Source: Takakia lepidozioides (taxonomy: Eukaryota; Plantae; Bryophyta). Taken from it: a stretch of DNA of 64,000 nucleotides. The translations under genes were made by a program, and so were the position numbers. The stretch's first letter is position 1. Every line of letters starts with the position of its first letter. The DNA lies in contig CM060734.1 in NCBI GenBank assembly GCA_030704615.1, forward strand, positions 42,470,001 through 42,534,000. Reading direction: 5' to 3'. Below, piece after piece: positions 1-64,000 of the stretch. The notes under the pieces were generated by a model. That model was given only the letters and a program-made list of their open reading frames with translations. It had not been told where the DNA came from and made no database searches.

Positions 1-1
1 A

Positions 2-250
2 GCCCTGGTAAAGGGCAAAGAGATCCCTGGTAACATCATCAAATCTGCAATTGTACCAGATGTCATCCTGAACATTGCTCTGGTGGCCATGTATGCTAAA
101 TGTGGGAGCGTTGAGGATGCTAAGGGAGTGTTCAACACTGGGCTGAACCAGATGTGGTGTCGTGGAATGCGATGCTTGCAGGGTGTACAGAGCAAGCGCG
201 AGATGGGGCTTTGGACACCTGAAAGCAAATGATGGGGGGGAAAGGGTGAA
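2..250 (+). pseudogene. PLS-class pentatricopeptide repeat fragment
   Basis: Frame 2 reads [46 protein letters not shown], then after a frameshift DVVSWNAMLAG: typical PLS-PPR motifs. Confidence 0.85.
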
Positions 251-960
251 GGTACCTTCTTCAACATATTTCACCTTGTTTTCCCTGCTAGTGTTTGCTT
301 TGACAATTCTAGGCTGTCATTGTTAGCTGCTAGCAGCAAGGTGAGGATATATGCATGATTTGTGCAGAGGCATGGATAGCTGAAGGAGTAGGGATTTTGT
401 GTGGGTCCAAGAGGGTCAGATTTCAAGCACAAGATTACTTGTGATTCCCTGTGGATCAATAGCTACAAGAAACCTGCATGGGTAGATGGTCAACTAGCAG
501 CAACAGCACAAGTGATAAAATCAGGCACTGCTAATGGCATCTTCTTCAACACATTTCACCCTGTTTTTCCCTCTTTATCAGAATCGGCCCTAAATTTACA
601 TGTTCAATTCTGCAAGTTAGCTGGTTGAGTGAATCTAGTTTGGAGTGACTTTGACATGATACTGCCAATGTGACAACAGGAAAGTGTCAAAAAACAGGTA
701 ACAGAGATGAGGAGAAGTTGTGGAATGAATACTTATCTGAGCCCAGTCATTGATGGGTCCACTGGGGCAGAAAGGTGAATGCCTGCTACATTTCAAAGAG
801 TAGCAGACGCGATTTAGCATAGGAACTAGTGTGTTACGCTGAGTTGGGTGTTTCCTAGAACAAATGTAGGCTGTCATTGTCAGTTGCTAGGAGCAAGGCA
901 AGGTTGAATGCTTGATTTTGTGCAGAGGCATGGATAGCTGAAGGAGTAGAGATAGAGTGT
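251..960 (+). pseudogene. OSB-type PDF-motif fragments with intron remnants
   Basis: PRGSDFKHKITCDSLWINSYKKPAWVDGQL from 404, and EKLWNEYLSEPS followed by AAG|GTGAAT at about 704-780. Matches the PDF consensus LW..FF.NP..WWDNR..K.NP..PDFKHK.T..LW...P.WV. Confidence 0.75.
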
Positions 961-2139
961 GGGTGACGCAGGGTGTTGGGCAATGGGCAAGACGTCTTTG
1001 TATAAACGTGAGTGACCTTCCTATCATCCTGGCTCTCATTTTTAGTGCATTTTCTTTGTGAAGTATCTGACGACTTCGCCAACACACACCAACCTTTTTG
1101 CTTTGGTTTGTTTACGAGTCCATGGGATAGAAGTTACCATAACAACACTGGCATTGGTTTTTCATATATGGTATTAGACAATTCTCTTAATTATTTCCGC
1201 CTTGGCAGGTTGCTCAATGACCTTCCCTGGACGCTTTGGAGTATTGCGAGTGAGTGTCTCACAATGCAATGTTGGTTGGTGCATCTTATGCAAGAACTTG
1301 GAAAACAAATAGATGTCATTGCTGTAGTAATTCTTAAAGCCATGCAAGCTTTAGTTTTTGATAGGTTGCAGATTGATGGAATAGCATGAGTAGTTAGAAG
1401 ATTGGGTGAACACTTTTCAAAGTGTTATAGTTAGACAATATAATTCACATGAGAACATGTGATTATTTTATGTATTTTTAGATCACGACAAAAATGATAA
1501 TGATAAATAGATTGGTAAATAGAGATGGTATACAATCTCTTGGTTTTGCTCAGCTTGATGCGGTTATGTCTTGCTGCCTTGTTCTCTTTGTATTATATAT
1601 TATGTTTCATTGTTGTAATAGACATGTACATGACTATTATCATAGTCATAATAATGACTACATATATTTTCACTCTCCAATAGTACCACACCATGTGGCA
1701 GAAATACAAATATGTAAAAAAAATAGCAATACACCCAAAAAATACCCATCATGACGCATGTCAATCTGCCGAGGGACCACGTGTAAAAACTACAACGTGC
1801 CACGTGTTGCAACCGGATTAGCACACCCGTAGTCATAGTTCGCAGTCATGGAGAGCGAACATTTCTGCCACGTGTCATTTCATGTATCGAGCACGTGCCA
1901 CTCTTGCACAGCCGCTGACATGGACTACACTGTCCGTTCGGTCATTCAGTAAAGCCAGCGTGTATGACTACCCCCACAGCTGCTCAGGCGCCACGTCACA
2001 GCCAGCCTGGAGAGTCATATCTGCCATGTCACAACTGACTAGGTCTTTACGTCTTCAGAGTCAGGAAGTCGTAAATGGCTTCCATGACTGCATTTGCAGT
2101 CATAACACAGAGACGTAAAAGCCACAATTTGTTGTAGTG

Positions 2140-2890
2140 TACCGGAAATGCCAGAAGGCCAACCAGTCCTTCAACTCCTTCAAATCATTTTCACTTGCAA
2201 TTTCAGAGGAGAACCACCATGCCCGGATTGCTTGGTACGTGCTATCAGCATCACCCATTGTTGTGGCATTTTTGTACATGAGGAAGAGCCTCCTATGCTT
2301 TGCTTGAAGGTCACGCGAATGCACCGCTTTGTATGTCTTTCCAGAGATTGAGTCCAATGGAACAGGCATCACATGCGCTCTCTATTTGCCATTGGAACTA
2401 AATCCTAGATCCAAACACACGACGCACTACATTGAAATTGGCCTGCGCACTATCAGCCATGAACCCTGCACAATTTGTGTTTGGAACTCTATTACGCTCC
2501 ATGACCGCTAGGAGAGAATTCCACATGAGCATTTGGGATTCTGTGTCGTCATAAAAAAAATTTCTATGGATACGCGGGCACGTTGGTATACGGGATCGTA
2601 AACATGGTCTGCCATAGTTGTCCAACCATTTACTCATTTGCAATGATCAAACATAATCCAGGACATTTCCCAATCTCTCCAGGTTGTATGCGCCGAACGA
2701 TATTGACACCACTGCCCTCGCCCATTGTTGACATCTTGAACAAGTACACCTTTGAGGAGCCTTGACCAGGGAACTTCAAGACACTCACTTGAATGAAATC
2801 ATATCGACTTCTCCGTTTCAATTCTAGAATGTTGTCCATGAATCCCCTACTGTCAGGGCCCATCCTCAGGGCATTCATCTAGTTCCGCAA
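2140..2890 (-). pseudogene. Degenerate MULE-like DDE transposase remnant
   Basis: FPGQGSSKVYLFKMST, GFMADSAQANFNVVRRVFG and WLAFWHFRY are collinear with the gene at 61364-64000. Truncated exactly at the CACTA end. Confidence 0.8.
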
Positions 2891-4480
2891 AGGTTTGAGT
2901 CAAATTTCGAAAAAAAATTATGCCACCAAAGACTACACCAATGTAATTGATAGATCCAGCTGGGCGTCGATGGCCAATGGTATGGCTCTAGGAGAATGAA
3001 ACTCACATGGGATTAACAAAAGGATGGGGTCAGAACTCTGCAGAACATACAAATTCACAGAAGGTGACATCTGTGTGTTCGAACTCATGGAAACCACAAA
3101 CCTGACACTGCTAGCCCACATTTATCACAGAGCAAATGTCAGCAAAAGCATGTCAAACGACGTGAATAGTGTGGCAGATTTGCGACATGACTTCTAGATA
3201 CGGGAATCCCCCAATTCCTTGCACTCCTGAAGGATGGTGAGCAACAAAATTCAGATGCAGCAACATGTCAAGAGTATGCAAAGTGATGAGGCCCTGCAGA
3301 AAGGGTTGATCTAGAATGTGGGGTAGCATCTGGTAGAATGACAATGGTCTGGAACAGACACCCGCATACGCGTTCCACCTTGCATCTTTTTCAGCCGGCA
3401 AGTAGTTGATAGCATTGAAGAAATCATCTGTGAAGGCGGGCACATGCTCGGCGGGCACACAATCAGCTCGATTGTCTGTTCGTCTCTTCCGCAATTTCCT
3501 CCCAGTGTGAATTTGAACTTGGTTTTACCATCAGGGCTGTCGTAGAGCCCAGTTCGTCATTCACAACGCGGCTGGCCTTTGGTGATGGACCCGTTGTTCC
3601 AGTAGAGGAACTTAATTTTGTCAGACAGACAGCGAGGACACTTCTTCTCCAATGGATGAAGCTCCAGAAAACGCTCAAGCTCGGTCATGTCTCCTGCCTC
3701 ACCTCTTTTTCTTTTCTTGGTTGTTGCTTGCTCAGAATCTGTCGGCATTCGTTCAACTTCCTGCAGAGTAGGGTCTTGTATTGCCTGAATGTCAAGGATC
3801 TCTCCACCACAGATCTTTGGTGCAAGTTCACCAGGTTGTTGTAGTAGATCAATTGGTCCAAATATCTCACCGTTAGGACCTCTGATTATATCCTCGAGTA
3901 ACTGAAACCAATCCGGCTCATTGTAACTTTCCGCAAATTCCGCCATGAACCGCACCTCTCCAAACAGAGACTTCTAGTTACCAGTAATGGTCACCTCCTT
4001 AAGAAGATCACAGCGACCGATCACAGCGGGAGAGAGACTAGCAACGACAAGCCGATGCACAGACACATGCGCCACCCCTCAGCACCAAGTCTCAAGCGTA
4101 ATGAGGATAGCACTATCGATACCTGCGCACAACGATAAGTTTGAATCCCTCAAGAGTGTTACTAAGTGCAGGCTATTGGTCAAGAGAGCGCCAAGTTGCC
4201 TGAACCCGGCAAACAGAGCAATCCCACAGCTCAACAACCACCTGAGGCAAGCAAGGAAGAATGCACCACCAATGTCCAAAAGAAGAACTCTTGGAGGAAT
4301 TAACAAAAAGATGGGGTTAGAACTCTGCAAATTCACAGAAGGTGACATCTATGTGTGATCGAACTCATGAAACCACAAACCTAACACTGCTAGCCCACAT
4401 TTTCCACCGAGCAGATGTCAACAAAAGAGTGCCGAACGACGTGAATAGTGTGGCAGATTTGCAACAAGACCTCTAGATAC
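2891..4480 (+). pseudogene. B3-domain (REM/VRN1-like) repeat units on + strand, interrupted by the Dof fragment
   Basis: LIDPAGRRWPMVWL..ENETHMGLTKGWG..KFTEGDICVFELMETTNLTLLAHI at 2920-3125. The unit breaks at about 3250 and resumes at about 4137. Same unit as 5768-8970, inverted. Confidence 0.8.
3255..3955 (-). pseudogene. Divergent Dof zinc-finger-like gene fragment
   Basis: KCPRCLSDKIKFLYWNNGSITKGQPRCE*...FTLGG then frameshift LRKRR, versus Dof consensus CPRC.S.NTKFCYYNN...QPR..C..C...WT.GG.LR. Contains a stop and a frameshift. Confidence 0.65.
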
Positions 4481-4526
4481 AACTAGAAGTAGGTAATTCT
4501 AGTTAACCATGACTAAAACCATGACA
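4481..4526 (-). repeat. 46-bp LTR 5' terminus identical to 44075-44120
   Basis: Reverse complement TGTCATGGTTTTAGTCATGGTTAACTAGAATTACCTACTTCTAGTT matches 44075-44120 at 46/46. Confidence 0.9.
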
Positions 4527-5767
4527 AGGCTCTCTCTCTCTGCCTATGGCATCCACCCACGAGCTGTGCTTTCACAAGCCCCAGGAAACATATCAAACTG
4601 ATGGCTTAACTCGGGCCTATCCAATGGTACCAACCATTCCTTATCTTTTGCTAACGCCTTCATTCCCATGCAAGAAGAACACCATGAATAGTGCACAAGA
4701 AATCAAAGGCATAGAGATAAAACCCCCCTTAAAATACCCGTACCAGGGACCCGCAGTCCCTCACAGGGTCCGTCGCGATATCCAGCGGTTAAAACCGATA
4801 CCCCGCGGCCAGCGCCACGCGGCGCGGCGTTACTAGCCCGCCGCCGGCGCAGATCCAGTGGGTAATAGCAGGCTCCCGTCATCTCTGCCGCTCGTGTCGT
4901 ACCTACGCGGGCCCAGCTATGGCGCCTGGTGCTGCCACGCAGTGTACCAGCAACCCGTACTTTGCTCAACCGCTGGGGGGGGGCTTGGGCCAAGGAACGG
5001 CCATTGGTTTTATTAGATCTCGGGAATCACCTAGAGGTTTGAATTGCTATCATTCACCCGATGGACTGACCATTGAGGTTGAAACTTTGGATTGCTCCAA
5101 GTAGGGGAGACTGACTTGGGAAAGCGGATCCGGTCCCTTCCTCGTAGGTAGGAAACTAATCCACCTCGGGATTTAGGGGGGGCATTGGGCGGGAGATAGA
5201 TGATCCCCGTTTCCCTGGGCTTGGGATTTGCTTTGTGAAGGGATTTGAAGGTTCATCCCGGCTATAAGCGTGTTGGGAGTCCGGGCACGTAGGAAGTAGT
5301 AATAAACAAAGACTTGGAATGCAATTACGATTAAAGACGTAGAAAACCCATAAACAAAACGTAGGACTAGGTAGTAGGAAACGCAAATCGCCATGTGAAG
5401 TGGAGTTGTCAAGCTTTGCTTTGCCAGTAGGAAGTTAGAATGTGTTAGATCCACCCATAGCTGCCACGGACCCCTGCACTTACCGCAGTCGGGTAGGCGG
5501 TTTGTTTATGAGCCCAACCTACACCGCAACTTACCACGACCCCCTAGGTTAGTATGTCGTCACCCTGGCTGCGCGAGACCAGGGCTCGTCACTGGGCAGC
5601 AAAGAGATTATGAATCCTCCCCCACACACCAATGATCTGTTTGTAAAATCGAGGGAGTAATGAAAATATTGCTCTGTGTGTAGATGTACCTCCCTCAACT
5701 TAGTCACCATCTCTTTGCCCTCTAAAGATCCACATACAGCAATATGCCATCAAAGAATACATCACTT

Positions 5768-8700
5768 GATCCTGACCGGACTTTTTCCTCGACAGATTGG
5801 TGGCACTATCCTCCCAAAACTGCTTTGGACATTGCTGGTGCATCCTTCCTTGCTTGCCTTAGCTGGTTGTTGAGGTGCGGGATTAGTCTATTCGCCAGGT
5901 TCGGGCAACTTGGCACTCTCTTGACCAATAACTTGCACTTCAGCAACACTCTTGAGGGATTCAGACTTAATTGTTATTCACCATCCTTCATGAATGCAAG
6001 GAATTTGGGAAGTTCCCGTATCTAGAAGTCATCTCGCAAATATGCCACACTATTCACGTCATCTGGCACTCTTTTGCTGACATGGGCTCTGCAAAATGTG
6101 GCTAGCTGTGTCGGGTTTGTGGTTTCCATGAGTTCGAATACACAGGTGTTACCTTCTGTGAATTTGTGTGTTCTGTAGAGTTCTGGTCCCCCATCCTTTT
6201 GTTAATCCCATGTGGGTCTCATTCTCTCGGAGCCATACCATTGGCCATCGACGCCTAGCTGGATCTATCAATTGCATTGGTACAGTAGTCTTTGGTGACA
6301 TAGTTTATTTCCCAAATTTGATTTTAAACCTCTGATCCATGATTGGACTTTTTCCTCGACAGATTGGTGGCAGTATCCTCCAAGAACTGCTTTTGGACAT
6401 TGCTGGTGTATGAGATGAGAGATGATTATGTTGACATGCTCACACGATTCTAGCATTTCAAAGAGAGTCATCTGAATTTAATGTTTCAAGAACATTTTTT
6501 GTGGGACTGGCCACCTGTAGATGAGTACATTGGCGTTTCAATGTTTTGATTGATGTCATCTGCTGCTCAAAATAATGTGTTATGGTTCTTCTTGTGTTTC
6601 AGTGTATTCTTGGGTTGTCTCATGACAAACACCGGAAAAATCACAGGACCCTGCCTACAAGAGACTGCATTGTGAGCATAAAGCAAAACTTGACTGAGTA
6701 ATTCGGGGACTCTGAAGCAGAAGGTGGCCAAACGTTTTTCCGAATTTGATTTTAAACCTCTGATCCATGATTGGACTTTTTCCTCGACAAATTGGTGGCA
6801 CTATCCTCCAATAACTGCTTTTGGACATTGCTGGTGCATCCTTCCTTGCTTGAATCAGGTGGTTGTTGAGCTGCGGGATTACTCTATTCGCCAAGTTCGG
6901 GCAACTTGGCGCTCTCTTAACCAATAGCCTGCACTTCAATAACACTCAAGATTGAGGGATTCAGACTTGAATTGTTGCTCAGGTCATCCTTCAGGAGTGC
7001 AAGGAATTTGGGAAGTTCCCATATCTAGAAGTCATCTCGCAAATCTGTTAAACTATTCACGTCATCTGGCACTCTTTTACTGACATCGGCTTTGTGAAAA
7101 ATGTGGGCTAGCAGTGTCAGGTTTGTGGTTTCCATGAGTTCGAACACACACAAATGTCACCTTCTGTAAATTTGTGTATTCTGGAACCATCCTTTTGTTA
7201 ATCCCATGTGGGTCTCATTCTCTCGGAGCCATACCATTGGTCATCGACGCCCAGCTGCATCTGTCAATTGCATTGGTGTGGTCTCTGGTGGCATAGTTTA
7301 TATTCCAAATTTGATTTTAAACCTCTGATCCATGATTGGACTTTTTCCTCGACAGATTGGTGGCACTGTCCTCCAAGAACTACTTTTGGACATTAATGCT
7401 GGTGCATCCTTCCTTGCTTGCCTCAAGTGGTTGTTGAGCTGCGGGATTACTCTGTTCGCCAGGTTCAGGCAACTTGGCGCCGGGATAGCTAAAGAGCGAA
7501 GTCTAAGCAAATCAGAAGAGGGGCAGTGTATGTATGTACACATTGTTCCTTGGGGGCGGGCTTGGGCTTAGGGCATTGCTGGAAAGGGCAAAGCGAGATG
7601 CACAAAGCAAGCATTGCGTGCCGCCTAGCAAACACTCGGCCATCATTCAAAAAAACTTACGGAAGGTAAAGAAGTTAAGGAAAGTTCAGGGAACATTGAA
7701 GTTGTACCCGACTACCTTCGTACAATCTGCAGTACAATCTGCAGGAACCTATGCACTTCAGCAACACTCTTGAGGGATTCAGACTTGAATTGTTGCTCAC
7801 CATCCTTCAGGAGTGCAAGGAATTTGGGAAGTTCCCGTATCTAGAAGTCCTCTCGCAAATCTACCACACCATCCACGTCGTCTAGCACTCTTTTGTTGAG
7901 ATCTCCTCTGTGAAAAATGTAGGCTAGCAGTGTCAGGTTTGTGGTTTCCATGAGTTCGAACACACACAAATATCATCTTCTGTGAATTTGTGTACGTGTT
8001 CTGCAGAGTTCTGACCCCGTCCTTTTGTTAATCCCATGTGGGTCTCATTCTCCCGGAGCCATACCATTGGCCATCGACGCCCAGCTGGATCTATCAATTG
8101 CATTGGTGTAGTCTCTGGTGGCATAGTTTATTTTTCAAATTTGATTTTAAACCTCTGATCCATGATTGGACTTTTTCCTCGACAGATTGGTGGCACTATC
8201 CTCCAGAACTGCTTTTGGGCATTGCTGGTGCATCCTCCTTGCTTGCCTCAGCTGGTTGTTGAACTGCGGGATTACTCTGTTCACCAGGTTCGGGCAACTT
8301 GGCGCTCTCTTAACCAATAGCCTGCACTTCAGTAACACTCTTGAGGGATTCAGTCTTGAATTGTTGTTCACCATCCTTCACGAAAGCAAGGAATTTCGGA
8401 AGTTCTCGTATCTAGAAGTCCTCTCGCAAATATGCCACACTATTCACGTCATCTGGCACTCTTTTGCTGACATGGGCTCTGGAAAATGTGGCTAGCAGTG
8501 TTGGGTTTGTGGTTTCCATGAGTTCGAATACACAGATGTTACCTTCCGTGAATTTGTGTGTTCTGCAGAGTTCTGGTCCCCCATCCTTTTGTTAATCCCA
8601 TGTGGGTCTCATTCTCTCGGAGCCATACCATTGGCCATCAATGCCCAGCTGGATCTATCAATTACATTGGTACAGTAGTCTTTGGTGACATAGTTTATTT

Positions 8701-8970
8701 CCCAAATTTGATTTTAAACCTTTGATCCATGATTGGACTTTTTCCTCGACAGATTGGTGGTAGTATCCTCCAAGAACTGCTTTTGGACATTGCTGGTGTA
8801 TCCTCTTTGCTTGCCTCAGGTGCTTGTTGAGCTGCGGGATTACTCTGTTCGCCAGGTTCAGGCAACTTGGCGCTCTCTTGACCGATAGCCTGCCCTTCAG
8901 TAACAGTCTTGAGGGATTCAAACTTGAATTGTTGCTCACCATCCTTCAGGAATGCAAGGAATTTGGGAAG
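5768..8970 (-). repeat. Tandem array of ~565-bp B3-domain pseudogene units
   Basis: Marker TTTTAAACCTCTGATCCATGATTGGACTTTTTCCTCGAC recurs at about 6322, 6750, 7315, 8145 and 8712. Units encode MPPETTPMQLIDPAGRRWPMVWLRENETHMGLTKG..FTEGDICVFEL with stops and frameshifts. Unrelated inserts at about 6410-6735 and 7481-7750. Confidence 0.85.
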
Positions 8971-9215
8971 GTGTTAGGGCTTTGAGAGATATTGCTTTGC
9001 CCTAAGGAGGTAGAGAGCTCAAAGATGGAGCTCTTGTAGATCACAAGGCTTGCAAGGAAAGGTATTTGTGGTGTTACACCAAGGTGTTGGAGAGCTCAAG
9101 AAGGAGTTTGTTTGCCACAAGATTTGCAAGGATTGCAAGAGGAAGTCTTGTGTGTGTGGAAGCATGAATTCTAGGGTTTGAGAATCATTTCTATGCATTA
9201 TGGAGTCAATGGTAT

Positions 9216-10355
9216 TGTCTAAGTCCGGCTTTTACTCACCCATCCCTTCGCTATCCGAGGCGGAAACTCCAAGATAGAAGAGTTGGAAATCTCTAAGTAC
9301 TCAGCCCGCGCAGAACAATCAGTCATGACCTACAGCTAGTGTATCATGGGGGTGTTTCCTATTTGTTTCCCTTTTCGCATTCATCTTTGGCTACCTTACC
9401 ATTGATAATTACGTATTAGTTTCCTTCACTCCTCCATTCAATCCACAGCTTCACTCAGATCTCTCTACACAGTGTGATTGTATCGTATAAATATCAGATT
9501 ATGATTTATCAGGTATCAGGCCGAAGCCATTGTATCTCTATTCTCCTCTACAATATCCCTACGGCTTTGCATCTAACAAGCATCTACTAATCCTCCTTCA
9601 TCGTGCTCTCCGATCTCCGCTTCCGCCTGACTCCCAAGTCCTCCCCGAATAATCCTCTCATCATAATCCGTTCTTCCCTTTATCCTCCTATCCGCGGTTC
9701 TAAACCGTTTCCCTCTCTAACCGTCGTATGTGAACTAACATGTTCCCTTCTCTGGTGTTGTTCCCCACAGTCGTTCCCTGTCCACTCTTCGTTCCCTAAT
9801 CGTGACAGCTGTGTCAAGCGGTGACTGGCTGTGTTTGGCGGTGTCGGGCTGTGACTGGCTGGTGTGGCTCGGGCTGTGACTGGCTGTGTGGGGTGTGGGC
9901 TGTGACGACTGTGACGGCTGTGTGGGCTGTGTGGGCTGTGACGACTATGACGGGCTGTGTGGGCTGTGACGGCTGTGTGTCTGGCTGTGACGGCTGTGGG
10001 GCTGTGTGGGCTGTCTGGCTGTGTGGGAGTGTGGGTGTGGGGCTGTGGGCTGTGACGGGCTGTGACGGTGTGTGGGCTGTGTGGGCTGTGGGGCTGTGAC
10101 GGCTGTGTGGGCTGTGTGGGATTGTGTGTGGGCTGTGCGGCTGTGTGGGCTGTGGGGCTGTGTGGGGCTTGTCGGCTGTGTCGGCTGTGTGGCTGTGACG
10201 GTATGACGGGCTGTGTGGGCTGTGTGGGTTGTGTAAAACCCCTTCTACAGTGCTCTGCTGTCACCCCTAAGGTTCCTGTTTGTCTCAGTCTGTGCAAAAA
10301 TTAAGGGTACCTACAGATCCGTATAAGTGTCTAAGTCCCCTACAGTCCTCTAACA
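9216..10355 (-). repeat. 3' LTR (1140 bp, expanded GGCTGT repeat)
   Basis: TGTC...CTAACA, homologous to 21741-22630; adjacent PPT; GGCTGT(G)-type repeats at about 9806-10232. Confidence 0.93.
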
Positions 10356-10372
10356 TTACCCCTTCCCCCCTC
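10356..10372 (-). promoter_or_regulatory. Polypurine tract (copy 1)
   Basis: Minus strand GAGGGGGGAAGGGGTAA directly before the LTR start TGTTAG. Confidence 0.9.
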
Positions 10373-10426
10373 AAAAAGCCGTGTCCTCACGGTTTACTGT
10401 TTCGAGTAGCAAACCTTTGTGAGTGA

Positions 10427-13400
10427 TCACTTTGTTTGACGTTGAGAGTTTCGTGGTGGGCTGTGTGTACGAGCCCGAGGTCTGTCTCTGGTTGATGGAG
10501 ATGGTTGATTACTACCTGGATAAGTGAGGCCTTCTGGAGGCTGATATCGAGGTAATCTTTCCGGCAGAGGAGATCCCCTTTGTTTCTTCGCTTCCATCTG
10601 AATTGTATAGTCTTCTCCCATGTCAAAAGAATTTTGTGAAGAACCAGTTGTATCAGAATCGTCATCGCCTCTTAGGTGTTTTAATTTTCGAACTTTTTGT
10701 GGAATCATCTGGGGCATACAATGCTGTCCTACCATGTCTGGAAGTTTGCATTTTACAACCTGGTGCAACCGTTGAACAGCAAAATTGGTGTAGACACTGA
10801 GCTCCTTGTCTGTCCAAATGAGTGGGGTACCAATTACTGGTGCCGCGTGCAAGTATTTCCATGCGATATGTCCCTTATAGAAAATGTCATCAAGTCCGAA
10901 TTTCTGTGTTGACAAATTGTTGCAGGCTGCTTGAAACCATGAACGAATTTGAGAATCCTTCTGTATCATAACTTTTGGGTCATATAGGTACATATGAGGT
11001 GGCACCGAAGGTAATACCCAATGATCTCCACTGGAGTAACTTTGAAAGCGTGCTTGCATCTTTTGTTGCTCAATGTGGTAACGTATCAGAAAACAAGCAG
11101 CGTAGTATAGCCCGCACCCCATGACAATACTTGCTATCTCCTTGGTCTTGGTATAAATGAGTCCATGTACAACCTGGAAAGCAACCAATTCCCTCAACAT
11201 TGTACCTGCCTCGTGCCAGTATTGTGCAAAGTGATGATCTTCAATATGTCGATTGTTTGGAAGAACTTTAGTCCTGGTTGCCACTGGCAGCCAAATACGC
11301 ATGATTTGGTAGTAATGTGCGAATGACTGCGGAGGACTAAATTCTTTCCAAGCCAAATCCAACATGAATGGAATTTGGTTGAAGGGCATAATCATAGCCC
11401 TACTGTACTCCCTGGCAGCTGGAGTTTTAGGTGGGTTAAAAGCTGCATTGCCCCATACCTCCGGCTGTGGTGGCTGTGGTGTGGTTGTAGTAACCACAGG
11501 TTCAGTTACTGGTACACTGACCTGTTGTGGTGGTGGTGGTAGTGGTTCCTGTACCATTGGCATCTCTTGCACCTCCTGTGAAGACTGAAAAGCCAGAGTT
11601 CTGGCTTTCAAATAAGAAGCCATTAGCTGTTCCCGAGGGATATAGACTCTTTGGTCGATGTTTGAAGTGAGGTCTTCCACTTGAGTCTGGAGTCCGTCTA
11701 CATCCTCTTGTAACTCTGCTATCCTACTATAGACATTGTCTATAGTAGTTGTGGCAATGTTCTGCACCTGCAGTCTAAGCTCATTCATCTCGCTTTGGGT
11801 GAGCTTCCGTGGGGCTTTGCCTTCTACTGGCCCTTGTGCTAGCCAGACCTGCATAAGGCTGTTATCCACCAAGCTGCTTGTGGTTCCCCTGAGAGTTTGC
11901 TCCTCTCTTAGCTTATACAATTCCAACTGCTGTTGTAAATCCTTCATGCGCTTCGCCTGTGGCTCAACCAATTGCGCATAGGCAACAAGTAGATTATTGG
12001 CTTCTTTCGAAGCCTTGTTACTGATTGAGATTTCATTTCTATTGGCCACGATGTTTTGTTGCAACTCCACGATGTATTTCTCATTCTCAGCTTCCATCTG
12101 CCTGTATTGCTTGAGAGTATCTTCATTGCGACAGATTGTATTCTTCATATCGACAATGAGCTTCATGTGCTCCGCATTCTCTTCTTCTGCCTTCGTACAT
12201 TTTTCCGCTTGACTGTTTATTTCTTTTGTTGATTGGTCAAGCATAGTTGTAATTGTAGCGCATTGTATTGCCATCCTGTTATGCACTGTTTGCAACTCCG
12301 TATGTAGTGCATTCAGTTCTTGCAACTTGCTTTCATGCTGCACCTGCATTTGGTATAGCTGTTGCTTATGTGCTTCGTGCAACTGGTCTTGCGCGAGGCC
12401 TGCCTCAATCAATTGTTGCTTGGCTAATTGCAAAGCCATTTCTGTATTGGCCAAGTCCTGCTTCATCTTGAGAGTGACCTCTTCATCGACCTTGTTTGCA
12501 CACTCAGTGGCAAGTCGAGCCTCAAACTCCTTCCTGAGTTCTTCTTTCAAGGCTGTCAATTGGGTAATTGGAACATGGGTTTTGACATAAGTCCCCAACA
12601 AATTAAGTGTCCTGCCTATGGAACTCATCAGCATTTCCTGTTGAGGGTCATCATGGTGAGGTTGCTGCTGTTCCTCCCGATCTTCAACAGTATGATGTCT
12701 CACTAACCATTCAGACCATTGTCCCACCGGATTTTCTTCCTGAACTACTTCATTCATGACCGGTGCTACAGTGTCATGGCCTTCTGCCTGTGGTACCTCC
12801 AACACAGGTGTGTGCATTATATGCACCTCAGGATTTCCTTTGGGCAACTGTTGCACCTCTGGGATTTCTGTCTCCTTTACCAGACCAGAATATTCATAGA
12901 GAAGGTCCCCTTTCTCTATTTCTGCCACTATCTGCTCTGTAGTTGGAATCTCTATCCCTTCACTTTCCAAATCAATTATTTCGGTTTGAGCTGCATGGAT
13001 AACTTGTGACCTTGTGACAAGTCGTTCAAGTGGCTGTGTTGGTTGTGATGCAGAAGTAACTTCTTCCTCCCTCTCTGAAGGTCCTGCTTCCAGTAATAAC
13101 ATTCTTTTGTGCTGCTGTGCCCCTTCCTGGTTATGAGCTTGGGAAACATTATCATGCGGAATCCGTGAAGCCAGTGGATCCGCCACTACAGTCTTTCCCC
13201 TTCTCTGCCTCTTAGTCTCTGGTTGTGCTGCTAGTCCACCCTCACTGTGTGAAGAGCCTTGCTCTTCCATTGCAGTTGTTTCTGGCTCAAACACTCCCAT
13301 TTCCTTCCTTTCTTGTGCATTAAGTATGCCCGAACTAAGGATTATTTGAGCAATGATTGGGCCAGACACTATGATAGGAGATTTTGCGGTAGTACTTTGT

Positions 13401-16273
13401 AATCTTTTCATCTCCTCTACCAGTGCGTTGTACATTATGTCCGCCCATAGTACCTCTTGTCCCTTCAAGCCTTTGAGGATTTCCTCTGTGAAGGATTTGC
13501 TCAAATATTGTTGGTTCTGTTTCAGGGCAATCAGAACGTTCAATACTTGGCTTATGTCTTTTAACCCTGGGTACACAGCTTTGGTACAAGCATAACCCTG
13601 AGTTTTAAAGAAACTCCCTTCTTGGAATAAATCCCCTATTTGCAGTCTTTCCCTGTGTTCTTCCACATACACATGACCTGCTGGCAATTGAAACAATTGC
13701 TGGAGGTATAGGGGAGTAATCATTAATTCAACTCCCTTCACCGTTGTTGTTCCTGTCTTTGGCTCAAAGTTCTGCAAAAATTGTAACATGTACTGTCTAT
13801 GGTGTAGTGTCCAATCCTTGCTTTGCAATCCTTCCAATCTCAGCTCCTTCAGTATCTTTGTCGCCTGTGGGGTAGCCATCGTTTGTTTCTGCAGAATGGT
13901 GGTGCTCTTCACCCTGATTTCCTCCATTCCTCTCACTCTCTTCATCTTAGACTCACCGAACTGCTTTGGCTGTAACAACTGCAGGAGTGCCTGTAGTGCA
14001 CAAAGCAGAAACGTATGGTTGCCGCAGAAAGCTATGGGTAACCTCTTGTAAGCCTGCGGGGCTTGCAAGCATTGTTCAAGAGAAAAGCTCTGCTCTTTCG
14101 TTTCGTGTCTCTGCCACTGCGTAAGTAATATTGCGAGCGTAATGTCTGTTAGTTCCTCCATAGTTTCCAAGTTATAGCATTTATGGCCTGTCCTGTCGAG
14201 ACGCCCGTTACTCTGAACGACGCCGCCTCTTGCGCTCAATTTCCCTCCATTTTCTTGATCATTTTTCTGGTTTTCTATTGGCTGTGGCCGCTGTGACTGG
14301 ATTTTAACTTTTATCTTCTTTAGTGGACTTTCCCTGTTGGATAGTCCACTAGGATCACACATGCGACATGAATTCGGCTTTTCTGTACTTGCCGTTCGTT
14401 CTGTTTCCCTTTTTCCGTAATCATTAATGGGTCCGCCTTTCATCCCTTTTGACGGCCGTTCTTGTCCTCTTTCTTTTTGACACCTGTCCTTGCACTTCAT
14501 TCTCTGCTGTGTGTCGCACCCTGACCTCCACGTGTCTATTTTTAAATTAATTTCCGTTTCTTCTTCCTTCAGCCATTTTACTGAAGTTTTTATGTGTCCA
14601 CTTGTCACTGATTCTATGGATCGTGTAACTTTAGTAGGCTGTCTTGAGCTGTGATAGGCTGTGTTGCACTGTGGTAAGCTGTGATAGGCTGTGACACGCT
14701 GCGGTAGGTTGTGATAGGCTGTGTCACGCCTTGCTGGGTTGTGGTTGGCTGTGTCACGTCGTGACGGGCTGTGATAGGCTGTGTCACGTCGTGACGGGCT
14801 GTGGTAAGCTGTGTTGCGCCTTGCTGGGCTGTGGTTGGCTGTGTCACGTCGTGATGGGCTGTGATAGGCTGTGTCACGCCGTGATGGGCTGTGATAGGCT
14901 GTGGTGCGCCTTGCTGGGCTGTGGTTGGCTGTGTCACGTCGTGATGGGCTGTGATAGGCTGTGTCACGCCTTGATGGGCTGTGATAGGCTGTGTCACGTT
15001 TGTTTTGCCCACCCCGGTCATATATACTGGGCCTAGCGACAAGTGTTCCATACTCCGTTCGTAACACTGGTGCAGCCCGTGACTGCTCTTGCGGTTCAAC
15101 ATGCAAATCATGTTGCAGGGGTTTGTCATGGATACCACTGTACCCCTTCAACTTATTTGCATTGACTCTTCCCAGCATTTCCTTGTTAATGGTTTGTAAC
15201 ATGGCTGTGTTGTTATCATACATCTTTTGTATGACATAAGGTCCTTTCCATGGTGATTTAAGCTTAGAAGCTTGAATCTTTCCTTTCTTCTGCAACCATA
15301 AAACCAAATCCCCCGTCTTAAAAGTCTTTAATTTGCCTTTATCAAACTGTTCCTTTCGCTTCATCTGAATTCTGGTCATATTATCAGCTGCATCAGCACG
15401 TACTTCTTCCACATGGTATAATTCATGTTTCCTGACCTTGATGGAGTCTTGCAATTCCATTCTTTTTCCCCACTCTGTTCTCATGGTAGGTAACAGGAAT
15501 TCCACTGGAAGTAAGGCTTCCATACCATAAACTAATTGGAATGGTGTATACTTAGTGGTGACTTTATATGAAGTCCTGTATGACCACAAAGCTGTCAGCA
15601 GCTTTGTATCCCAATCCGTTCTGTTTGCATTGACTATCTTAGCCAAGATAGTACATAGTATTTTGTTGGTAGCCTCTGCCTGTCCATTACCCTGTGGGTA
15701 ATATGTTGTACTCTTTCTATGCACAATCATAAACTCTTTAGTCAATAACTCAATGGTCTCATTCATGAAGTGACTTCCTTGATCACTGATAAATTCTAAG
15801 GGACATCCAAATCGTGTAAGTATGTTCTCGTACAGGAACCTTGCTGTGGACTTGGCTGTGTTGTCCCTCAAAGCTTTAGCTTCCACCCACTTTGTAGTAT
15901 AATCAGTGGCTGTAATTATGTACCTGTTTCGTGTATTCTTGGATGGTGGATTAATTGGTCCAACAAAGTCTAGTCCCCATTTCTGAAATGGTTCCGTAGG
16001 CATTGTAGGATGCAAGGCCATTCTTCCAGATCTCTGCAAAGGTCCTAGCCTCTGACATTCATCACACTTCTGACAATACTCATGTACATCTTTGAACAAC
16101 GTAGGCCACCAGTATCCTGCGAGTAGTATCTTTCTACTGGTAGTCTCTTCTCCAAAATGACCTCCAGCCACTCCTTTATGAACTTCCTCCAAGACTTTAT
16201 TTACTTCATGGTGGTACAAGCATCGTTTTAGTACTCCATCAGGTCCTAACTTATACATTCTGCTTCCTACCAT
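10427..16273 (-). CDS. Integrase fused in frame to a 10-aa repeat, linker, Athila-ORF/plant-transposon-like domain, coiled coil and unknown C-terminal domain (1948 aa)
   Basis: HHCC (VHKGVAGGHFG..CDECQR), WGLDFVGP, ISDQGSHF, GQAEATNK and WKGPY in the first ~380 aa; no stop until 10427. Confidence 0.9.
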   Translation of the reverse strand: MVGSRMYKLGPDGVLKRCLYHHEVNKVLEEVHKGVAGGHFGEETTSRKILLAGYWWPTLFKDVHEYCQKCDECQRLGPLQRSGRMALHPTMPTEPFQKWGLDFVGPINPPSKNTRNRYIITATDYTTKWVEAKALRDNTAKSTARFLYENILTRFGCPLEFISDQGSHFMNETIELLTKEFMIVHRKSTTYYPQGNGQAEATNKILCTILAKIVNANRTDWDTKLLTALWSYRTSYKVTTKYTPFQLVYGMEALLPVEFLLPTMRTEWGKRMELQDSIKVRKHELYHVEEVRADAADNMTRIQMKRKEQFDKGKLKTFKTGDLVLWLQKKGKIQASKLKSPWKGPYVIQKMYDNNTAMLQTINKEMLGRVNANKLKGYSGIHDKPLQHDLHVEPQEQSRAAPVLRTEYGTLVARPSIYDRGGQNKRDTAYHSPSRRDTAYHSPSRRDTANHSPARRTTAYHSPSRRDTAYHSPSRRDTANHSPARRNTAYHSPSRRDTAYHSPSRRDTANHNPARRDTAYHNLPQRVTAYHSLPQCNTAYHSSRQPTKVTRSIESVTSGHIKTSVKWLKEEETEINLKIDTWRSGCDTQQRMKCKDRCQKERGQERPSKGMKGGPINDYGKRETERTASTEKPNSCRMCDPSGLSNRESPLKKIKVKIQSQRPQPIENQKNDQENGGKLSARGGVVQSNGRLDRTGHKCYNLETMEELTDITLAILLTQWQRHETKEQSFSLEQCLQAPQAYKRLPIAFCGNHTFLLCALQALLQLLQPKQFGESKMKRVRGMEEIRVKSTTILQKQTMATPQATKILKELRLEGLQSKDWTLHHRQYMLQFLQNFEPKTGTTTVKGVELMITPLYLQQLFQLPAGHVYVEEHRERLQIGDLFQEGSFFKTQGYACTKAVYPGLKDISQVLNVLIALKQNQQYLSKSFTEEILKGLKGQEVLWADIMYNALVEEMKRLQSTTAKSPIIVSGPIIAQIILSSGILNAQERKEMGVFEPETTAMEEQGSSHSEGGLAAQPETKRQRRGKTVVADPLASRIPHDNVSQAHNQEGAQQHKRMLLLEAGPSEREEEVTSASQPTQPLERLVTRSQVIHAAQTEIIDLESEGIEIPTTEQIVAEIEKGDLLYEYSGLVKETEIPEVQQLPKGNPEVHIMHTPVLEVPQAEGHDTVAPVMNEVVQEENPVGQWSEWLVRHHTVEDREEQQQPHHDDPQQEMLMSSIGRTLNLLGTYVKTHVPITQLTALKEELRKEFEARLATECANKVDEEVTLKMKQDLANTEMALQLAKQQLIEAGLAQDQLHEAHKQQLYQMQVQHESKLQELNALHTELQTVHNRMAIQCATITTMLDQSTKEINSQAEKCTKAEEENAEHMKLIVDMKNTICRNEDTLKQYRQMEAENEKYIVELQQNIVANRNEISISNKASKEANNLLVAYAQLVEPQAKRMKDLQQQLELYKLREEQTLRGTTSSLVDNSLMQVWLAQGPVEGKAPRKLTQSEMNELRLQVQNIATTTIDNVYSRIAELQEDVDGLQTQVEDLTSNIDQRVYIPREQLMASYLKARTLAFQSSQEVQEMPMVQEPLPPPPQQVSVPVTEPVVTTTTPQPPQPEVWGNAAFNPPKTPAAREYSRAMIMPFNQIPFMLDLAWKEFSPPQSFAHYYQIMRIWLPVATRTKVLPNNRHIEDHHFAQYWHEAGTMLRELVAFQVVHGLIYTKTKEIASIVMGCGLYYAACFLIRYHIEQQKMQARFQSYSSGDHWVLPSVPPHMYLYDPKVMIQKDSQIRSWFQAACNNLSTQKFGLDDIFYKGHIAWKYLHAAPVIGTPLIWTDKELSVYTNFAVQRLHQVVKCKLPDMVGQHCMPQMIPQKVRKLKHLRGDDDSDTTGSSQNSFDMGEDYTIQMEAKKQRGSPLPERLPRYQPPEGLTYPGSNQPSPSTRDRPRARTHSPPRNSQRQTK
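14637..14998 (-). repeat. 30-bp coding minisatellite, 12 units (DTAYHSPSRR)
   Basis: Unit GGGCTGTGATAGGCTGTGTCACGTCGTGAY with a 90-bp higher-order period. Confidence 0.95.
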
Positions 16274-18844
16274 AGTATAAGGTAAAGCTCTGATAGCAAT
16301 TCTTTCCTTTGCTCCTTACCATAACTAGGTGGGCACTGACCATGAGCAAGGTAGTATCTGATTGGCCATTGCCAATCTAACCATTCATCTGCACTTCCTT
16401 GCACCTCCATTACAAATAAACTCGCATCAGGTAACTGATCGTCCACTCCTGTGGCGGCCTCTCCTGTTGTTAGTCGTGACAAATGATCTGCCACAAGATG
16501 CAAACGGCCAGGCTTGTAAATAACCTCGAACTCAAACTCATGCAAGATTATTAACCACCTCGCTATCCTTCCACTTATCAAAGGTTTGTTCACCAGATAT
16601 ATCAGAGCCTGGTGATCCACATAAAACATAAACTTTCTTCCCAATAGGTAATGCCTGAATTTCTTCACTGCATAGATCATTGCCAATGCTTCTCTTTCCG
16701 TTGTGCTATAGTTCCTCTCAGCACTGTTCATCAACCGGCTAGCATAGTACACAGGTGAATCTATATTCCCTGTAACATTCTGGGCTAACACCGCTCCAAT
16801 GCTTCTCCTGATGCATCGCAGTGAACATGAAATACTACATGCCAGTGAGGGTTAATCAGCACAGGTGTAGTTGTTACTGACAGTGTAAGTTCCTCAAACG
16901 CCTGTTGACATTCAGCTGTCCATGCAAACACTGCATCTTTCTTCAGAAGCTTGCTCAATGGTGCTGCTATTTGTGCATACCTTTTGACAAATCTTCTGTA
17001 ATAACTGGTTTGCCCAAGGAATCTCCTTAAACTCTTAACATTCACTGGTGGTGGAGAGACTTTAATGGACTCTGTCTTCCTGGGATCCACAAGAAGTCCC
17101 TTCTTACACACTATGTGTCCCAGAAGCACCCCTGAGTTCACACAGAAAGTACACTTCTCTGGATTCAAGCCCAGACCTCTCATCCTGCATCTGGCCAGGC
17201 ATAACTCCAATTTATGCAAGTGCTCATTCTTAGAGCTGTACACACTGAAATCATCCAAAAACACCTGCATGAAATCATCCAGATACTCTTGAAAAGATTC
17301 ACTTATCACTCTCTGAAAGGTCGCTGGTGCATTACAAAGTCCAAAGGGCATGACTTTGTATGCATAAGCCCCCAGTCTGTGATGAAAGCTGTTTTCCCTT
17401 GGTCTTCTTCTGCCACTTGCACTTGATTATAACCACTGAAGCCATCCATGAATGAGTACATCTCATGGCCTGCCACAGTGTCTAATACTGCTTCTGTGAA
17501 TGGCAAAGGGAAAGGATCTTTCTTCGTACAAGCATTCAGCTTCTTATAGTTCACACATACTCTTAGTTTGCCATTCTTCTTGGGAACTATAACAATGGGT
17601 GACAACCAAGTTGTATACTCTATTGGGTATATAAACTTAGCCTCAGCCAACTTCTTTATCTCTTCTCCAACCTTCTGTGCGTAGTTGGGATTCATTCTAT
17701 ACCTCGCCTGCTTGATTGGCACTGACCCTGGTTCCAGTTCAATTTTATGCTGACAGACTTCAGGTGGTATCCCTTTTAGATCCTCATAGCTCCAAGCAAA
17801 TACATCTCTGTATTTGATGAACAAGCTTTTAGCTTCTTCGAAGAATTCCGGCTCCAAATCAGCTCCTACTTTCACCATCCTTGGTTCCTCCGAGTTCCCA
17901 CATTTACTTCTCTCACCTGCTCATCAGCTGTGATTGTCCAACCAGTCACCACTTCATCCTGTAAGCTCACAGTGGCTGGTTCTTCTAGGATTTCTATTTC
18001 TCCTTCTCTTTCTTCATAGAAATGTGATGGGTAAATGCTGGTTTCTTCTTCGTTGGTGTTGCTGTCACTACACCACAGCAGATACCTCTCAAACAACTTA
18101 GGCTTTCCAGCCGCATCTCTGCAACTTGCTCCCACTCTGGGTGTGCAGCAAATAGGGTAGCTTCCTGCTCCTCATCCAGTCCTCCCCTCCAGTCATACTC
18201 TCTGACTCCTCGAGGTCTTCTTGTAGCAGGTAATCTACTAGATTTCTTTGTGGTAATTTGTATCTCGTGCATCCCATTATGCACAGTTAGTAACTGAGAA
18301 TTCCAGTCATGGAATACCCTGGCCTGTTTCAGCCACGGACGTCCCAATAATAAGGATAAGCCTCCATGACTTCATCCATTTTTAATACAGTTACTGTGAT
18401 CAGAAAGATCATTTTCTGTATCTGTATCTTAACTCCTCTTATTAATCCCAATGGCTGTACACTTCTTTGATCTGCCATTGTTACTGTAAATGGGGCTGGT
18501 TTCATGTTACTTAGACCAAGCTTCTTCCTTAATTGGTCTGTCATGATATTTACTCCAGAACCACCATCTATCAGTACATCAGTTAGTTCTGTGCTTCCAA
18601 TTCTCAATTGGATTACTGGCATAGAATCATCAAAGTCCATGACTGGTTCTCGCCCTTCCGGCTTCACATTATAACTGGTCACCTTGCTGTTCAGGTCTGT
18701 GTTTCCTGTTTCTTGGGCAATTCGATTGATTGCCTGATACAGCCTGTGCCTACAATAAGGTGCCACAGCTAATAGCTGTCCAATGGTAATTTCTGCTTTG
18801 GTCTGACATATTACTTCAGCCAAAGTCTCTTCATTACTTTGCAT
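16267..18844 (-). CDS. pol: pol: protease, reverse transcriptase, RNase H (split by single-base frameshifts)
   Basis: VLIDGGSGVN; MPFGLCNAPATFQR, VFLDDFSV; HCDASG, YYASR..NYSTTEREALA, VDHQAL. Confidence 0.92.
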
Positions 18845-21130
18845 GTCTGCATCTTCTTTTCTCTTTCTTCCTCACTCTCCTCTTTTTCTCCATCCGAATC
18901 AGAGGAATCTGCCACAGGAATATCAGTACTCTTTTGCATTTCCCTTATAGTATCTGCCACTTCCTTGTGCAGTTCCTTCTCATCCTTCCAAGTCTCTTCA
19001 TCTTCAGGCATATCATTGCCACTTCCAGTCTCATCTTCTTCCTCTTCTACTGGAGGTATTAGTTTAGCTTTACTTCTTGTTACTATCATTGTACTTACTT
19101 CTGGTACAACACATGGCCTAACCATGTGAGCTGCCACCACTGGGCCCTCATTCACAGGAGCTCTCATCTCATTCTGGTGTCTTATCCAGAATGAACAGGC
19201 TGCCTTGCGATGTCCTGGCTGATTACAATAGTAACATAGCTCTTCACCATTGGGTCCTCGCCCTTGGTCTGGTCTTGGATTATTTCTATAATCCTGATTC
19301 CCGGGCTGGTAATTCCCCTCGGATTACCCTGATAGTTGCCTCTGGAATTTCCTTGGTAATTCCCTCTTGAATTACCTCTTCCTTCCATGCCATTGTTATA
19401 ACCACCAGACCTACCATAGTGGTCCTGATCATTGCTTCTTCTTGGCTGGGGTTGCACCTGATGCACCCTCACTTGCCTAGGTTCTCTGGCAGCTGTCCTT
19501 CTGTTGTAGTAACAATTCTCAGTAGAATGGTTATCCATTTTACAGATAGTACAGTGTTTCTCCTTCATGTGGCATTCTGTAGTGGTATGGCCTTCATTCT
19601 GGCACTTTGCACACCATACACCCTTCCTCCAATGTGTTGCAGCCTCTGTGGCATACTTCTTCAAGATTTCTTCCAATCTTTTCTCATAGTTATCCCTCTT
19701 CAACTTTTCCTTTCTCTTACTCTTTCTTTTTAGTTCTTGCTCTTCTTCTTCATCTGACTCATCTTCAGAGTCCTCATCTTCCTTTTTCTCTCTCCTGAGC
19801 ATTCCCAATTGCTCAATTCTGTTCGCAGTTTCAAATGCCTCCTCCACTGTATTATGGGGTAACATATCCACTTTCTTCTGCAACTCTGGTCTTAGTCCAC
19901 TCACAAACCAAGTCTTCTGTAAACCGGGTGCTGGTACTGCAGCCAGCTTTTTCATCATCAATTCCATCTTTCCATATACTCTTCAACAGTTTCATGCTTC
20001 TTCTGCTTCAGCTGTTGTAAACTTCCATACACTTCATCCTCAGTTTTACTTGTCCTGAACCTATTTCGAAATGCTGTATTCAAGCCATTCCAGGTTAGGA
20101 AATGATTATCAGGGAATCTTGCATACCATTCACTTGCTTTCTTGATAAGTGAACAAGGAAACAGTCTCATCTTGGCATCATCGCCATTCTCATTGTTCAC
20201 TATACACATGTGCTCAAATTGGCTAATGTGTACATCGGGATCCCCTTTTCCTGAATATATTGGAAAGGGTGGTTTTGCCCGTGTTGGTTGTAACGCCATC
20301 TGTGGCCCTACCTTCTGCCCACTGACAGGTGCTGGCACCCTTGCTGGTGCTGGTCCTTCTGGACCTGTTGTTTTTGTGGTGGATCTTCCACCAAGTGGTG
20401 GCCCTTGAGCACTCCCTGCTTCTGGCCCCACGATATTCACAGTATTCCCAGCTTCAGTTGCACTACTTCCCACACTCCCTGTCCCCCCAGAGCCAGATCC
20501 AGGCAGCCCGCCTGATCCCCCTGAGCCGACACCTTCGTTGGCCTGTGATCCAAGTGCTCCACTTGATCCAGGTCCAACGGGTTGGGATGTCCTGGTTGTA
20601 GTCTCAACCTCAGCTGTTGGGTCTACTTCTTCATATTCTTCCTCTTCCAATTTCTTCTCTCTGTTTTCATCATTCAAGTTCTGCCCTTGGGTTTCTTCTT
20701 CACTCATGTAACTCAACTGTAATGGTGTTGGAGAGTCTGAACTCTCCGTTGGCTCTGCCACATCCTCATCTCCTTCTTCATCTTCTGCTTCAGAAACTGG
20801 AGTTCCTGCTTTTGGTGTTCCATGCCAACTTTTATCAAAGATTTCTGTCAAATCTTTTATCCAAGGATGTACCTCAGATCTTTCACCTCTTGATTGATCT
20901 TCTTCCTGTACCAATTCCCTTAATCTTTCTTGCAAAGAAACAGAAGGAGTGGCATCCAACTCTAGTTCTTCCGGTATAGGTGATGCACTTTTTGATCTTG
21001 ATGGTGTGAGAGGTCCAGATGATTCCCCTATGTCTATTCCTCTCTCCCAAAGATATGGATAATTAGCTTTCAGATAGCTTTCCCTTTTTAATGAATATCT
21101 TTGTCGTCTAGCTTCTCTTTCATCACTCAT
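18811..21130 (-). CDS. gag: gag (copy 1, frameshifted)
   Basis: YSGKGDPDVHISQF..RLFPCSL..ASEWY and QKKHETVEEY; CCHC knuckles CAKCQNEGHTTTEC, CTICKMDNHSTENC and, in the shifted frame, CYYCNQPGHRKAAC. Confidence 0.9.
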
Positions 21131-21720
21131 GTCCCATGTCTTTCATTTCTTTTTAATGTGGCAATAACCAAAACTCTCTTCTGTAATATCTCTCGTATAT
21201 GCCTGGATTTCTTTCAAGCTTCAATGCACCCTTGGCTATACTTGAAGTCTCCGTTACCATATAACCATATGGCAAACAAGTCTGAAAAGCTGTTCTTGGT
21301 GTGAGTTTGATCCACAAAATATCCTTTGGAATCCAATTCTTTACCAGTACAAGCTCTTCATGCATATGAGTATAAACATTCACCTTTCTTTTCTTCCCAG
21401 CCTTCAAACTCTACTCGTTTAATGGATAGCAATGCTATCACATAAACCAATGTTGGTAACCAACGTGCTCTTCCTCTACAGGCTACTGATAAATCTTTAT
21501 CACTCCTTTCTCCAGACCCCATTCTGGATCAGCATCATGCACTCGTTTAAGAATATTTTCTTTACATCCGTCTGGCAATTCCAAGAACCTTTGAAAGAAC
21601 TGTTTGGACAATCTTTCTTCCTTCGTTTCACAGGGAATTTGATTCACTTCAAATTCTTTAATGGTCCAACCACCATGATCCCACCAGATGCCTGTCACAT
21701 CTGGTTGTTCATGTCCCAGC

Positions 21721-21738
21721 TCCCCAGTATGGTCGCCA
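21721..21738 (-). promoter_or_regulatory. Primer binding site, probably tRNA-Arg (copy 1)
   Basis: Minus strand CA|TT|TGGCGACCATACTGGGGA, resembling the tRNA-Arg-type PBS TGGCGACTCCACTGGGGA. Confidence 0.8.
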
Positions 21739-21740
21739 AA

Positions 21741-22630
21741 TGTCGCGCGGCTTTTACTCACCCATCCCTTCGCTATCCGAGGCGGAAACTCCAAGATAGA
21801 AGAGTTGGAAATCTCTAAGTACTCAGCCCGCGCAGAACAATCAGTCATGACCTACAGCTAGTGTATCATGGGGGTGTTTCCTATTTGTTTCCCTTTTCGC
21901 ATTCATCTTTGGCTACCTTACCATTGATAATTACGTATTAGTTTCCTTCACTCCTCCATTCAATCCACAGCTTCACTCAGATCTCTCTACACAGTGTGAT
22001 TGTATCGTATAAATATCAGATTATGATTTATCAGGTATCAGGCCGAAGCCATTGTATCTCTATTCTCCTCTACAATATCCCTACGGCTTTGCATCTAACA
22101 CGCATCTACTAATCCTCCTTCATCGTGCTCTCCGATCTCCGCTTCCGCCTGACTCCCAAGTCCTCCCCGAATAATCCTCTCATCATAATCCCCGTTCTTC
22201 CCTTTATCCTCCTATCCGCGGTTCTAACCGTTTCCCTCTCTAACCGTCGTATGTGAACTAACATGTTCCCTTCTCTGGTGTTGTTCCCCACAGTCGTTCC
22301 CTGTCCTACTCTTCGTTCCCTATTATCGTGACAGCTGTGTCAAGCGGTGACTGGCTGTGTTTGGCTGTGTCGGGCTGTGACTGGCTGTGTGGCTATGCCG
22401 GGCTGTGACTGGCTGTGTGGGCTGTGTCTGCTGTGACGACTGTGACGGGCTGTGTGGGCTGTGTGGGCTGTGACGACTATGACGGGCTGTGTGGGCTGTG
22501 GGTTGTGTAACCCCCTTCTACAGTGCTCTGCTGTCACCCCTAAGGTTCCTGTTTGTCACAGTCTGTGCAAAAATTAAGGGTACCCTACAGATCCCGTATA
22601 AGTGTCTAAGTCCCCTACAGTCCTCTAACA
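21741..22630 (-). repeat. Shared middle LTR (890 bp)
   Basis: TGTCGCG...CTAACA, flanked by the PBS of copy 1 and the PPT of copy 2 (22631-22647). Confidence 0.95.
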
Positions 22631-25600
22631 TTACCCCTTCCCCCCTCAAAAGCCGTGTCCTCACGGTTTTTACTGTTTTCGATAGCAACCTTTGTGAGTG
22701 ATCACTTTGTTGACGTTGGAGTTTCGTGGTGGGCTGTGTGTACGAGCCCGAGGTCTGTCTCTGGTTGATGGAGATGGTTGATTACTACCTGGATAAGTGA
22801 GGCCTTCTGGAGGCTGATATCGAGGTAATCTTTCCGGCAGAGGAGATCCCCTTTGTTTCTTCGCTTCCATCTGAATTGTATAGTCTTCTTCCCCATGTCA
22901 AAAGAATTTTGTGAAGAACCAGTTGTATCAGAATCGTCATCGCCTCTTAGGTGTTTTAATTTTCGAACTTTTTGTGGAATCATCTGGGGCATACAATCTG
23001 TTCCTACCATGTCTGGAAGTTTGCATTTTACAACCTGGTGCAACCGTTGAACAGCAAAATTGGTGTAGACACTGAGCTCCTTGTCTGTCCAATGAGTGGG
23101 GTACCAATTACTGGTGCCCGCGTGCAAGTATTTCCCATGCGATATGTCCCTTATAGAAAATGTCATCAAGTCCGAATTTCTTCTGTGTTGACAATTGTTG
23201 CAGGCTGCTTGAAACCATGAACGAATTTTGAGAATCCTTCTGTATCATAACCTTTTTGGGTCATATAGGTACATATGAGGTGGCACCGAAGGTAATACCC
23301 AATGATCTCCACTGGAGTAACTTTGAAAGCGTGCTTGCATCTTTTTGTTCTCAATGTGGTAACGTATCAGAAAACAAGCAGCGTAGTATAGCCCGCACCC
23401 CATGACAATACTTGCTATCTCCTTGGTTTGTATAAATGAGTCCATGTACAACCTGGAAAGCAACCAATTCCCTCAACATTGTACCTGCCTCGTGCCAGTA
23501 TTGTGCAAAGTGATGATCTTCAATATGTCGATTGTTTGGAAGAACTTTAGTCCTGGTTGCCACTGGCAGCCAAATACGCATGATTTGGTAGTAATGTGCG
23601 AATGACTGCGGAGGACTAAATTCTTTCCAAGCCAAATCCAACATGAATGGAATTTGGTTGAAGGGCATAATCATAGCCCTACTGTACTCCCTGGCAGCTG
23701 GAGTTTTAGGTGGGTTAAAAGCTGCATTGCCCCATACCTCCGGCTGTGGTGGCTGTGGTGTGGTTGTAGTAACCACAGGTTCAGTTACTGGTACACTGAC
23801 CTGTTGTGGTGGTGGTGGTAGTGGTTCCTGTACCATTGGCATCTCTTGCACCTCCTGTGAAGACTGAAAAGCCAGAGTTCTGGCTTTCAAATAAGAAGCC
23901 ATTAGCTGTTCCCGAGGGATATAGACTCTTTGGTCGATGTTTGAAGTGAGGTCTTCCACTTGAGTCTGGAGTCCGTCTACATCCTCTTGTAACTCTGCTA
24001 TCCTACTATAGACATTGTCTATAGTAGTTGTGGCAATGTTCTGCACCTGCAGTCTAAGCTCATTCATCTCGCTTTGGGTGAGCTTCCGTGGGGCTTTGCC
24101 TTCTACTGGCCCTTGTGCTAGCCAGACCTGCATAAGGCTATTATCCACCAAGCTGCTTGTGGTTCCCCTGAGAGTTTGCTCCTCTCTTAGCTTATACAAT
24201 TCCAACTGCTGTTGTAAATCCTTCATGCGCTTCGCCTGTGGCTCAACCAATTGCGCATAGGCAACAAGTAGATTATTGGCTTCTTTCGAAGCCTTGGTAC
24301 TGATTGAGATTTCATTTCTATTGGCCACGATGTTTTGTTGCAACTCCACGATGTATTTCTCATTCTCAGCTTCCATCTGCCTGTATTGCTTGAGAGTATC
24401 TTCATTGCGACAGATTGTATTCTTCATATCGACAATGAGCTTCATGTGCTCCGCATTCTCTTCTTCTGCCTTCGTACATTTTTCCGCTTGACTGTTTATT
24501 TCTTTGTTGATTGGTCAAGCATAGTTGTAATTGTAGCGCATTGTATTGCCATCCTGTTATGCACTCTTTGCAACTCCGTATGTAGTGCATTCAGTTCTTG
24601 CAACTTGCTTTCATGCTGCACCTGGCCAGGCATAACTCCAATTTATGCAAGTGCTCATTCTTAGAGCTGTACACACTGAAATCATCCAAAAACACCTGCA
24701 TGAAATCATCCAGATACTCTTGAAAAGATTCACTTATCACTCTCTGAAAGGTCGCTGGTGCATTACAAAGTCCAAAGGGCATGACTTTGTATGCATAAGC
24801 CCCCCAGTCTGTGATGAAAGCTGTTTTCCCTTGGTCTTCTTCTGCCACTTGCACTTGATTATAACCACTGAAGCCATCCATGAATGAGTACATCTCATGG
24901 CCTGCCACAGTGTCTAATACTGCTTCTGTGAATGGCAAAGGGAAAGGATCTTTCTTCGTACAAGCATTCAGCTTCTTATAGTTCACACATACTCTTAGTT
25001 TGCCATTCTTCTGGGAACTATAACAATGGGTGACAACCAAGTTGTATACTCTATTGGGTATATAAACTTAGCCTCAGCCAACTTCTTTATCTCTTCTCCA
25101 ACCTTCTGTGCGTAGTTGGGATTCATTCTATACCTCGCCTGTTTGATTGGCACTGACCCTGGTTCCAGTTCAATTTTATGCTGACAGACTTCAGGTGGTA
25201 TCCCTTTTAGATCCTCATAGCTCCAAGCAAATACATCTCTGTATTTGATGAACAAGCTTTTAGCTTCTTCGAAGAATTCCGGCTCCAAATCAGCTCCTAC
25301 TTTCACCATCCTTGGTTCCTCCGGAGTTCCCACATTTACTTCTCTCACCTGCTCATCAGCTGTGATTGTCCAACCAGTCACCACTTCATCCTGTAAGCTC
25401 ACAGTGGCTGGTTCTTCTAGGATTTCTATTTCTCCTTCTCTTTCTTCATAGAAATGTGATGGGTAAATGCTGGTTTCTTCTTCTTCGTTGGTGTTGCTGT
25501 CACTACACCACAGCAGATACCTCTCAAACAACTTAGGCTTTCCAGCCGCATCTCTGCAACTGCTCCCACTCTGGGTGTGCAGCAAATAGGGTAGCTTCCT

Positions 25601-28600
25601 GCTCCTCATCCAGTCCTCCCCTCCAGTCATACTCTCTGACTCCTCGAGGTCTTCTTGTAGCAGGTAATCTACTAGATTTCTTTGTGGTAATTTGTATCTC
25701 GTGCATCCCATTATGCACAGTTAGTAACTGAGAATTCCAGTCATGGAATACCCTGGCCTGTTTCAGCCACGGACGTCCCAATAATAAGGAATAAGCCTCC
25801 ATGACTTCATCCATTTTTAATACAGTTACTGTGATCAGAAAGATCATTTTCTGTATCTGTATCTTAACTCCTCTTATTAATCCCAATGGCTGTACACTTC
25901 TTTGATCTGCCATTGTTACTGTAAATGGGGCTGGTTTCATGTTACTTAGACCAAGCTTCTTCCTTAATTGGTCTGTCATGATATTTACTCCAGAACCACC
26001 ATCTATCAGTACATCAGTTAGTTCTGTGCTTCCAATTCTCAATTGGATTACTGGCATAGAATCATCAAAGTCCATGACTGGTTCTCGCCCTTCCGGCTTC
26101 ACATTATAACTGGTCACCTTGCTGTTCAGGTCTGTGTTTCCTGTTTCTTGGGCAATTCGATTGATTGCCTGATACAGCCTGTGCCTACAATAAGGTGCCA
26201 CAGCTAATAGCTGTCCAATGGTAATTTCTGCTTTGGTCTGACATATTACTTCAGCCAAAGTCTCTTCATTACTTTGCATGTCTGCATCTTCTTTTCTCCT
26301 TTCTTCCTCACTCCCTCTTTTTCTCCATCCGAATCAGAGGAATCTGCCACAGGAATATCAGTACTCTTTTGCATTTCCCTTATAGTATCTGCCACTTCCT
26401 TGTGCAGTTCCTTCTCATCCTTCCAAGTCTCTTCCTCTTCGGGCATATCATTGCCACTTCCAGTCTCATCTTCTTCCTCTTCTACTGGAGGTATTAGTTT
26501 AGCTTTACTTCTTGTTACTATCATTGTACTTACTTCTGGTACAACACATGGCCTAACCATGTGAGCTGCCACCACTGGGCCCTCATTCACAGGAGCTCTC
26601 ATCTCATTCTGGTGTCTTATCCAGAATGAACAGGCTGCCTTGCGATGTCCTGGCTGATTACAATAGTAACATAGCTCTTCACCATTGGGTCCTCGCCCTT
26701 GGTCTGGTCTTGGATTATTTCTATAATCCTGATTCCCGGGCTGGTAATTCCCCTCGGATTACCCTGATAGTTGCCTCTGGAATTTCCTTGGTAATTCCCT
26801 CTTGAATTACCTCTTCCTTCCATGCCATTGTTATAACCACCAGACCTACCATAGTGGTCCTGATCATTGCTTCTTCTTGGCTGGGGTTGCACCTGATGCA
26901 CCCTCACTTGCCTAGGTTCTCTGGCAGCTGTCCTTCTGTTGTAGTAACAATTCTCAGTAGAATGGTTATCCATTTTACAGATAGTACAGTGTTTCTCCTT
27001 CATGTGGCATTCTGTAGTGGTATGGCCTTCATTCTGGCACTTTGCACACCATACACCCTTCCTCCAATGTGTTGCAGCCTCTGTGGCATACTTCTTCAAG
27101 ATTTCTTCCAATCTTTTCTCATAGTTATCCCTCTTCAACTTTTCCTTTCTCTTACTCTTTCTTTTTAGTTCTTGCTCTTCTTCTTCATCTGACTCATCTT
27201 CAGAGTCCTCATCTTCCTTTTTCTCTCTCCTGAGCATTCCCAATTGCTCAATTCTGTTCGCAGTTTCAAATGCCTCCTCCACTGTATTATGGGGTAACAT
27301 ATCCACTTTCTTCTGCAACTCTGGTCTTAGTCCACTCACAAACCAAGTCTTCTGTAAACCGGGTGCTGGTACTGCAGCCAGCTTTTTCATCATCAATTCC
27401 ATCTTCTCCATATACTCTTCAACAGTTTCATGCTTCTTCTGCTTCAGCTGTTGTAAACTTCCATACACTTCATCCTCAGTTTTACTTGTCCTGAACCTAT
27501 TTCGAAATGCTGTATTCAAGCCATTCCAGGTTAGGAAATGATTATCAGGGAATCTTGCATACCATTCACTTGCTTTCTTGATAAGTGAACAAGGAAACAG
27601 TCTCATCTTGGCATCATCGCCATTCTCATTGTTCACTATACACATGTGCTCAAATTGGCTAATGTGTACATCGGGATCCCCTTTTCCTGAATATATTGGA
27701 AAGGGTGGTTTTGCCCGTGTTGGTTGTAACGCCATCTGTGGCCCTACCTTCTGCCCACTGACAGGTGCTGGCACCCTTGCTGGTGCTGGTCCTTCTGGAC
27801 CTGTTGTTTTTGTGGTGGATCTTCCACCAAGTGGTGGCCCTTGAGCACTCCCTGCTTCTGGCCCCACGATATTCACAGTATTCCCAGCTTCAGTTGCACT
27901 ACTTCCCACACTCCCTGTCCCCCCAGAGCCAGATCCAGGCAGCCCGCCTGATCCCCCTGAGCCGACACCTTCGTTGGCCTGTGATCCAAGTGCTCCACTT
28001 GATCCAGGTCTAACGGGTTGGGATGTCCTGGTTGTAGTCTCAACCTCAGCTGTTGGGTCTACTTCTTCATATTCTTCCTCTTCCAATTTCTTCTCTCTGT
28101 TTTCATCATTCAAGTTCTGCCCTTGGGTTTCTTCTTCACTCATGTAACTCAACTGTAATGGTGTTGGAGAGTCTGAACTCTCCGTTGGCTCTGCCACATC
28201 CTCATCTCCTTCTTCATCTTCTGCTTCAGAAACTGGAGTTCCTGCTTTTGGTGTTCCATGCCAACTTTTATCAAAGATTTCTGTCAAATCTTTTATCCAA
28301 GGATGTACCTCAGATCTTTCACCTCTTGATTGATCTTCTTCCTGTACCAATTCCCTTAATCTTTCTTGCAAAGAAACAGAAGGAGTGGCATCCAACTCTA
28401 GTTCTTCCGGTATAGGTGATGCACTTTTTGATCTTGATGGTGTGAGAGGTCCAGATGATTCCCCTATGTCTATTCCTCTCTCCCAAAGATATGGATAATT
28501 AGCTTTCAGATAGCTTTCCCTTTTTAATGAATATCTTTGTCGTCTAGCTTCTCTTTCATCACTCATGTCCCATGTCTTTCATTTCTTTTTAATGTGGCAA

Positions 28601-29176
28601 TAACCAAAACTCTCTTCTGTAATATCTCTCGTATATGCCTGGATTTCTTTCAAGCTTCAATGCACCCTTGGCTATACTTGAAGTCTCCGTTACCATATAA
28701 CCATATGGCAAACAAGTCTGAAAAGCTGTTCTTGGTGTGAGTTTGATCCACAAAATATCCTTTGGAATCCAATTCTTTACCAGTACAAGCTCTTCATGCA
28801 TATGAGTATAAACATTCACCTTTCTTTCTTCCCAGCCTTCAAACTCTACTCGTTTAATGGATAGCAATGCTATCACATAAACCAATGTTGGTAACCAACG
28901 TGCTCTTCCTCTACAGGCTACTTGATAAATCTTTATCACTCCTTTCTCCAGACCCCATTCTGGATCAGCATCATGCACTCGTTTAAGAATATTTTCTTTA
29001 CATCCGTCTGGCAATTCCAAGAACCTTTGAAAGAACTGTTTGGACAATCTTTCTTCCTTCGTTTCACAGGGAATTTGATTCACTTCAAATTCTTTAATGG
29101 TCCAACCACCATGATCCCACCAGATGCCTGTCACATCTGGTTGTTCATGTCCCAGCTCCCCAGTATGGTCGCCAAA
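22631..29176 (-). mobile_element. Second internal region, lacking RT C-terminus, RNase H, integrase and half of the extension
   Basis: Near-identical to 10356-21740. The junction at 24624/24625 joins the equivalents of 12346 and 17194. Confidence 0.93.
26617..28566 (-). CDS. gag: gag (copy 2, 649 aa open)
   Basis: Same motifs as copy 1; open across the site where copy 1 shifts (about 19967). Confidence 0.9.
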   Translation of the reverse strand: MSDEREARRQRYSLKRESYLKANYPYLWERGIDIGESSGPLTPSRSKSASPIPEELELDATPSVSLQERLRELVQEEDQSRGERSEVHPWIKDLTEIFDKSWHGTPKAGTPVSEAEDEEGDEDVAEPTESSDSPTPLQLSYMSEEETQGQNLNDENREKKLEEEEYEEVDPTAEVETTTRTSQPVRPGSSGALGSQANEGVGSGGSGGLPGSGSGGTGSVGSSATEAGNTVNIVGPEAGSAQGPPLGGRSTTKTTGPEGPAPARVPAPVSGQKVGPQMALQPTRAKPPFPIYSGKGDPDVHISQFEHMCIVNNENGDDAKMRLFPCSLIKKASEWYARFPDNHFLTWNGLNTAFRNRFRTSKTEDEVYGSLQQLKQKKHETVEEYMEKMELMMKKLAAVPAPGLQKTWFVSGLRPELQKKVDMLPHNTVEEAFETANRIEQLGMLRREKKEDEDSEDESDEEEEQELKRKSKRKEKLKRDNYEKRLEEILKKYATEAATHWRKGVWCAKCQNEGHTTTECHMKEKHCTICKMDNHSTENCYYNRRTAAREPRQVRVHQVQPQPRRSNDQDHYGRSGGYNNGMEGRGNSRGNYQGNSRGNYQGNPRGITSPGIRIIEIIQDQTKGEDPMVKSYVTIVISQDIARQPVHSG

Positions 29177-29284
29177 TGTCGCGCGGCTTTTACTCACCCA
29201 TCCCTTCGCTATCCGAGGCGGAAACTCCAAGATAGAAGAGTTGGAAATCTCTAAGTACTCAGCCCGCGCAGAACAATCAGTCAT
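28589..29284 (-). CDS. Extra ORF upstream of gag (231 aa, unknown function); frameshifted copy at 21153-21848
   Basis: Open from an ATG inside the LTR, through the PBS, to 22 bp before the gag ATG. Non-repetitive composition. Confidence 0.55.
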   Translation of the reverse strand: MTDCSARAEYLEISNSSILEFPPRIAKGWVSKSRATFGDHTGELGHEQPDVTGIWWDHGGWTIKEFEVNQIPCETKEERLSKQFFQRFLELPDGCKENILKRVHDADPEWGLEKGVIKIYQVACRGRARWLPTLVYVIALLSIKRVEFEGWEERKVNVYTHMHEELVLVKNWIPKDILWIKLTPRTAFQTCLPYGYMVTETSSIAKGALKLERNPGIYERYYRREFWLLPH

Positions 29285-30068
29285 GACCTACAGCTAGTGT
29301 ATCATGGGGGTGTTTCCTATTTGTTTCCCTTTTCGCATTCATCTTTGGCTACCTTACCATTGATAATTACGTATTAGTTTCCTTCACTCCTCCATTCAAT
29401 CCACAGCTTCACTCAGATCTCTCTACACAGTGTGATTGTATCGTATAAATATCAGATTATGATTTATCAGGTATCAGGCCGAAGCCATTGTATCTCTATT
29501 CTCCTCTACAATATCCCTACGGCTTTGCATCTAACACGCATCTACTAATCCTCCTTCATCGTGCTCTCCGATCTCCGCTTCCGCCTGACTCCCAAGTCCT
29601 CCCCGAATAATCCTCTCATCATAATCCCCGTTCTTCCCTTTATCCTCCTATCCGCGGTTCTAACCGTTTCCCTCTCTAACCGTCGTATGTGAACTAACAT
29701 GTTCCCTTCTCTGGTGTTGTTCCCCACAGTCGTTCCCTGTCCTACTCTTCGTTCCCTATTATCGTGACAGCTGTGTCAAGCGGTGACTGGCTGTGTTTGG
29801 CTGTGTCGGGCTGTGACTGGCTGTGTGGCTATGCCGGGCTGTGACTGGCTGTGTGGGCTGTGTCTGCTGTGACGACTGTGACGGGCTGTGTGGGCTGTGT
29901 GGGCTGTGACGACTATGACGGGCTGTGTGGGCTGTGTGGGTTGTGTAACCCCCTTCTACAGTGCTCTGCTGTCACCCCTAAGGTTCCTGTTTGTCACAGT
30001 CTGTGCAAAAATTAAGGGTACCCTACAGATCCCGTATAAGTGTCTAAGTCCCCTACAGTCCTCTAACA
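29177..30068 (-). repeat. 5' LTR (892 bp)
   Basis: TGTCGCG...CTAACA; PBS at 29157-29174; followed by TSD GGTAT. Confidence 0.95.
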
Positions 30069-31899
30069 GGTATGTGTCATGGCTTGTGGAGAGCAACTAA
30101 ATGATTGTTAGTACTCATTTCACTATCAATCTAGGGTTAAGCAAGCTCAAGTGTGGATGTTGTGGAAGAGAAGCCAAGGAGCTACATAGGCTTGGGCTTG
30201 AAGACAACAAGGGCAAGCACTTGGAGAGCATTAGGAAGCTCAAGAGATTTGAAGGGAAGCATATAGTTGAAAATTCTATCCATGATGATGTGAAACCAAG
30301 CCTAGAGCATTGAAGAGCTTGGAGCACATGTGGGAGATCATTGGAGGTGGTCTTCATGAAGAAAAGAGATTTGTGGCTCAAGGCATGCATAGCAACTTCA
30401 ACCATAGACTAACATGTGACAAGACAAAGAAGGGGAAGGCGAAGCTCATGTCACTACAAGAGATGAGCGTTTTTAGGACTACGGCTTTGGCGGAGTCATA
30501 AAAACTGCACTAGATATACGACTACAGACCGCTGAAATGCGTTGCAATCATAGTTTTATCACTTTGTAGTAATGGATATCACTACATGACTCTGGAAAGT
30601 TAGGGAGCATTGGTCAAACATTGTTGACCATGATGACAGGGATGGTTTATATGACTAGTGTGATATGTTTGACTACACGTGGACGACGTTTCATGGAATC
30701 TTATGACTCCATGACTGAAGATGGTTTCACAGCTCTAATTATATGACTACATCACTACACGTGTCATTTTGAAGCCACATACACGAATGTATTCATCCAT
30801 TGGATGAGTTCATCCACAACATGACCTGGCATGTAAACTTATGACTGCCTAAGTGCAGGTTGTTTCATAACCCTATATATATGACTACATCACTACATGT
30901 GTCATTTTAAAGGCATTTATATGATTCTATTACTACACGTGTCATTTTGAAGGCATATACATGAATGGATCCATCCATTGGATGAGCTCATCCATCCATG
31001 TTTACCACAAATTCCTATCAGCTTTGAATATGTGTGGGGATTTGACATCTCTTCAATAAATTGGACCTGGATGGACGTGGCTTAACAAACATCGCAAGAT
31101 ATATGAGATTAAGATACGCAATGGTCATGGTTGTACATGGAAATTATTTTGAATCGATAGATTGTATAAGATCTAACGGTCTAGATTGTTTAAGATCTAA
31201 CGGTTTAAGATTAGGTATATCGAACTTCATGAGCAAATTCGCTTAAGTCCGGGCTGAGAGTTTTGGCAGATGCAACAATAGAAGGGGATGATGATGGTAG
31301 TAGGATTTTAGCCTATGACCACTAGAATTAATCAAAGTGCAAAAAGTTAATTTTTTTTCAAAAAGTTGCTTATAGGGTTTGCAAAAGGTTTAAAAAAATC
31401 AAAAAGTTGCTTATAGGGTTCCCTGAACAAAGGCCTAGGACTTGGGCTTTTTTTTTTCTCCTGCGCCTGCGAGAGATGTTGTGTCATGGAACGTGATGAT
31501 GCTGGAGCGTGGGATGGAGGCTTTGCAGACCTACTCACTCTTGAGCAAATGAAGGAGAAGAGGAGGAGGAGACGAGACAACTCCGACATCATCCGACATC
31601 TCTCGTACTCTCGTCGAGGAGGAGAAGCTCCCAATATTCTTGCGAGCTCGCCGTTTTTGGGAGAGAGATGAGACGAGGAGAAGCTCGCCGTTCTTGGGAG
31701 AGTCAGCTTGGTCTTAGCAGGTCGTGTTTCAATCTCTGCCTGCTCAGCTGCACCGTGGTGGTTCGATCTCGCATACCAATCTGACATCACCTAACTACAG
31801 ACACAAGCAGCACACACAAGAGGTCCTTTTGGGTTGATGGTCGGTCAAATCCTCCATGGGTCATGACACAAGGTCAAGAACAATGTGGTGAGGGCACCT

Positions 31900-34160
31900 T
31901 CTTCTTCAACCTATTTCAGCCTGTTTTGCCCTCTCATCAGACTTGGCCCTGAGATGCATATTGAATCCTGTAAGTTAGCTTGTTGGGCGGATCTGTGGTG
32001 GTTTAGAGTGACTTTGACAAGTTGCTGCCGATGTAGCAGCAGGAAAGTATCCAAAAATAAGTAACAGAGATGAGGAGAAGCTTTGGAATGAACACTTTTC
32101 CGACCCCAGTCAATGGCGGGACAATGGAGACAAAAAGGTGAATGTCTGTTGGACTATACTAGAGAGAAACAGATGCAATTCAGAATTGGAACTACTGTAA
32201 TAATTAGGGTTGGGGTGTTTGCTGGAAGAACTTCACGCCGTCAGTGTTAGCTGCTTACATCAAGTATTCATGATTTGTACACAGGCAGGGATAGCTCAAG
32301 GACCAGGGATAGAGGTCCAGATTCATCCAAGAAAGCCGGATTTCAAACACAAGATTACTTCTGATTCCCTGTGGATCAACAGCTACAAGACATCTGCTAA
32401 TGAGAAGATGGTCTGCTAATGACGGCACCTTCTTCAACACATTTCACCCTGTTTTTCCCTCTTATCAGAATCGGCCCTAAATTTTCATGTTGAATTCTGC
32501 AAGTTAGCTGGTTGAGTGAACATGGGATAGTTTGGAATGACTTTGACATGATACTGCCAATGTGACAACATGAAAGTATCCAAAAAAAGGTAACAGAGAT
32601 GAGGAGAAGTTGTGGAATGAAGACTTTTCTGACCCCAGTCAATGGTGGGACAACCGAGCCAAAAAGGTGAATGTCTGTCATGATTTTGGTCACCAGTCAT
32701 GTTGCGACCCGAGGCCTTGTTTGTCTTGGGCTGACATGCAGGGCAGTGCTGAAAGTCTGGCTTTCCGCTGTAAAAGTAATGAACTTTTCATATTTTGGAG
32801 GTTGTGTGACCTGGTTGGGATTGCATCTTTGTGCAAGATCTTTCTACATGTTCAAGTGTGTGCCGGTTCCTACGAAGCATTGCATCTGATGAGGCCCTCT
32901 GGTGCAGGCTGTAAGTTTTCCTTCCAAAGCATTTTGTCCCCTTGGTTTTGCTGTCTAGGGCTGTGATCATGGCATTTATGCTTCTGATCTCAGTTGCCTT
33001 TGCTGGTCAACAGAGCTAAAGACCTAGATGGTTTTGTGGATTTTTTCAGTTCTCAGGTACATGATGATCTTGTGGTGGTGGATACATCGGTTGCAGACCA
33101 AGTGACAGCATGGCGGCGCAGCCAAAGCATGACTGACGTATATGCTGGTGATCATTGGTGCTCTGGTAGAACCTGTACATAGGTGACGTTTTCTTGTGCG
33201 AGAAGACTGGCAGAGCCCACAGTACTGTTCCTACCTATACTCAGACTTTGCCAACCTCCAATACTCAACCTTTGTGCACGGTTTAGATTCTGAACACTGC
33301 CCCTGCCCTGGTGGACATGTATGCCAAATGTGGGTGCATCGAGGATGCCAAGGGAGTGTTCAACACTATGGCTGAACGAGATGTGGTGTCGTGGAGTGCG
33401 ATGCTTACAGGGTAGGGGGTGCGGGATGATGGGGGAAGGGGGCTCGTTCTTCAATAGCACAGCAGCTACAAGTGGGTAGATGGTCAACTGGAAACAGCAG
33501 TGGCAGCAGTACAATTCATAGAATAAGGTGTTGCTAATGAAGGTACCTTCTTCAACATATTTCACCCTGTTTTCCCCTGCTATCAGAGTCGTCCCTAAAT
33601 TTTCATGTTGAATTCTGCAAGTTAGCTCGTTGGTGGATCTATGGTGGTTTTGGAGTGATTTTGACATGTTACTGCCAATGTGGTCGACAGGAAAGTATCG
33701 AAAAATAGATAACAGAGACTCGAGGAGAAGCTCTGGAATGAATACGTTTCCGACCTCAGTCAATGGTGGAACAATCAAGGCAAAAGGTGAATGTTTTTTG
33801 GAAGCAGACGTAAGTTAGCATAGGAACTAGTGTGATAAGTAGGGTTGGGGTGTTTGCTCAAGCAATTCTAGGCTATCATTCTCAGCTGCTAGCAACAAGG
33901 CGAGGATGTATGCATGATTTGTGCAGGGGCATGGATAACTGAAGGAGCAGGGATAGAGTGTGGGTCCAGATTCATCCAAGAGGGCCGGATTTCAAGCTCA
34001 CCTATGATTCCCTGTGGAAGGATAGGTACAAGAAACCTGCATGGGTCGATGGTCAACTGGAAGCCGCAGCAACAGCGGCACAATTGATCAAATCAGGCAC
34101 TGTTAATCAAGGCACCTTCTTCAACACATTTCATCCTGTTTTTCTCTCTTATCAGAATCG
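31900..34160 (+). pseudogene. Repeated OSB-type PDF-motif exons/introns with a PPR fragment (about 33300-33440)
   Basis: KLWNEDFSDPSQWWDNRAKK, GT..AG intron (e.g. 33787-33969), then IHPRGPDFK...DSLW..YKKPAWVDGQL; [30 protein letters not shown] near 33305. Confidence 0.8.
33057..33220 (+). pseudogene. Captured exon of a SKIP31-like F-box gene
   Basis: After the acceptor TTCTCAG: VHDDLVVVDTSVADQVTAWRRSQSMTDVYAGDHWCSGRTCT, then GDVFLCEKTGRAH. Resembles the SKIP31 region HxCxGxxCxY..DVFxCxxTGxxH as recalled. Confidence 0.7.
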
Positions 34161-36786
34161 ACCGTATCAAGAAGTATTGCACTATTTAACAGGGTTCTTG
34201 ATTCTAGTAGCACCAGAACAAATTAGTACTACAACCCATGTGTGTGGGCTTGCTTATTTTTTGCTTACTGGGCCTTTTCAGGCATGGATTTTTGGACCTT
34301 GTGGCCTTTGAGGTATCCATTGGGACAGTGGTCTCATTTGGATTTTTGTAATATAATTTGCAGGGCGTGTATTCCCCAGTACTTGTCTATTTTGACTGTC
34401 ATTGTGGTTGCTAGTATGCAAGAGGGGTCCATTCTATTTTTATATCGGAATTTCACCATTTAATGAAGAATCTAGTTCTATGTTTTACACGATTATGTGT
34501 GTGATTGACTCTGGATAGAATAAATTAAACAATAATACCATTTAATAAAAATTTCCAAACTGCTATCCCCCTGTTTTTTAAAATGAAATATAAATTTAAT
34601 AATTTAAAATTATAAATATAAACTGTTAAGTTATTTTCAAATAACATTCTTGATGACACGTGGCATAAACCCTGCTCGAACTAGAATACGTGGCATTATA
34701 TGACAAGACATTCTTTTATCGATATTTTCACCACGTGTAAAGATAAGTAGTCATATATGCTAGTCATATATTTTGTCTAAGTGTCACATGTCACATCTGG
34801 AGTGCAACAGGTGTTGTGACGTATCGCTTGCGAAGTGGTGCACGTGTTCCTCTAGAGCCTCTCCATGTAGGCAACGCTCAGCACACAATGTAGTCATATA
34901 GTTAGTCATATGTAAGTCATAGAGTTGTGACTACATCACTCTCTTATGCATGACTCCAGGTGCCACGTACGCAGTCACGGCTATGACTTGCAAAACGCAG
35001 TCCTAAAGACTAGTCGCTATGACAGGGGTTTTTTCACTACAGAGTGATGTAGTCATGAACGCATATAGGACTGAAAAAATAGTCATATGTGCAGTCATAA
35101 AAACGCTTATCTGTTGTAGTGTGTATTCATTCCCTTTTGGCTTAAGTTTTGTGGTGGATGGTTGATCAAGCAAGTGATGCTTATGTGGAGCATGCTTCCC
35201 AAGTGTGGCTTCCAATTTCAAGCTTGAGGAGAGCTAGAAGGTAAAGGGAGCAAGTTGATTCCTTTGTGTACGAGGTGATGCATGTGTGGAGCATGCTTTT
35301 GGCTTGAGCTTTGCAATTTCAAGCTTGAGAGGAGTGGCTCTTGAGCTAGCAAGTGAATGGAGCTTGAATGACCAAGGCTTGAGAGGAGACAAGGCTTGGT
35401 GGCTTGCCAAAGGAGGTACAAGCTTGATTTGGAGTTCCAATGAGAAATTGAGCTTGTTGTGTGGCCAATGCATTGCTAGTTGAGTTGGAGACAAACTTGA
35501 GTAGCTTAAGGTGAAGAAGATCAAGGGAATTTGCCTTGGTACCCCATAGAATTCATGATGCTTGAGGGGATTAAGCATAGAGCCCCAAGGAGCACAAACC
35601 CTAGCTTGGTAAGGCTAAATCTCAAGGAAATAGAGGGGGAAGTGGCTAAAGCCTAGGGGAAAATGGCTAAACCCTGGGGGGAAATGAACTACTCTATGAG
35701 GGGGAAATGGCTATTCCTAAGGGGAATACAAGGGGAATACGTATAGGCCCAGGGGAATACTTGGGGAATACTATGGCATATTCTCAAGAATATTCCTAGG
35801 GAATTTTGGGAATTTATTGGGAACCCATTGGGAACCCATTGGGAACATGGTGATATAGGAAGAGTCCTTGGAGGACAGTTTGGAGGACCATAGGGAGTCC
35901 TTGGAGGACTGTTTGGGGTCCTGAGAGGACCCATTGGAGGACCATTGGGAGTCCTTGGAGGACCATTTGGAGTTCTTTGGAGGACTATTTGGGGTCCTTG
36001 GAGGCCAATATTTGGCGAGCTTGAGGAGTCTTTGGCGACTTGTGTGAGGGACTATTGGGGTCCTCGAGGGCTAAGTTTTGGCAAGCTTGGGGCCTTGGTG
36101 TACTGTTTTGGAGTCCCATCGTGCAAGGATTGGGAGCCTTAGTGAGATTGTTTGAGAGACATATTCTTGAGGGCTCCGGGAGAGTTATTTAAGAGACCCT
36201 TGAAAGGTAGTCTTGTCTGTTGTTCAAGCAAGAGAGTGTGGAGATAGGGTAGTGGATGAGAGCATGTTGTGATAGGAATTGCGTTAGTCTCTCTTCTTTG
36301 TAGTCTTCCACCCTCTCTATAGGCCAAAACCTTTCCGTAGGTGGAGGCAAGAGTCAGTCCGGGTTTGGGCTGGGGTGTCATTGCAGGAGCGACACTGTGG
36401 AGTATTTTTGATGTGGGGGAGTTGTTGTATTGATTTTCTTGTGTTTGGATCCTCTCCACACCGACATGCTTGACTGTGCGTCATGTTAGCTTTGTGTGGG
36501 CGCTTGTTTTTTTAGGAGGTTGGTCCGGATTTAATCCTAGAGCGTGCTGTCGGTGGTGAGGCTGGGGTGATGACCAGTCAGACCATCATTGTTTCTCTTA
36601 TGGTGAGGCTGGGTTGATGACCAACAGACCGTAGGAGTGCTTGCGGTGGATGCAGGTGCAGGTTTATGTTACGAACCTAGTAGTCTCAGCCATAAGCCGG
36701 AACAGGTTCTCTACTCGGTTATCTTGTGGAAAGGGGGATTAGAGACAGGTTTACAACATGTGTGGTTGTGAGTTTTTATCACGGAG

Positions 36787-38289
36787 GTGCCATCAGTTGC
36801 TGAGGAGAGTGCCGGTACGAGCACCAGCGATACTAGTGGGTATACAAGACGAGGTGTGCGGTTTAGGCCACCTTCACCTTCAGTGTCTTCTGAGGAAGGT
36901 TCAAACTCAGAGTTAGGAGGATTCTCGCCGAGGGTGCAAGCCATTTCCGTGCCATTGTTGTGGGACACGATGGAGGAGATGTATGGAGCTACCAAGGGGT
37001 CACGTAGGTACTCTGGAGCTGTGGGCACCATCGAGCTTGATGACTTCATATAAGAGTTTGATAGTTGGTGTGATTTGCAGCAGATGCGCAATCCACAACT
37101 GTTTACGCCTTTTATGGCGTGGAAGGGGCTGTTTCAGCACCTTGAGGGGCCGCCCATGGATGATTACCATGAGTTTAGGCGGGGACATGAGGTGGAGATT
37201 GAGGAATGGCGGGTATGTTGGTCACCTGACTATGTCTCCATCACTAGAGGCACAAGGGCAGTGGTGACACCGGCAGCTATATCGGCAGCTTCTGCAAGCA
37301 GCAGTGGGACGTCAAGTGGGACAGGAGCTGGGAAGTCCACCCAAGCTCCTGCTACAGCACTAACACCCGTGCCTGCCTTTAACCCAGTTGTGGAGTTCTT
37401 CGAGGAGTTAAGGAGAAACTACCAAGGGATAAGGACGGAGAAATTGCGGAGTTTGCAAGAGTTCCAACGAAAGCCTACCGACACTTTAAAGGAGGCTTAC
37501 ACTCGCATGAGGCGCTTGATAAACGTAACCCAAGGGGTTACAGAAGCTCAGGCAATCCAATTCTGGTATGGGATATTGGACAAAGAGCTGAGGAGAAGGG
37601 TGCGGGATGCAACTCTCCTACAAGTGGCCCAACCCACCTTAGCAAACGTGTTTTTGCTGGCAGAGCGGATAGAGCTCAATATGGTGGAGGAGCGAGTAGT
37701 CATGGTGGGGTTTGGTAAGGAGACACAACGAAGTGGGGCTCCTAGCTCAAGACAACAAGGGGGCTTAGGCGAAGCCTAGGGAAGGGTCGAGAGGATCTCA
37801 ATTGCATAGGTCACTTCCTTCATTCTCAGGCCAACAACAGTCGGGTGTGACATGTTGGGATTGTGGAGGACCCCATGTTAAGAGAGATTGCCCAGAGAGA
37901 GGCAAAGGGCCGGCACAGGCACAACCTACACAACTACAGTGTAGGCATTGTGGCAAGTATGGGCATGAAGAGACCCATTATTATGACTTGCATCCTGAGC
38001 TATGGACAGGCCAGTTCCAAGGGAACAATGGTGGCCGAGGACGAGGCAATGTAGTCTAGAGAGGTAGAGGAGGCAGAGGTCGTGGTGGAGGTCGTAACCA
38101 AAACCAAGGAGCACAGGGTCGCGGTCAAGGTCATGACCAAGGCATGGTAGATAGGCTTGCCTACAGCTAGAGCAACGTCTTGCTACCATGGCCACTACTC
38201 ATGTTATGCCTGCTTCAAGGCCTGAGGTTTAAGCCCCACCTGCACAACCTCCTATGCCTAGGGAAGACCAGATTGGTATGGGCTTCATG
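36787..38289 (+). pseudogene. gag: gag (stops/frameshifts)
   Basis: LQEFQRKPTDTLKEAYTRMRRL..FWYGILDKELR; knuckles CWDCGGPHVKRDC and CRHCGKYGHEETH; RG-rich tail. Confidence 0.8.
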
Positions 38290-39136
38290 CACTACAATAG
38301 ATCGCGGTAGTTATGACTGCCAAACCGTGGTAGTCATGGTTTTCATGACTTTGACCATGACTGCACCATGTTTTTATAAAAAATTGACCTCCCGCAGTCG
38401 TTCGTACGAATGTAATCATATGAACGACTATCTAAATAGTCGTCTGTATGATTACACGGCTCCGGAATGGGCGGAAGGCTGGTCAACGGCAATTGACTAG
38501 ATTTAGCTCACCATTCATAGTCATTTCCATGACTACAGTGTACATGGATGAGGTTACATAGTCATGATGACTACTGGGGATTTTGTAATTTGGTGTGTAT
38601 AATACAATTAAAACACCATATGATCATATGAATGACTAATGGGTGTATTGGTTAAAAGGTAGTGAACTATAACTCTTATAGTAAAGAGGTTGCAGGTTCA
38701 AACTCCTCTAAGTACAATCAAATGGATAAGATGGCCCTAGGGTTAGTAGGCGAGCTAGGGATAGCACGTGGTATCCTAGATGGACTGCCACGTGGTTTTT
38801 TCATTATTATAAAATGCATTATGCCACGTGGCACATTGCGGTGCGACGCGGCGTTTGACATATGTTTTTATTTTTCAATTTTTTTTAATTTAATTTAATT
38901 TTTTAAATCAATTGTGCTTCGCCACGTGGCCGGCAGCGGCAGCTGCAGTATGGTATATATGACTGCAGTGAGAGATATCACTTGGTTTATATGACTGTAG
39001 TCATCCGGACCGTACCATCTTGTACTCATTGTATTGACTTGGTTTGCACGACTTACAGTCATAGAAGTCATATGTACCGTTTATGACTGCAAAATAGTCA
39101 TATATACAGTCATAAATACCGTGATCTGTTGTAGGG
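38290..39136. mobile_element. Small non-autonomous CACTA element (847 bp)
   Basis: TIRs CACTACAATAGATCGCGGTAGTTATG and CCCTACAACAGATCACGGTATTTATG; TSD ATG (38287-89, 39137-39); ATGACT subterminal repeats. Confidence 0.9.
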
Positions 39137-39654
39137 ATGTGTGGAGCCGCACTTGCAGGACCATTGCATGTGGACTCTGCAGCTGCTGTCACTCGAGTCA
39201 AGAGGAGCGGATGTGGATTTTGATCCACAAAGAGAGGAAACAAGTCGGCAGACAAGGCTTCCACAGTCTTTCACATTGGCTGAGACAGTGCCAACTATGC
39301 CATCGATGGCACCCGCTCGCCCAAGTGTGTTAGAGGTAGAGCCACGAGTGCCATTGGGGAGAGTTGGTATGGCTCGGGAAATGCCAGTGGGTGGTACTGC
39401 AAAGCAAGGTGCAGCCAATACATTGTTGGGGGCGGCTACGGCAATTTGTCAAGCTTCATTGTTTTCTGCCATGTCAATTGCAATGTTGGGGATGCGACCA
39501 GCTGCAGTGTTTAGACTGGCAGTTGCACTCTCTGAGAGTGGTGATGCATCGACATTATCTGAGGGGATAGCAGATAAGATGCAATGCATGAATGCCCTGG
39601 ATTCAAGGGTGAAGATAGCCACAAGCTGCGCCATGGCAAGCGGCAGCTGCAAGG

Positions 39655-40026
39655 TTGCAGGAGTTGCCAGCTAGGTCAGCCATTGAGCGCAGTATGGTGA
39701 CTCCTGGGGTAGTCCTGGTGGACAATCAGGATGGTGTGTTTCAGTTGGGTGGCCCAGCCGAGAGGAGGTATAGGCCACTGCGAGTCTTGTTGGACTCGGG
39801 AGCACAGCCATTGATATTGGGGAGAGCAGCAATTGCAGGCTTGGGCCTTACAGAGGCAGATTTGGAGCCTTGCCCTTCCCAAATTCAAACATCTTTGGGC
39901 GGTTCAGAGAAGGCACGAGGGATTACACGCCATGAGCTCTTCATTCGATTGCAGCCAGATCATCCTATATATAGCGCTGTCATGAGAGCTCAAGCCATTG
40001 TTACGGACGCGATGTCTTATGATGTC
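39655..40026 (+). pseudogene. Retropepsin-like protease (3'-truncated)
   Basis: RVLLDSGAQPLILG..IQTSLGG..VTDAMSYDV, then an abrupt break. Confidence 0.85.
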
Positions 40027-40027
40027 A

Positions 40028-40288
40028 GCCTTGTATACGCTCATGAGCTTTCCTTTGTCTCATGTTTTTCGAGACAATGGTCCTACGTTGATTTGGGACA
40101 GTGTGCTACAGCAATTGGTGGAGCCCAATGCGGATGAGCGCGAGCCGGCAATGGGGTTTGCCACGGGCACTACAGCTGTGCCAGCTCTGTCAGAGGCATC
40201 ACGACGCCAGGTGTTGGGTCAGGCAATAGATCTCAATTGCTTGACATAGGTCATTGGCTTGTGCATGGCTGAGCAACGGAGATTGTAA
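40028..40288 (+). pseudogene. C5 DNA methyltransferase C-terminal part (motifs IX-X)
   Basis: ALYTLMSFPLSHVFRDNGPTLIWD..LVEPNADEREPAMGFATGTT..SEASRRQVLGQAIDLNCL, aligning by eye to DNMT3-type ELERIFGFP.HYT...RQKLLGRSW. Confidence 0.7.
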
Positions 40289-40699
40289 GCATTGGTGGCT
40301 ACTTCTGCACTTCCATTGGATATTGCACCATCTCTGCCAATCGGGACGGTGGAGGCAATGAGTGGGGGCAAGCACAGGATCATGGGGTGCAAACACCCAT
40401 GGCAGATGTGGGATGAGTGCGGAAAGAGAGAGTCCTTGGATCTCTCAAGCAGCAATATGAGGAGTGGGGAGAGCCATACACTGAGGATCAGTTAGAGGCC
40501 AAGGTGGCCAATGTTTTTGAAGAGGTTGAGCATGTTTCTTGCTCAGAGGATGTTCTCAAGGTGGCTATGGCGGAGCAAGTGGAGGCTACGCCACAGTCAG
40601 ATTGGGCGGACAAGGCCCAAGAGGTTGCTATCTAGCAACCAAAGGATTCGTCTCATACCTCCAAGCCTGGTGTACCCAAGGTTGTAGTCACTGAGGACA

Positions 40700-43412
40700 A
40701 TTGGGAACCAGATGTTGGACCTACAGTCACTGGAGGAGAGAGACGGAGGATCCAACGATTTCTAAGGGCTTATAGAAATTGTTTTGCCTTCAGTTTGAAG
40801 GATTTGGGGAGTTTGAAGGGTCAGGAGATTCGTATTGATTTGGCAAGTGACACGCCAATCTTTCGAAGGCCCTACCGGTATAGTGACATGGAGAGGTCAT
40901 TGATCCAGTCACGGACTATGGAGTTGTTCGAAGCTGGATTGGTGGAGTTGTCAGGCGGGGAGTATGCCTCGGCAATGGTGATGCCAGCTAAGAAGGATAT
41001 CTATGGCAATTGGACAAAAAGAAGGATGTGTGGGGACTATCGTCCTGTGAACCGTCAGACTAAGTCCGATAGATATGCCATGCCAACTCCAGAGGAGATC
41101 TTTGATGCCATTAGGCATGCAAAGGTGTTTAGCACATTGGACTTGCAATCCGGTTACCACCAGTTGCCAATCAAAGAGGCTGATAAGCAAAAGACGGCAT
41201 TCTGGGGGATTGACCAACATGGGAAGGATTGCTTGTACCAATGGCGGTGGATAGGATTCTCGCGGGGCTAGACTTCGCCCGGTGCTACATTGATGACATC
41301 ATCGTCTTTAGTGCTACGGTTGAGGAGCATGAGAGACACCTTCAGGTGGTGTTTGAGCGCTTGAGAGCGTACGGGTTGAAATTGCACCCTGGGAAGTGCA
41401 AGTTCTTCCACAACCAGATTGAGTATCTGGGCCACATGATATACCCTGGAGGATTGGGTGTTCAAAAGATAAAGGTGGAGGCCATTGCACGTATTCCACG
41501 CCCCATAGATGTTAGCAGAGTTCGTGCTTTCATGGGGTTGGCAAACTACTATCGACGGTTTGTCAAGGGATTTAGCAGCATTGCAAAGGCTCTTACCAAG
41601 TTGACCAAGGTGGGTCAGGAGTGGCTGTGGGAGGAGGAATAGGAGGAAGCCTTTGAGGAACTCAAGGCTCGATTGACTTCTGCACCTATTCTGAGGCGGC
41701 CTATTCGGGGGCAGCCTTTCCAGCTACATACGGATTGGAGTATGCTGGGGATTGGAGTAGTGCTCACACAGGTGGATGATGAGGGAAGAGAGTTCGTAGT
41801 GGCATTTGCTAGCCGCTCGAACAATGATGTCGAGGCGAAGTATAGTTCATATGAAGGGGAGTGTCTAGCTGCGGTATGGGTAGTGACACATTTCAGATGC
41901 TACCTCTATGACAATCTCTTCACCCTTGTCACGGATCACCAACCATTGAAGTGGTTGATAGAGTCAGACAAGCTTACAGGGAAGCTTGCACGGTGGGCAC
42001 TTATGCTTCAAGAGTACGACTTCCAAGTGGTGCATCGAGCCGGTATTGTCAATCGGGATGCAAATGGATTGAGTCGTAATCCATGCACGAGCGAGCACGA
42101 TGATACTGGAGCTCGGTGGCATGGTGAGACAGATGAGGAGATGGTGCCAGGATGGCATGCATCGTCCTTTTTGTGCATTCTAGCAATGGGAGCTCAAGCT
42201 GGTCTATCCCATGCGATTGGTCATGTAGATAGCGTGCATGACGATCCAGAGACTAGTGAGGAGTTTGGTGGTGCTAAGGATGTGCATGAAGATGCAGCAG
42301 TGTTGGCATACCTTCGTACCGGAGAGACAACGGCCAATGTGACTGCTAAGGAGAGGGATCGGGTCCTACAACAAGCTAAGAGGTTCAAGTGGGAGGAGAC
42401 TTACCTACTCCGGGTATGGGAGGATGGACAAGTGAGGATTGTGCCTCATCCAACACAACGAGTGCGATTGGTACGCCATGCCAATGAGGAGTTGGGACAT
42501 TTTGGGGTGCGGCGCACTCATAGTTTGCTGCAAGGGCAGTATTGGTGGCGGGGCATACACACGGATGTGCAACAGTTAGTGGCAAGGTGCATGGTGTGTG
42601 ATAGAGTGCGGGCTTCTTTCAATGCACCTACTCCACAATTGCATCATTTATCCATTATGGGTTTGGGCTATCGTTGGAGTCTTGACTTCGCAGGCCCATT
42701 GCCACTAACGATTTGCCATAACAAGTATGTGCTGGTGATGGTGGAACATTTCTCCAAGTGGATTGAACTGGTGGCATTGCCTGACAAGACAATGGAGGGG
42801 GCTGCGTATGCATTCTTAGATCGAGTGCTTAGCCAATTTGGTGCTCCAGCCGAGGTACTCACGGACCAGGGGAGAGAGTTCTTGGGGGAATTTCAGGCTT
42901 TGTGTGAGCAAGCCTTGATAGATCACCGCACTACTTCTCGGTTTCATCCCGAGGCTGATGGCTTGGCAGAGAGAGTTGTACAAACAGTCAAGCGAGGCTT
43001 GCGCAAGTATGGCTTGCAAAAGGGACACTTAGGAGATTGGGACCTTCAGCTATCTTGGTTGGCCATGGGCTACAGGTTTAGCAAACAAACATCACTTGCC
43101 TCGTTCTTGCCTTATTTCCTTCTCTTTGGCCGAGAGCCAGATTTGTCTGCATCGATTCGCAGGGAGACTGCAGTAGTCCTCAACCTTGATGATCCGGATT
43201 TGTGGACACAAGCATGTGCCGAGCGGGCAGAGTTGTTCAAGAGAGTCATGCCTATGGCTTTTGAGAACCTTGCTATTGCCCAACACCGAGACACATTGAG
43301 GTACGCCACTCTACGTCGAGAGGGATATCGGCCAAGTGTTCGGTGTTTCCACCCTGGGGACTATGTGTATCTGCAGCAGACAGCGCCTACGACCTTGGAT
43401 GTCACAGCATGA
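40700..43412 (+). pseudogene. pol: pol: RT, RNase H, integrase
   Basis: RMCGDYRPVN, LDLQSGYHQ, YIDDIIVF; LHTDWS, EGECLA, TDHQPL; LGHFG..CMVCDR, WSLDFAGP, TDQGREF, GLAER. Confidence 0.93.
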
Positions 43413-43580
43413 CGTGTGATTCTAAGGGTCAGGGAGGTGTTGCCTTCAGGAGTGTTGATTCTGGAAGGTCGAGACGGCATGGTATGGAAAGACCATGTGC
43501 GCAATTGTGCGCCATGTCACCTTCCACATGTAGATGGGAGGATAGATCCCAACCTTGCAGTGGTACCTGCAGGGTTGCGT

Positions 43581-43715
43581 TGCATGCTATGTGGGCATGC
43601 TGGTGGCGCCGTAACCATGTTGGTGTGTGACAAATGCTCAAGGGGGTGGCACATGGGATGCTTGACACCGTCACTTGAGGAGGTTCCTATCGGAGAATGG
43701 TTGTGTCCACGATGC
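43581..43715 (+). CDS. PHD finger at the integrase C-terminus
   Basis: CMLC..MLVCDKCSRGWHMGCLTPSLEEVPIGEWLCPRC (C4HC3), in the integrase frame after a single TGA at 43410-12. Confidence 0.92.
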
Positions 43716-43976
43716 CTTGGACAGAGGTAGTGGGCATGACAATGGTGAGGCGGACAAGTGATCCAAGGTCTAGCTAGTGGGGCTTCAATGCCATGAATAC
43801 TCAACTGAAGATCATGGATTGCATGAAGGCGACTAACGATGGGGCTACGTTTGCACCCGGCCTCTTGATCTATCGACTTCAGGTGTTGGGACTTGTGCAA
43901 TTGAAGACCAAGCGATGATCCTATTGAGATGGATACTTGTCAGCTATCCGGTGTTAGAGGGACCTAATCACCAGCT

Positions 43977-43987
43977 AGGGGGGCGAT
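43977..43987 (+). promoter_or_regulatory. Polypurine tract
   Basis: AGGGGGGCGAT directly before TG at 43988. Confidence 0.7.
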
Positions 43988-44527
43988 TGTGGCATAGCTT
44001 TCTAGGATTGTGTGCTTAGATTGTGTGGTGGACAACGATGTATGTTGTGGCACGATGCTTAGGTGCATGACAGTTGTCATGGTTTTAGTCATGGTTAACT
44101 AGAATTACCTACTTCTAGTTAACTAGGACATTTTTGATATTTATATTTGTATTTTGTGTGTTGGGACTTCATTTGGTCTCACATGCCAAGTGAGGTGTCA
44201 AACCTCACTTGGGACATGGGGATGGGTTTTCCCCTTGTGAGCGTTGAGGAGGGCTCATCTTCTTGTAGTTGAGCCTCCATGAGCCTCTCCCACCTCCATA
44301 GCTCTAGGTATTGAGAAGGAGTGTGGTGAGGGCTTTGTAGGGTGGATTCCTTTAGCAAAGGTGCCCTTGGCTTGACTTAGTTTATGTGATTGAGTGGATT
44401 CATGAGTGGAGTGTTTCCCTTGTGTTCACTTTCATTATCGATTGTGGCATAGCTTTCTAGGATTGTGTGCTTAGATTGTGTGGTGGACAGCGATGTATGT
44501 TGTGGCACAATACTTAGGTGCACAACA
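43988..44527 (+). repeat. 3' LTR region: 85-bp LTR-end copy + GT + 453-bp LTR (44075-44527)
   Basis: 43988-44072 is nearly identical to 44443-44527; TGTCATG...CACAACA termini. Confidence 0.75.
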
Positions 44528-47500
44528 GCCCAAAGATAGGGAGAAGAGAATCCCTGGTAGGGGTTTGCAGAAGGTAGAAGATGACATGTTCCAAATTCGT
44601 TCTAGGCTGGTTGTTTGCATAAATTAATCAGATTATATTGGAAGTAGGTGGAAAAGGCGCAGGGAATGGACCCTGGGACCCACTGAATGTTTAATCATTG
44701 TTTAAACACCAGGGTGGCAATCGGATGAGAAACTGATAGGAGGCGGCTTTCATTCATCCTGGCCCGGTGATTACTTAAGTTGCTAATGCATTATTGATTG
44801 GGTTTGGTATAGGAATTTAAGGGCGCTCCCAAATTGGAGAGCGGTTCTCCAACGCTCCGGACGTAAAGGGCGTTCCCAGGGCATTCCCCTGTTACCTTGA
44901 CGATAATTTGGTTAGTTCCAGGATCCTATGAGGGTTCTCTATTTCTACGGATTTCATGCATTTGTAGGAAGATTTTAATTATTTGTTCTTTATTATTCAG
45001 CAAGGTAAATTCACCTTTAATAAGGGATTTAATCCGGACCCCCTTAACTTTAAAAATGGAAGTTTTAAGGGAGGCATCGCCCCCTTCCGCCGAGGATATT
45101 TGAAGGTAAATACCCGGGGTCAACTCCCCTCACGGGGGAAGGGCGCGTCACCCGTGTTAGATGCGCCTTTCTATGGCGATTCTAAGCAACCTCCTTGGTT
45201 GACCTCCAGCCTAGAGGCGCCTAAGGCGCCGGCACTTTAGTGCTAGGCTCTGCCCTTTTTGGCAGCTCTTTACAAAATAGCTTAACCACTTATAAAGCTA
45301 GTTAGCACTGCCTCCCATGGTCCTCCATGGCCAGGGGGCTTATGAACATGTAAATGAATTTAATAATATGGAAATTTTGGCGATAGCTTCGCCGTCTCAT
45401 GCAATATGGCCGTTACCACTAAGCTAGAAATGGAACTTTGACAAGAGCTTCGCCACTTCATGCAAGCTTGTCCTCTCCTTAGACTTAATAATGGACATCT
45501 ACCCTCACTTCCCTGACGTCATTGGGTTAGATTCCTAAAAGCCCTGTCTCTTTGGGCTTCACACCTGTGCTCATCACACATGCACATCAAGATTCACACA
45601 CATCCTCTTTGAAAGAGGATTAGTTTTTATAAATTTCTAGCAAACAATGATATAAGGTCCCTTCTTGGGAAAGCTTGAACAACACACTGAACAAATGAAT
45701 TCAAAGGTCAAGATAATATGGTAAGTCACCCTCTGAAACAAGTGGAGCTTGGGATGCACTAAATCGCTCGGTAGAATGGTTCTCAAATTTGGTCCTCCTT
45801 CGGCCTCTTATTCGTCCTCAAGTCTCCCACTTCATGGAGCGCTTCCTCTACTTCTTGCCTCACATGGCCACAAGGCCTTGAGCTAGGACTATCCCGCTCT
45901 TAGTATGCTTGCTTCTACTATTAGAGAGCCACAAGCTCAACCCTCTAGCTAGCTCCCTCAAGCTCAAAACTAACTACACAAGCAAGAGGCCAAAGCAAAG
46001 AAATGAGTCTAGATGAAGAACAAGATGAGCTTGCTCTTCTTTTATTGTGTTTTTGGGGCCTCTTAAACTAGTGAATAATAGTCTTAAACTATTATTTCCT
46101 ACATGAGTCTATAATTTAAAAACGATAGAACACAATAAACTACTAACCATGGATGGAAAACCTTGGAGATAATGATAATGTGGTTTCTTCATCCATCCAA
46201 TGGATGACCAGTTGGCGCTAGGTTATTTTTTCATCCATCCAGCTTGCAGGTCGAATTTCCATTTTTCATCCATTGGATGAGCTAGAATTCCATTTAATCG
46301 TCCTTCGCAACTGCCTCCAGCTTGATAATTTGATGTCGTCTTTCATCACCTCCATAAATCACCAAACTTGGTGAAAATTTATAATTAGATGCCTCGTAGC
46401 TGCCCATAAATGCTCAGGGGAATCGGGGAAGAAAAGCCAACTTTTTCTGCTGGTTTCCATGGTTCTGCCATACAGGGAGTCTGCCGCTTTATGGCAGTTA
46501 AAATACTGGTGGTGCCCCAGGGGTTTTTGGCCCTGCCACTAGGTCATAGATCTTCTGGAGTTCCCTCCTACTCACTTTGCATCGCTGAGGAGTTCAAAAC
46601 TTCGCCGGAAAGCTCCTTCAACCGTCGTTTGCTCCGATACAGCACTTGCTTTGTTGCGATATTTCATCGCTATACAGATTGTTTTCCTCCAATTGCCAGG
46701 ACTCCTCGCCGTGTGCTCCTACTGGACTTGAAAGGCGGGAGAATAGAGAGATCGTAATCCGGGACTGGAACAGTCGTCATGTATTGTTTCGAACAGGTGC
46801 ATGTTGTCGTTACTGGTACTAAATTGGCAGCCTAATTCGCTGTCGATGCAGTGCCCTACGGTCATTTTGACGCCAGAGCTTCTCTCCATGGTCGTCTCCT
46901 ACATTATCTAAGTTCCTACGTGCTTTACCAGCGATTCCCAGATAACTCGCAAACTGCCCTGTTTTGGCAGTACAATGCCTAAACTGTCTGCCTTAAGATC
47001 AAAAACGATCTGAAAAGAAATTTGTTCTAGTATATGCATCTACACCCAGCACCTACATAGGCCCTCCAACTGTGGTTGATGGCATTAGTCACTTAAGGGA
47101 TAGTTTTCTATAATAGCCAGGCTTGCAGTACACTTTGATAGCAAAATGTGAGATTTGTGAAAATGATGTGATCTCAATGAGTCAATCTTATGGTAGGCCA
47201 AACATTCCCCAAAACGTATCCTGAAGCCCAATCATCTATTGTATCCCAAATAAAGTTTGTAAACACGGCCAGTTGGCCCTTTCCTAGGGTAACCGCATCT
47301 TCAATCCATTATCTTGCAGCAGCGTTGGGGATTCACATTGAATCCCTAATCTACTAATAAGATACACTTTCCAGCGTACTCAAGCAAAATGTTTGATACA
47401 TGACAACCTTTCCTGGAGGGTTATAGAACCTTCAGTGTGCCACATATTAAAACCTGCTCTACTCCCTACTGTCTCACAACTGAATTTAAGTTGGGCATCA

Positions 47501-48468
47501 AGATTAACTCTAAATCTTGCAACCATGCTACATTTTTACTTATCAAACCCTCTAGACATTAGCGAAGAACCTTCTGCCATTTAGAATGTTGTAATGTCAA
47601 GTTGCAACTCTCTTGTTTTCCAGCTTGTATCGTGTTTTCTTTTGTCCCATAAGCTCTTCTGAGCTTTCTATGGATGTCATAACGTTCTTTTCATTTCGTT
47701 TTTCCTTCACTATGGTTTGTCTTGTTCTTCTCGTGTTCCTTGGGCCCTCTGGGCCTCCCTTGTGATAAGCATCTTCTTTCTTTCTCTCTAATTTTTTGGG
47801 CTACATGGGCCCCCACAATGATACAAGGAGCACGTGTTTCGTAGCGTGTATTGCAAGAGAGCATTCAGTTTGAGGTTAGAACATTCCAGTATTCAAGTCG
47901 TGTTCCAATATCTTGTACTCTTGTTCATTGTTATAAAGATCGTCTTGATTCCTATTTACTCATCGTACATACGGCCACGCCGACCTTGACTTCTTGTAAG
48001 ATGGAAGGCACATTTGCGGAACTAGTCGCCACATTGCAGACTGACTCCTGTGAATGGCCAAACGATATCCCGCACCAATGGCAATGACACAGATCCCTCC
48101 TCTTCCGCTTCCCCTGAGTTCGAAAAATCTGACGTGAACTGGAAGCATATCAAGACTTCTATTAGGACAAACCTATTCTACAGATAGAAGCTCGGGCCAA
48201 GGTCTCTTCATGAATTTAGCTGTTTTCTGTGGCCTCAATACCCTGGTACTTGGTTCGTCCTTTGGACATGGAACATACGTTCTCCAAATACATTTGTAGT
48301 GTGTCATTAGCTGTCAGTATTGCAGCTGGTCATGGTTCGTCGGATCATCCGTCACGGAATGCCATGTGTTCAAGCCTTATGGCAGCCTACGGGCATCAAG
48401 GGTTTTAATTTTTTTCCCTTCAATAATTTTAATAAATTAAACCAGGGCATGTTCCCGGTTCTAAAAAC

Positions 48469-48499
<31 letters not shown>

Positions 48500-49146
48500 G
48501 CTTTTGTAATCAAAATCATGGATTCAATAAGATCTTGGGTTAGTATCTGCCACTAGGATATTTTTATTTTTATTTTTATTTATTTTTATTTTCAAAGCCC
48601 ATGTGGTGACTTCAATTTACAAGAAGATGCGGCTCCTATGGCGATACAAATGCCTTGCCCCGTGTGTGGGCGGTCTGCCTGGTCCTGTAGGTCTCATGGC
48701 CCATAAACGAAAGGGGGTTAATTTTTCCTCTCCTCCAGGGCCTGAATTGTGGACTGTCGCTCGAGCCAGGTTTCCTTTCTACGGAAACAAAAACAAAACA
48801 AAACAAAACAAATAACAAACAAATAAACAAACGGCTACATCCCAATATTGAAAGAAAATAAAAATAAAAATTGCTTAGGTCTCGTTTATAATGCAACCAA
48901 AAGTTTTCCCCCCTGAGGGTTACGTCCCTTCTTTATTATAAATAAATAAATAAACCAACAAGACATATTCTCCTACTTTTTAATTAGAGACACTTCTATT
49001 AGGAAGATGTAAGGACAATTTTTTGTAATCTATCACAATCTCTAACATTTTTTTTCCGATGTGGTATCCAAGTAGCTGCACAATATCCTTTTGAGACATG
49101 TAAATCACTTAGTATAAACATTAGTTAGAGATTCGTAAGATATTAA

Positions 49147-49579
49147 GGCCCCGGCCGCACCACACTGCTAACGTCTGTTAGGCTAGTGCCTAACTACTAC
49201 TAACTACAAAAGTACGGCCACACGGGCCTGCTTTAAATGTTTTAGCTCTAACTACTGCTATCTACTATTAACTAATCCTTTGTAGTTTATGGCGACTTTT
49301 AGCAGTACCTCCCCCCTAGTGCTAAATCTAAGCTGGAGCGCCGTTTTCGGGCAGCTGCCCACGCCATTTCGCCATTTCTAGGAAAAACGGCTAGCAAACG
49401 TGGCTGAGGGGAATCGGGCAGGGGTAGCGAACAATAGTTTATAACTAAAACTGCGCGTAACAAATGTTATACTAACTTTTCAGTTCGGTAGCGATAAAAA
49501 TTGGAGCAGCATTTAGGAAAGTGGGCCTGCTAAGACGTTAGCAGGCGTGCTATGCTAGCCGCGCCGTGCGGCCGGGGCC
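49147..49579. mobile_element. PIF/Harbinger (Tourist-like) MITE, 433 bp
   Basis: Perfect 14-bp TIR GGCCCCGGCCGCAC; TSD TAA on both sides; inner inverted CTGCTAACGTCT/AGACGTTAGCAG. Confidence 0.92.
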
Positions 49580-51129
49580 TAAGATTGAGAAATTTGAATT
49601 TTTGAATAATAATCTAATCAATTTGAAGGTGTTTCTATCAAGGTCATTCCTGGGCCGCGCGGTGTCCCATCGGAAAGCCTTCACGGCGAGGTTATTGTGA
49701 AAGAGGCTATTTTCTCCTCTCACTATCAAGGGGCCTGATTTGTGAGCTGTCACTCTCAGGTGTTTCCCTTTATTATTATTATTATTTTAAAAGGTCATTA
49801 CAACCATTCGCCTAATAATGTCTATTACATTCCATTTTCAAGGTAGATACGTACTTATAAGGTTTTTACTCTAATAACAACTTATTTAATTACCTAGACA
49901 TGTAAGCACACAAAAGGGAAACCAAACTTGCAAGGGATGTGGCTCTACCAGTTTTATTTTTATTTTTATCTTTATTTTTTATCCATAGTCGCTGGTGTGC
50001 CAAAAAAACGAGCTGACACCTCTAGAAAGGTTATGGGACAGGTGGCATGTTTGAATAGGTCCACAATGTCATACAAATTTCTTGGTGACAAGTGACAACC
50101 TCCTTGTTCTTCCTCCCGTTTTGGCAAATAAGTTAAAGAAAAGACGTTCATTTCCCTTTAGTGAGGTAGGAGCCCAAAAAGCAATGGAGCCTTTTTGCGA
50201 AAATTCGTGAAGAAGAAAATGGCTGGTTCTGTAAGGTTATTTTTTCCTTACCTTATTAATAAAATTCTCCAGGGCCTCTGTCCCCTGTTCCTATTTATTT
50301 ATTAAAAAAAACAATTGGGAAAGTCAGACTGTGACTATTAATGAAGTCAATGGAGAGTTGATGTGGCTGTCTCCTGCATTACTAGCTCTAACAAGGTGGC
50401 TCCCCAGACCCTTGTCATATCTGGATTCGGCGAAAAATATCATTTTCTTTCCCTTAAATTCCTTTGCACTAAAAGGTAGCCACCTTATTTACGACGTTGA
50501 AATCTGACGATAATAAGATCTTCAAGTTTACATACATAGTACACATTATTCATGAATTTATACAAAAACAATTGCTTATGAGTGGTGTATATGAAAGTTT
50601 ATAATATGACAAATATGCAGCCCAAGTCCCTCAAAAATTAAATTCAATTAAAGGGGAGTAGTCATCTAAAGGCTGTCCAAATATATGTGGGGCTTGCATC
50701 TGGGCCCTACACGGCGATTGCATGCTCTGTTTGTTTTTTTTTCTCTTTTTCCTCTTTTTTTGAAATAGCAAATGCATATTTTTCCCCATTCAAATAAAGT
50801 TCAGGGCTTCATCCCTTTGCAAGAAAGAAAAAAAGAAAAAAGACAAAAAAACATATGCAACTACATACTCCAACTCTCATGAGGCTTCTAGATTGTACTG
50901 ACGATGCAGTGGTCAAGATTGAGGACTTTACAATGGGGTTGCAAAGAAGAGGAGGGTGTGAAGGCATCCAGAGTGATATTGTATTTCTACGAAATTTCGT
51001 ATTTGAAAGTTCATAATATGACAATGTGTCATGGTATGTAAAATAAATTATTACCAAGTACAGTTTTATAGGTAATTTGTCTTCAAACAACTCTTGATAA
51101 AACCCCATTTTCTATCCTACAATTTTTTT

Positions 51130-51980
51130 AATCTAAGAATGTGAGGGCGGCCTTGGTATGATAGATCCAGAATCACAGATCATTGTGCTTCTTGCTAAAT
51201 TGATCTTGCGATCATTCTCACACCTGGACAGCCCTTGGTGCAAGATGATCAGAGCGCACCTGGTTCGATCTACCCTGGCCCCCTGCGTGGATGGGTAGTT
51301 CATGGCTTGTCCAGATTCCCTTCAAGAGGTTCCCAAACTTGGTGCTCTATTAGGCCTGGCAACGTATGCCCCCTCATCTATCTCAACAAAGGGACACCAC
51401 CTTTTGGAGGCCATCTGCCAGCCACTATTCACGATTACAATCTGTCGGCCACTGTTCGGGAATTACAATCTCGAATCAGAATCCCTCCTGAAATTTCATA
51501 AAAAATGGGTCACATGGGAGTCTACTGGCTTCTCTCACATTGCCAACGTCTGGGAGAATGGATCCCCGATTCCGATATCCCAAATTCGTCATCATCAACA
51601 CGAGCGCTCCATTGGTTCCGGATGGAATGACATCCTAGAGGGCATTTCTTACTTGGCTCCATTGTTGGCTACTCAATTGGCATACCTCGGTCATAATTCC
51701 CGCCCGGTTGGGTGGCTCTACGGGACTAGACTCCAATGTGTTGCTTGCATTATCTGCTGAGGGTGAGTGGGTTTCCGGACTGGGCTTTTTGGCCTCCCCC
51801 TCTGGCAGGCTCTTTGTGAACTCACGACGAACTGTCAGAAAATCGGACCTCTCCCACATCAGAGTTTTGGATTCAATCACATGGACTTCCAACCTCCTTC
51901 CAACCCTTTTCCTCCCCGCGGTTTGGGAGACGAGGGCCAGACATTCTAACCTCTCATGGTTTCTCGGTGGGGAATGCTAG
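51130..51980 (+). mobile_element. L1-clade LINE ORF2 remnant (post-RT region)
   Basis: EGGLGMIDPESQIIVLLAKLILRSF, matching the GGLG..D....ALL.K...R motif; degenerate downstream. Confidence 0.6.
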
Positions 51981-52135
51981 ATCGTGAGCCCAGCCCCGTG
52001 AAAGTGGTCGAAGATGTTAGGGCCTATTACCACGGTCGATCACCCATTCCTGTCGAAATTTGGCTATTGCAAAGCAGGCCTAAACGCAAACCCTAAACCT
52101 TAGATCATAAACCCCAAACCCCAACTGGGGTCAAT

Positions 52136-52696
52136 GAAGAAGAGGTGGAAAAAATTGGAGTGACATCGTGAAGCTTAACGAGGGTCTAATTTTGAAGATC
52201 AAGAGGTGAAAAAAACTAGAGCGACATCGTGAAGCTCAAGGAAAGTTTATTTTTGAAGAAGAGGTGAAAAATAAGTGGGAATGACATCGTGACGCTCAAC
52301 GAGGGTTTAATTTTGAAGAAGAGGTGGAAAAAAACTATAGTGACATTGTGAAGCTCAGCAAGGGTTTAATTTTGATGAAGAGGTGGAAAAAAACTGGAGT
52401 GACACCGTGAAGCTCAACGAGGGTTTAATTTTGAGGAAGGGGTAAAAAAAACTGGAGTGACATCGTGAAGCTCAACGAGGGTTTAATTTTGAAGAAGAGG
52501 GGAAAAAAATTGGAGGGACATCGTGAAGCTCAATGAAAGTTTATCTTTGAAGAAAAGGTGAAAAATAAGTGGGAGTGGCATCGTGAAGGTTAATGAGGTT
52601 TTGTTTTTTAAGAAAAGGTGAAAAAATGGGAGTTACATTGTGAAGCTTAATGAGGTTTTGTTCTTGAAGAAGAGGTGAAAAAAATGTGAGTTACAG
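52136..52696. repeat. ~59-bp tandem repeat, ~9.5 copies
   Basis: GAAGAAGAGGTGGAAAAAAACTGGAGTGACATCGTGAAGCTCAACGAGGGTTTAATTTT head-to-tail. Confidence 0.93.
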
Positions 52697-52736
52697 TGTG
52701 CTGTTTCGGATGAATATCATAGCTGGATCTTCCCCC

Positions 52737-54680
52737 TATGACAGCCTCTACCCCCGCGACTGCGTATTCGGTGCCACAGGCTTAGCGACTCAACATGCTT
52801 GGTCTGGGAATGGCCTCGCGCACCCGCCACCCGGTCCTCTCACACACGAAGCCCTTCAAGTCTTGTTGCCCACTCGTCCCCGTCTTCCATCACCATCCTC
52901 ATCCTCACACAACAAAAATCATCCGCGCACCACCACCCCTTGCTCCAACTTCCCTCGGGAGTCACGCCACGCGCAGTCATAAACCCCAACCAGCTTCGAT
53001 ATTCGCGCGCCCTGCCCTTCCCTAAGTATCTTCGCCACCGGGAACCCACTATTACCATGATTCTCCATGTCCAAAACACCGTCCTGGTCCCCATATCTCC
53101 ATACCTCCATACACATCTCAATTCTCTACTGTATGACACCCACCATATGACTACTGCCACTTACCCCACACAACCACCCCACAAACCCACCTCCACACAA
53201 TCTATAGGTCCAAAACCACCCAAAGCCTGGACTGACGCCCCTCCCCGCCCAACCACCGTACATGACGATGCAGTCCCCCCCCCCCCCCCCCCCCTATACA
53301 CCATGGACGCCCCTCTCCCAAATACTCCCCACTCCACTCACACTATACAGATGGCTCCCTCTCCAGCTTTCTACTCCGTAACCACCTCGCTTGCCCCACC
53401 TCTCATCACCATCACCATGACCGAAACCTTATTTCTGTTATTGTTGACCTCACTATCTCAATTGATCACCCCATCCATATTATTAAAGTTCGATCACAAA
53501 TCGACCTTGCTAGCAACGAGGAGGCCGATCTCCTAGCCCAACTTAGGGGCCTCTAAATCCCCAGTCGAACCCCGACAGATCCCATCCATATTGCACATGC
53601 CTATCCTTTCTGGCTAACCTACCCGGTCCCCGAACCCCCAGCTCCTCGGCCTATCCGGAACCTTCTTACTACACTAACCTGCGAAAGCCAACAAACAAAC
53701 ATCTGTTTCCCCCAGCCACACCAAACTACATATCCAAAAATGGACACAATCCACAGTCCTCCACCATAAACTGTCAAACCATTTCTACACATACAAGCTA
53801 CATGCGACGCCCAAATCAGACAAACACTCAAATTTAGGTAGGCCAGTACATGGGTCACCAACGTAAATACATTTTTTGGCCAAACATCTACCCATCCCCA
53901 CACTGCCCGTTATGCTCCCACATCCATGCGGCACGCGATACCTGGCTCCACCTCCTCAGCCTATGCCCACACCCAGTCATCCATGGGCTTCGTATCACCA
54001 GGCACAACCATGCGGTCTGGCACATCCACAAACTCCTACTCCGCCGCCCTGAAACTAGATGGTTCTCACTCATCAATGCAAGCACCTACCAAGGTCAACC
54101 CCCTAACCACATTGTCCCTACATGGCTACTCCCCTGTGCTTGTCGACCCCATCACCTTGCACCTGCCATGCCTGACTTTGCCCGGACATTCTCCTAGTAC
54201 AAGGGCTCCCCATTAACGCCCCCGCACCTACCCGCCCATCTCCAGATATTACCATTCACTTCATATAATTTACTTACTGCAATGACCGCTTCTCTAGTTC
54301 CTCGATCCTTGAAAAAAACCAAAAATACTACCCACTCTCCTCGCTATCTACAGACACGGCTGGAAGATAGGCCCCCTTACTGTCATTACCGCCGGCGCCA
54401 GAGGGGGCATCCACACCACCAATATCTCTGCTCTTCACAAAAAATTAAAATCCCATCACCCCTATCCACAAATGTTTTAAAGCTATCCACCTCACTGCAC
54501 TCTGCTCTCTTATTGCTATCATCACCAACAAGCATCAACTTGAATCAAATCCTCCCGTACCCTAGATATCCGTGACACCCCTTGGTACCCAGGTGGTACC
54601 ATTAGTTACATCCTCTCTACCGGTCACGGACATCTTCTTTTTATAGGACCCACCCCTGAAAAGGGTGTCAAGTTATTTTA
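52737..54680 (+). mobile_element. Non-LTR retrotransposon remnant with CCHC finger and restriction-like endonuclease (RandI/Dualen- or R2/NeSL-like); best preserved 53800-54575
   Basis: CPLC..DTWLHLLSLC..RHNHAVWHI; PDILLVQG..IHFI*FTYCNDRF; GWKIGPLTVITAGARGGIH. Confidence 0.7.
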
Positions 54681-54780
54681 CCTATAGTGTGAAACTAGCT
54701 AGAAAATAGTTAGTTTTGATATATTGACATTTGGGATTGATCCAAGTGTCAATCCAGGGCCCAATGTATTTTTGGGCACC

Positions 54781-55341
54781 TGGCGTGGACCGTCAGGAGA
54801 GGAGGAGAGTGCGGGGATTGCACCAGGACCACCTCAGTTGTCACCATTGGACACCACATCTATTGTGTGGCAGTATCCGGATGAAGGCATTTGCATTCTG
54901 GACTTGTTTGGCGGGATTAACACCGGATTGGCTGCTGTGCTACAGGCATGTGTATGGGTTCGGCATTACCTGTATGTGGAGAGGGATGAGATTGCACAAC
55001 GCGTCTCACTTCGCCATGTTGCTCAGTTGGTGCAGCAGTACCCTGAGTTGTTGCCGGGTTGTCTGAGTCGTGGATACCAGCAGGCCTTGCCAGCAGACAT
55101 TTCGTTGCTGGGGGCGCAGGATTTGGAGCGGGTTGGCTCCATTCATTTGGTGGTGGCAGGTTGGCCCTGCCAAGGGTATTCATCAGCCGGGCATGGCAAT
55201 GGATTGCGAGACTCGCGGTCGGGTCTGTTTTGGAAGATGGTGCGGGTTTTGCGCCACTTACAGCTTCATCTTAGCTGTATCTCCAGCATACATCTTGGAG
55301 AATGTGCCACTGATGGGCGATTCTTGGGCCAGGGTGATGGC
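54781..55341 (+). pseudogene. C5 cytosine DNA methyltransferase, motifs I-VI (retrotransposon-type), truncated by an LTR insertion
   Basis: ILDLFGGINTG (I), YVERD (II), ADI (III), VVAGWPCQGYSSAG (IV, catalytic Cys), DSRSGLF (V), and after a frameshift near 55270 YILENV (VI). No introns. Confidence 0.92.
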
Positions 55342-55914
55342 TGTTAAGGACAAGAACATGATTGAACACAAACAAGAAATCAGACTAGAGATACAAGACT
55401 AGACAAGAAGTCAAGGCCGGCGTGGCCGAATGCATGGTGGGTAAACATGAATGATCTTTATAACAATGGACAATAGTACAAGATACTGGAACTCGACTCG
55501 AATACTGGAATGCTGGAAACTGGACTGGGGTACCAGATACTGAAAACTGGACTTAGAGTACTGGAAGTTGGACTGGAGTACTGGGACTGGGAACAATAGT
55601 AGCTTGAACTTGTGTTGGCGAGACTGAAGAGTGTCCAGTCTCGCCTCATATATATACTGGCTACTAGGAGGTTCCCTAAGAGGCTTCCCCAAAGGAGGTA
55701 TATTGATGGAGAAGTTTCTTCAAATGAAGCTTCCTGAGCAGTTTCCCAAGTTACTCTCAGTAATTTGGTAAACTCCCGATAGCTTGGTAACTAATGGTAA
55801 CTTATGGTAAATCATGGTAGATCATGATAAATCACGGTAATTTTTGGTAACATGGTAACTTGGTAACTTCTGGTATTTACTCTGTGTAAGTTCATCTGGG
55901 CTATGTCTGTGACA
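55342..55914 (-). repeat. 3' LTR (573 bp) of another LTR element, with PPT at 55915-55927
   Basis: TGTTAAG...GTGACA; minus-strand PPT AGAGGAGGGGTGA adjacent; internal short ACTGG and TGGTAA repeats. Confidence 0.8.
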
Positions 55915-57374
55915 TCACCCCTCCTCTAGCGCCGAGTTCCTCGAGGAGCGGCAAAATCTTGGACTTGCTTAGAGTTGGAGAACCTCCATCCTTAGTGTGT
56001 ATCAGATACACTGAATGTGGAGTCTTCACCTTGAAGCTAACTTGGTTGACATCATCGTTGTGACGTCTTATTGACGTGTAGCTCAGGGCTTAGCTGGCCA
56101 CTAGTACAGATTATCGTTTTTATGACTGTAAATATCACTACATTTGTAGTGATAAGTGCGATTATGACTACATCACTATACAGTGATAAACACGAAGTCA
56201 GTTCTACCATCACTGCGGAGTGATAAGTGCGAAGTGATGGTCGTCACTGCAGACGTGGCACCTGCCCAACGACTCAGAGTGACGTGGGATGTAATGCTGT
56301 AGTCATAACTATACGACTACAAGGTTACGTGTCATGACTACACTTACGACTACGTCACTACAGATGAGCGCCAACATGGAGAGGTCTCTCTATGACTCGT
56401 GTGACCCCCCGGATGTATATGACTACACTTATGACTATATCACTACTCACTACATCACTGAAGGTAGCGCGTGGCATATTTCATGACTACAAATATGACT
56501 CTATCACTATAGCTTTGTTTTGGTTCTGGTAGGTCATCTAACACGTGTCTTTATTCGATTAGTTTTTAAAAAACATTAATGCTATTTTATTTATTTATTT
56601 CATGTAAATTTTATTTATCGTTTTGATATTCAGATGCGTTTAAATATTATAGAGCAATATATTTAATTGAATGAAAGAATTTCACACAAATACATAGATT
56701 GTCTCTGGAATGTCGATCATATTGCAAAATTCCAATGGAAAAATTTCCCATGGATGCCACAAAGGCTCTACAATCAAGAAGCTTGAAAGGCCATAGGGAT
56801 ATATAACCAAGCCTCAAAGGCTACAAGTCCCAAAACCCAAGCCCACACAGGGGCAGCAGTCCACTAGTACTCCTACAATTGAAAAGCTATATTTATATAT
56901 CACCATTGTGGCATATTTTCAACTACATTGCATCATGTTTCAGGAGCTTCAAGCTCCAAATTGTGGTGTTTCCTATCACCTGCCCCAACTCTCTCAGAGG
57001 AGCATACTTATGTTTGCCTCTTTGATGGATAGAGCAGCATAATCGAGTGGCACCACAGGGTACCCGTCACTCACCTTGCTCCCTTGCAGACCAACAAAAA
57101 GTCCACATCCAAGCGTTTGTTGTTGACATCAAGTAGCCGAACATAATCCCCCACCTTGAACTGTCATCCCAACTCCCACATACATAGAAGTATATATCGA
57201 AACTCCTTAGAAGTGTTGGACTAGCAACCAGCTACATACAACAGCAGCCCAAAAGCAACTACTGCTTAGGGGATTGCCTAAAGGCCTCTTGCAGGTAAGC
57301 TGCCAAGCATTTCTGATCCTCATAATGGAAGACTTTGGTGACAGATTGAGTCCCACGGAATAGACCATCAGATT

Positions 57375-57624
57375 CTACCCATGCAGGTTTCTTGTAGCTA
57401 TTGATCCACATGGAATCATAGGTAATCTTGTGCTTGAAATCCGACCCCCCTTGGATGAATCTGGACCCACACTCTATCTCTGCTCCTTCAGCTTATCACA
57501 CTAGTGCCTATGCTGATATTGCGTCTTCTACTCTCTGAAATGTAACAGGCATTCACCTTTTTGCCTCAGTTGTCCCACCATTGACTGGGGTCAGAAAAGT
57601 AATCATTCCACAGCTTCTCGTCAT
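57375..57624 (-). pseudogene. OSB-type PDF motif downstream of the PPR array
   Basis: EKLWNDYFSDPSQWWDN*GKK, GT..AG intron, IHP..SDFKHKITYDSMWINSYKKPAWV. Confidence 0.75.
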
Positions 57625-58800
57625 TTGCCCCTAGGTCTCCAAAGCCTCCATCCCGCGCCCTTGCTGTGCATATCCTGCAATCATCACACTCCACAATACC
57701 ACATGTCGTTCAGCCATACTGTCGAGCATTCCCTTTGCATCCTAAATGCACCCACATTTGGCATACATGTCAACCAGGGCAGTGTTCAGAATGACAGGTG
57801 CAATTCCAGATTTGATGATGTCACCATGCATCTCTTTGCCCTTTTCCAGGGCTGCCAGGCTTACACAAGCACTGCAAACACACAAACGTGATCTGGTTAC
57901 ACTTCACCCCTTCCCCCATCATTGGCTCATAGGTCTCCAAGGCCTCCATCTCGCGCCCCTGCTGTGCATATCCTGCAAGCATGGCATTCCATGACACCAT
58001 ACCTTGTTCAGCCATACTATCCAACACTCCCTTTGCATCCTTGATGCACCCACATTTTGGATATATGTCCACCAGGGTAATAGTACTTCAGAATGACATC
58101 GGGTACAATCCGGCTCTAACAATGTCACTACGGACCTCTTTGCCCTTTCCAGGGCTTCCAGGCTTGCACATGCATTGCAAATGTGGTTGGGCTTCACCCC
58201 TTCCCCCATCATTTGATCCTAGGTCTCCAAAACCTCCATACCAAGTCCCTGCTGTGCATACTCTGCAAGCATCGTGTTCCACCACATCTCGTTCAGCCAT
58301 GTGTTGGAAACTCCCTTTGCATCCTTAATGCACCCACATTTCGCATTTATGTCCACTAGGGCAGTGTTCAGAATGACATCTGGTACAATTCCAGCTTTGA
58401 CGATGTCACCATGGACCTCTTTCCCCTTTTCCAGAGCTCCCCTGCTTGCACACGCATTGCAAACACAAACAAATGTGATGTGGTTGGGCTTCACCCCTTT
58501 GCGCAGCATTTGCTCATAGGTCTCTAAAAGCATTCCTACCACATCCATGCTTGGTAAATCCTGCCAACATTATATTCGACGTGATCAAAGATCGTTGAGT
58601 CATCCTGTTGAATACTTGGTGAGCATCCATGATGCTCCCACACTTAACATACATGTTGACAAGGGTTTTGAGTAGAAAAACATTTGGTGTGGATTCACTT
58701 TAGATAATGTGAGTGTGCACCTACTTTCCAGCTTCCAGACCTTTCATCTTGATGCACTTAAGCAAGAGACAGACATATGTACCTGAATTTGCTGAAATGC
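57625..58800 (-). pseudogene. PLS-class PPR array (about 3-4 triplets)
   Basis: GVKPNHITFVCVCNACASRGALEKGKEVHGDIVKAGIVPDVILNTALVD..KCGCIKDAKGV; VSWNAMLAGYAQQGR. Confidence 0.9.
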
Positions 58801-58974
58801 CTCCTTGGTTTAAAGTCTGTAGAGCCTTTGTTAGTCTGCCTGCCTCACAAAGCATCTTGCCCAGAAGTGCCAGAAGAGGCATTGTGGACTCCCTCTCTTG
58901 ATCCTCTTTCAGAAGCTGTGGTCATGGTTGAGGTGCCTGATTTACCAACTGTGGCGCTGCAACTACTACCTTTA

Positions 58975-60110
58975 GTTGACCATCTAGCCATGTAGGTTTC
59001 TTGTAGCTATTGATCCACAGGGAATCATAGGTAATCTTGTGCTTGAAATCTGGCCTTTTTGGATGAATCTGGACCCACACTCTATCCCCGCCCCTTCAGC
59101 TATCCATGCCTCTCCACAGATAGTGCATTCATCCTTGCCTTGAGCTGCTAGCAGCTAACAGTGACAGCCTAGATTTGTCCTAGGAAACACCCAAGTCAGC
59201 TTATCACACTAGTTCCTATGCTCAATTGCATCTGCTACTCTCTGTAATCCCATAGGCATTCATCTTTTTGCCTTGATTGTCTCACCATTGATGACTGGGG
59301 TCAGAAAAGTATCCATTCCACAGCTTCTCCTCGTCTCTGTTACCTGTTTCTGGATACTTTCCTGTTGTCATATGTTGGCCGTATCATGTCAGTTACTCCA
59401 AACTATCAAAGGTTCACTCAACCAGCTAACTTGCAGAATTCAATATGAAAATCTAGGTACGACTCTGATAACAGGGGAAAATAGGCTGAAATACAGTGTT
59501 GAAGGTGCCTTTGTTAGCAGTGCCTTGTTCTATCGATTGTGCTGCTGCTGCTGCTTATGTTTCCAGTTGACCATCTACCCACGTAGATTTATTGTAGCTA
59601 TTGATCCACGGGGAATAGAAGTAATCTTATGTTTGAAACCCGGTCCTCTTGGATGAATCTGGACCTCTATCCCTAGTCTTTCAGCTATCCCTGCCTGACC
59701 GTCCTTCAGCGGACACCAACGACGTGAAGTTCTTCCAGCAAATACCCCAACCCTAATGATGAGAGCGCAAAACAGACTGCCAAAAGGTTGAAGAAGAAGG
59801 TGCGCTCACCACAATGTCCTTGACCTTGTGTCATGACGCATGGAGGATTTAACCGACCATAAACCCAAAATGACCTCGTGTGTGCTGTTTGTGTCTGTAG
59901 TCAGGCTATGTCGGATTGGTCGACTGGATAAGTGTTCATTCCACTGCTTCTCCTCATTCTGTTATCTATTTTTGGATACTTTCCTGCTGCCACATCGGCA
60001 AAAACTTGTCAAGTCACCCCAAACCACCACAGATCCACCCAACGAGCTAATTTACAACATTCAATATGTATCTCAGGGCCGAGTCTGATGAGAAGGCAAA
60101 ATAGGTTGAA
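58975..60110 (-). pseudogene. OSB-type PDF motif repeats upstream of the PPR array
   Basis: IHPRGPGFKHKITSIPRGS near 59600-59660; KLWNGYFSDPS near 59290-59330; IHPKRPDFKHKITYDSLWINSYKK near 59000-59070. Confidence 0.75.
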
Positions 60111-61363
60111 ATAGGTGGAAGAAGAAGGGTGCCCTCACCACATTGTCCTCAACCTTGTGTCATGACCCATGGAGGATTTGACTGACCATGAATCCAAGAG
60201 GACCTCTGGTGTGTGCTACTTGTGTCTGTAGTTAGGTAATGAATTGGTCTGTGAGAACCACCACGGTGCAGCTGAGCGGGCACAGATTGAAAAACGGTAT
60301 GCTAAGACCTACAAGCTGACTCTCCCAAGAACCTTGTAAACATCAGGAAGCATACCAAATCATGGTACTAACACGAGCCAAGAGCCCAGACCAGGTGATT
60401 CTGACAAAGCGTGCAAGAGAAACATACACTTCTGAGATGGAGAACATCCTATCATAATACACTAAAACTGTCAAATCAGGGTTGACATCTCCCACATACT
60501 TCCACCCAACGAGGTTTACTATTTCATGAGCAGAAACCATGAGCCATGAGCCATGAGCCGCATGAGCCGCATGAGCCGTGAGCCGAAGTCTAAGATACGC
60601 GGATTTCATGAGCGGACTCCTCCAAATTTGGAAATGCGGCAGATTAAACAAGTATTAAAATAATAGTTTTTTAATTTGACCTTGCCATTTTTGGACGTTC
60701 CAGATCATGTAATGCGGCGAAGATATGTCGTCAGTAACAAGTCCGCTCATGGTTTTATAGATCCGCTCATGGAAATAAGTGACCGTGCAACGGGAAATCC
60801 AGTATACCACTGCAAAAGGACGTCGCATACTGGCCTGTATAGAGTATTCTGCGGTTTTACATGCCTTAACATTGGAATGAAGCTGACCCTTTTGCCGCGA
60901 TTGAACCAATGGAGTCTGCACCAATACAGTCTGCAGTACTTCACAATTTCTGTCTTCTTCGGGTATTCGGCGGGAAAGGTTTGCAACTGAACTGGGAAAT
61001 AAGGTGCCGCATTAGGGTTCGCACGTGCGAAATTTCGGAGCGGTTTGGTGTTGGCGAAGGCCGCCTCTACCAGTACCTACGACGATACTTGGAAATGCGG
61101 CGCCGCATTTCCTTGTCGGAGGTCGAATGAGGAAAGCAAGTTTTCGGAAAGCAGAAAAACATGAACCCTCCAACATACAAAAATACATGCACGTGGAAAC
61201 AAGTGAACGATATAGTAATATCTTAGTTCGAGCAAAACAGATTACTGGTAGGCAAGACATATGTCGGACCTTTCTGTGGCCAGAGTCTGAGGTACTGGCA
61301 GCAGTACAGTTCTACTATCCGAAAAGGATGGGCGTACCATTGTATGGGGACCGCAAGCCAAGC

Positions 61364-64000
61364 TCATTGGTCCCCTGGATCCATATTCAGAAGAGTGTGA
61401 ACCTCCTGGGGGCTCAACCCTGGTGCATGTATGAAGTGATGAGTTGTGGAATTACAACGGAGTCTCTTTAGGTACACATAGTACAAATGCTTGCAAGGGC
61501 AGTATGATGCCCCATTGTTCGCCATGATCTGGAAGTCGGTGCAATTGCAGGTGGGTAATTCTGAAATGGTGATGGTGTACACCTCATTGCGAACAGCTGA
61601 GCCCGCCGTGGCCATCTGATACACACGCCCGAATCCTGGTGGGGGCACTTCTGTCGAGCTCTGGATTGTACAGTTCATCCGAAGTGCATTCCCCATCCTT
61701 GTCTCGTTCACTTTTGAGGGAGGTCGTCGCCTCTTCGGTTTCCCCCAACGGTGTGTAGGATGCTTAGAGCTGTCGTGTCCCATTGTTCTTGCTCTCACAG
61801 GGGTCGGTGGTGGAGGCTGTGGAAGCGGAAATGGTTCTCTGGGGACGTCAGTGCGCTGCACCATCCGAAATCCTGCGGCGGTAAGGGCGTCGGCCTCAAC
61901 CTGACCCAGATCGCAGCCTGGTTCCACCGGCCACACCGGGGGAGCCTCTGGCATTGTTTGTATACCGTACTTGGGCTTTCCATACACGCAAGTCATAATG
62001 TCGTGCCTGCAGAACCAGAACTAGGTGGTTGTCGCCTCCGCAAACTTTGCATGGACAAATCTTCCTGTAAAAGTAGGAGCAGGGACAGCCCCATCTGGAT
62101 TCCTCCTTATCATCTCTAAACAACGTTGTTGTGTATCCACACGAATTGCGGAACACCTTCCTCGAAACGACGGCTTTGAGCGAGCAATTCTCCACTGTGA
62201 GGTAGACACAGCCGTCTCCACAATGGCTTGGCCATACTGCATAACAGCGGGCGGAATCTGGGGCAAGGGAGCGGTGGGAATTTTTTGCACGAAATCCCCG
62301 GTTGAAGGCGACGGCGATCTGGAATTTCTTGGGCTTCCACTGCTGGAAGACACATTGTGCGGCAACATGACGGGACCTCGAGGTGCTGTCCGAATGTTCC
62401 TGTTGGATCTCCAGGAATCCTCTTCGCACCCGGGTTCCTCTTCAATCCTCCGCCTGATAGGGCGAGTCCGGACGTCCCCCTCTAGGTGTTCACCTCTGCG
62501 GTGCAGAGGCGTCCCTTTGATCTTCTCTCGCAATGCTGTCGCCCATTTCACTGGATTCTTGGACCTCGAAGCTGTTCGTACCAACAATTCCTCCCTGTCC
62601 GGCCCAAAGCCCCATTGTTTGCCGCTCAGGAACTTGTAGTACGTGGCTTGCTGTATGATTGCTCTGTCGATGTCCTCCGTTGTGGCCGTCACTACGTCCA
62701 CCAGATGTGCGGCAGAAGACGCTCGCCAGGAGGAGTGGACCGATTCTGCCATATTCGTGTTCGGCATGTCCGTGTCGGAATCCAAGCACCGCTCCTAGAA
62801 GGACACAAACAATGGTGAGGGACCAATCGAAATGTCCGTAACAGAAAGACAAATGAACGAAATTGACAGCAGCCTACCTCCCGCATGTACTGTCCGAACT
62901 GTCGATACCGAAAATGCCACCACCCCAACCAGCTGTGCAATGCTCCCAGATTGGTTGTCTCCACTGCACCTGACGTGTTCCACCAAGCCTCGATGATAGA
63001 AAACTTAACCTCCGCGTCATCAAATGTGGGTGCATCCTTCCACGCCGTACAAAGGACACGGTGTTCAGCCTGGAATGAGCTAGCAACAACTTTGGTAGTG
63101 TAGTGGGATAGACTCTGCATCCAATGGAATCCACAGGATCTCTCTTTCCCCTCCATTGGAACATTGGGGTCCTCACCGTACACACGCCGCACCGCTGCCC
63201 AGTTGGCCTGAGCGTTGTCTGCCATGAATCCCCTGAAATTGGGCTCTGGCAATCCCGCCCTTGCCATCTGCTCGTTTATGCCCTCCCACAGATGCATCTC
63301 GGACTATGTGTCCTCCCCTTTCATCTCGCAGATTGCAATCGTCATGAGCCTCTTGGAGTGATAGTCATAAACATGCGCACCCATAGTCACCCACTGATGG
63401 TTTGTAATTCGCTTGATGTGATCAAACATCACCCAAGCATTCGACAAGTTTCCAGTTGTCATGCGAGTGACCAAGTCGACTCCACTCCCAGGCCCACACG
63501 TTGACATTTTGAAAATGTAACAACGATCGGATTCGCTGCCTTGCCCTGGAAACCTACTACCTTGGATGTAGTCATATCCAGTCATTCATTTCACCTCCAG
63601 GATTGAGTACATGTCCGACCCCCTGCCGAACTCTTGCTTGCAAGATACGATGTGATTCCGCACATTCGGACTACAAACGTGCGAGACGGACTCCAAGAGG
63701 TCACGCATCTCGTCTTCGGTCAAGGGCTCTCGGTCGGAACCATCTTCAGACATGATTTTGCCAAGAGCAATCTTGTGGGCTGCCTTCAGCTGAATCTGCT
63801 TTGGTCTGGCTCCGGGGCTCAATTTCACCTCCTCTTTTATGATGTCGTGTGCTTCCTGCACAGCCTCACGCATGTTGCCTCTCGCCAAGGGGTGGCAGTG
63901 GACCCCAACGTGTATGCAAGCTCTAGTCAAGTCCGGGAGCAAATGGATTACGTAATATTGCTTGGCTCTGCACATGGACATGCACGTCGGTGGTTCTTTG
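61364..64000 (-). pseudogene. MULE-type DDE transposase-like gene with C-terminal SWIM finger; 3 in-frame stops, 1 intron (62795-62877); 5' end outside window
   Basis: CRAKQY..IHVGVHCHP (zinc finger); VMFDH, GFMADNAQA, CGFHW, TNMAESVHSSW (D, D, CxxH, E); SWIM CNCTDF..CPCKHLYYV; a phase-0 GT..AG intron restores the frame. Confidence 0.82.

What the first reader, a model, noticed from the sequence alone, without database searches (positions are those of the whole stretch)
36461..44527. Ty3/Gypsy retrotransposon encoding a cytosine DNA methyltransferase between protease and RT, plus a PHD reader
Seen: after the protease breaks at 40026, the sequence continues with EPNADEREPAMGFATGTT..RRQVLGQAIDLNCL, which fits C5-MTase motifs IX-X, then leads to RT-RH-IN-PHD. 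Motifs I-VIII are deleted here, but motifs I-VI occur at 54781-55341. Known: DNMT-bearing retrotransposons were reported in dinoflagellates and the alga Klebsormidium; I do not know of a description in land plants. Inference: the family polyprotein is gag-PR-DNMT-RT-RH-IN-PHD, a chromatin writer plus reader that may methylate its own cDNA or insertion site.
Basis: partly seen in the sequence, partly recalled or inferred. Interest (0 to 1): 0.92.

Follow-up and report, generated by a model that had tools for sequence, protein, structure and literature searches.

The report
Dead Gypsy retrotransposon with DNMT remnant
This is a broken copy of a plant jumping gene whose family carries its own DNA-methylating enzyme (DNMT3 type) and a histone-reading PHD finger; the family was described only in the alga Klebsormidium, and here it turns up in liverworts, which are land plants.

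Summary
Window 40028-40246 encodes the last ~73 residues (motifs IX-X) of a DNMT3-type cytosine methyltransferase. It is joined directly to a truncated protease at 40025/26 and followed by RT, RNase H, integrase and a PHD finger. Window 54709-55369 is a separate fragment of the same enzyme (motifs I, IV, VI).

Intact relatives have the inferred order PR-DNMT-RT-RH-IN-PHD. One is a 2358-aa polyprotein from an environmental assembly. Genomic copies occur in Calypogeia fissa, Riccia sorocarpa and Klebsormidium nitens. Marchantia polymorpha has annotated PR-DNMT-RT-RH proteins.

The family profile and an AlphaFold model both match DNMT3A/B best. The DNMT and RT trees place both window pieces in a liverwort clade. 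The 3' end shows the unusual B-A-B repeat arrangement reported for KnitGypsy-Dnmt3.

The window copy is dead. About 400 codons are deleted, it has stops and frameshifts, and no 5' repeat was found.

I rate it a new land-plant member of a known kind, not a new system. Whether the enzyme methylates DNA is not shown; the published yeast test of the Klebsormidium enzyme was inconclusive. First-stage readers noted the same family, reportedly with complete DNMTs, on other pieces of this genome. I could not read those pieces.

The parts
36970..37779 (+). gag region (ORF 37075-37779; weak Retrotrans_gag)
   Evidence: Pfam PF03732 E 0.0011. DNA similarity to the C. fissa copy starts at 36970. Matches gag of P0170, P0174 and P0072.
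37802..38059 (+). CCHC zinc knuckle, in a different frame from gag
   Evidence: Pfam zf-CCHC E 0.011. tblastn to Marchantia P0072 at 47% identity.
38060..39190 (+). Stretch with no match to relatives (degenerate linker or inserted DNA)
   Evidence: No tblastn hits. A short repeat at 39082-39134 also occurs at 35066-35119.
39195..40026 (+). Pre-protease region and aspartic protease (DSG 39787-39804), cut off at 40025/26
   Evidence: Pfam Asp_protease_2 E 0.0032. tblastn: P0330 54%, P0336 50%, P0060 (C. fissa) 48%. Contigs of related copies run on past 40025 with unlike sequence that continues the protease frame (table 7).
40028..40246 (+). C-terminal ~73 residues of a DNMT3-type methyltransferase: motif IX 40136-40159, motif X 40202-40234. 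TAG at 40247-40249 replaces a conserved Trp. Weaker homology continues to about 40315-40426.
40693..41642 (+). Reverse transcriptase (YIDD 41286-41297), with a frameshift near 41230-41260
   Evidence: Pfam RVT_1 in two ORFs, E 4.5e-6 and 3.2e-15. tblastn to P0336 at 57-62%.
41673..43412 (+). RNase H and integrase (579-aa ORF), ended by an in-frame stop
   Evidence: Pfam RT_RNaseH 1e-33, Integrase_H2C2 1.6e-13, rve 2.9e-14. 74% identity to Riccia sorocarpa and 63-81% to C. fissa proteins.
43416..43730 (+). PHD finger at the integrase C-terminus (Cys/His core 43581-43715)
   Evidence: Pfam PHD 1.1e-10. The best solved relatives include CHD4, KDM5B PHD1, PHF21A and AIRE, which I recall as readers of unmodified H3K4.
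43976..44528 (+). 3' terminal structure: polypurine-like tract 43976-43983, repeat B1 43984-44073, repeat A2 44074-44438 (starts TGTCATGG), repeat B2 44439-44528 (ends ACA-G)
   Evidence: B1/B2 are 94-96% identical. The same PPT-B-A-B layout occurs in C. fissa, Riccia and K. nitens copies.
54709..55369 (+). Separate fragment of the same DNMT: motif I 54898-54927, motif IV (PCQ) 55156-55182, frameshift near 55270-55285, motif VI (ENV) 55289-55309. No protease or RT beside it.
   Evidence: Pfam DNA_methylase 1.1e-9. 74% identity to P0330 and 66% to Marchantia P0336..

Best explanation
The stretch from about 36970 to 44528 is a dead, internally deleted copy of a Ty3/Gypsy-type retrotransposon. 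Its family carries a DNMT3-type cytosine methyltransferase between protease and reverse transcriptase, and a PHD finger on the end of integrase. This is the lineage published as KnitGypsy-Dnmt3 in Klebsormidium, found here in a land plant, most likely a liverwort.

In this copy one deletion of roughly 390-440 codons joins the protease at 40025/26 to the last quarter of the DNMT. Further stops and frameshifts break the rest. The piece at 54.7-55.4 kb is a second fragment of the same family's DNMT.

Shown here:
- the anatomy of the copy
- homology to intact relatives
- the DNMT3-like profile and fold of the family enzyme
- retention of the catalytic motifs
- fewer amino-acid-changing than silent differences in the DNMT between liverwort copies

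Inferred for intact family members:
- the DNMT is made as part of Pol and released by the protease
- it deposits 5mC on the element's cDNA, its new copies or nearby host DNA
- the PHD finger steers integrase towards chromatin with unmethylated H3K4

None of these functional steps has been demonstrated.
For: Anatomy and homology:
- The window is colinear with intact polyproteins. P0188 reads PR-DNMT-RT-RH-IN-PHD; P0050, P0155, P0180 and P0179 read gag/PR-DNMT-RT-RH-IN.
- Land-plant copies share the order: C. fissa L002, Riccia L004, and Marchantia proteins P0336 and P0353.
- K. nitens L003 reads PR, DNMT motif I, an assembly gap, motifs IX-X, then RT-RH-IN-PHD.
- Among the proteins retrieved that carry the DNMT, 67 have the protease-side order and 63 have the DNMT between RNase H and integrase.

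Identity of the enzyme:
- The family profile matches DNMT3A at 5.6e-25, DRM at 1e-13 and M.HhaI at 1e-10. The C-terminal block aligns to DNMT3A motifs IX-X.
- An AlphaFold model of P0188's DNMT has pLDDT 93.5. Its top 50 PDB matches are all DNMT3A/B/C, with TM-score by target 0.42-0.86 and at least 0.79 for the isolated catalytic-domain chains.
- Motifs I, IV, VI, VIII, IX and X stand in the normal order in liverwort copies.

Phylogeny and selection:
- Both window pieces fall in a clade with C. fissa, Riccia and Marchantia, supported at 98 in the DNMT tree and 99 in the RT-RH tree. The two trees are broadly congruent.
- DNMT of C. fissa against Riccia: 323 codons, pN 0.22 against pS 0.67.

The deletion and the termini:
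- Related contigs run past 40025 with sequence that continues the protease.
- The same PPT-B-A-B end with a palindromic CA/TG junction occurs in four species. This matches the A-coding-B-A-B arrangement reported for KnitGypsy-Dnmt3 (PMC5890265).
Against: - No 5' repeat (A1) was found in the window, so the 5' border and full element length are unknown.
- The species is coded, so 'liverwort' rests on nearest relatives only: 63-81% protein identity and about 69-74% DNA identity to C. fissa and Riccia.
- Synonymous sites are saturated, so the selection estimate is only qualitative.
- The K. nitens DNMT could not be placed in the tree because of an assembly gap.
- No reference set of DNMT1, CMT, DRM and DNMT5 was available for a formal DNMT3 phylogeny.
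- Enzymatic activity is unproven. KnitGypsy-Dnmt3 gave no methylation in yeast, reported as inconclusive.
Confidence: 0.9

Rival explanations
1. The short stretch at 40028-40246 only resembles methyltransferase motifs by chance, and the element is an ordinary Gypsy copy.
For: The 83-aa ORF has no Pfam hit and no PDB hit on its own.
Against: It matches the DNMT C-terminus of 90 independent proteins at the expected distance from the N-terminal match, with E down to 1e-27 and 9.5e-36. The profile aligns it to DNMT3A motifs IX-X. It falls in the same clade as the N-terminal fragment.
Confidence: 0.01
2. The DNMT pieces are fragments of a host DNMT3 gene or pseudogene that lie next to or inside a retrotransposon by accident. 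The enzyme is not part of the element.
For: Both pieces in the window are fragments. The one at 54.7 kb has no retrotransposon domains beside it.
Against: Uninterrupted ORFs join PR, DNMT and RT in many unrelated assemblies. The same order recurs in C. fissa, Riccia, Marchantia, Closterium and K. nitens. The DNMT and RT trees are congruent. No introns interrupt the domain.
Confidence: 0.02
3. The two DNMT pieces in the window come from one original copy. A rearrangement moved the middle of the DNMT 15 kb downstream, rather than there being two independent dead copies.
For: The fragment at 54.7 kb (P0330 residues about 294-499) lies wholly inside the part missing from the element (P0330 residues 191-582). 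The two do not overlap, are on the same strand and fall in the same small clade.
Against: The fragment covers only about half of the missing part. The family is very abundant in this organism: 31,456 contigs of one run laid on 5.6 kb, so a second copy nearby is unremarkable. There is no overlapping sequence to compare.
Confidence: 0.15
4. The liverwort elements gained their DNMT independently of the Klebsormidium elements (convergent capture) or by horizontal transfer, rather than by descent within streptophytes.
For: In the RT-RH tree the K. nitens copy sits in a different sub-lineage from the liverwort clade, and deep branches are weakly supported. No K. nitens DNMT was in the DNMT tree.
Against: The two share the same domain order, PHD finger, PPT-B-A-B ends and junction palindrome. 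All Gypsy-borne DNMTs retrieved form one group apart from the five outlying rows; the one of those checked (P0067) carries RT, C5-DNMT and Dam domains.
Confidence: 0.1

Closest known systems
KnitGypsy-Dnmt3 of Klebsormidium nitens (de Mendoza et al. 2018, PMC5890265)
   Same: A Gypsy-type element with a non-rearranged DNMT3-type domain inside the Pol ORF. It has the A-coding-B-A-B repeat arrangement and a poorly conserved motif X. A K. nitens locus fetched here shows PR-DNMT-RT-RH-IN-PHD and the same PPT-B-A-B end with the same junction palindrome.
   Different: The host is a land plant. Liverwort copies form their own clade. The PHD finger is not mentioned in the paper's main text. The copy in this window is degenerate.
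SymbioDIRS-Dnmt3 and SymbioLINE-Dnmt of dinoflagellates (same paper)
   Same: Retrotransposons that carry a cytosine methyltransferase. The DIRS type also has A-coding-B-A-B repeats, and its DNMT methylated CG in yeast.
   Different: Those elements use a tyrosine recombinase or an endonuclease, not a DDE integrase with protease. The authors regard them as a separate acquisition.
Green-lineage Gypsy elements with the DNMT between RNase H and integrase (for example P0033, P0103, Haematococcus P0203)
   Same: Homologous DNMT, RT, integrase and PHD.
   Different: The DNMT sits at a different place in Pol. These elements form one well-supported clade nested among the protease-side forms in both trees. 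I found no description of this second architecture in the papers read.
Chromoviruses, and retrotransposons with PHD fingers
   Same: A chromatin-reading module on or near integrase. PMC6673714 states that many retrotransposons encode PHD fingers and that chromoviruses use chromodomains to direct integration.
   Different: Here the reader module is a PHD finger rather than a chromodomain, and it is combined with a DNA methyltransferase.
Host DNMT3A/B and plant DRM
   Same: The catalytic fold and motifs I-X. The best profile and fold matches are DNMT3A/B/C.
   Different: There are no PWWP or ADD domains and no DRM-type motif rearrangement. The domain is embedded in a retrotransposon polyprotein. 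Motif X reads G-Q-A instead of G-N.

Membership tests
Ty3/Gypsy (Metaviridae-type) retrotransposon | Pol order protease, RT, RNase H, integrase, with gag upstream | tested here: met
   Pfam on the window ORFs; colinear with full polyproteins.
Ty3/Gypsy (Metaviridae-type) retrotransposon | Two identical long terminal repeats with TG..CA ends, a PPT before the 3' LTR, and a target-site duplication | tested here: inconclusive
   The window has only PPT-B-A-B at the 3' end and no 5' repeat. The C. fissa copy has A1 at the 5' end, TG..CA outer ends and a candidate 4-bp duplication, but no B after A1. The repeats are therefore split rather than canonical LTRs.
Gypsy-DNMT3 lineage (KnitGypsy-Dnmt3-like) | DNMT3-type domain inside the Pol ORF | tested here: met
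   Met for the family. This copy keeps only motifs IX-X at that position.
Gypsy-DNMT3 lineage (KnitGypsy-Dnmt3-like) | A-coding-B-A-B repeat arrangement | tested here: inconclusive
   B-A-B is present in the window and in K. nitens, Riccia and C. fissa copies. A1 was seen only in C. fissa and is missing in the window.
Gypsy-DNMT3 lineage (KnitGypsy-Dnmt3-like) | Common descent with the K. nitens elements (RT and DNMT trees) | tested here: inconclusive
   In the RT-RH tree the K. nitens locus lies in the same broad group but in another sub-lineage, with weak deep support. The K. nitens DNMT is not usable because of an assembly gap.
C5 cytosine methyltransferase, DNMT3 class | Motifs I, IV (Pro-Cys), VI (ENV), VIII, IX and X in the unpermuted order | tested here: met
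   Alignments. In the window itself: motifs I, IV and VI in the fragment, and IX and X in the element. Some relatives have Glu-Cys instead of Pro-Cys in motif IV.
C5 cytosine methyltransferase, DNMT3 class | Closest to DNMT3 rather than to other classes by profile and by fold | tested here: met
   Profile against PDB: DNMT3A 5.6e-25, DRM 1e-13. Foldseek: the top 50 matches are all DNMT3A/B/C. A tree with DNMT1, CMT, DRM and DNMT5 references was not possible.
C5 cytosine methyltransferase, DNMT3 class | SAM-dependent methylation of cytosine in DNA | not testable with these tools
   The published yeast assay of the K. nitens domain showed no methylation and was reported as inconclusive.
PHD finger | Cys4-His-Cys3 zinc-binding pattern | tested here: met
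   Pfam PHD 1.1e-10; alignments to CHD4 and KDM5B PHD fingers. Which histone mark it binds was not tested.

The most novel reading that the evidence does not exclude
This would be the land-plant branch of one old green-lineage Gypsy clade with these properties:
- It captured a DNMT3 once.
- It later moved the DNMT within Pol, from the protease side to between RNase H and integrase.
- It has kept the DNMT under purifying selection, together with a PHD finger on integrase that I recall as the unmodified-H3K4-reader type.
- It replicates through a non-canonical A...PPT-B-A-B terminal structure with a palindromic CA/TG junction, despite using a DDE integrase.

If intact copies are still active in bryophytes, including the genetic model Marchantia, transposon-encoded de novo DNA methylation and chromatin-guided integration become directly testable in a land plant.
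Probability: 0.4. Interest if true: 0.75.

Novelty: new member of a known kind. Interest (0 to 1): 0.55.

Why it matters
Retrotransposons that carry their own DNA methyltransferase reverse the usual roles, because hosts use methylation to silence transposons. What such an enzyme does for the element is unknown. The only streptophyte example in the papers I could search is an alga that is hard to manipulate.

The same lineage occurs in liverworts. Copies are annotated only as hypothetical proteins in Marchantia polymorpha, and the family is very abundant in the genome scanned here. This gives a tractable land-plant setting to ask three questions:
- Is the enzyme active?
- What does it methylate?
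- Does the PHD finger guide integration?

The two domain orders and the conserved odd terminal structure are also leads on how these elements evolve and replicate. The copy in this window contributes only as a marker of the family.

Tried and rejected
- Pfam and phmmer-against-PDB searches on the 83-aa piece alone found nothing. A family alignment was needed.
- LTR search by self-BLAST, by sensitive BLAST with the 3' repeats and by pattern search found no 5' repeat in the window. The C. fissa repeats do not match the window's repeats at DNA level.
- A copy of repeat B after repeat A1 in C. fissa was tested and rejected; its score was no better than shuffled sequence.
- I tried to get a K. nitens DNMT for the tree. 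The locus fetched has a run of N across motifs IV-VIII. The two length-restricted protein searches returned no named K. nitens DNMT protein.
- dN/dS: synonymous sites are saturated in most pairs, so only pN/pS and a few ratios (0.16-0.20) are usable.
- Expression: two runs guessed to be RNA hold contigs of the family at 80-95% likeness. The run type is a guess and contigs cannot show transcription, so I claim nothing.
- CpG depletion is 0.52 observed/expected in the element against 0.48 for the whole window, so it is not distinctive.
- Literature searches for liverwort or Marchantia descriptions and for Marchantia gene identifiers found nothing relevant. Subscription-only papers were not searchable.

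Full report
**What is in the window**

ORF listing and Pfam show these parts on the + strand:
- a gag-like ORF (37075-37779)
- a CCHC knuckle (37802-38059)
- an aspartic protease (39655-40026)
- reverse transcriptase in two frames (40795-41642)
- a 579-aa RNase H and integrase ORF (41673-43412)
- after an in-frame stop, a PHD finger (43416-43730, Pfam 1.1e-10)

A second ORF at 54724-55347 hits Pfam DNA_methylase at 1.1e-9. It has motif I, the PCQ motif IV and, after a frameshift, ENV.

**Is the short piece really a methyltransferase end?**

Alone it has no Pfam or PDB match. I therefore searched 1.84 billion representative proteins with the N-terminal fragment. That gave 1249 hits, many of them 1200-2800 aa polyproteins.

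Ninety of the proteins retrieved match both window pieces. The C piece always lies about 110-120 residues after the N piece. E-values reach 1e-27 by blastp and 9.5e-36 by tblastn, and identity reaches 62%.

In a 22-row alignment the piece covers the last quarter of the domain. A profile of that alignment finds DNMT3A at 5.6e-25, DNMT3B/C next, DRM at 1e-13 and M.HhaI at 1e-10. Its C-terminal block aligns to DNMT3A motifs IX-X.

An AlphaFold model of the intact domain of P0188 has pLDDT 93.5. Its first 50 PDB matches are all DNMT3A/B/C. TM-score by target is 0.42-0.86, and at least 0.79 for the isolated catalytic-domain chains.

The stop at 40247-40249 replaces a Trp that is conserved in relatives.

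**Family architecture**

P0188 (2358 aa) reads protease, DNA_methylase, RVT_1, RNase H, integrase, PHD. It is the best full-length match to the window, at 50% identity over 846 aa.

P0050, P0155, P0159, P0180 and the Closterium protein P0179 read gag/PR-DNMT-RT-RH-IN.

A second architecture, RT-RH-DNMT-IN-PHD, is equally common among the hits: 63 proteins against 67.

**Land plants**

The following copies and proteins carry the family:
- A Calypogeia fissa locus (L002) carries gag, PR and DNMT, then a 4.6 kb insertion, then the DNMT end, RT, RH, IN and PHD. It is 69-74% identical in DNA to the window.
- A Riccia sorocarpa locus (L004) carries DNMT-RT-RH-IN-PHD.
- Marchantia polymorpha has annotated 'hypothetical proteins' with PR-DNMT-RT-RH, for example MARPO_0091s0058 and Mp_2g26090. 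They are 50-66% identical to the window pieces.
- Sphagnum proteins also appear among the hits.
- A Klebsormidium nitens locus (L003) reads PR, DNMT motif I, an assembly gap, motifs IX-X, RT, RH, IN, PHD.

**The deletion**

Relatives align to the protease up to 40026-40032 and to the DNMT end from 40022-40031. The missing part corresponds to P0330 residues 191-582, or P0188 residues 754-1193.

Contigs of related copies in public runs of the same organism match up to 40025 and then continue with unlike sequence. Read in the protease frame, that sequence continues the protease (table 7).

The same call shows the family is very abundant there: 31,456 contigs of one run laid on the 5.6 kb stretch.

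**Trees and selection**

In the DNMT tree (98 rows) both window pieces fall with C. fissa, Riccia and Marchantia in a clade supported at 98. The RH-DNMT-IN class is one clade (support 100) nested among protease-side forms. Five outlying rows stand apart; the one checked (P0067) carries RT, C5-DNMT and Dam domains.

The RT-RH tree gives the same picture, with 99 for the liverwort clade and 98 for the second class. This fits a single capture followed by co-divergence and one relocation. The root is not established.

Between the C. fissa and Riccia copies the DNMT has pN 0.22 against pS 0.67 over 323 codons. That is looser than RT-RH (0.14) and integrase (0.12), about as constrained as the PHD finger and tighter than the protease. 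Synonymous sites are saturated, so this is qualitative.

**Terminal structure**

The window has no LTR pair. Its 3' end reads polypurine tract, B1 (43984-44073), A2 (44074-44438), B2 (44439-44528). The same layout occurs in the C. fissa, Riccia and K. nitens copies. In each, the junction between the end of B and the start of A is a palindrome of the CA/TG kind.

In C. fissa a copy of A also stands at the 5' end. The outer ends are TG...CA and both flanks read CATC, a candidate 4-bp target duplication. No B follows A1.

This matches the 'A-coding-B-A-B' arrangement that de Mendoza et al. report for KnitGypsy-Dnmt3. I cannot explain how an element with a DDE integrase produces it.

**PHD finger**

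Its best solved relatives include CHD4, KDM5A/B PHD1, PHF21A, AIRE, DPF and ATXR5. From my own knowledge, these bind the H3 tail with unmethylated K4. Guided integration into such chromatin is an inference only.

**Literature**

- The 2018 paper describes Gypsy-DNMT3 only in K. nitens. Its survey had no liverwort. Its main text does not mention a PHD finger.
- It found no methylation by the K. nitens domain in yeast and called that result inconclusive.
- Later papers from the same group still cite only that case for streptophytes.
- Searches for liverwort descriptions found none.
- PHD fingers in retrotransposons are known in general.

**Earlier notes of this scan**

First-stage readers flagged the same family, reportedly with complete DNMTs, on other pieces of this genome. 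I could not read those pieces. They agree with the family-level result obtained here from other genomes.

**Verdict**

The copy in this window is dead. The system is a land-plant member of the published Gypsy-DNMT3 kind, and what the enzyme and the PHD finger do remains untested.

Noticed in passing
window 10427-16273 (-), within a larger minus-strand Gypsy region of about 10.4-29.3 kb: A 1948-aa ORF has an integrase at residues 23-193, followed by about 1750 open residues with no Pfam hit. That tail includes a 10-residue tandem repeat and a long Q/E/K-rich stretch that looks like coiled coil. gag ORFs lie at 19958-21130 and 26617-28566. RT pieces lie at about 16.8-17.9 kb and 24.6-25.0 kb, so there may be two copies. 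AT skew over 8-30 kb is strong, mostly -0.2 to -0.29.
   Followed up: partly
window 43976-44528; L002 20160-20760; L004 12490-13065; L003 13515-14360: Conserved 3' architecture of polypurine tract, B, A, B, with a palindromic CA/TG junction between the end of B and the start of A. The C. fissa copy has TG..CA outer ends and CATC on both flanks. The arrangement is not that of canonical LTRs, and its mode of replication is unexplained.
   Followed up: partly
window 4481-4527 (-): A 47-bp exact copy of the first bases of repeat A (window 44074-44120) on the opposite strand, without the neighbouring B repeat. It is probably a remnant of another copy.
   Followed up: no
proteins P0033, P0103, P0114, P0191 and Haematococcus P0203: A second architecture with the DNMT between RNase H and integrase, plus PHD. 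It forms one well-supported clade in both the DNMT and RT trees, and its named members are chlorophyte algae. I found no description of it in the papers read.
   Followed up: partly
L001 (environmental contig, 18357 bp): The contig is a head-to-tail repeat of one 8262-bp unit at 99.8% identity. Each unit holds the intact 2358-aa polyprotein and a 123-aa ORF. It is either a collapsed or circular assembly of a multicopy element, or a real tandem array.
   Followed up: no
window 35030-35121, 39082-39134, 56099-56190 (-): A short repeat of about 55-90 bp at 77-83% identity occurs at three places. One lies inside the unmatched stretch between the zinc knuckle and the protease.
   Followed up: no
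same genome, other pieces (first-stage notes): Several first-stage notes describe Mutator-like transposons carrying a ParB-like/DNA amino-methyltransferase gene in this genome. They are unchecked here.
   Followed up: no

Follow-up and report, generated by a model that had tools for sequence, protein, structure and literature searches.

A DNMT3-like methyltransferase fragment of a Ty3/Gypsy retrotransposon family in Takakia lepidozioides

We analysed a stretch of 64,000 nucleotides of Takakia lepidozioides (contig CM060734.1, positions 42,470,001 to 42,534,000), hereafter called the window, to which all coordinates refer. A fragment of a DNMT3-like methyltransferase is located at 54781..55341 on the plus strand; it comprises the end of the linker between protease and DNMT, which lies before motif I, and motifs I–VI. 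Based on direct reading, the stop-free frame 54781-55269 carries motif I (ILDLFGG, 54895-54915), motif II (YVERDE, 54973-54990), motif III (55087-55101), motif IV (PCQ at 55165-55173) and motif V (55216-55233), all on the plus strand. A frameshift lies near 55270, and motif VI (ENV, 55298-55306, plus strand) is found past it in the next frame; the fragment is cut at 55341. The Pfam domain DNA_methylase (PF00145) is matched over 54781-55341 with E=1.2e-9 and 38.5 bits (cut-off 22). The C5 methyltransferase motifs I, IV (PCQ) and VI (ENV) all occur in order, with coordinates ascending from I to VI. A DRM-type permutation (VI–X before I–V) is absent from the fragment, and motifs IX–X follow in its relatives. 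The traits of CMT are also absent: motif I and PCQ are 88 residues apart in the fragment with no Pfam chromodomain match, and neither chromo nor BAH domains were matched in the fragment or the homologues scanned. The alignment with homologues is colinear with zero gaps, and the fragment is therefore intronless. The intronless state, the normal order of motifs I–VI and the lack of a chromodomain had been proposed in the original prediction, as had the single frameshift, to which we add a second, short compensated indel relative to the other copies, near 55058-55067. PCQ and ENV had been described as intact, which holds for the codons; the two lie in different frames and motifs VII–X are absent from this incomplete C5 domain, so the fragment is no enzyme. 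Complete DNMT domains are present in its relatives.

The fragment ends at an LTR of 573 bp (55342..55914, minus strand) with TG..CA ends, behind which lies the reverse complement of a polypurine tract; it is therefore the 3' LTR of an unrelated minus-strand element inserted into the DNMT sequence. The polypurine tract and the internal remnant of the inserted element, also read directly, occupy 55915..56098 (minus strand). This element stops 184 bp past the LTR at a CACTA-like end at 56099, which matches 35030-35120 and 39081-39129; the opposite end of that CACTA-like element was not seen in the window. Non-autonomous elements of a related CACTA-like type, with many short subterminal repeats, are located at 34800-35121, 38287-39136 and 56099-56520, and contig joints show one of them as an insertion. 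PPR pseudo-fragments and then a SWIM-bearing element are found further downstream. Concerning a partner LTR of the inserted element, the window offers nothing but an inverted match of 116 bp (84%) at 47882-47997, which is a different copy. The sequence ATGGC, behind which the DNMT had been expected to resume beyond the window, occurs within it at 57981 and 62223 with no DNMT behind either, and profile and nucleotide searches of the 64-kb window found neither a continuation of the DNMT nor one of the protease–DNMT linker.

Within the window gag and protease are missing upstream of the fragment too, which makes it a two-sided remnant. The upstream sequence is a LINE remnant, followed by about 120 bp of high-copy sequence starting with TGTCA (54666..54788, plus strand; contig depth 3.6e5 in the bin 54660-54803). 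Local similarity was seen between this stretch and the A repeat of the metagenome locus L031 (4 of 500 shuffles score as high), and no significant similarity to three other reference repeats. Given this weak likeness to a family terminal repeat, the fragment's copy may be internally deleted, the TGTCA stretch possibly being its left terminal repeat, joined to the fragment by that deletion.

Other mobile and decayed sequences are found in the window. At 52135-52700 a LINE remnant contains a tandem array of about ten 59-bp units. A different, young Ty3 element occupies 9200-30000 on the minus strand as three near-identical LTR-flanked pieces; its 1962-codon open frame (10427-16315) contains an integrase and then about 1700 residues without a Pfam match, which include a 10-bp tandem array. 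Decayed PPR gene fragments, 80–90% alike, are dispersed at 1-900, 31800-34000 and 57300-60300 among repeated non-coding blocks and were possibly captured and spread by a transposon; the best matches of one are Diphasiastrum proteins (47–51%, 15 matches among 81 candidates), which marks the host as a land plant without pointing to a group. The minus-strand frames at 61000-64000 contain what we take to be a SWIM-like zinc-finger motif, with no Pfam match, and likely belong to a Mutator-like element.

Public sequencing runs of the same organism were compared with the window, from which they differ at 0–1 positions in the unique flanks; the depth of these flanks is about 60 in run X1. Contigs of other DNMT copies leave the window at 55341 (31 in X1, 8 in X3 and 2 in X5), 16 contigs of X2 exit at 54789, and about 94% of the X1 depth over the fragment is without the frameshift. 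Both the LTR insertion and the frameshift are therefore lesions of this copy. The fragment is a dead Ty3/Gypsy remnant and a poor representative of its family; its copy has lost gag and protease on the left, acquired the frameshift and been cut on the right by the unrelated LTR element. The summed contig depth over the fragment is 5e5-1e6 in X1, against about 60 on the unique flanks, and that of the gag, RT and integrase of the second copy described below is similar (4e5-6e5). Summed contig depth is not copy number; with the overlap of short contigs allowed for, we infer hundreds to thousands of copies of the DNMT-carrying family. In runs X8 and X9, whose RNA label is a guess, contigs of up to 2.2 kb fit gag, protease, RT and integrase at ~83–91% identity, and the depth is roughly 20 in the DNMT bin and near 0 on a stretch of LINE that is unique; high-copy DNA could also give this.

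The second, internally deleted copy of the family, element A, is located at 36970-44527, in the same plus-strand orientation as the fragment. Its gag and zinc-knuckle region (36970..38011) is 64% identical to residues 1-249 of the Marchantia protein P0005 and has a weak Retrotrans_gag match, below the cut-off. One of the CACTA-like elements (38287..39136, no strand assigned) is inserted in element A, and contigs of X1, X5, X8 and X9 skip from 38286 to 39137. The aspartic protease (39652..40026, LLDSGA at 39787-39804) ends at an internal deletion that removed some 400 codons, behind which lies the C-terminal part of the DNMT (40028..40414), with motifs IX–X at 40121-40225 and 63% identity to P0005 residues 1119-1242. 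An in-frame UAG-CAA-CCA with a predicted downstream stem-loop follows (40633..40760), and then RT, RNase H, integrase and a PHD finger, with lesions (40699..43730); the Pfam matches are RVT_1, RT_RNaseH, Integrase_H2C2, rve and PHD (E=1.2e-10). The right end (43975..44527) consists of a polypurine tract (43975-43985), a repeat B1 (43984-44072), a 2-bp spacer, a repeat A2 (44075-44438) and a repeat B2 (44439-44527), B1 and B2 being 94% alike; all these features lie on the plus strand. No left terminal repeat of element A was found in the window. Elsewhere, 47 bp at 4481-4527 (minus strand) are identical to the start of A2 and are the left tip of another copy of element A's subfamily.

Element A is without P0005 residues 717-1118 (402 residues), with which the fragment can be compared directly. 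The claim that the fragment supplies most of what is missing at 40026 stands for the methyltransferase domain, where it covers 149 of the roughly 236 residues that are missing (P0005 numbering), and falls for the whole gap, of which it supplies residues 860-1031 (172/402). The two copies share no overlapping sequence.

The search for related proteins gave 43 matches among 574 candidates, which are longer proteins; identity of the fragment to the best of them, retrotransposon DNMTs, is 60–74%, and the named relatives belong to Marchantia, Calypogeia and Sphagnum. These read Gag, zinc knuckle, protease and DNMT (P0005 of Marchantia, 1278 aa), and some gene models also include RT and RNase H; RT is contained in P0022, P0029 and P0093. 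The predicted residence of the DNMT in a retrotransposon is thereby supported, with the correction that it sits at the end of a Gag–protease frame, before a stop, and not in a continuous pol. A wider search gave 286 representatives (E up to 1e-10), and a retroelement domain was found in 26 of 30 long matches scanned, taken from the 150 listed of the 286; a search among proteins of 3830–5000 aa gave one match. No named Klebsormidium sequence is among the protein matches listed. For the domain context we took the 80 best of 172 confirmed metagenome loci and counted, for each domain, those among them with enough flank: protease is found upstream of the DNMT in 57/59 and gag in 31/36, while downstream are RT (36/40), integrase (18/21) and PHD (18/21). 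The order gag–protease–DNMT–RT–RNase H–integrase–PHD is common to the Marchantia, Calypogeia and Sphagnum relatives and the 80 metagenome loci. This Ty3/Gypsy domain order is present in element A and the loci; the fragment itself holds none of these flanking domains, and is nonetheless almost certainly a piece of a retrotransposon DNMT3.

In the DNMT tree (94 rows, excluding proteins that cover <200 profile positions) the fragment is placed in a 29-row clade with Marchantia, Calypogeia and Sphagnum (SH-aLRT 100). Closterium proteins have the same protease–DNMT order. In another clade, set apart from these, the DNMT lies between RNase H and integrase, and a third is DIRS-like. The RT tree (35 rows) shows the same groups and the two trees are congruent; both are midpoint-rooted quick searches that contain neither host DNMT3 nor Klebsormidium rows. 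Since the RNase H–DNMT–integrase clade stands apart in both trees, the domain either came to lie in another place or was captured twice. Members of this Ty3 clade (P0043, P0076, P0143, P0151, P0157, P0163 and others) have a C-terminal PHD, and the DIRS-like proteins P0096, P0203 and P0204 carry a C5 DNMT together with an adenine methylase of the Dam type, within a single frame. Two Closterium gene models (P0125 and P0126) join a DNMT to Copia-type RT and integrase; these look like nested or chimeric models, and not like a real Copia–DNMT element. The retroelement context of the relatives, the alignments and the trees together support the proposal that the fragment and element A belong to the same retrotransposon lineage.

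The DNMT of the family is DNMT3-like by sequence and by the predicted fold of a full-length relative, P0001, the tree containing no host DNMT3. P0001 matches DNMT3A with E=6e-12 and M.HhaI with 4e-3; its predicted model (pLDDT 93) aligns with DNMT3B over 273 residues (Z 28.6, rmsd 2.5) and with M.HhaI at Z 24.0.

Concerning the expression of the family, DNMT and RT are in one frame in 33 of 47 loci, and the other 14 are mostly 1–2 nt off, as expected from decay. One position between them is a stop in 46 of 48 loci (TAG in 31, TAA in 15), and CAA CCN comes next in 46 (CAA CCC in 44 loci, CAA CCA in 2). In element A the stop at 40633 reads UAG CAA CCA, which is the readthrough motif UAG-CAR-YYA; CARYYA follows 14 of the 5680 stop triplets in the window. 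The exact CARYYA is found in element A, L014 and L029; only 2/48 loci have it. The 48 loci are mostly one family, so that the stop context represents about three lineages; all three share the frame and the CAA CC context. Independent Gag–protease–DNMT proteins of Marchantia, Calypogeia and others end 65–94 residues past motif X, and in the relatives P0093 and P0199 the DNMT runs on into RT uninterrupted by a stop. The sequence that begins about 10 nt past the conserved stop is predicted to form a long stem-loop: 93% of cells are paired, against 39–56% in slid controls, with 22 of the 24 rows from one family. Two-sided change is seen in 6 of 29 pairs, a value that 74 of 500 shuffles reach, the structure having been derived from the same rows, and single folds have z of -0.7 to -4.3.

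The stop before RT is likely read through, judging by its sequence context. There is a smaller, though appreciable, chance that RT and integrase arise otherwise, through reinitiation at an ATG close by, splicing or a transcript of their own, so that the stop would only end the first frame. An ATG is present 6 nt past the stop in 44 of 48 loci, which would allow reinitiation, and termination–reinitiation is described as the route to Pol in some viruses. No ATG is found at that place in element A, L014 and L029, however, the first in-frame Met after the stop of element A lying inside RT, and the common frame and CAA CC context of the three lineages also argue against this alternative. It bears on expression only and is compatible with a high output of DNMT: whether by readthrough or by reinitiation, DNMT would be made in excess over RT. 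From where the stop lies one would expect methyltransferase in large excess over RT; this points to a stoichiometric role for the enzyme in the particle.

The sequence of the DNMT is under purifying selection between lineages. Median dN/dS between the DNMT parts of the window and the loci is 0.17 (80 pairs) and 0.13 (67 pairs), compared with 0.115 for RT and 0.275 for protease, with synonymous sites near saturation. Among the metagenome copies, DNMT has 0.70 (3106 pairs); protease is close to this value (0.67), and RT (0.37–0.47) and RNase H (0.33) are lower. The catalytic motifs are kept in most rows, decayed copies included (DLFGG 71/81, WPCQG 62/81, ENV 75/77); motif VIII reads RPRLWW in only 35/73 loci. 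CG depletion is 0.41–0.55 in the fragment and element A and 0.40 in the other Ty3 element of the window, and as it is no stronger than in that element there is no special methylation footprint; a family-specific footprint was found in neither CG nor CHG depletion.

We consider it probable, at roughly 0.6, that the family packs a DNMT3-like enzyme through its Gag–protease frame and that this enzyme methylates the new cDNA of the element before integration. According to this model, the Gag–protease–DNMT protein would be made in bulk, at capsid levels, and packed into particles, where the protease would free the DNMT; rare readthrough of the stop would supply RT, RNase H and integrase. The DNMT would then methylate the new cDNA, which the PHD-bearing integrase would insert, and arriving pre-methylated might give the element tolerance or protection in a methylated genome. 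The kept catalytic motifs, the dN/dS of 0.13–0.17 between lineages and the CG activity reported for the Symbiodinium DIRS domains speak for this model. Slightly less probable than reinitiation is a different use of the same element, with the DNMT acting in the nucleus on host chromatin or integrated copies and not on cDNA, or serving as a DNA-binding module with relaxed catalysis. The inactivity of the Klebsormidium domain in yeast, which its authors call inconclusive, the DNMT dN/dS above that of RT among recent copies, the variable motif VIII and the lack of extra CG depletion all speak for it. Set against these are the catalytic motifs, which lineages with nearly saturated synonymous sites still share, and the fusion to Gag, which would place the DNMT in the particle.

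Two further alternatives concern the origin of the fragment. It is improbable that the fragment is the piece which element A lost at 40026, carried 15 kb away by a rearrangement or a misassembly. The fragment does lie wholly within the missing stretch of element A, in the same orientation; however, it ends at P0005 860 and 1031, away from the deletion ends at 716 and 1119, and the parts between are nowhere in the window. Separate remnants are to be expected of a high-copy family; moreover, the unique flanks agree with the X1 contigs to 0–1 differences, although none of the contigs listed spans the junctions. Of the 15 contig joints listed, out of 232, none links the fragment to element A or spans the 40026 deletion. 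That it is a pseudogene of a host DNMT3, DRM or CMT, or a bacterial methylase (contaminant or transfer), is hardly conceivable: the 170-aa fragment alone does have M.HhaI as its best PDB match (E=2e-4, PCQ region only), but none of the 27 homologues scanned, of the 43 matches, has the DUF3444 reported for plant host DNMT3s (PMC6453930) or a chromo, BAH or PWWP domain, prokaryote genomes contain no relative (0 of 38 candidates) and viral contigs gave a single weak match over 39 residues, and the retroelement context of the relatives refutes such an origin.

The ends of the family are split direct repeats in the order A, internal region, polypurine tract, B, 2-bp spacer, A, B; at its right end, element A matches the metagenome loci in layout, spacing, junction motif and polypurine tract. 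Both ends are present in nine loci (A..B-A-B in 5 and A..B in 4), with L010, which is cut by a contig end, left out of the count. TG..CA-type ends with a perfect 4-bp target duplication are found in seven of the nine; in the eighth the duplication has a mismatch, and the ninth is without one. Two of the nine share a site, and the perfect duplications thus represent 6/8 sites. Two whole direct LTRs are absent, and no TGG primer site was seen after A1 in the 6 loci examined. In L029, L034, L036 and L054 the target duplication is intact and only one B repeat is present, which is what recombination of B1 with B2 would leave. The layout is that of a two-LTR circle opened at an internal CA-NN-TG, which suggests, from the sequence of the ends, that the integrase may act on that junction. 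DIRS/Ngaro traits are absent, with rve and H2C2 integrase in element A and 4-bp duplications in 7/9 loci. We found no matching description of Gypsy elements with such split repeats in the literature searched. The split ends and the DDE integrase point to an integration route unlike that of textbook LTR elements.

A broader picture, which we put forward tentatively and hold to be somewhat doubtful, is that of an old green-plant lineage, kept from streptophyte algae to mosses and liverworts and amplified here to hundreds or thousands of copies, with DNMT3 packed at capsid levels by way of stop-codon readthrough, cDNA methylated in the particle, and permuted ends that arise when a circular or end-joined cDNA is cut at an internal CA-NN-TG for integration. 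If true, a transposon would arrive pre-silenced, and de novo methylation in seed-free plants would have a second source, a mobile one. Since 2018 it has been asked why retrotransposons should carry an enzyme that silences them; the known cases are in organisms with few genetic tools. Marchantia polymorpha has long open Gag–protease–DNMT frames that are annotated only as hypothetical proteins (e.g. Mp_4g09160), and since methylation mutants exist in this model plant, substrate and role can be put to the test there. In the annotation of bryophyte genomes, copies of the family can also be taken for DNMT3 genes of the host.

The closest known system is KnitGypsy-Dnmt3 of Klebsormidium nitens, for which de Mendoza et al. 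(2018, PMC5890265) describe an intronless Dnmt3 domain and DIRS-like repeats; they report that the acquisition took place 'in the K. nitens lineage'. According to the same source, the Klebsormidium domain did not methylate yeast DNA, a result that the authors call inconclusive. Both systems have an intronless, non-permuted Dnmt3-related domain in a Gypsy-type element, under purifying selection (here 0.13–0.17 between lineages and 0.70 among recent decayed copies), and both combine a DIRS-like repeat layout with Gypsy domains, the layouts being compared through the legend of Fig. 4c in that paper. They differ in host, which for KnitGypsy-Dnmt3 is K. nitens and for our family a land plant, with relatives in Marchantia, Calypogeia, Sphagnum and Closterium, and in copy number, which looks far higher here. 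A stop splits DNMT from RT in our family (46/48), whereas KnitGypsy-Dnmt3 is described by its authors as one ORF with RT and RNase H. The family works like KnitGypsy-Dnmt3 and probably descends from the same lineage; because of the stop, and because the trees are without Klebsormidium rows, we do not file it as a member. DNMT3 in streptophyte retrotransposons is also mentioned in PMC12344493, in passages that do not name land plants, and a preprint (bioRxiv 10.64898/2026.05.21.726589) lists 'streptophytes (Gypsy-DNMT3)', its main text being without Marchantia or land plants. We found no description of a DNMT3-carrying Gypsy element of land plants in the literature searched, most subscription papers being outside the search. 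SymbioDIRS-Dnmt3 of Symbiodinium is likewise a retroelement-borne Dnmt3-type domain; its domains are reported to carry out de novo CG methylation in yeast, and methylation of cDNA was proposed for it (PMC5890265). It has a tyrosine recombinase, in contrast to the Gypsy RT, DDE integrase, PHD and 4-bp target duplications of our family. The plant host enzymes (PpDNMT3a/b; Yaari et al. 2019, PMC6453930) and animal DNMT3A/B, as described, share the DNMT3 fold and motif order; unlike these, the family has no DUF3444, PWWP, ADD or introns and is fused to Gag and protease. Concerning the stop, the type I readthrough motif UAG-CAR-YYA is described for tobamoviruses (PMC3542737) and gag-pol stops for Tca2 and VdLTRE5 (PMC3441728), and a report of CARYYA in retroelements was not found in the literature searched. 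A single in-frame stop before the polymerase is common to all of these and to the family, in which the exact CARYYA is that of element A, L014 and L029 and most metagenome copies have CAA CCC; its stop, at which readthrough is predicted, follows protease and DNMT and not gag.
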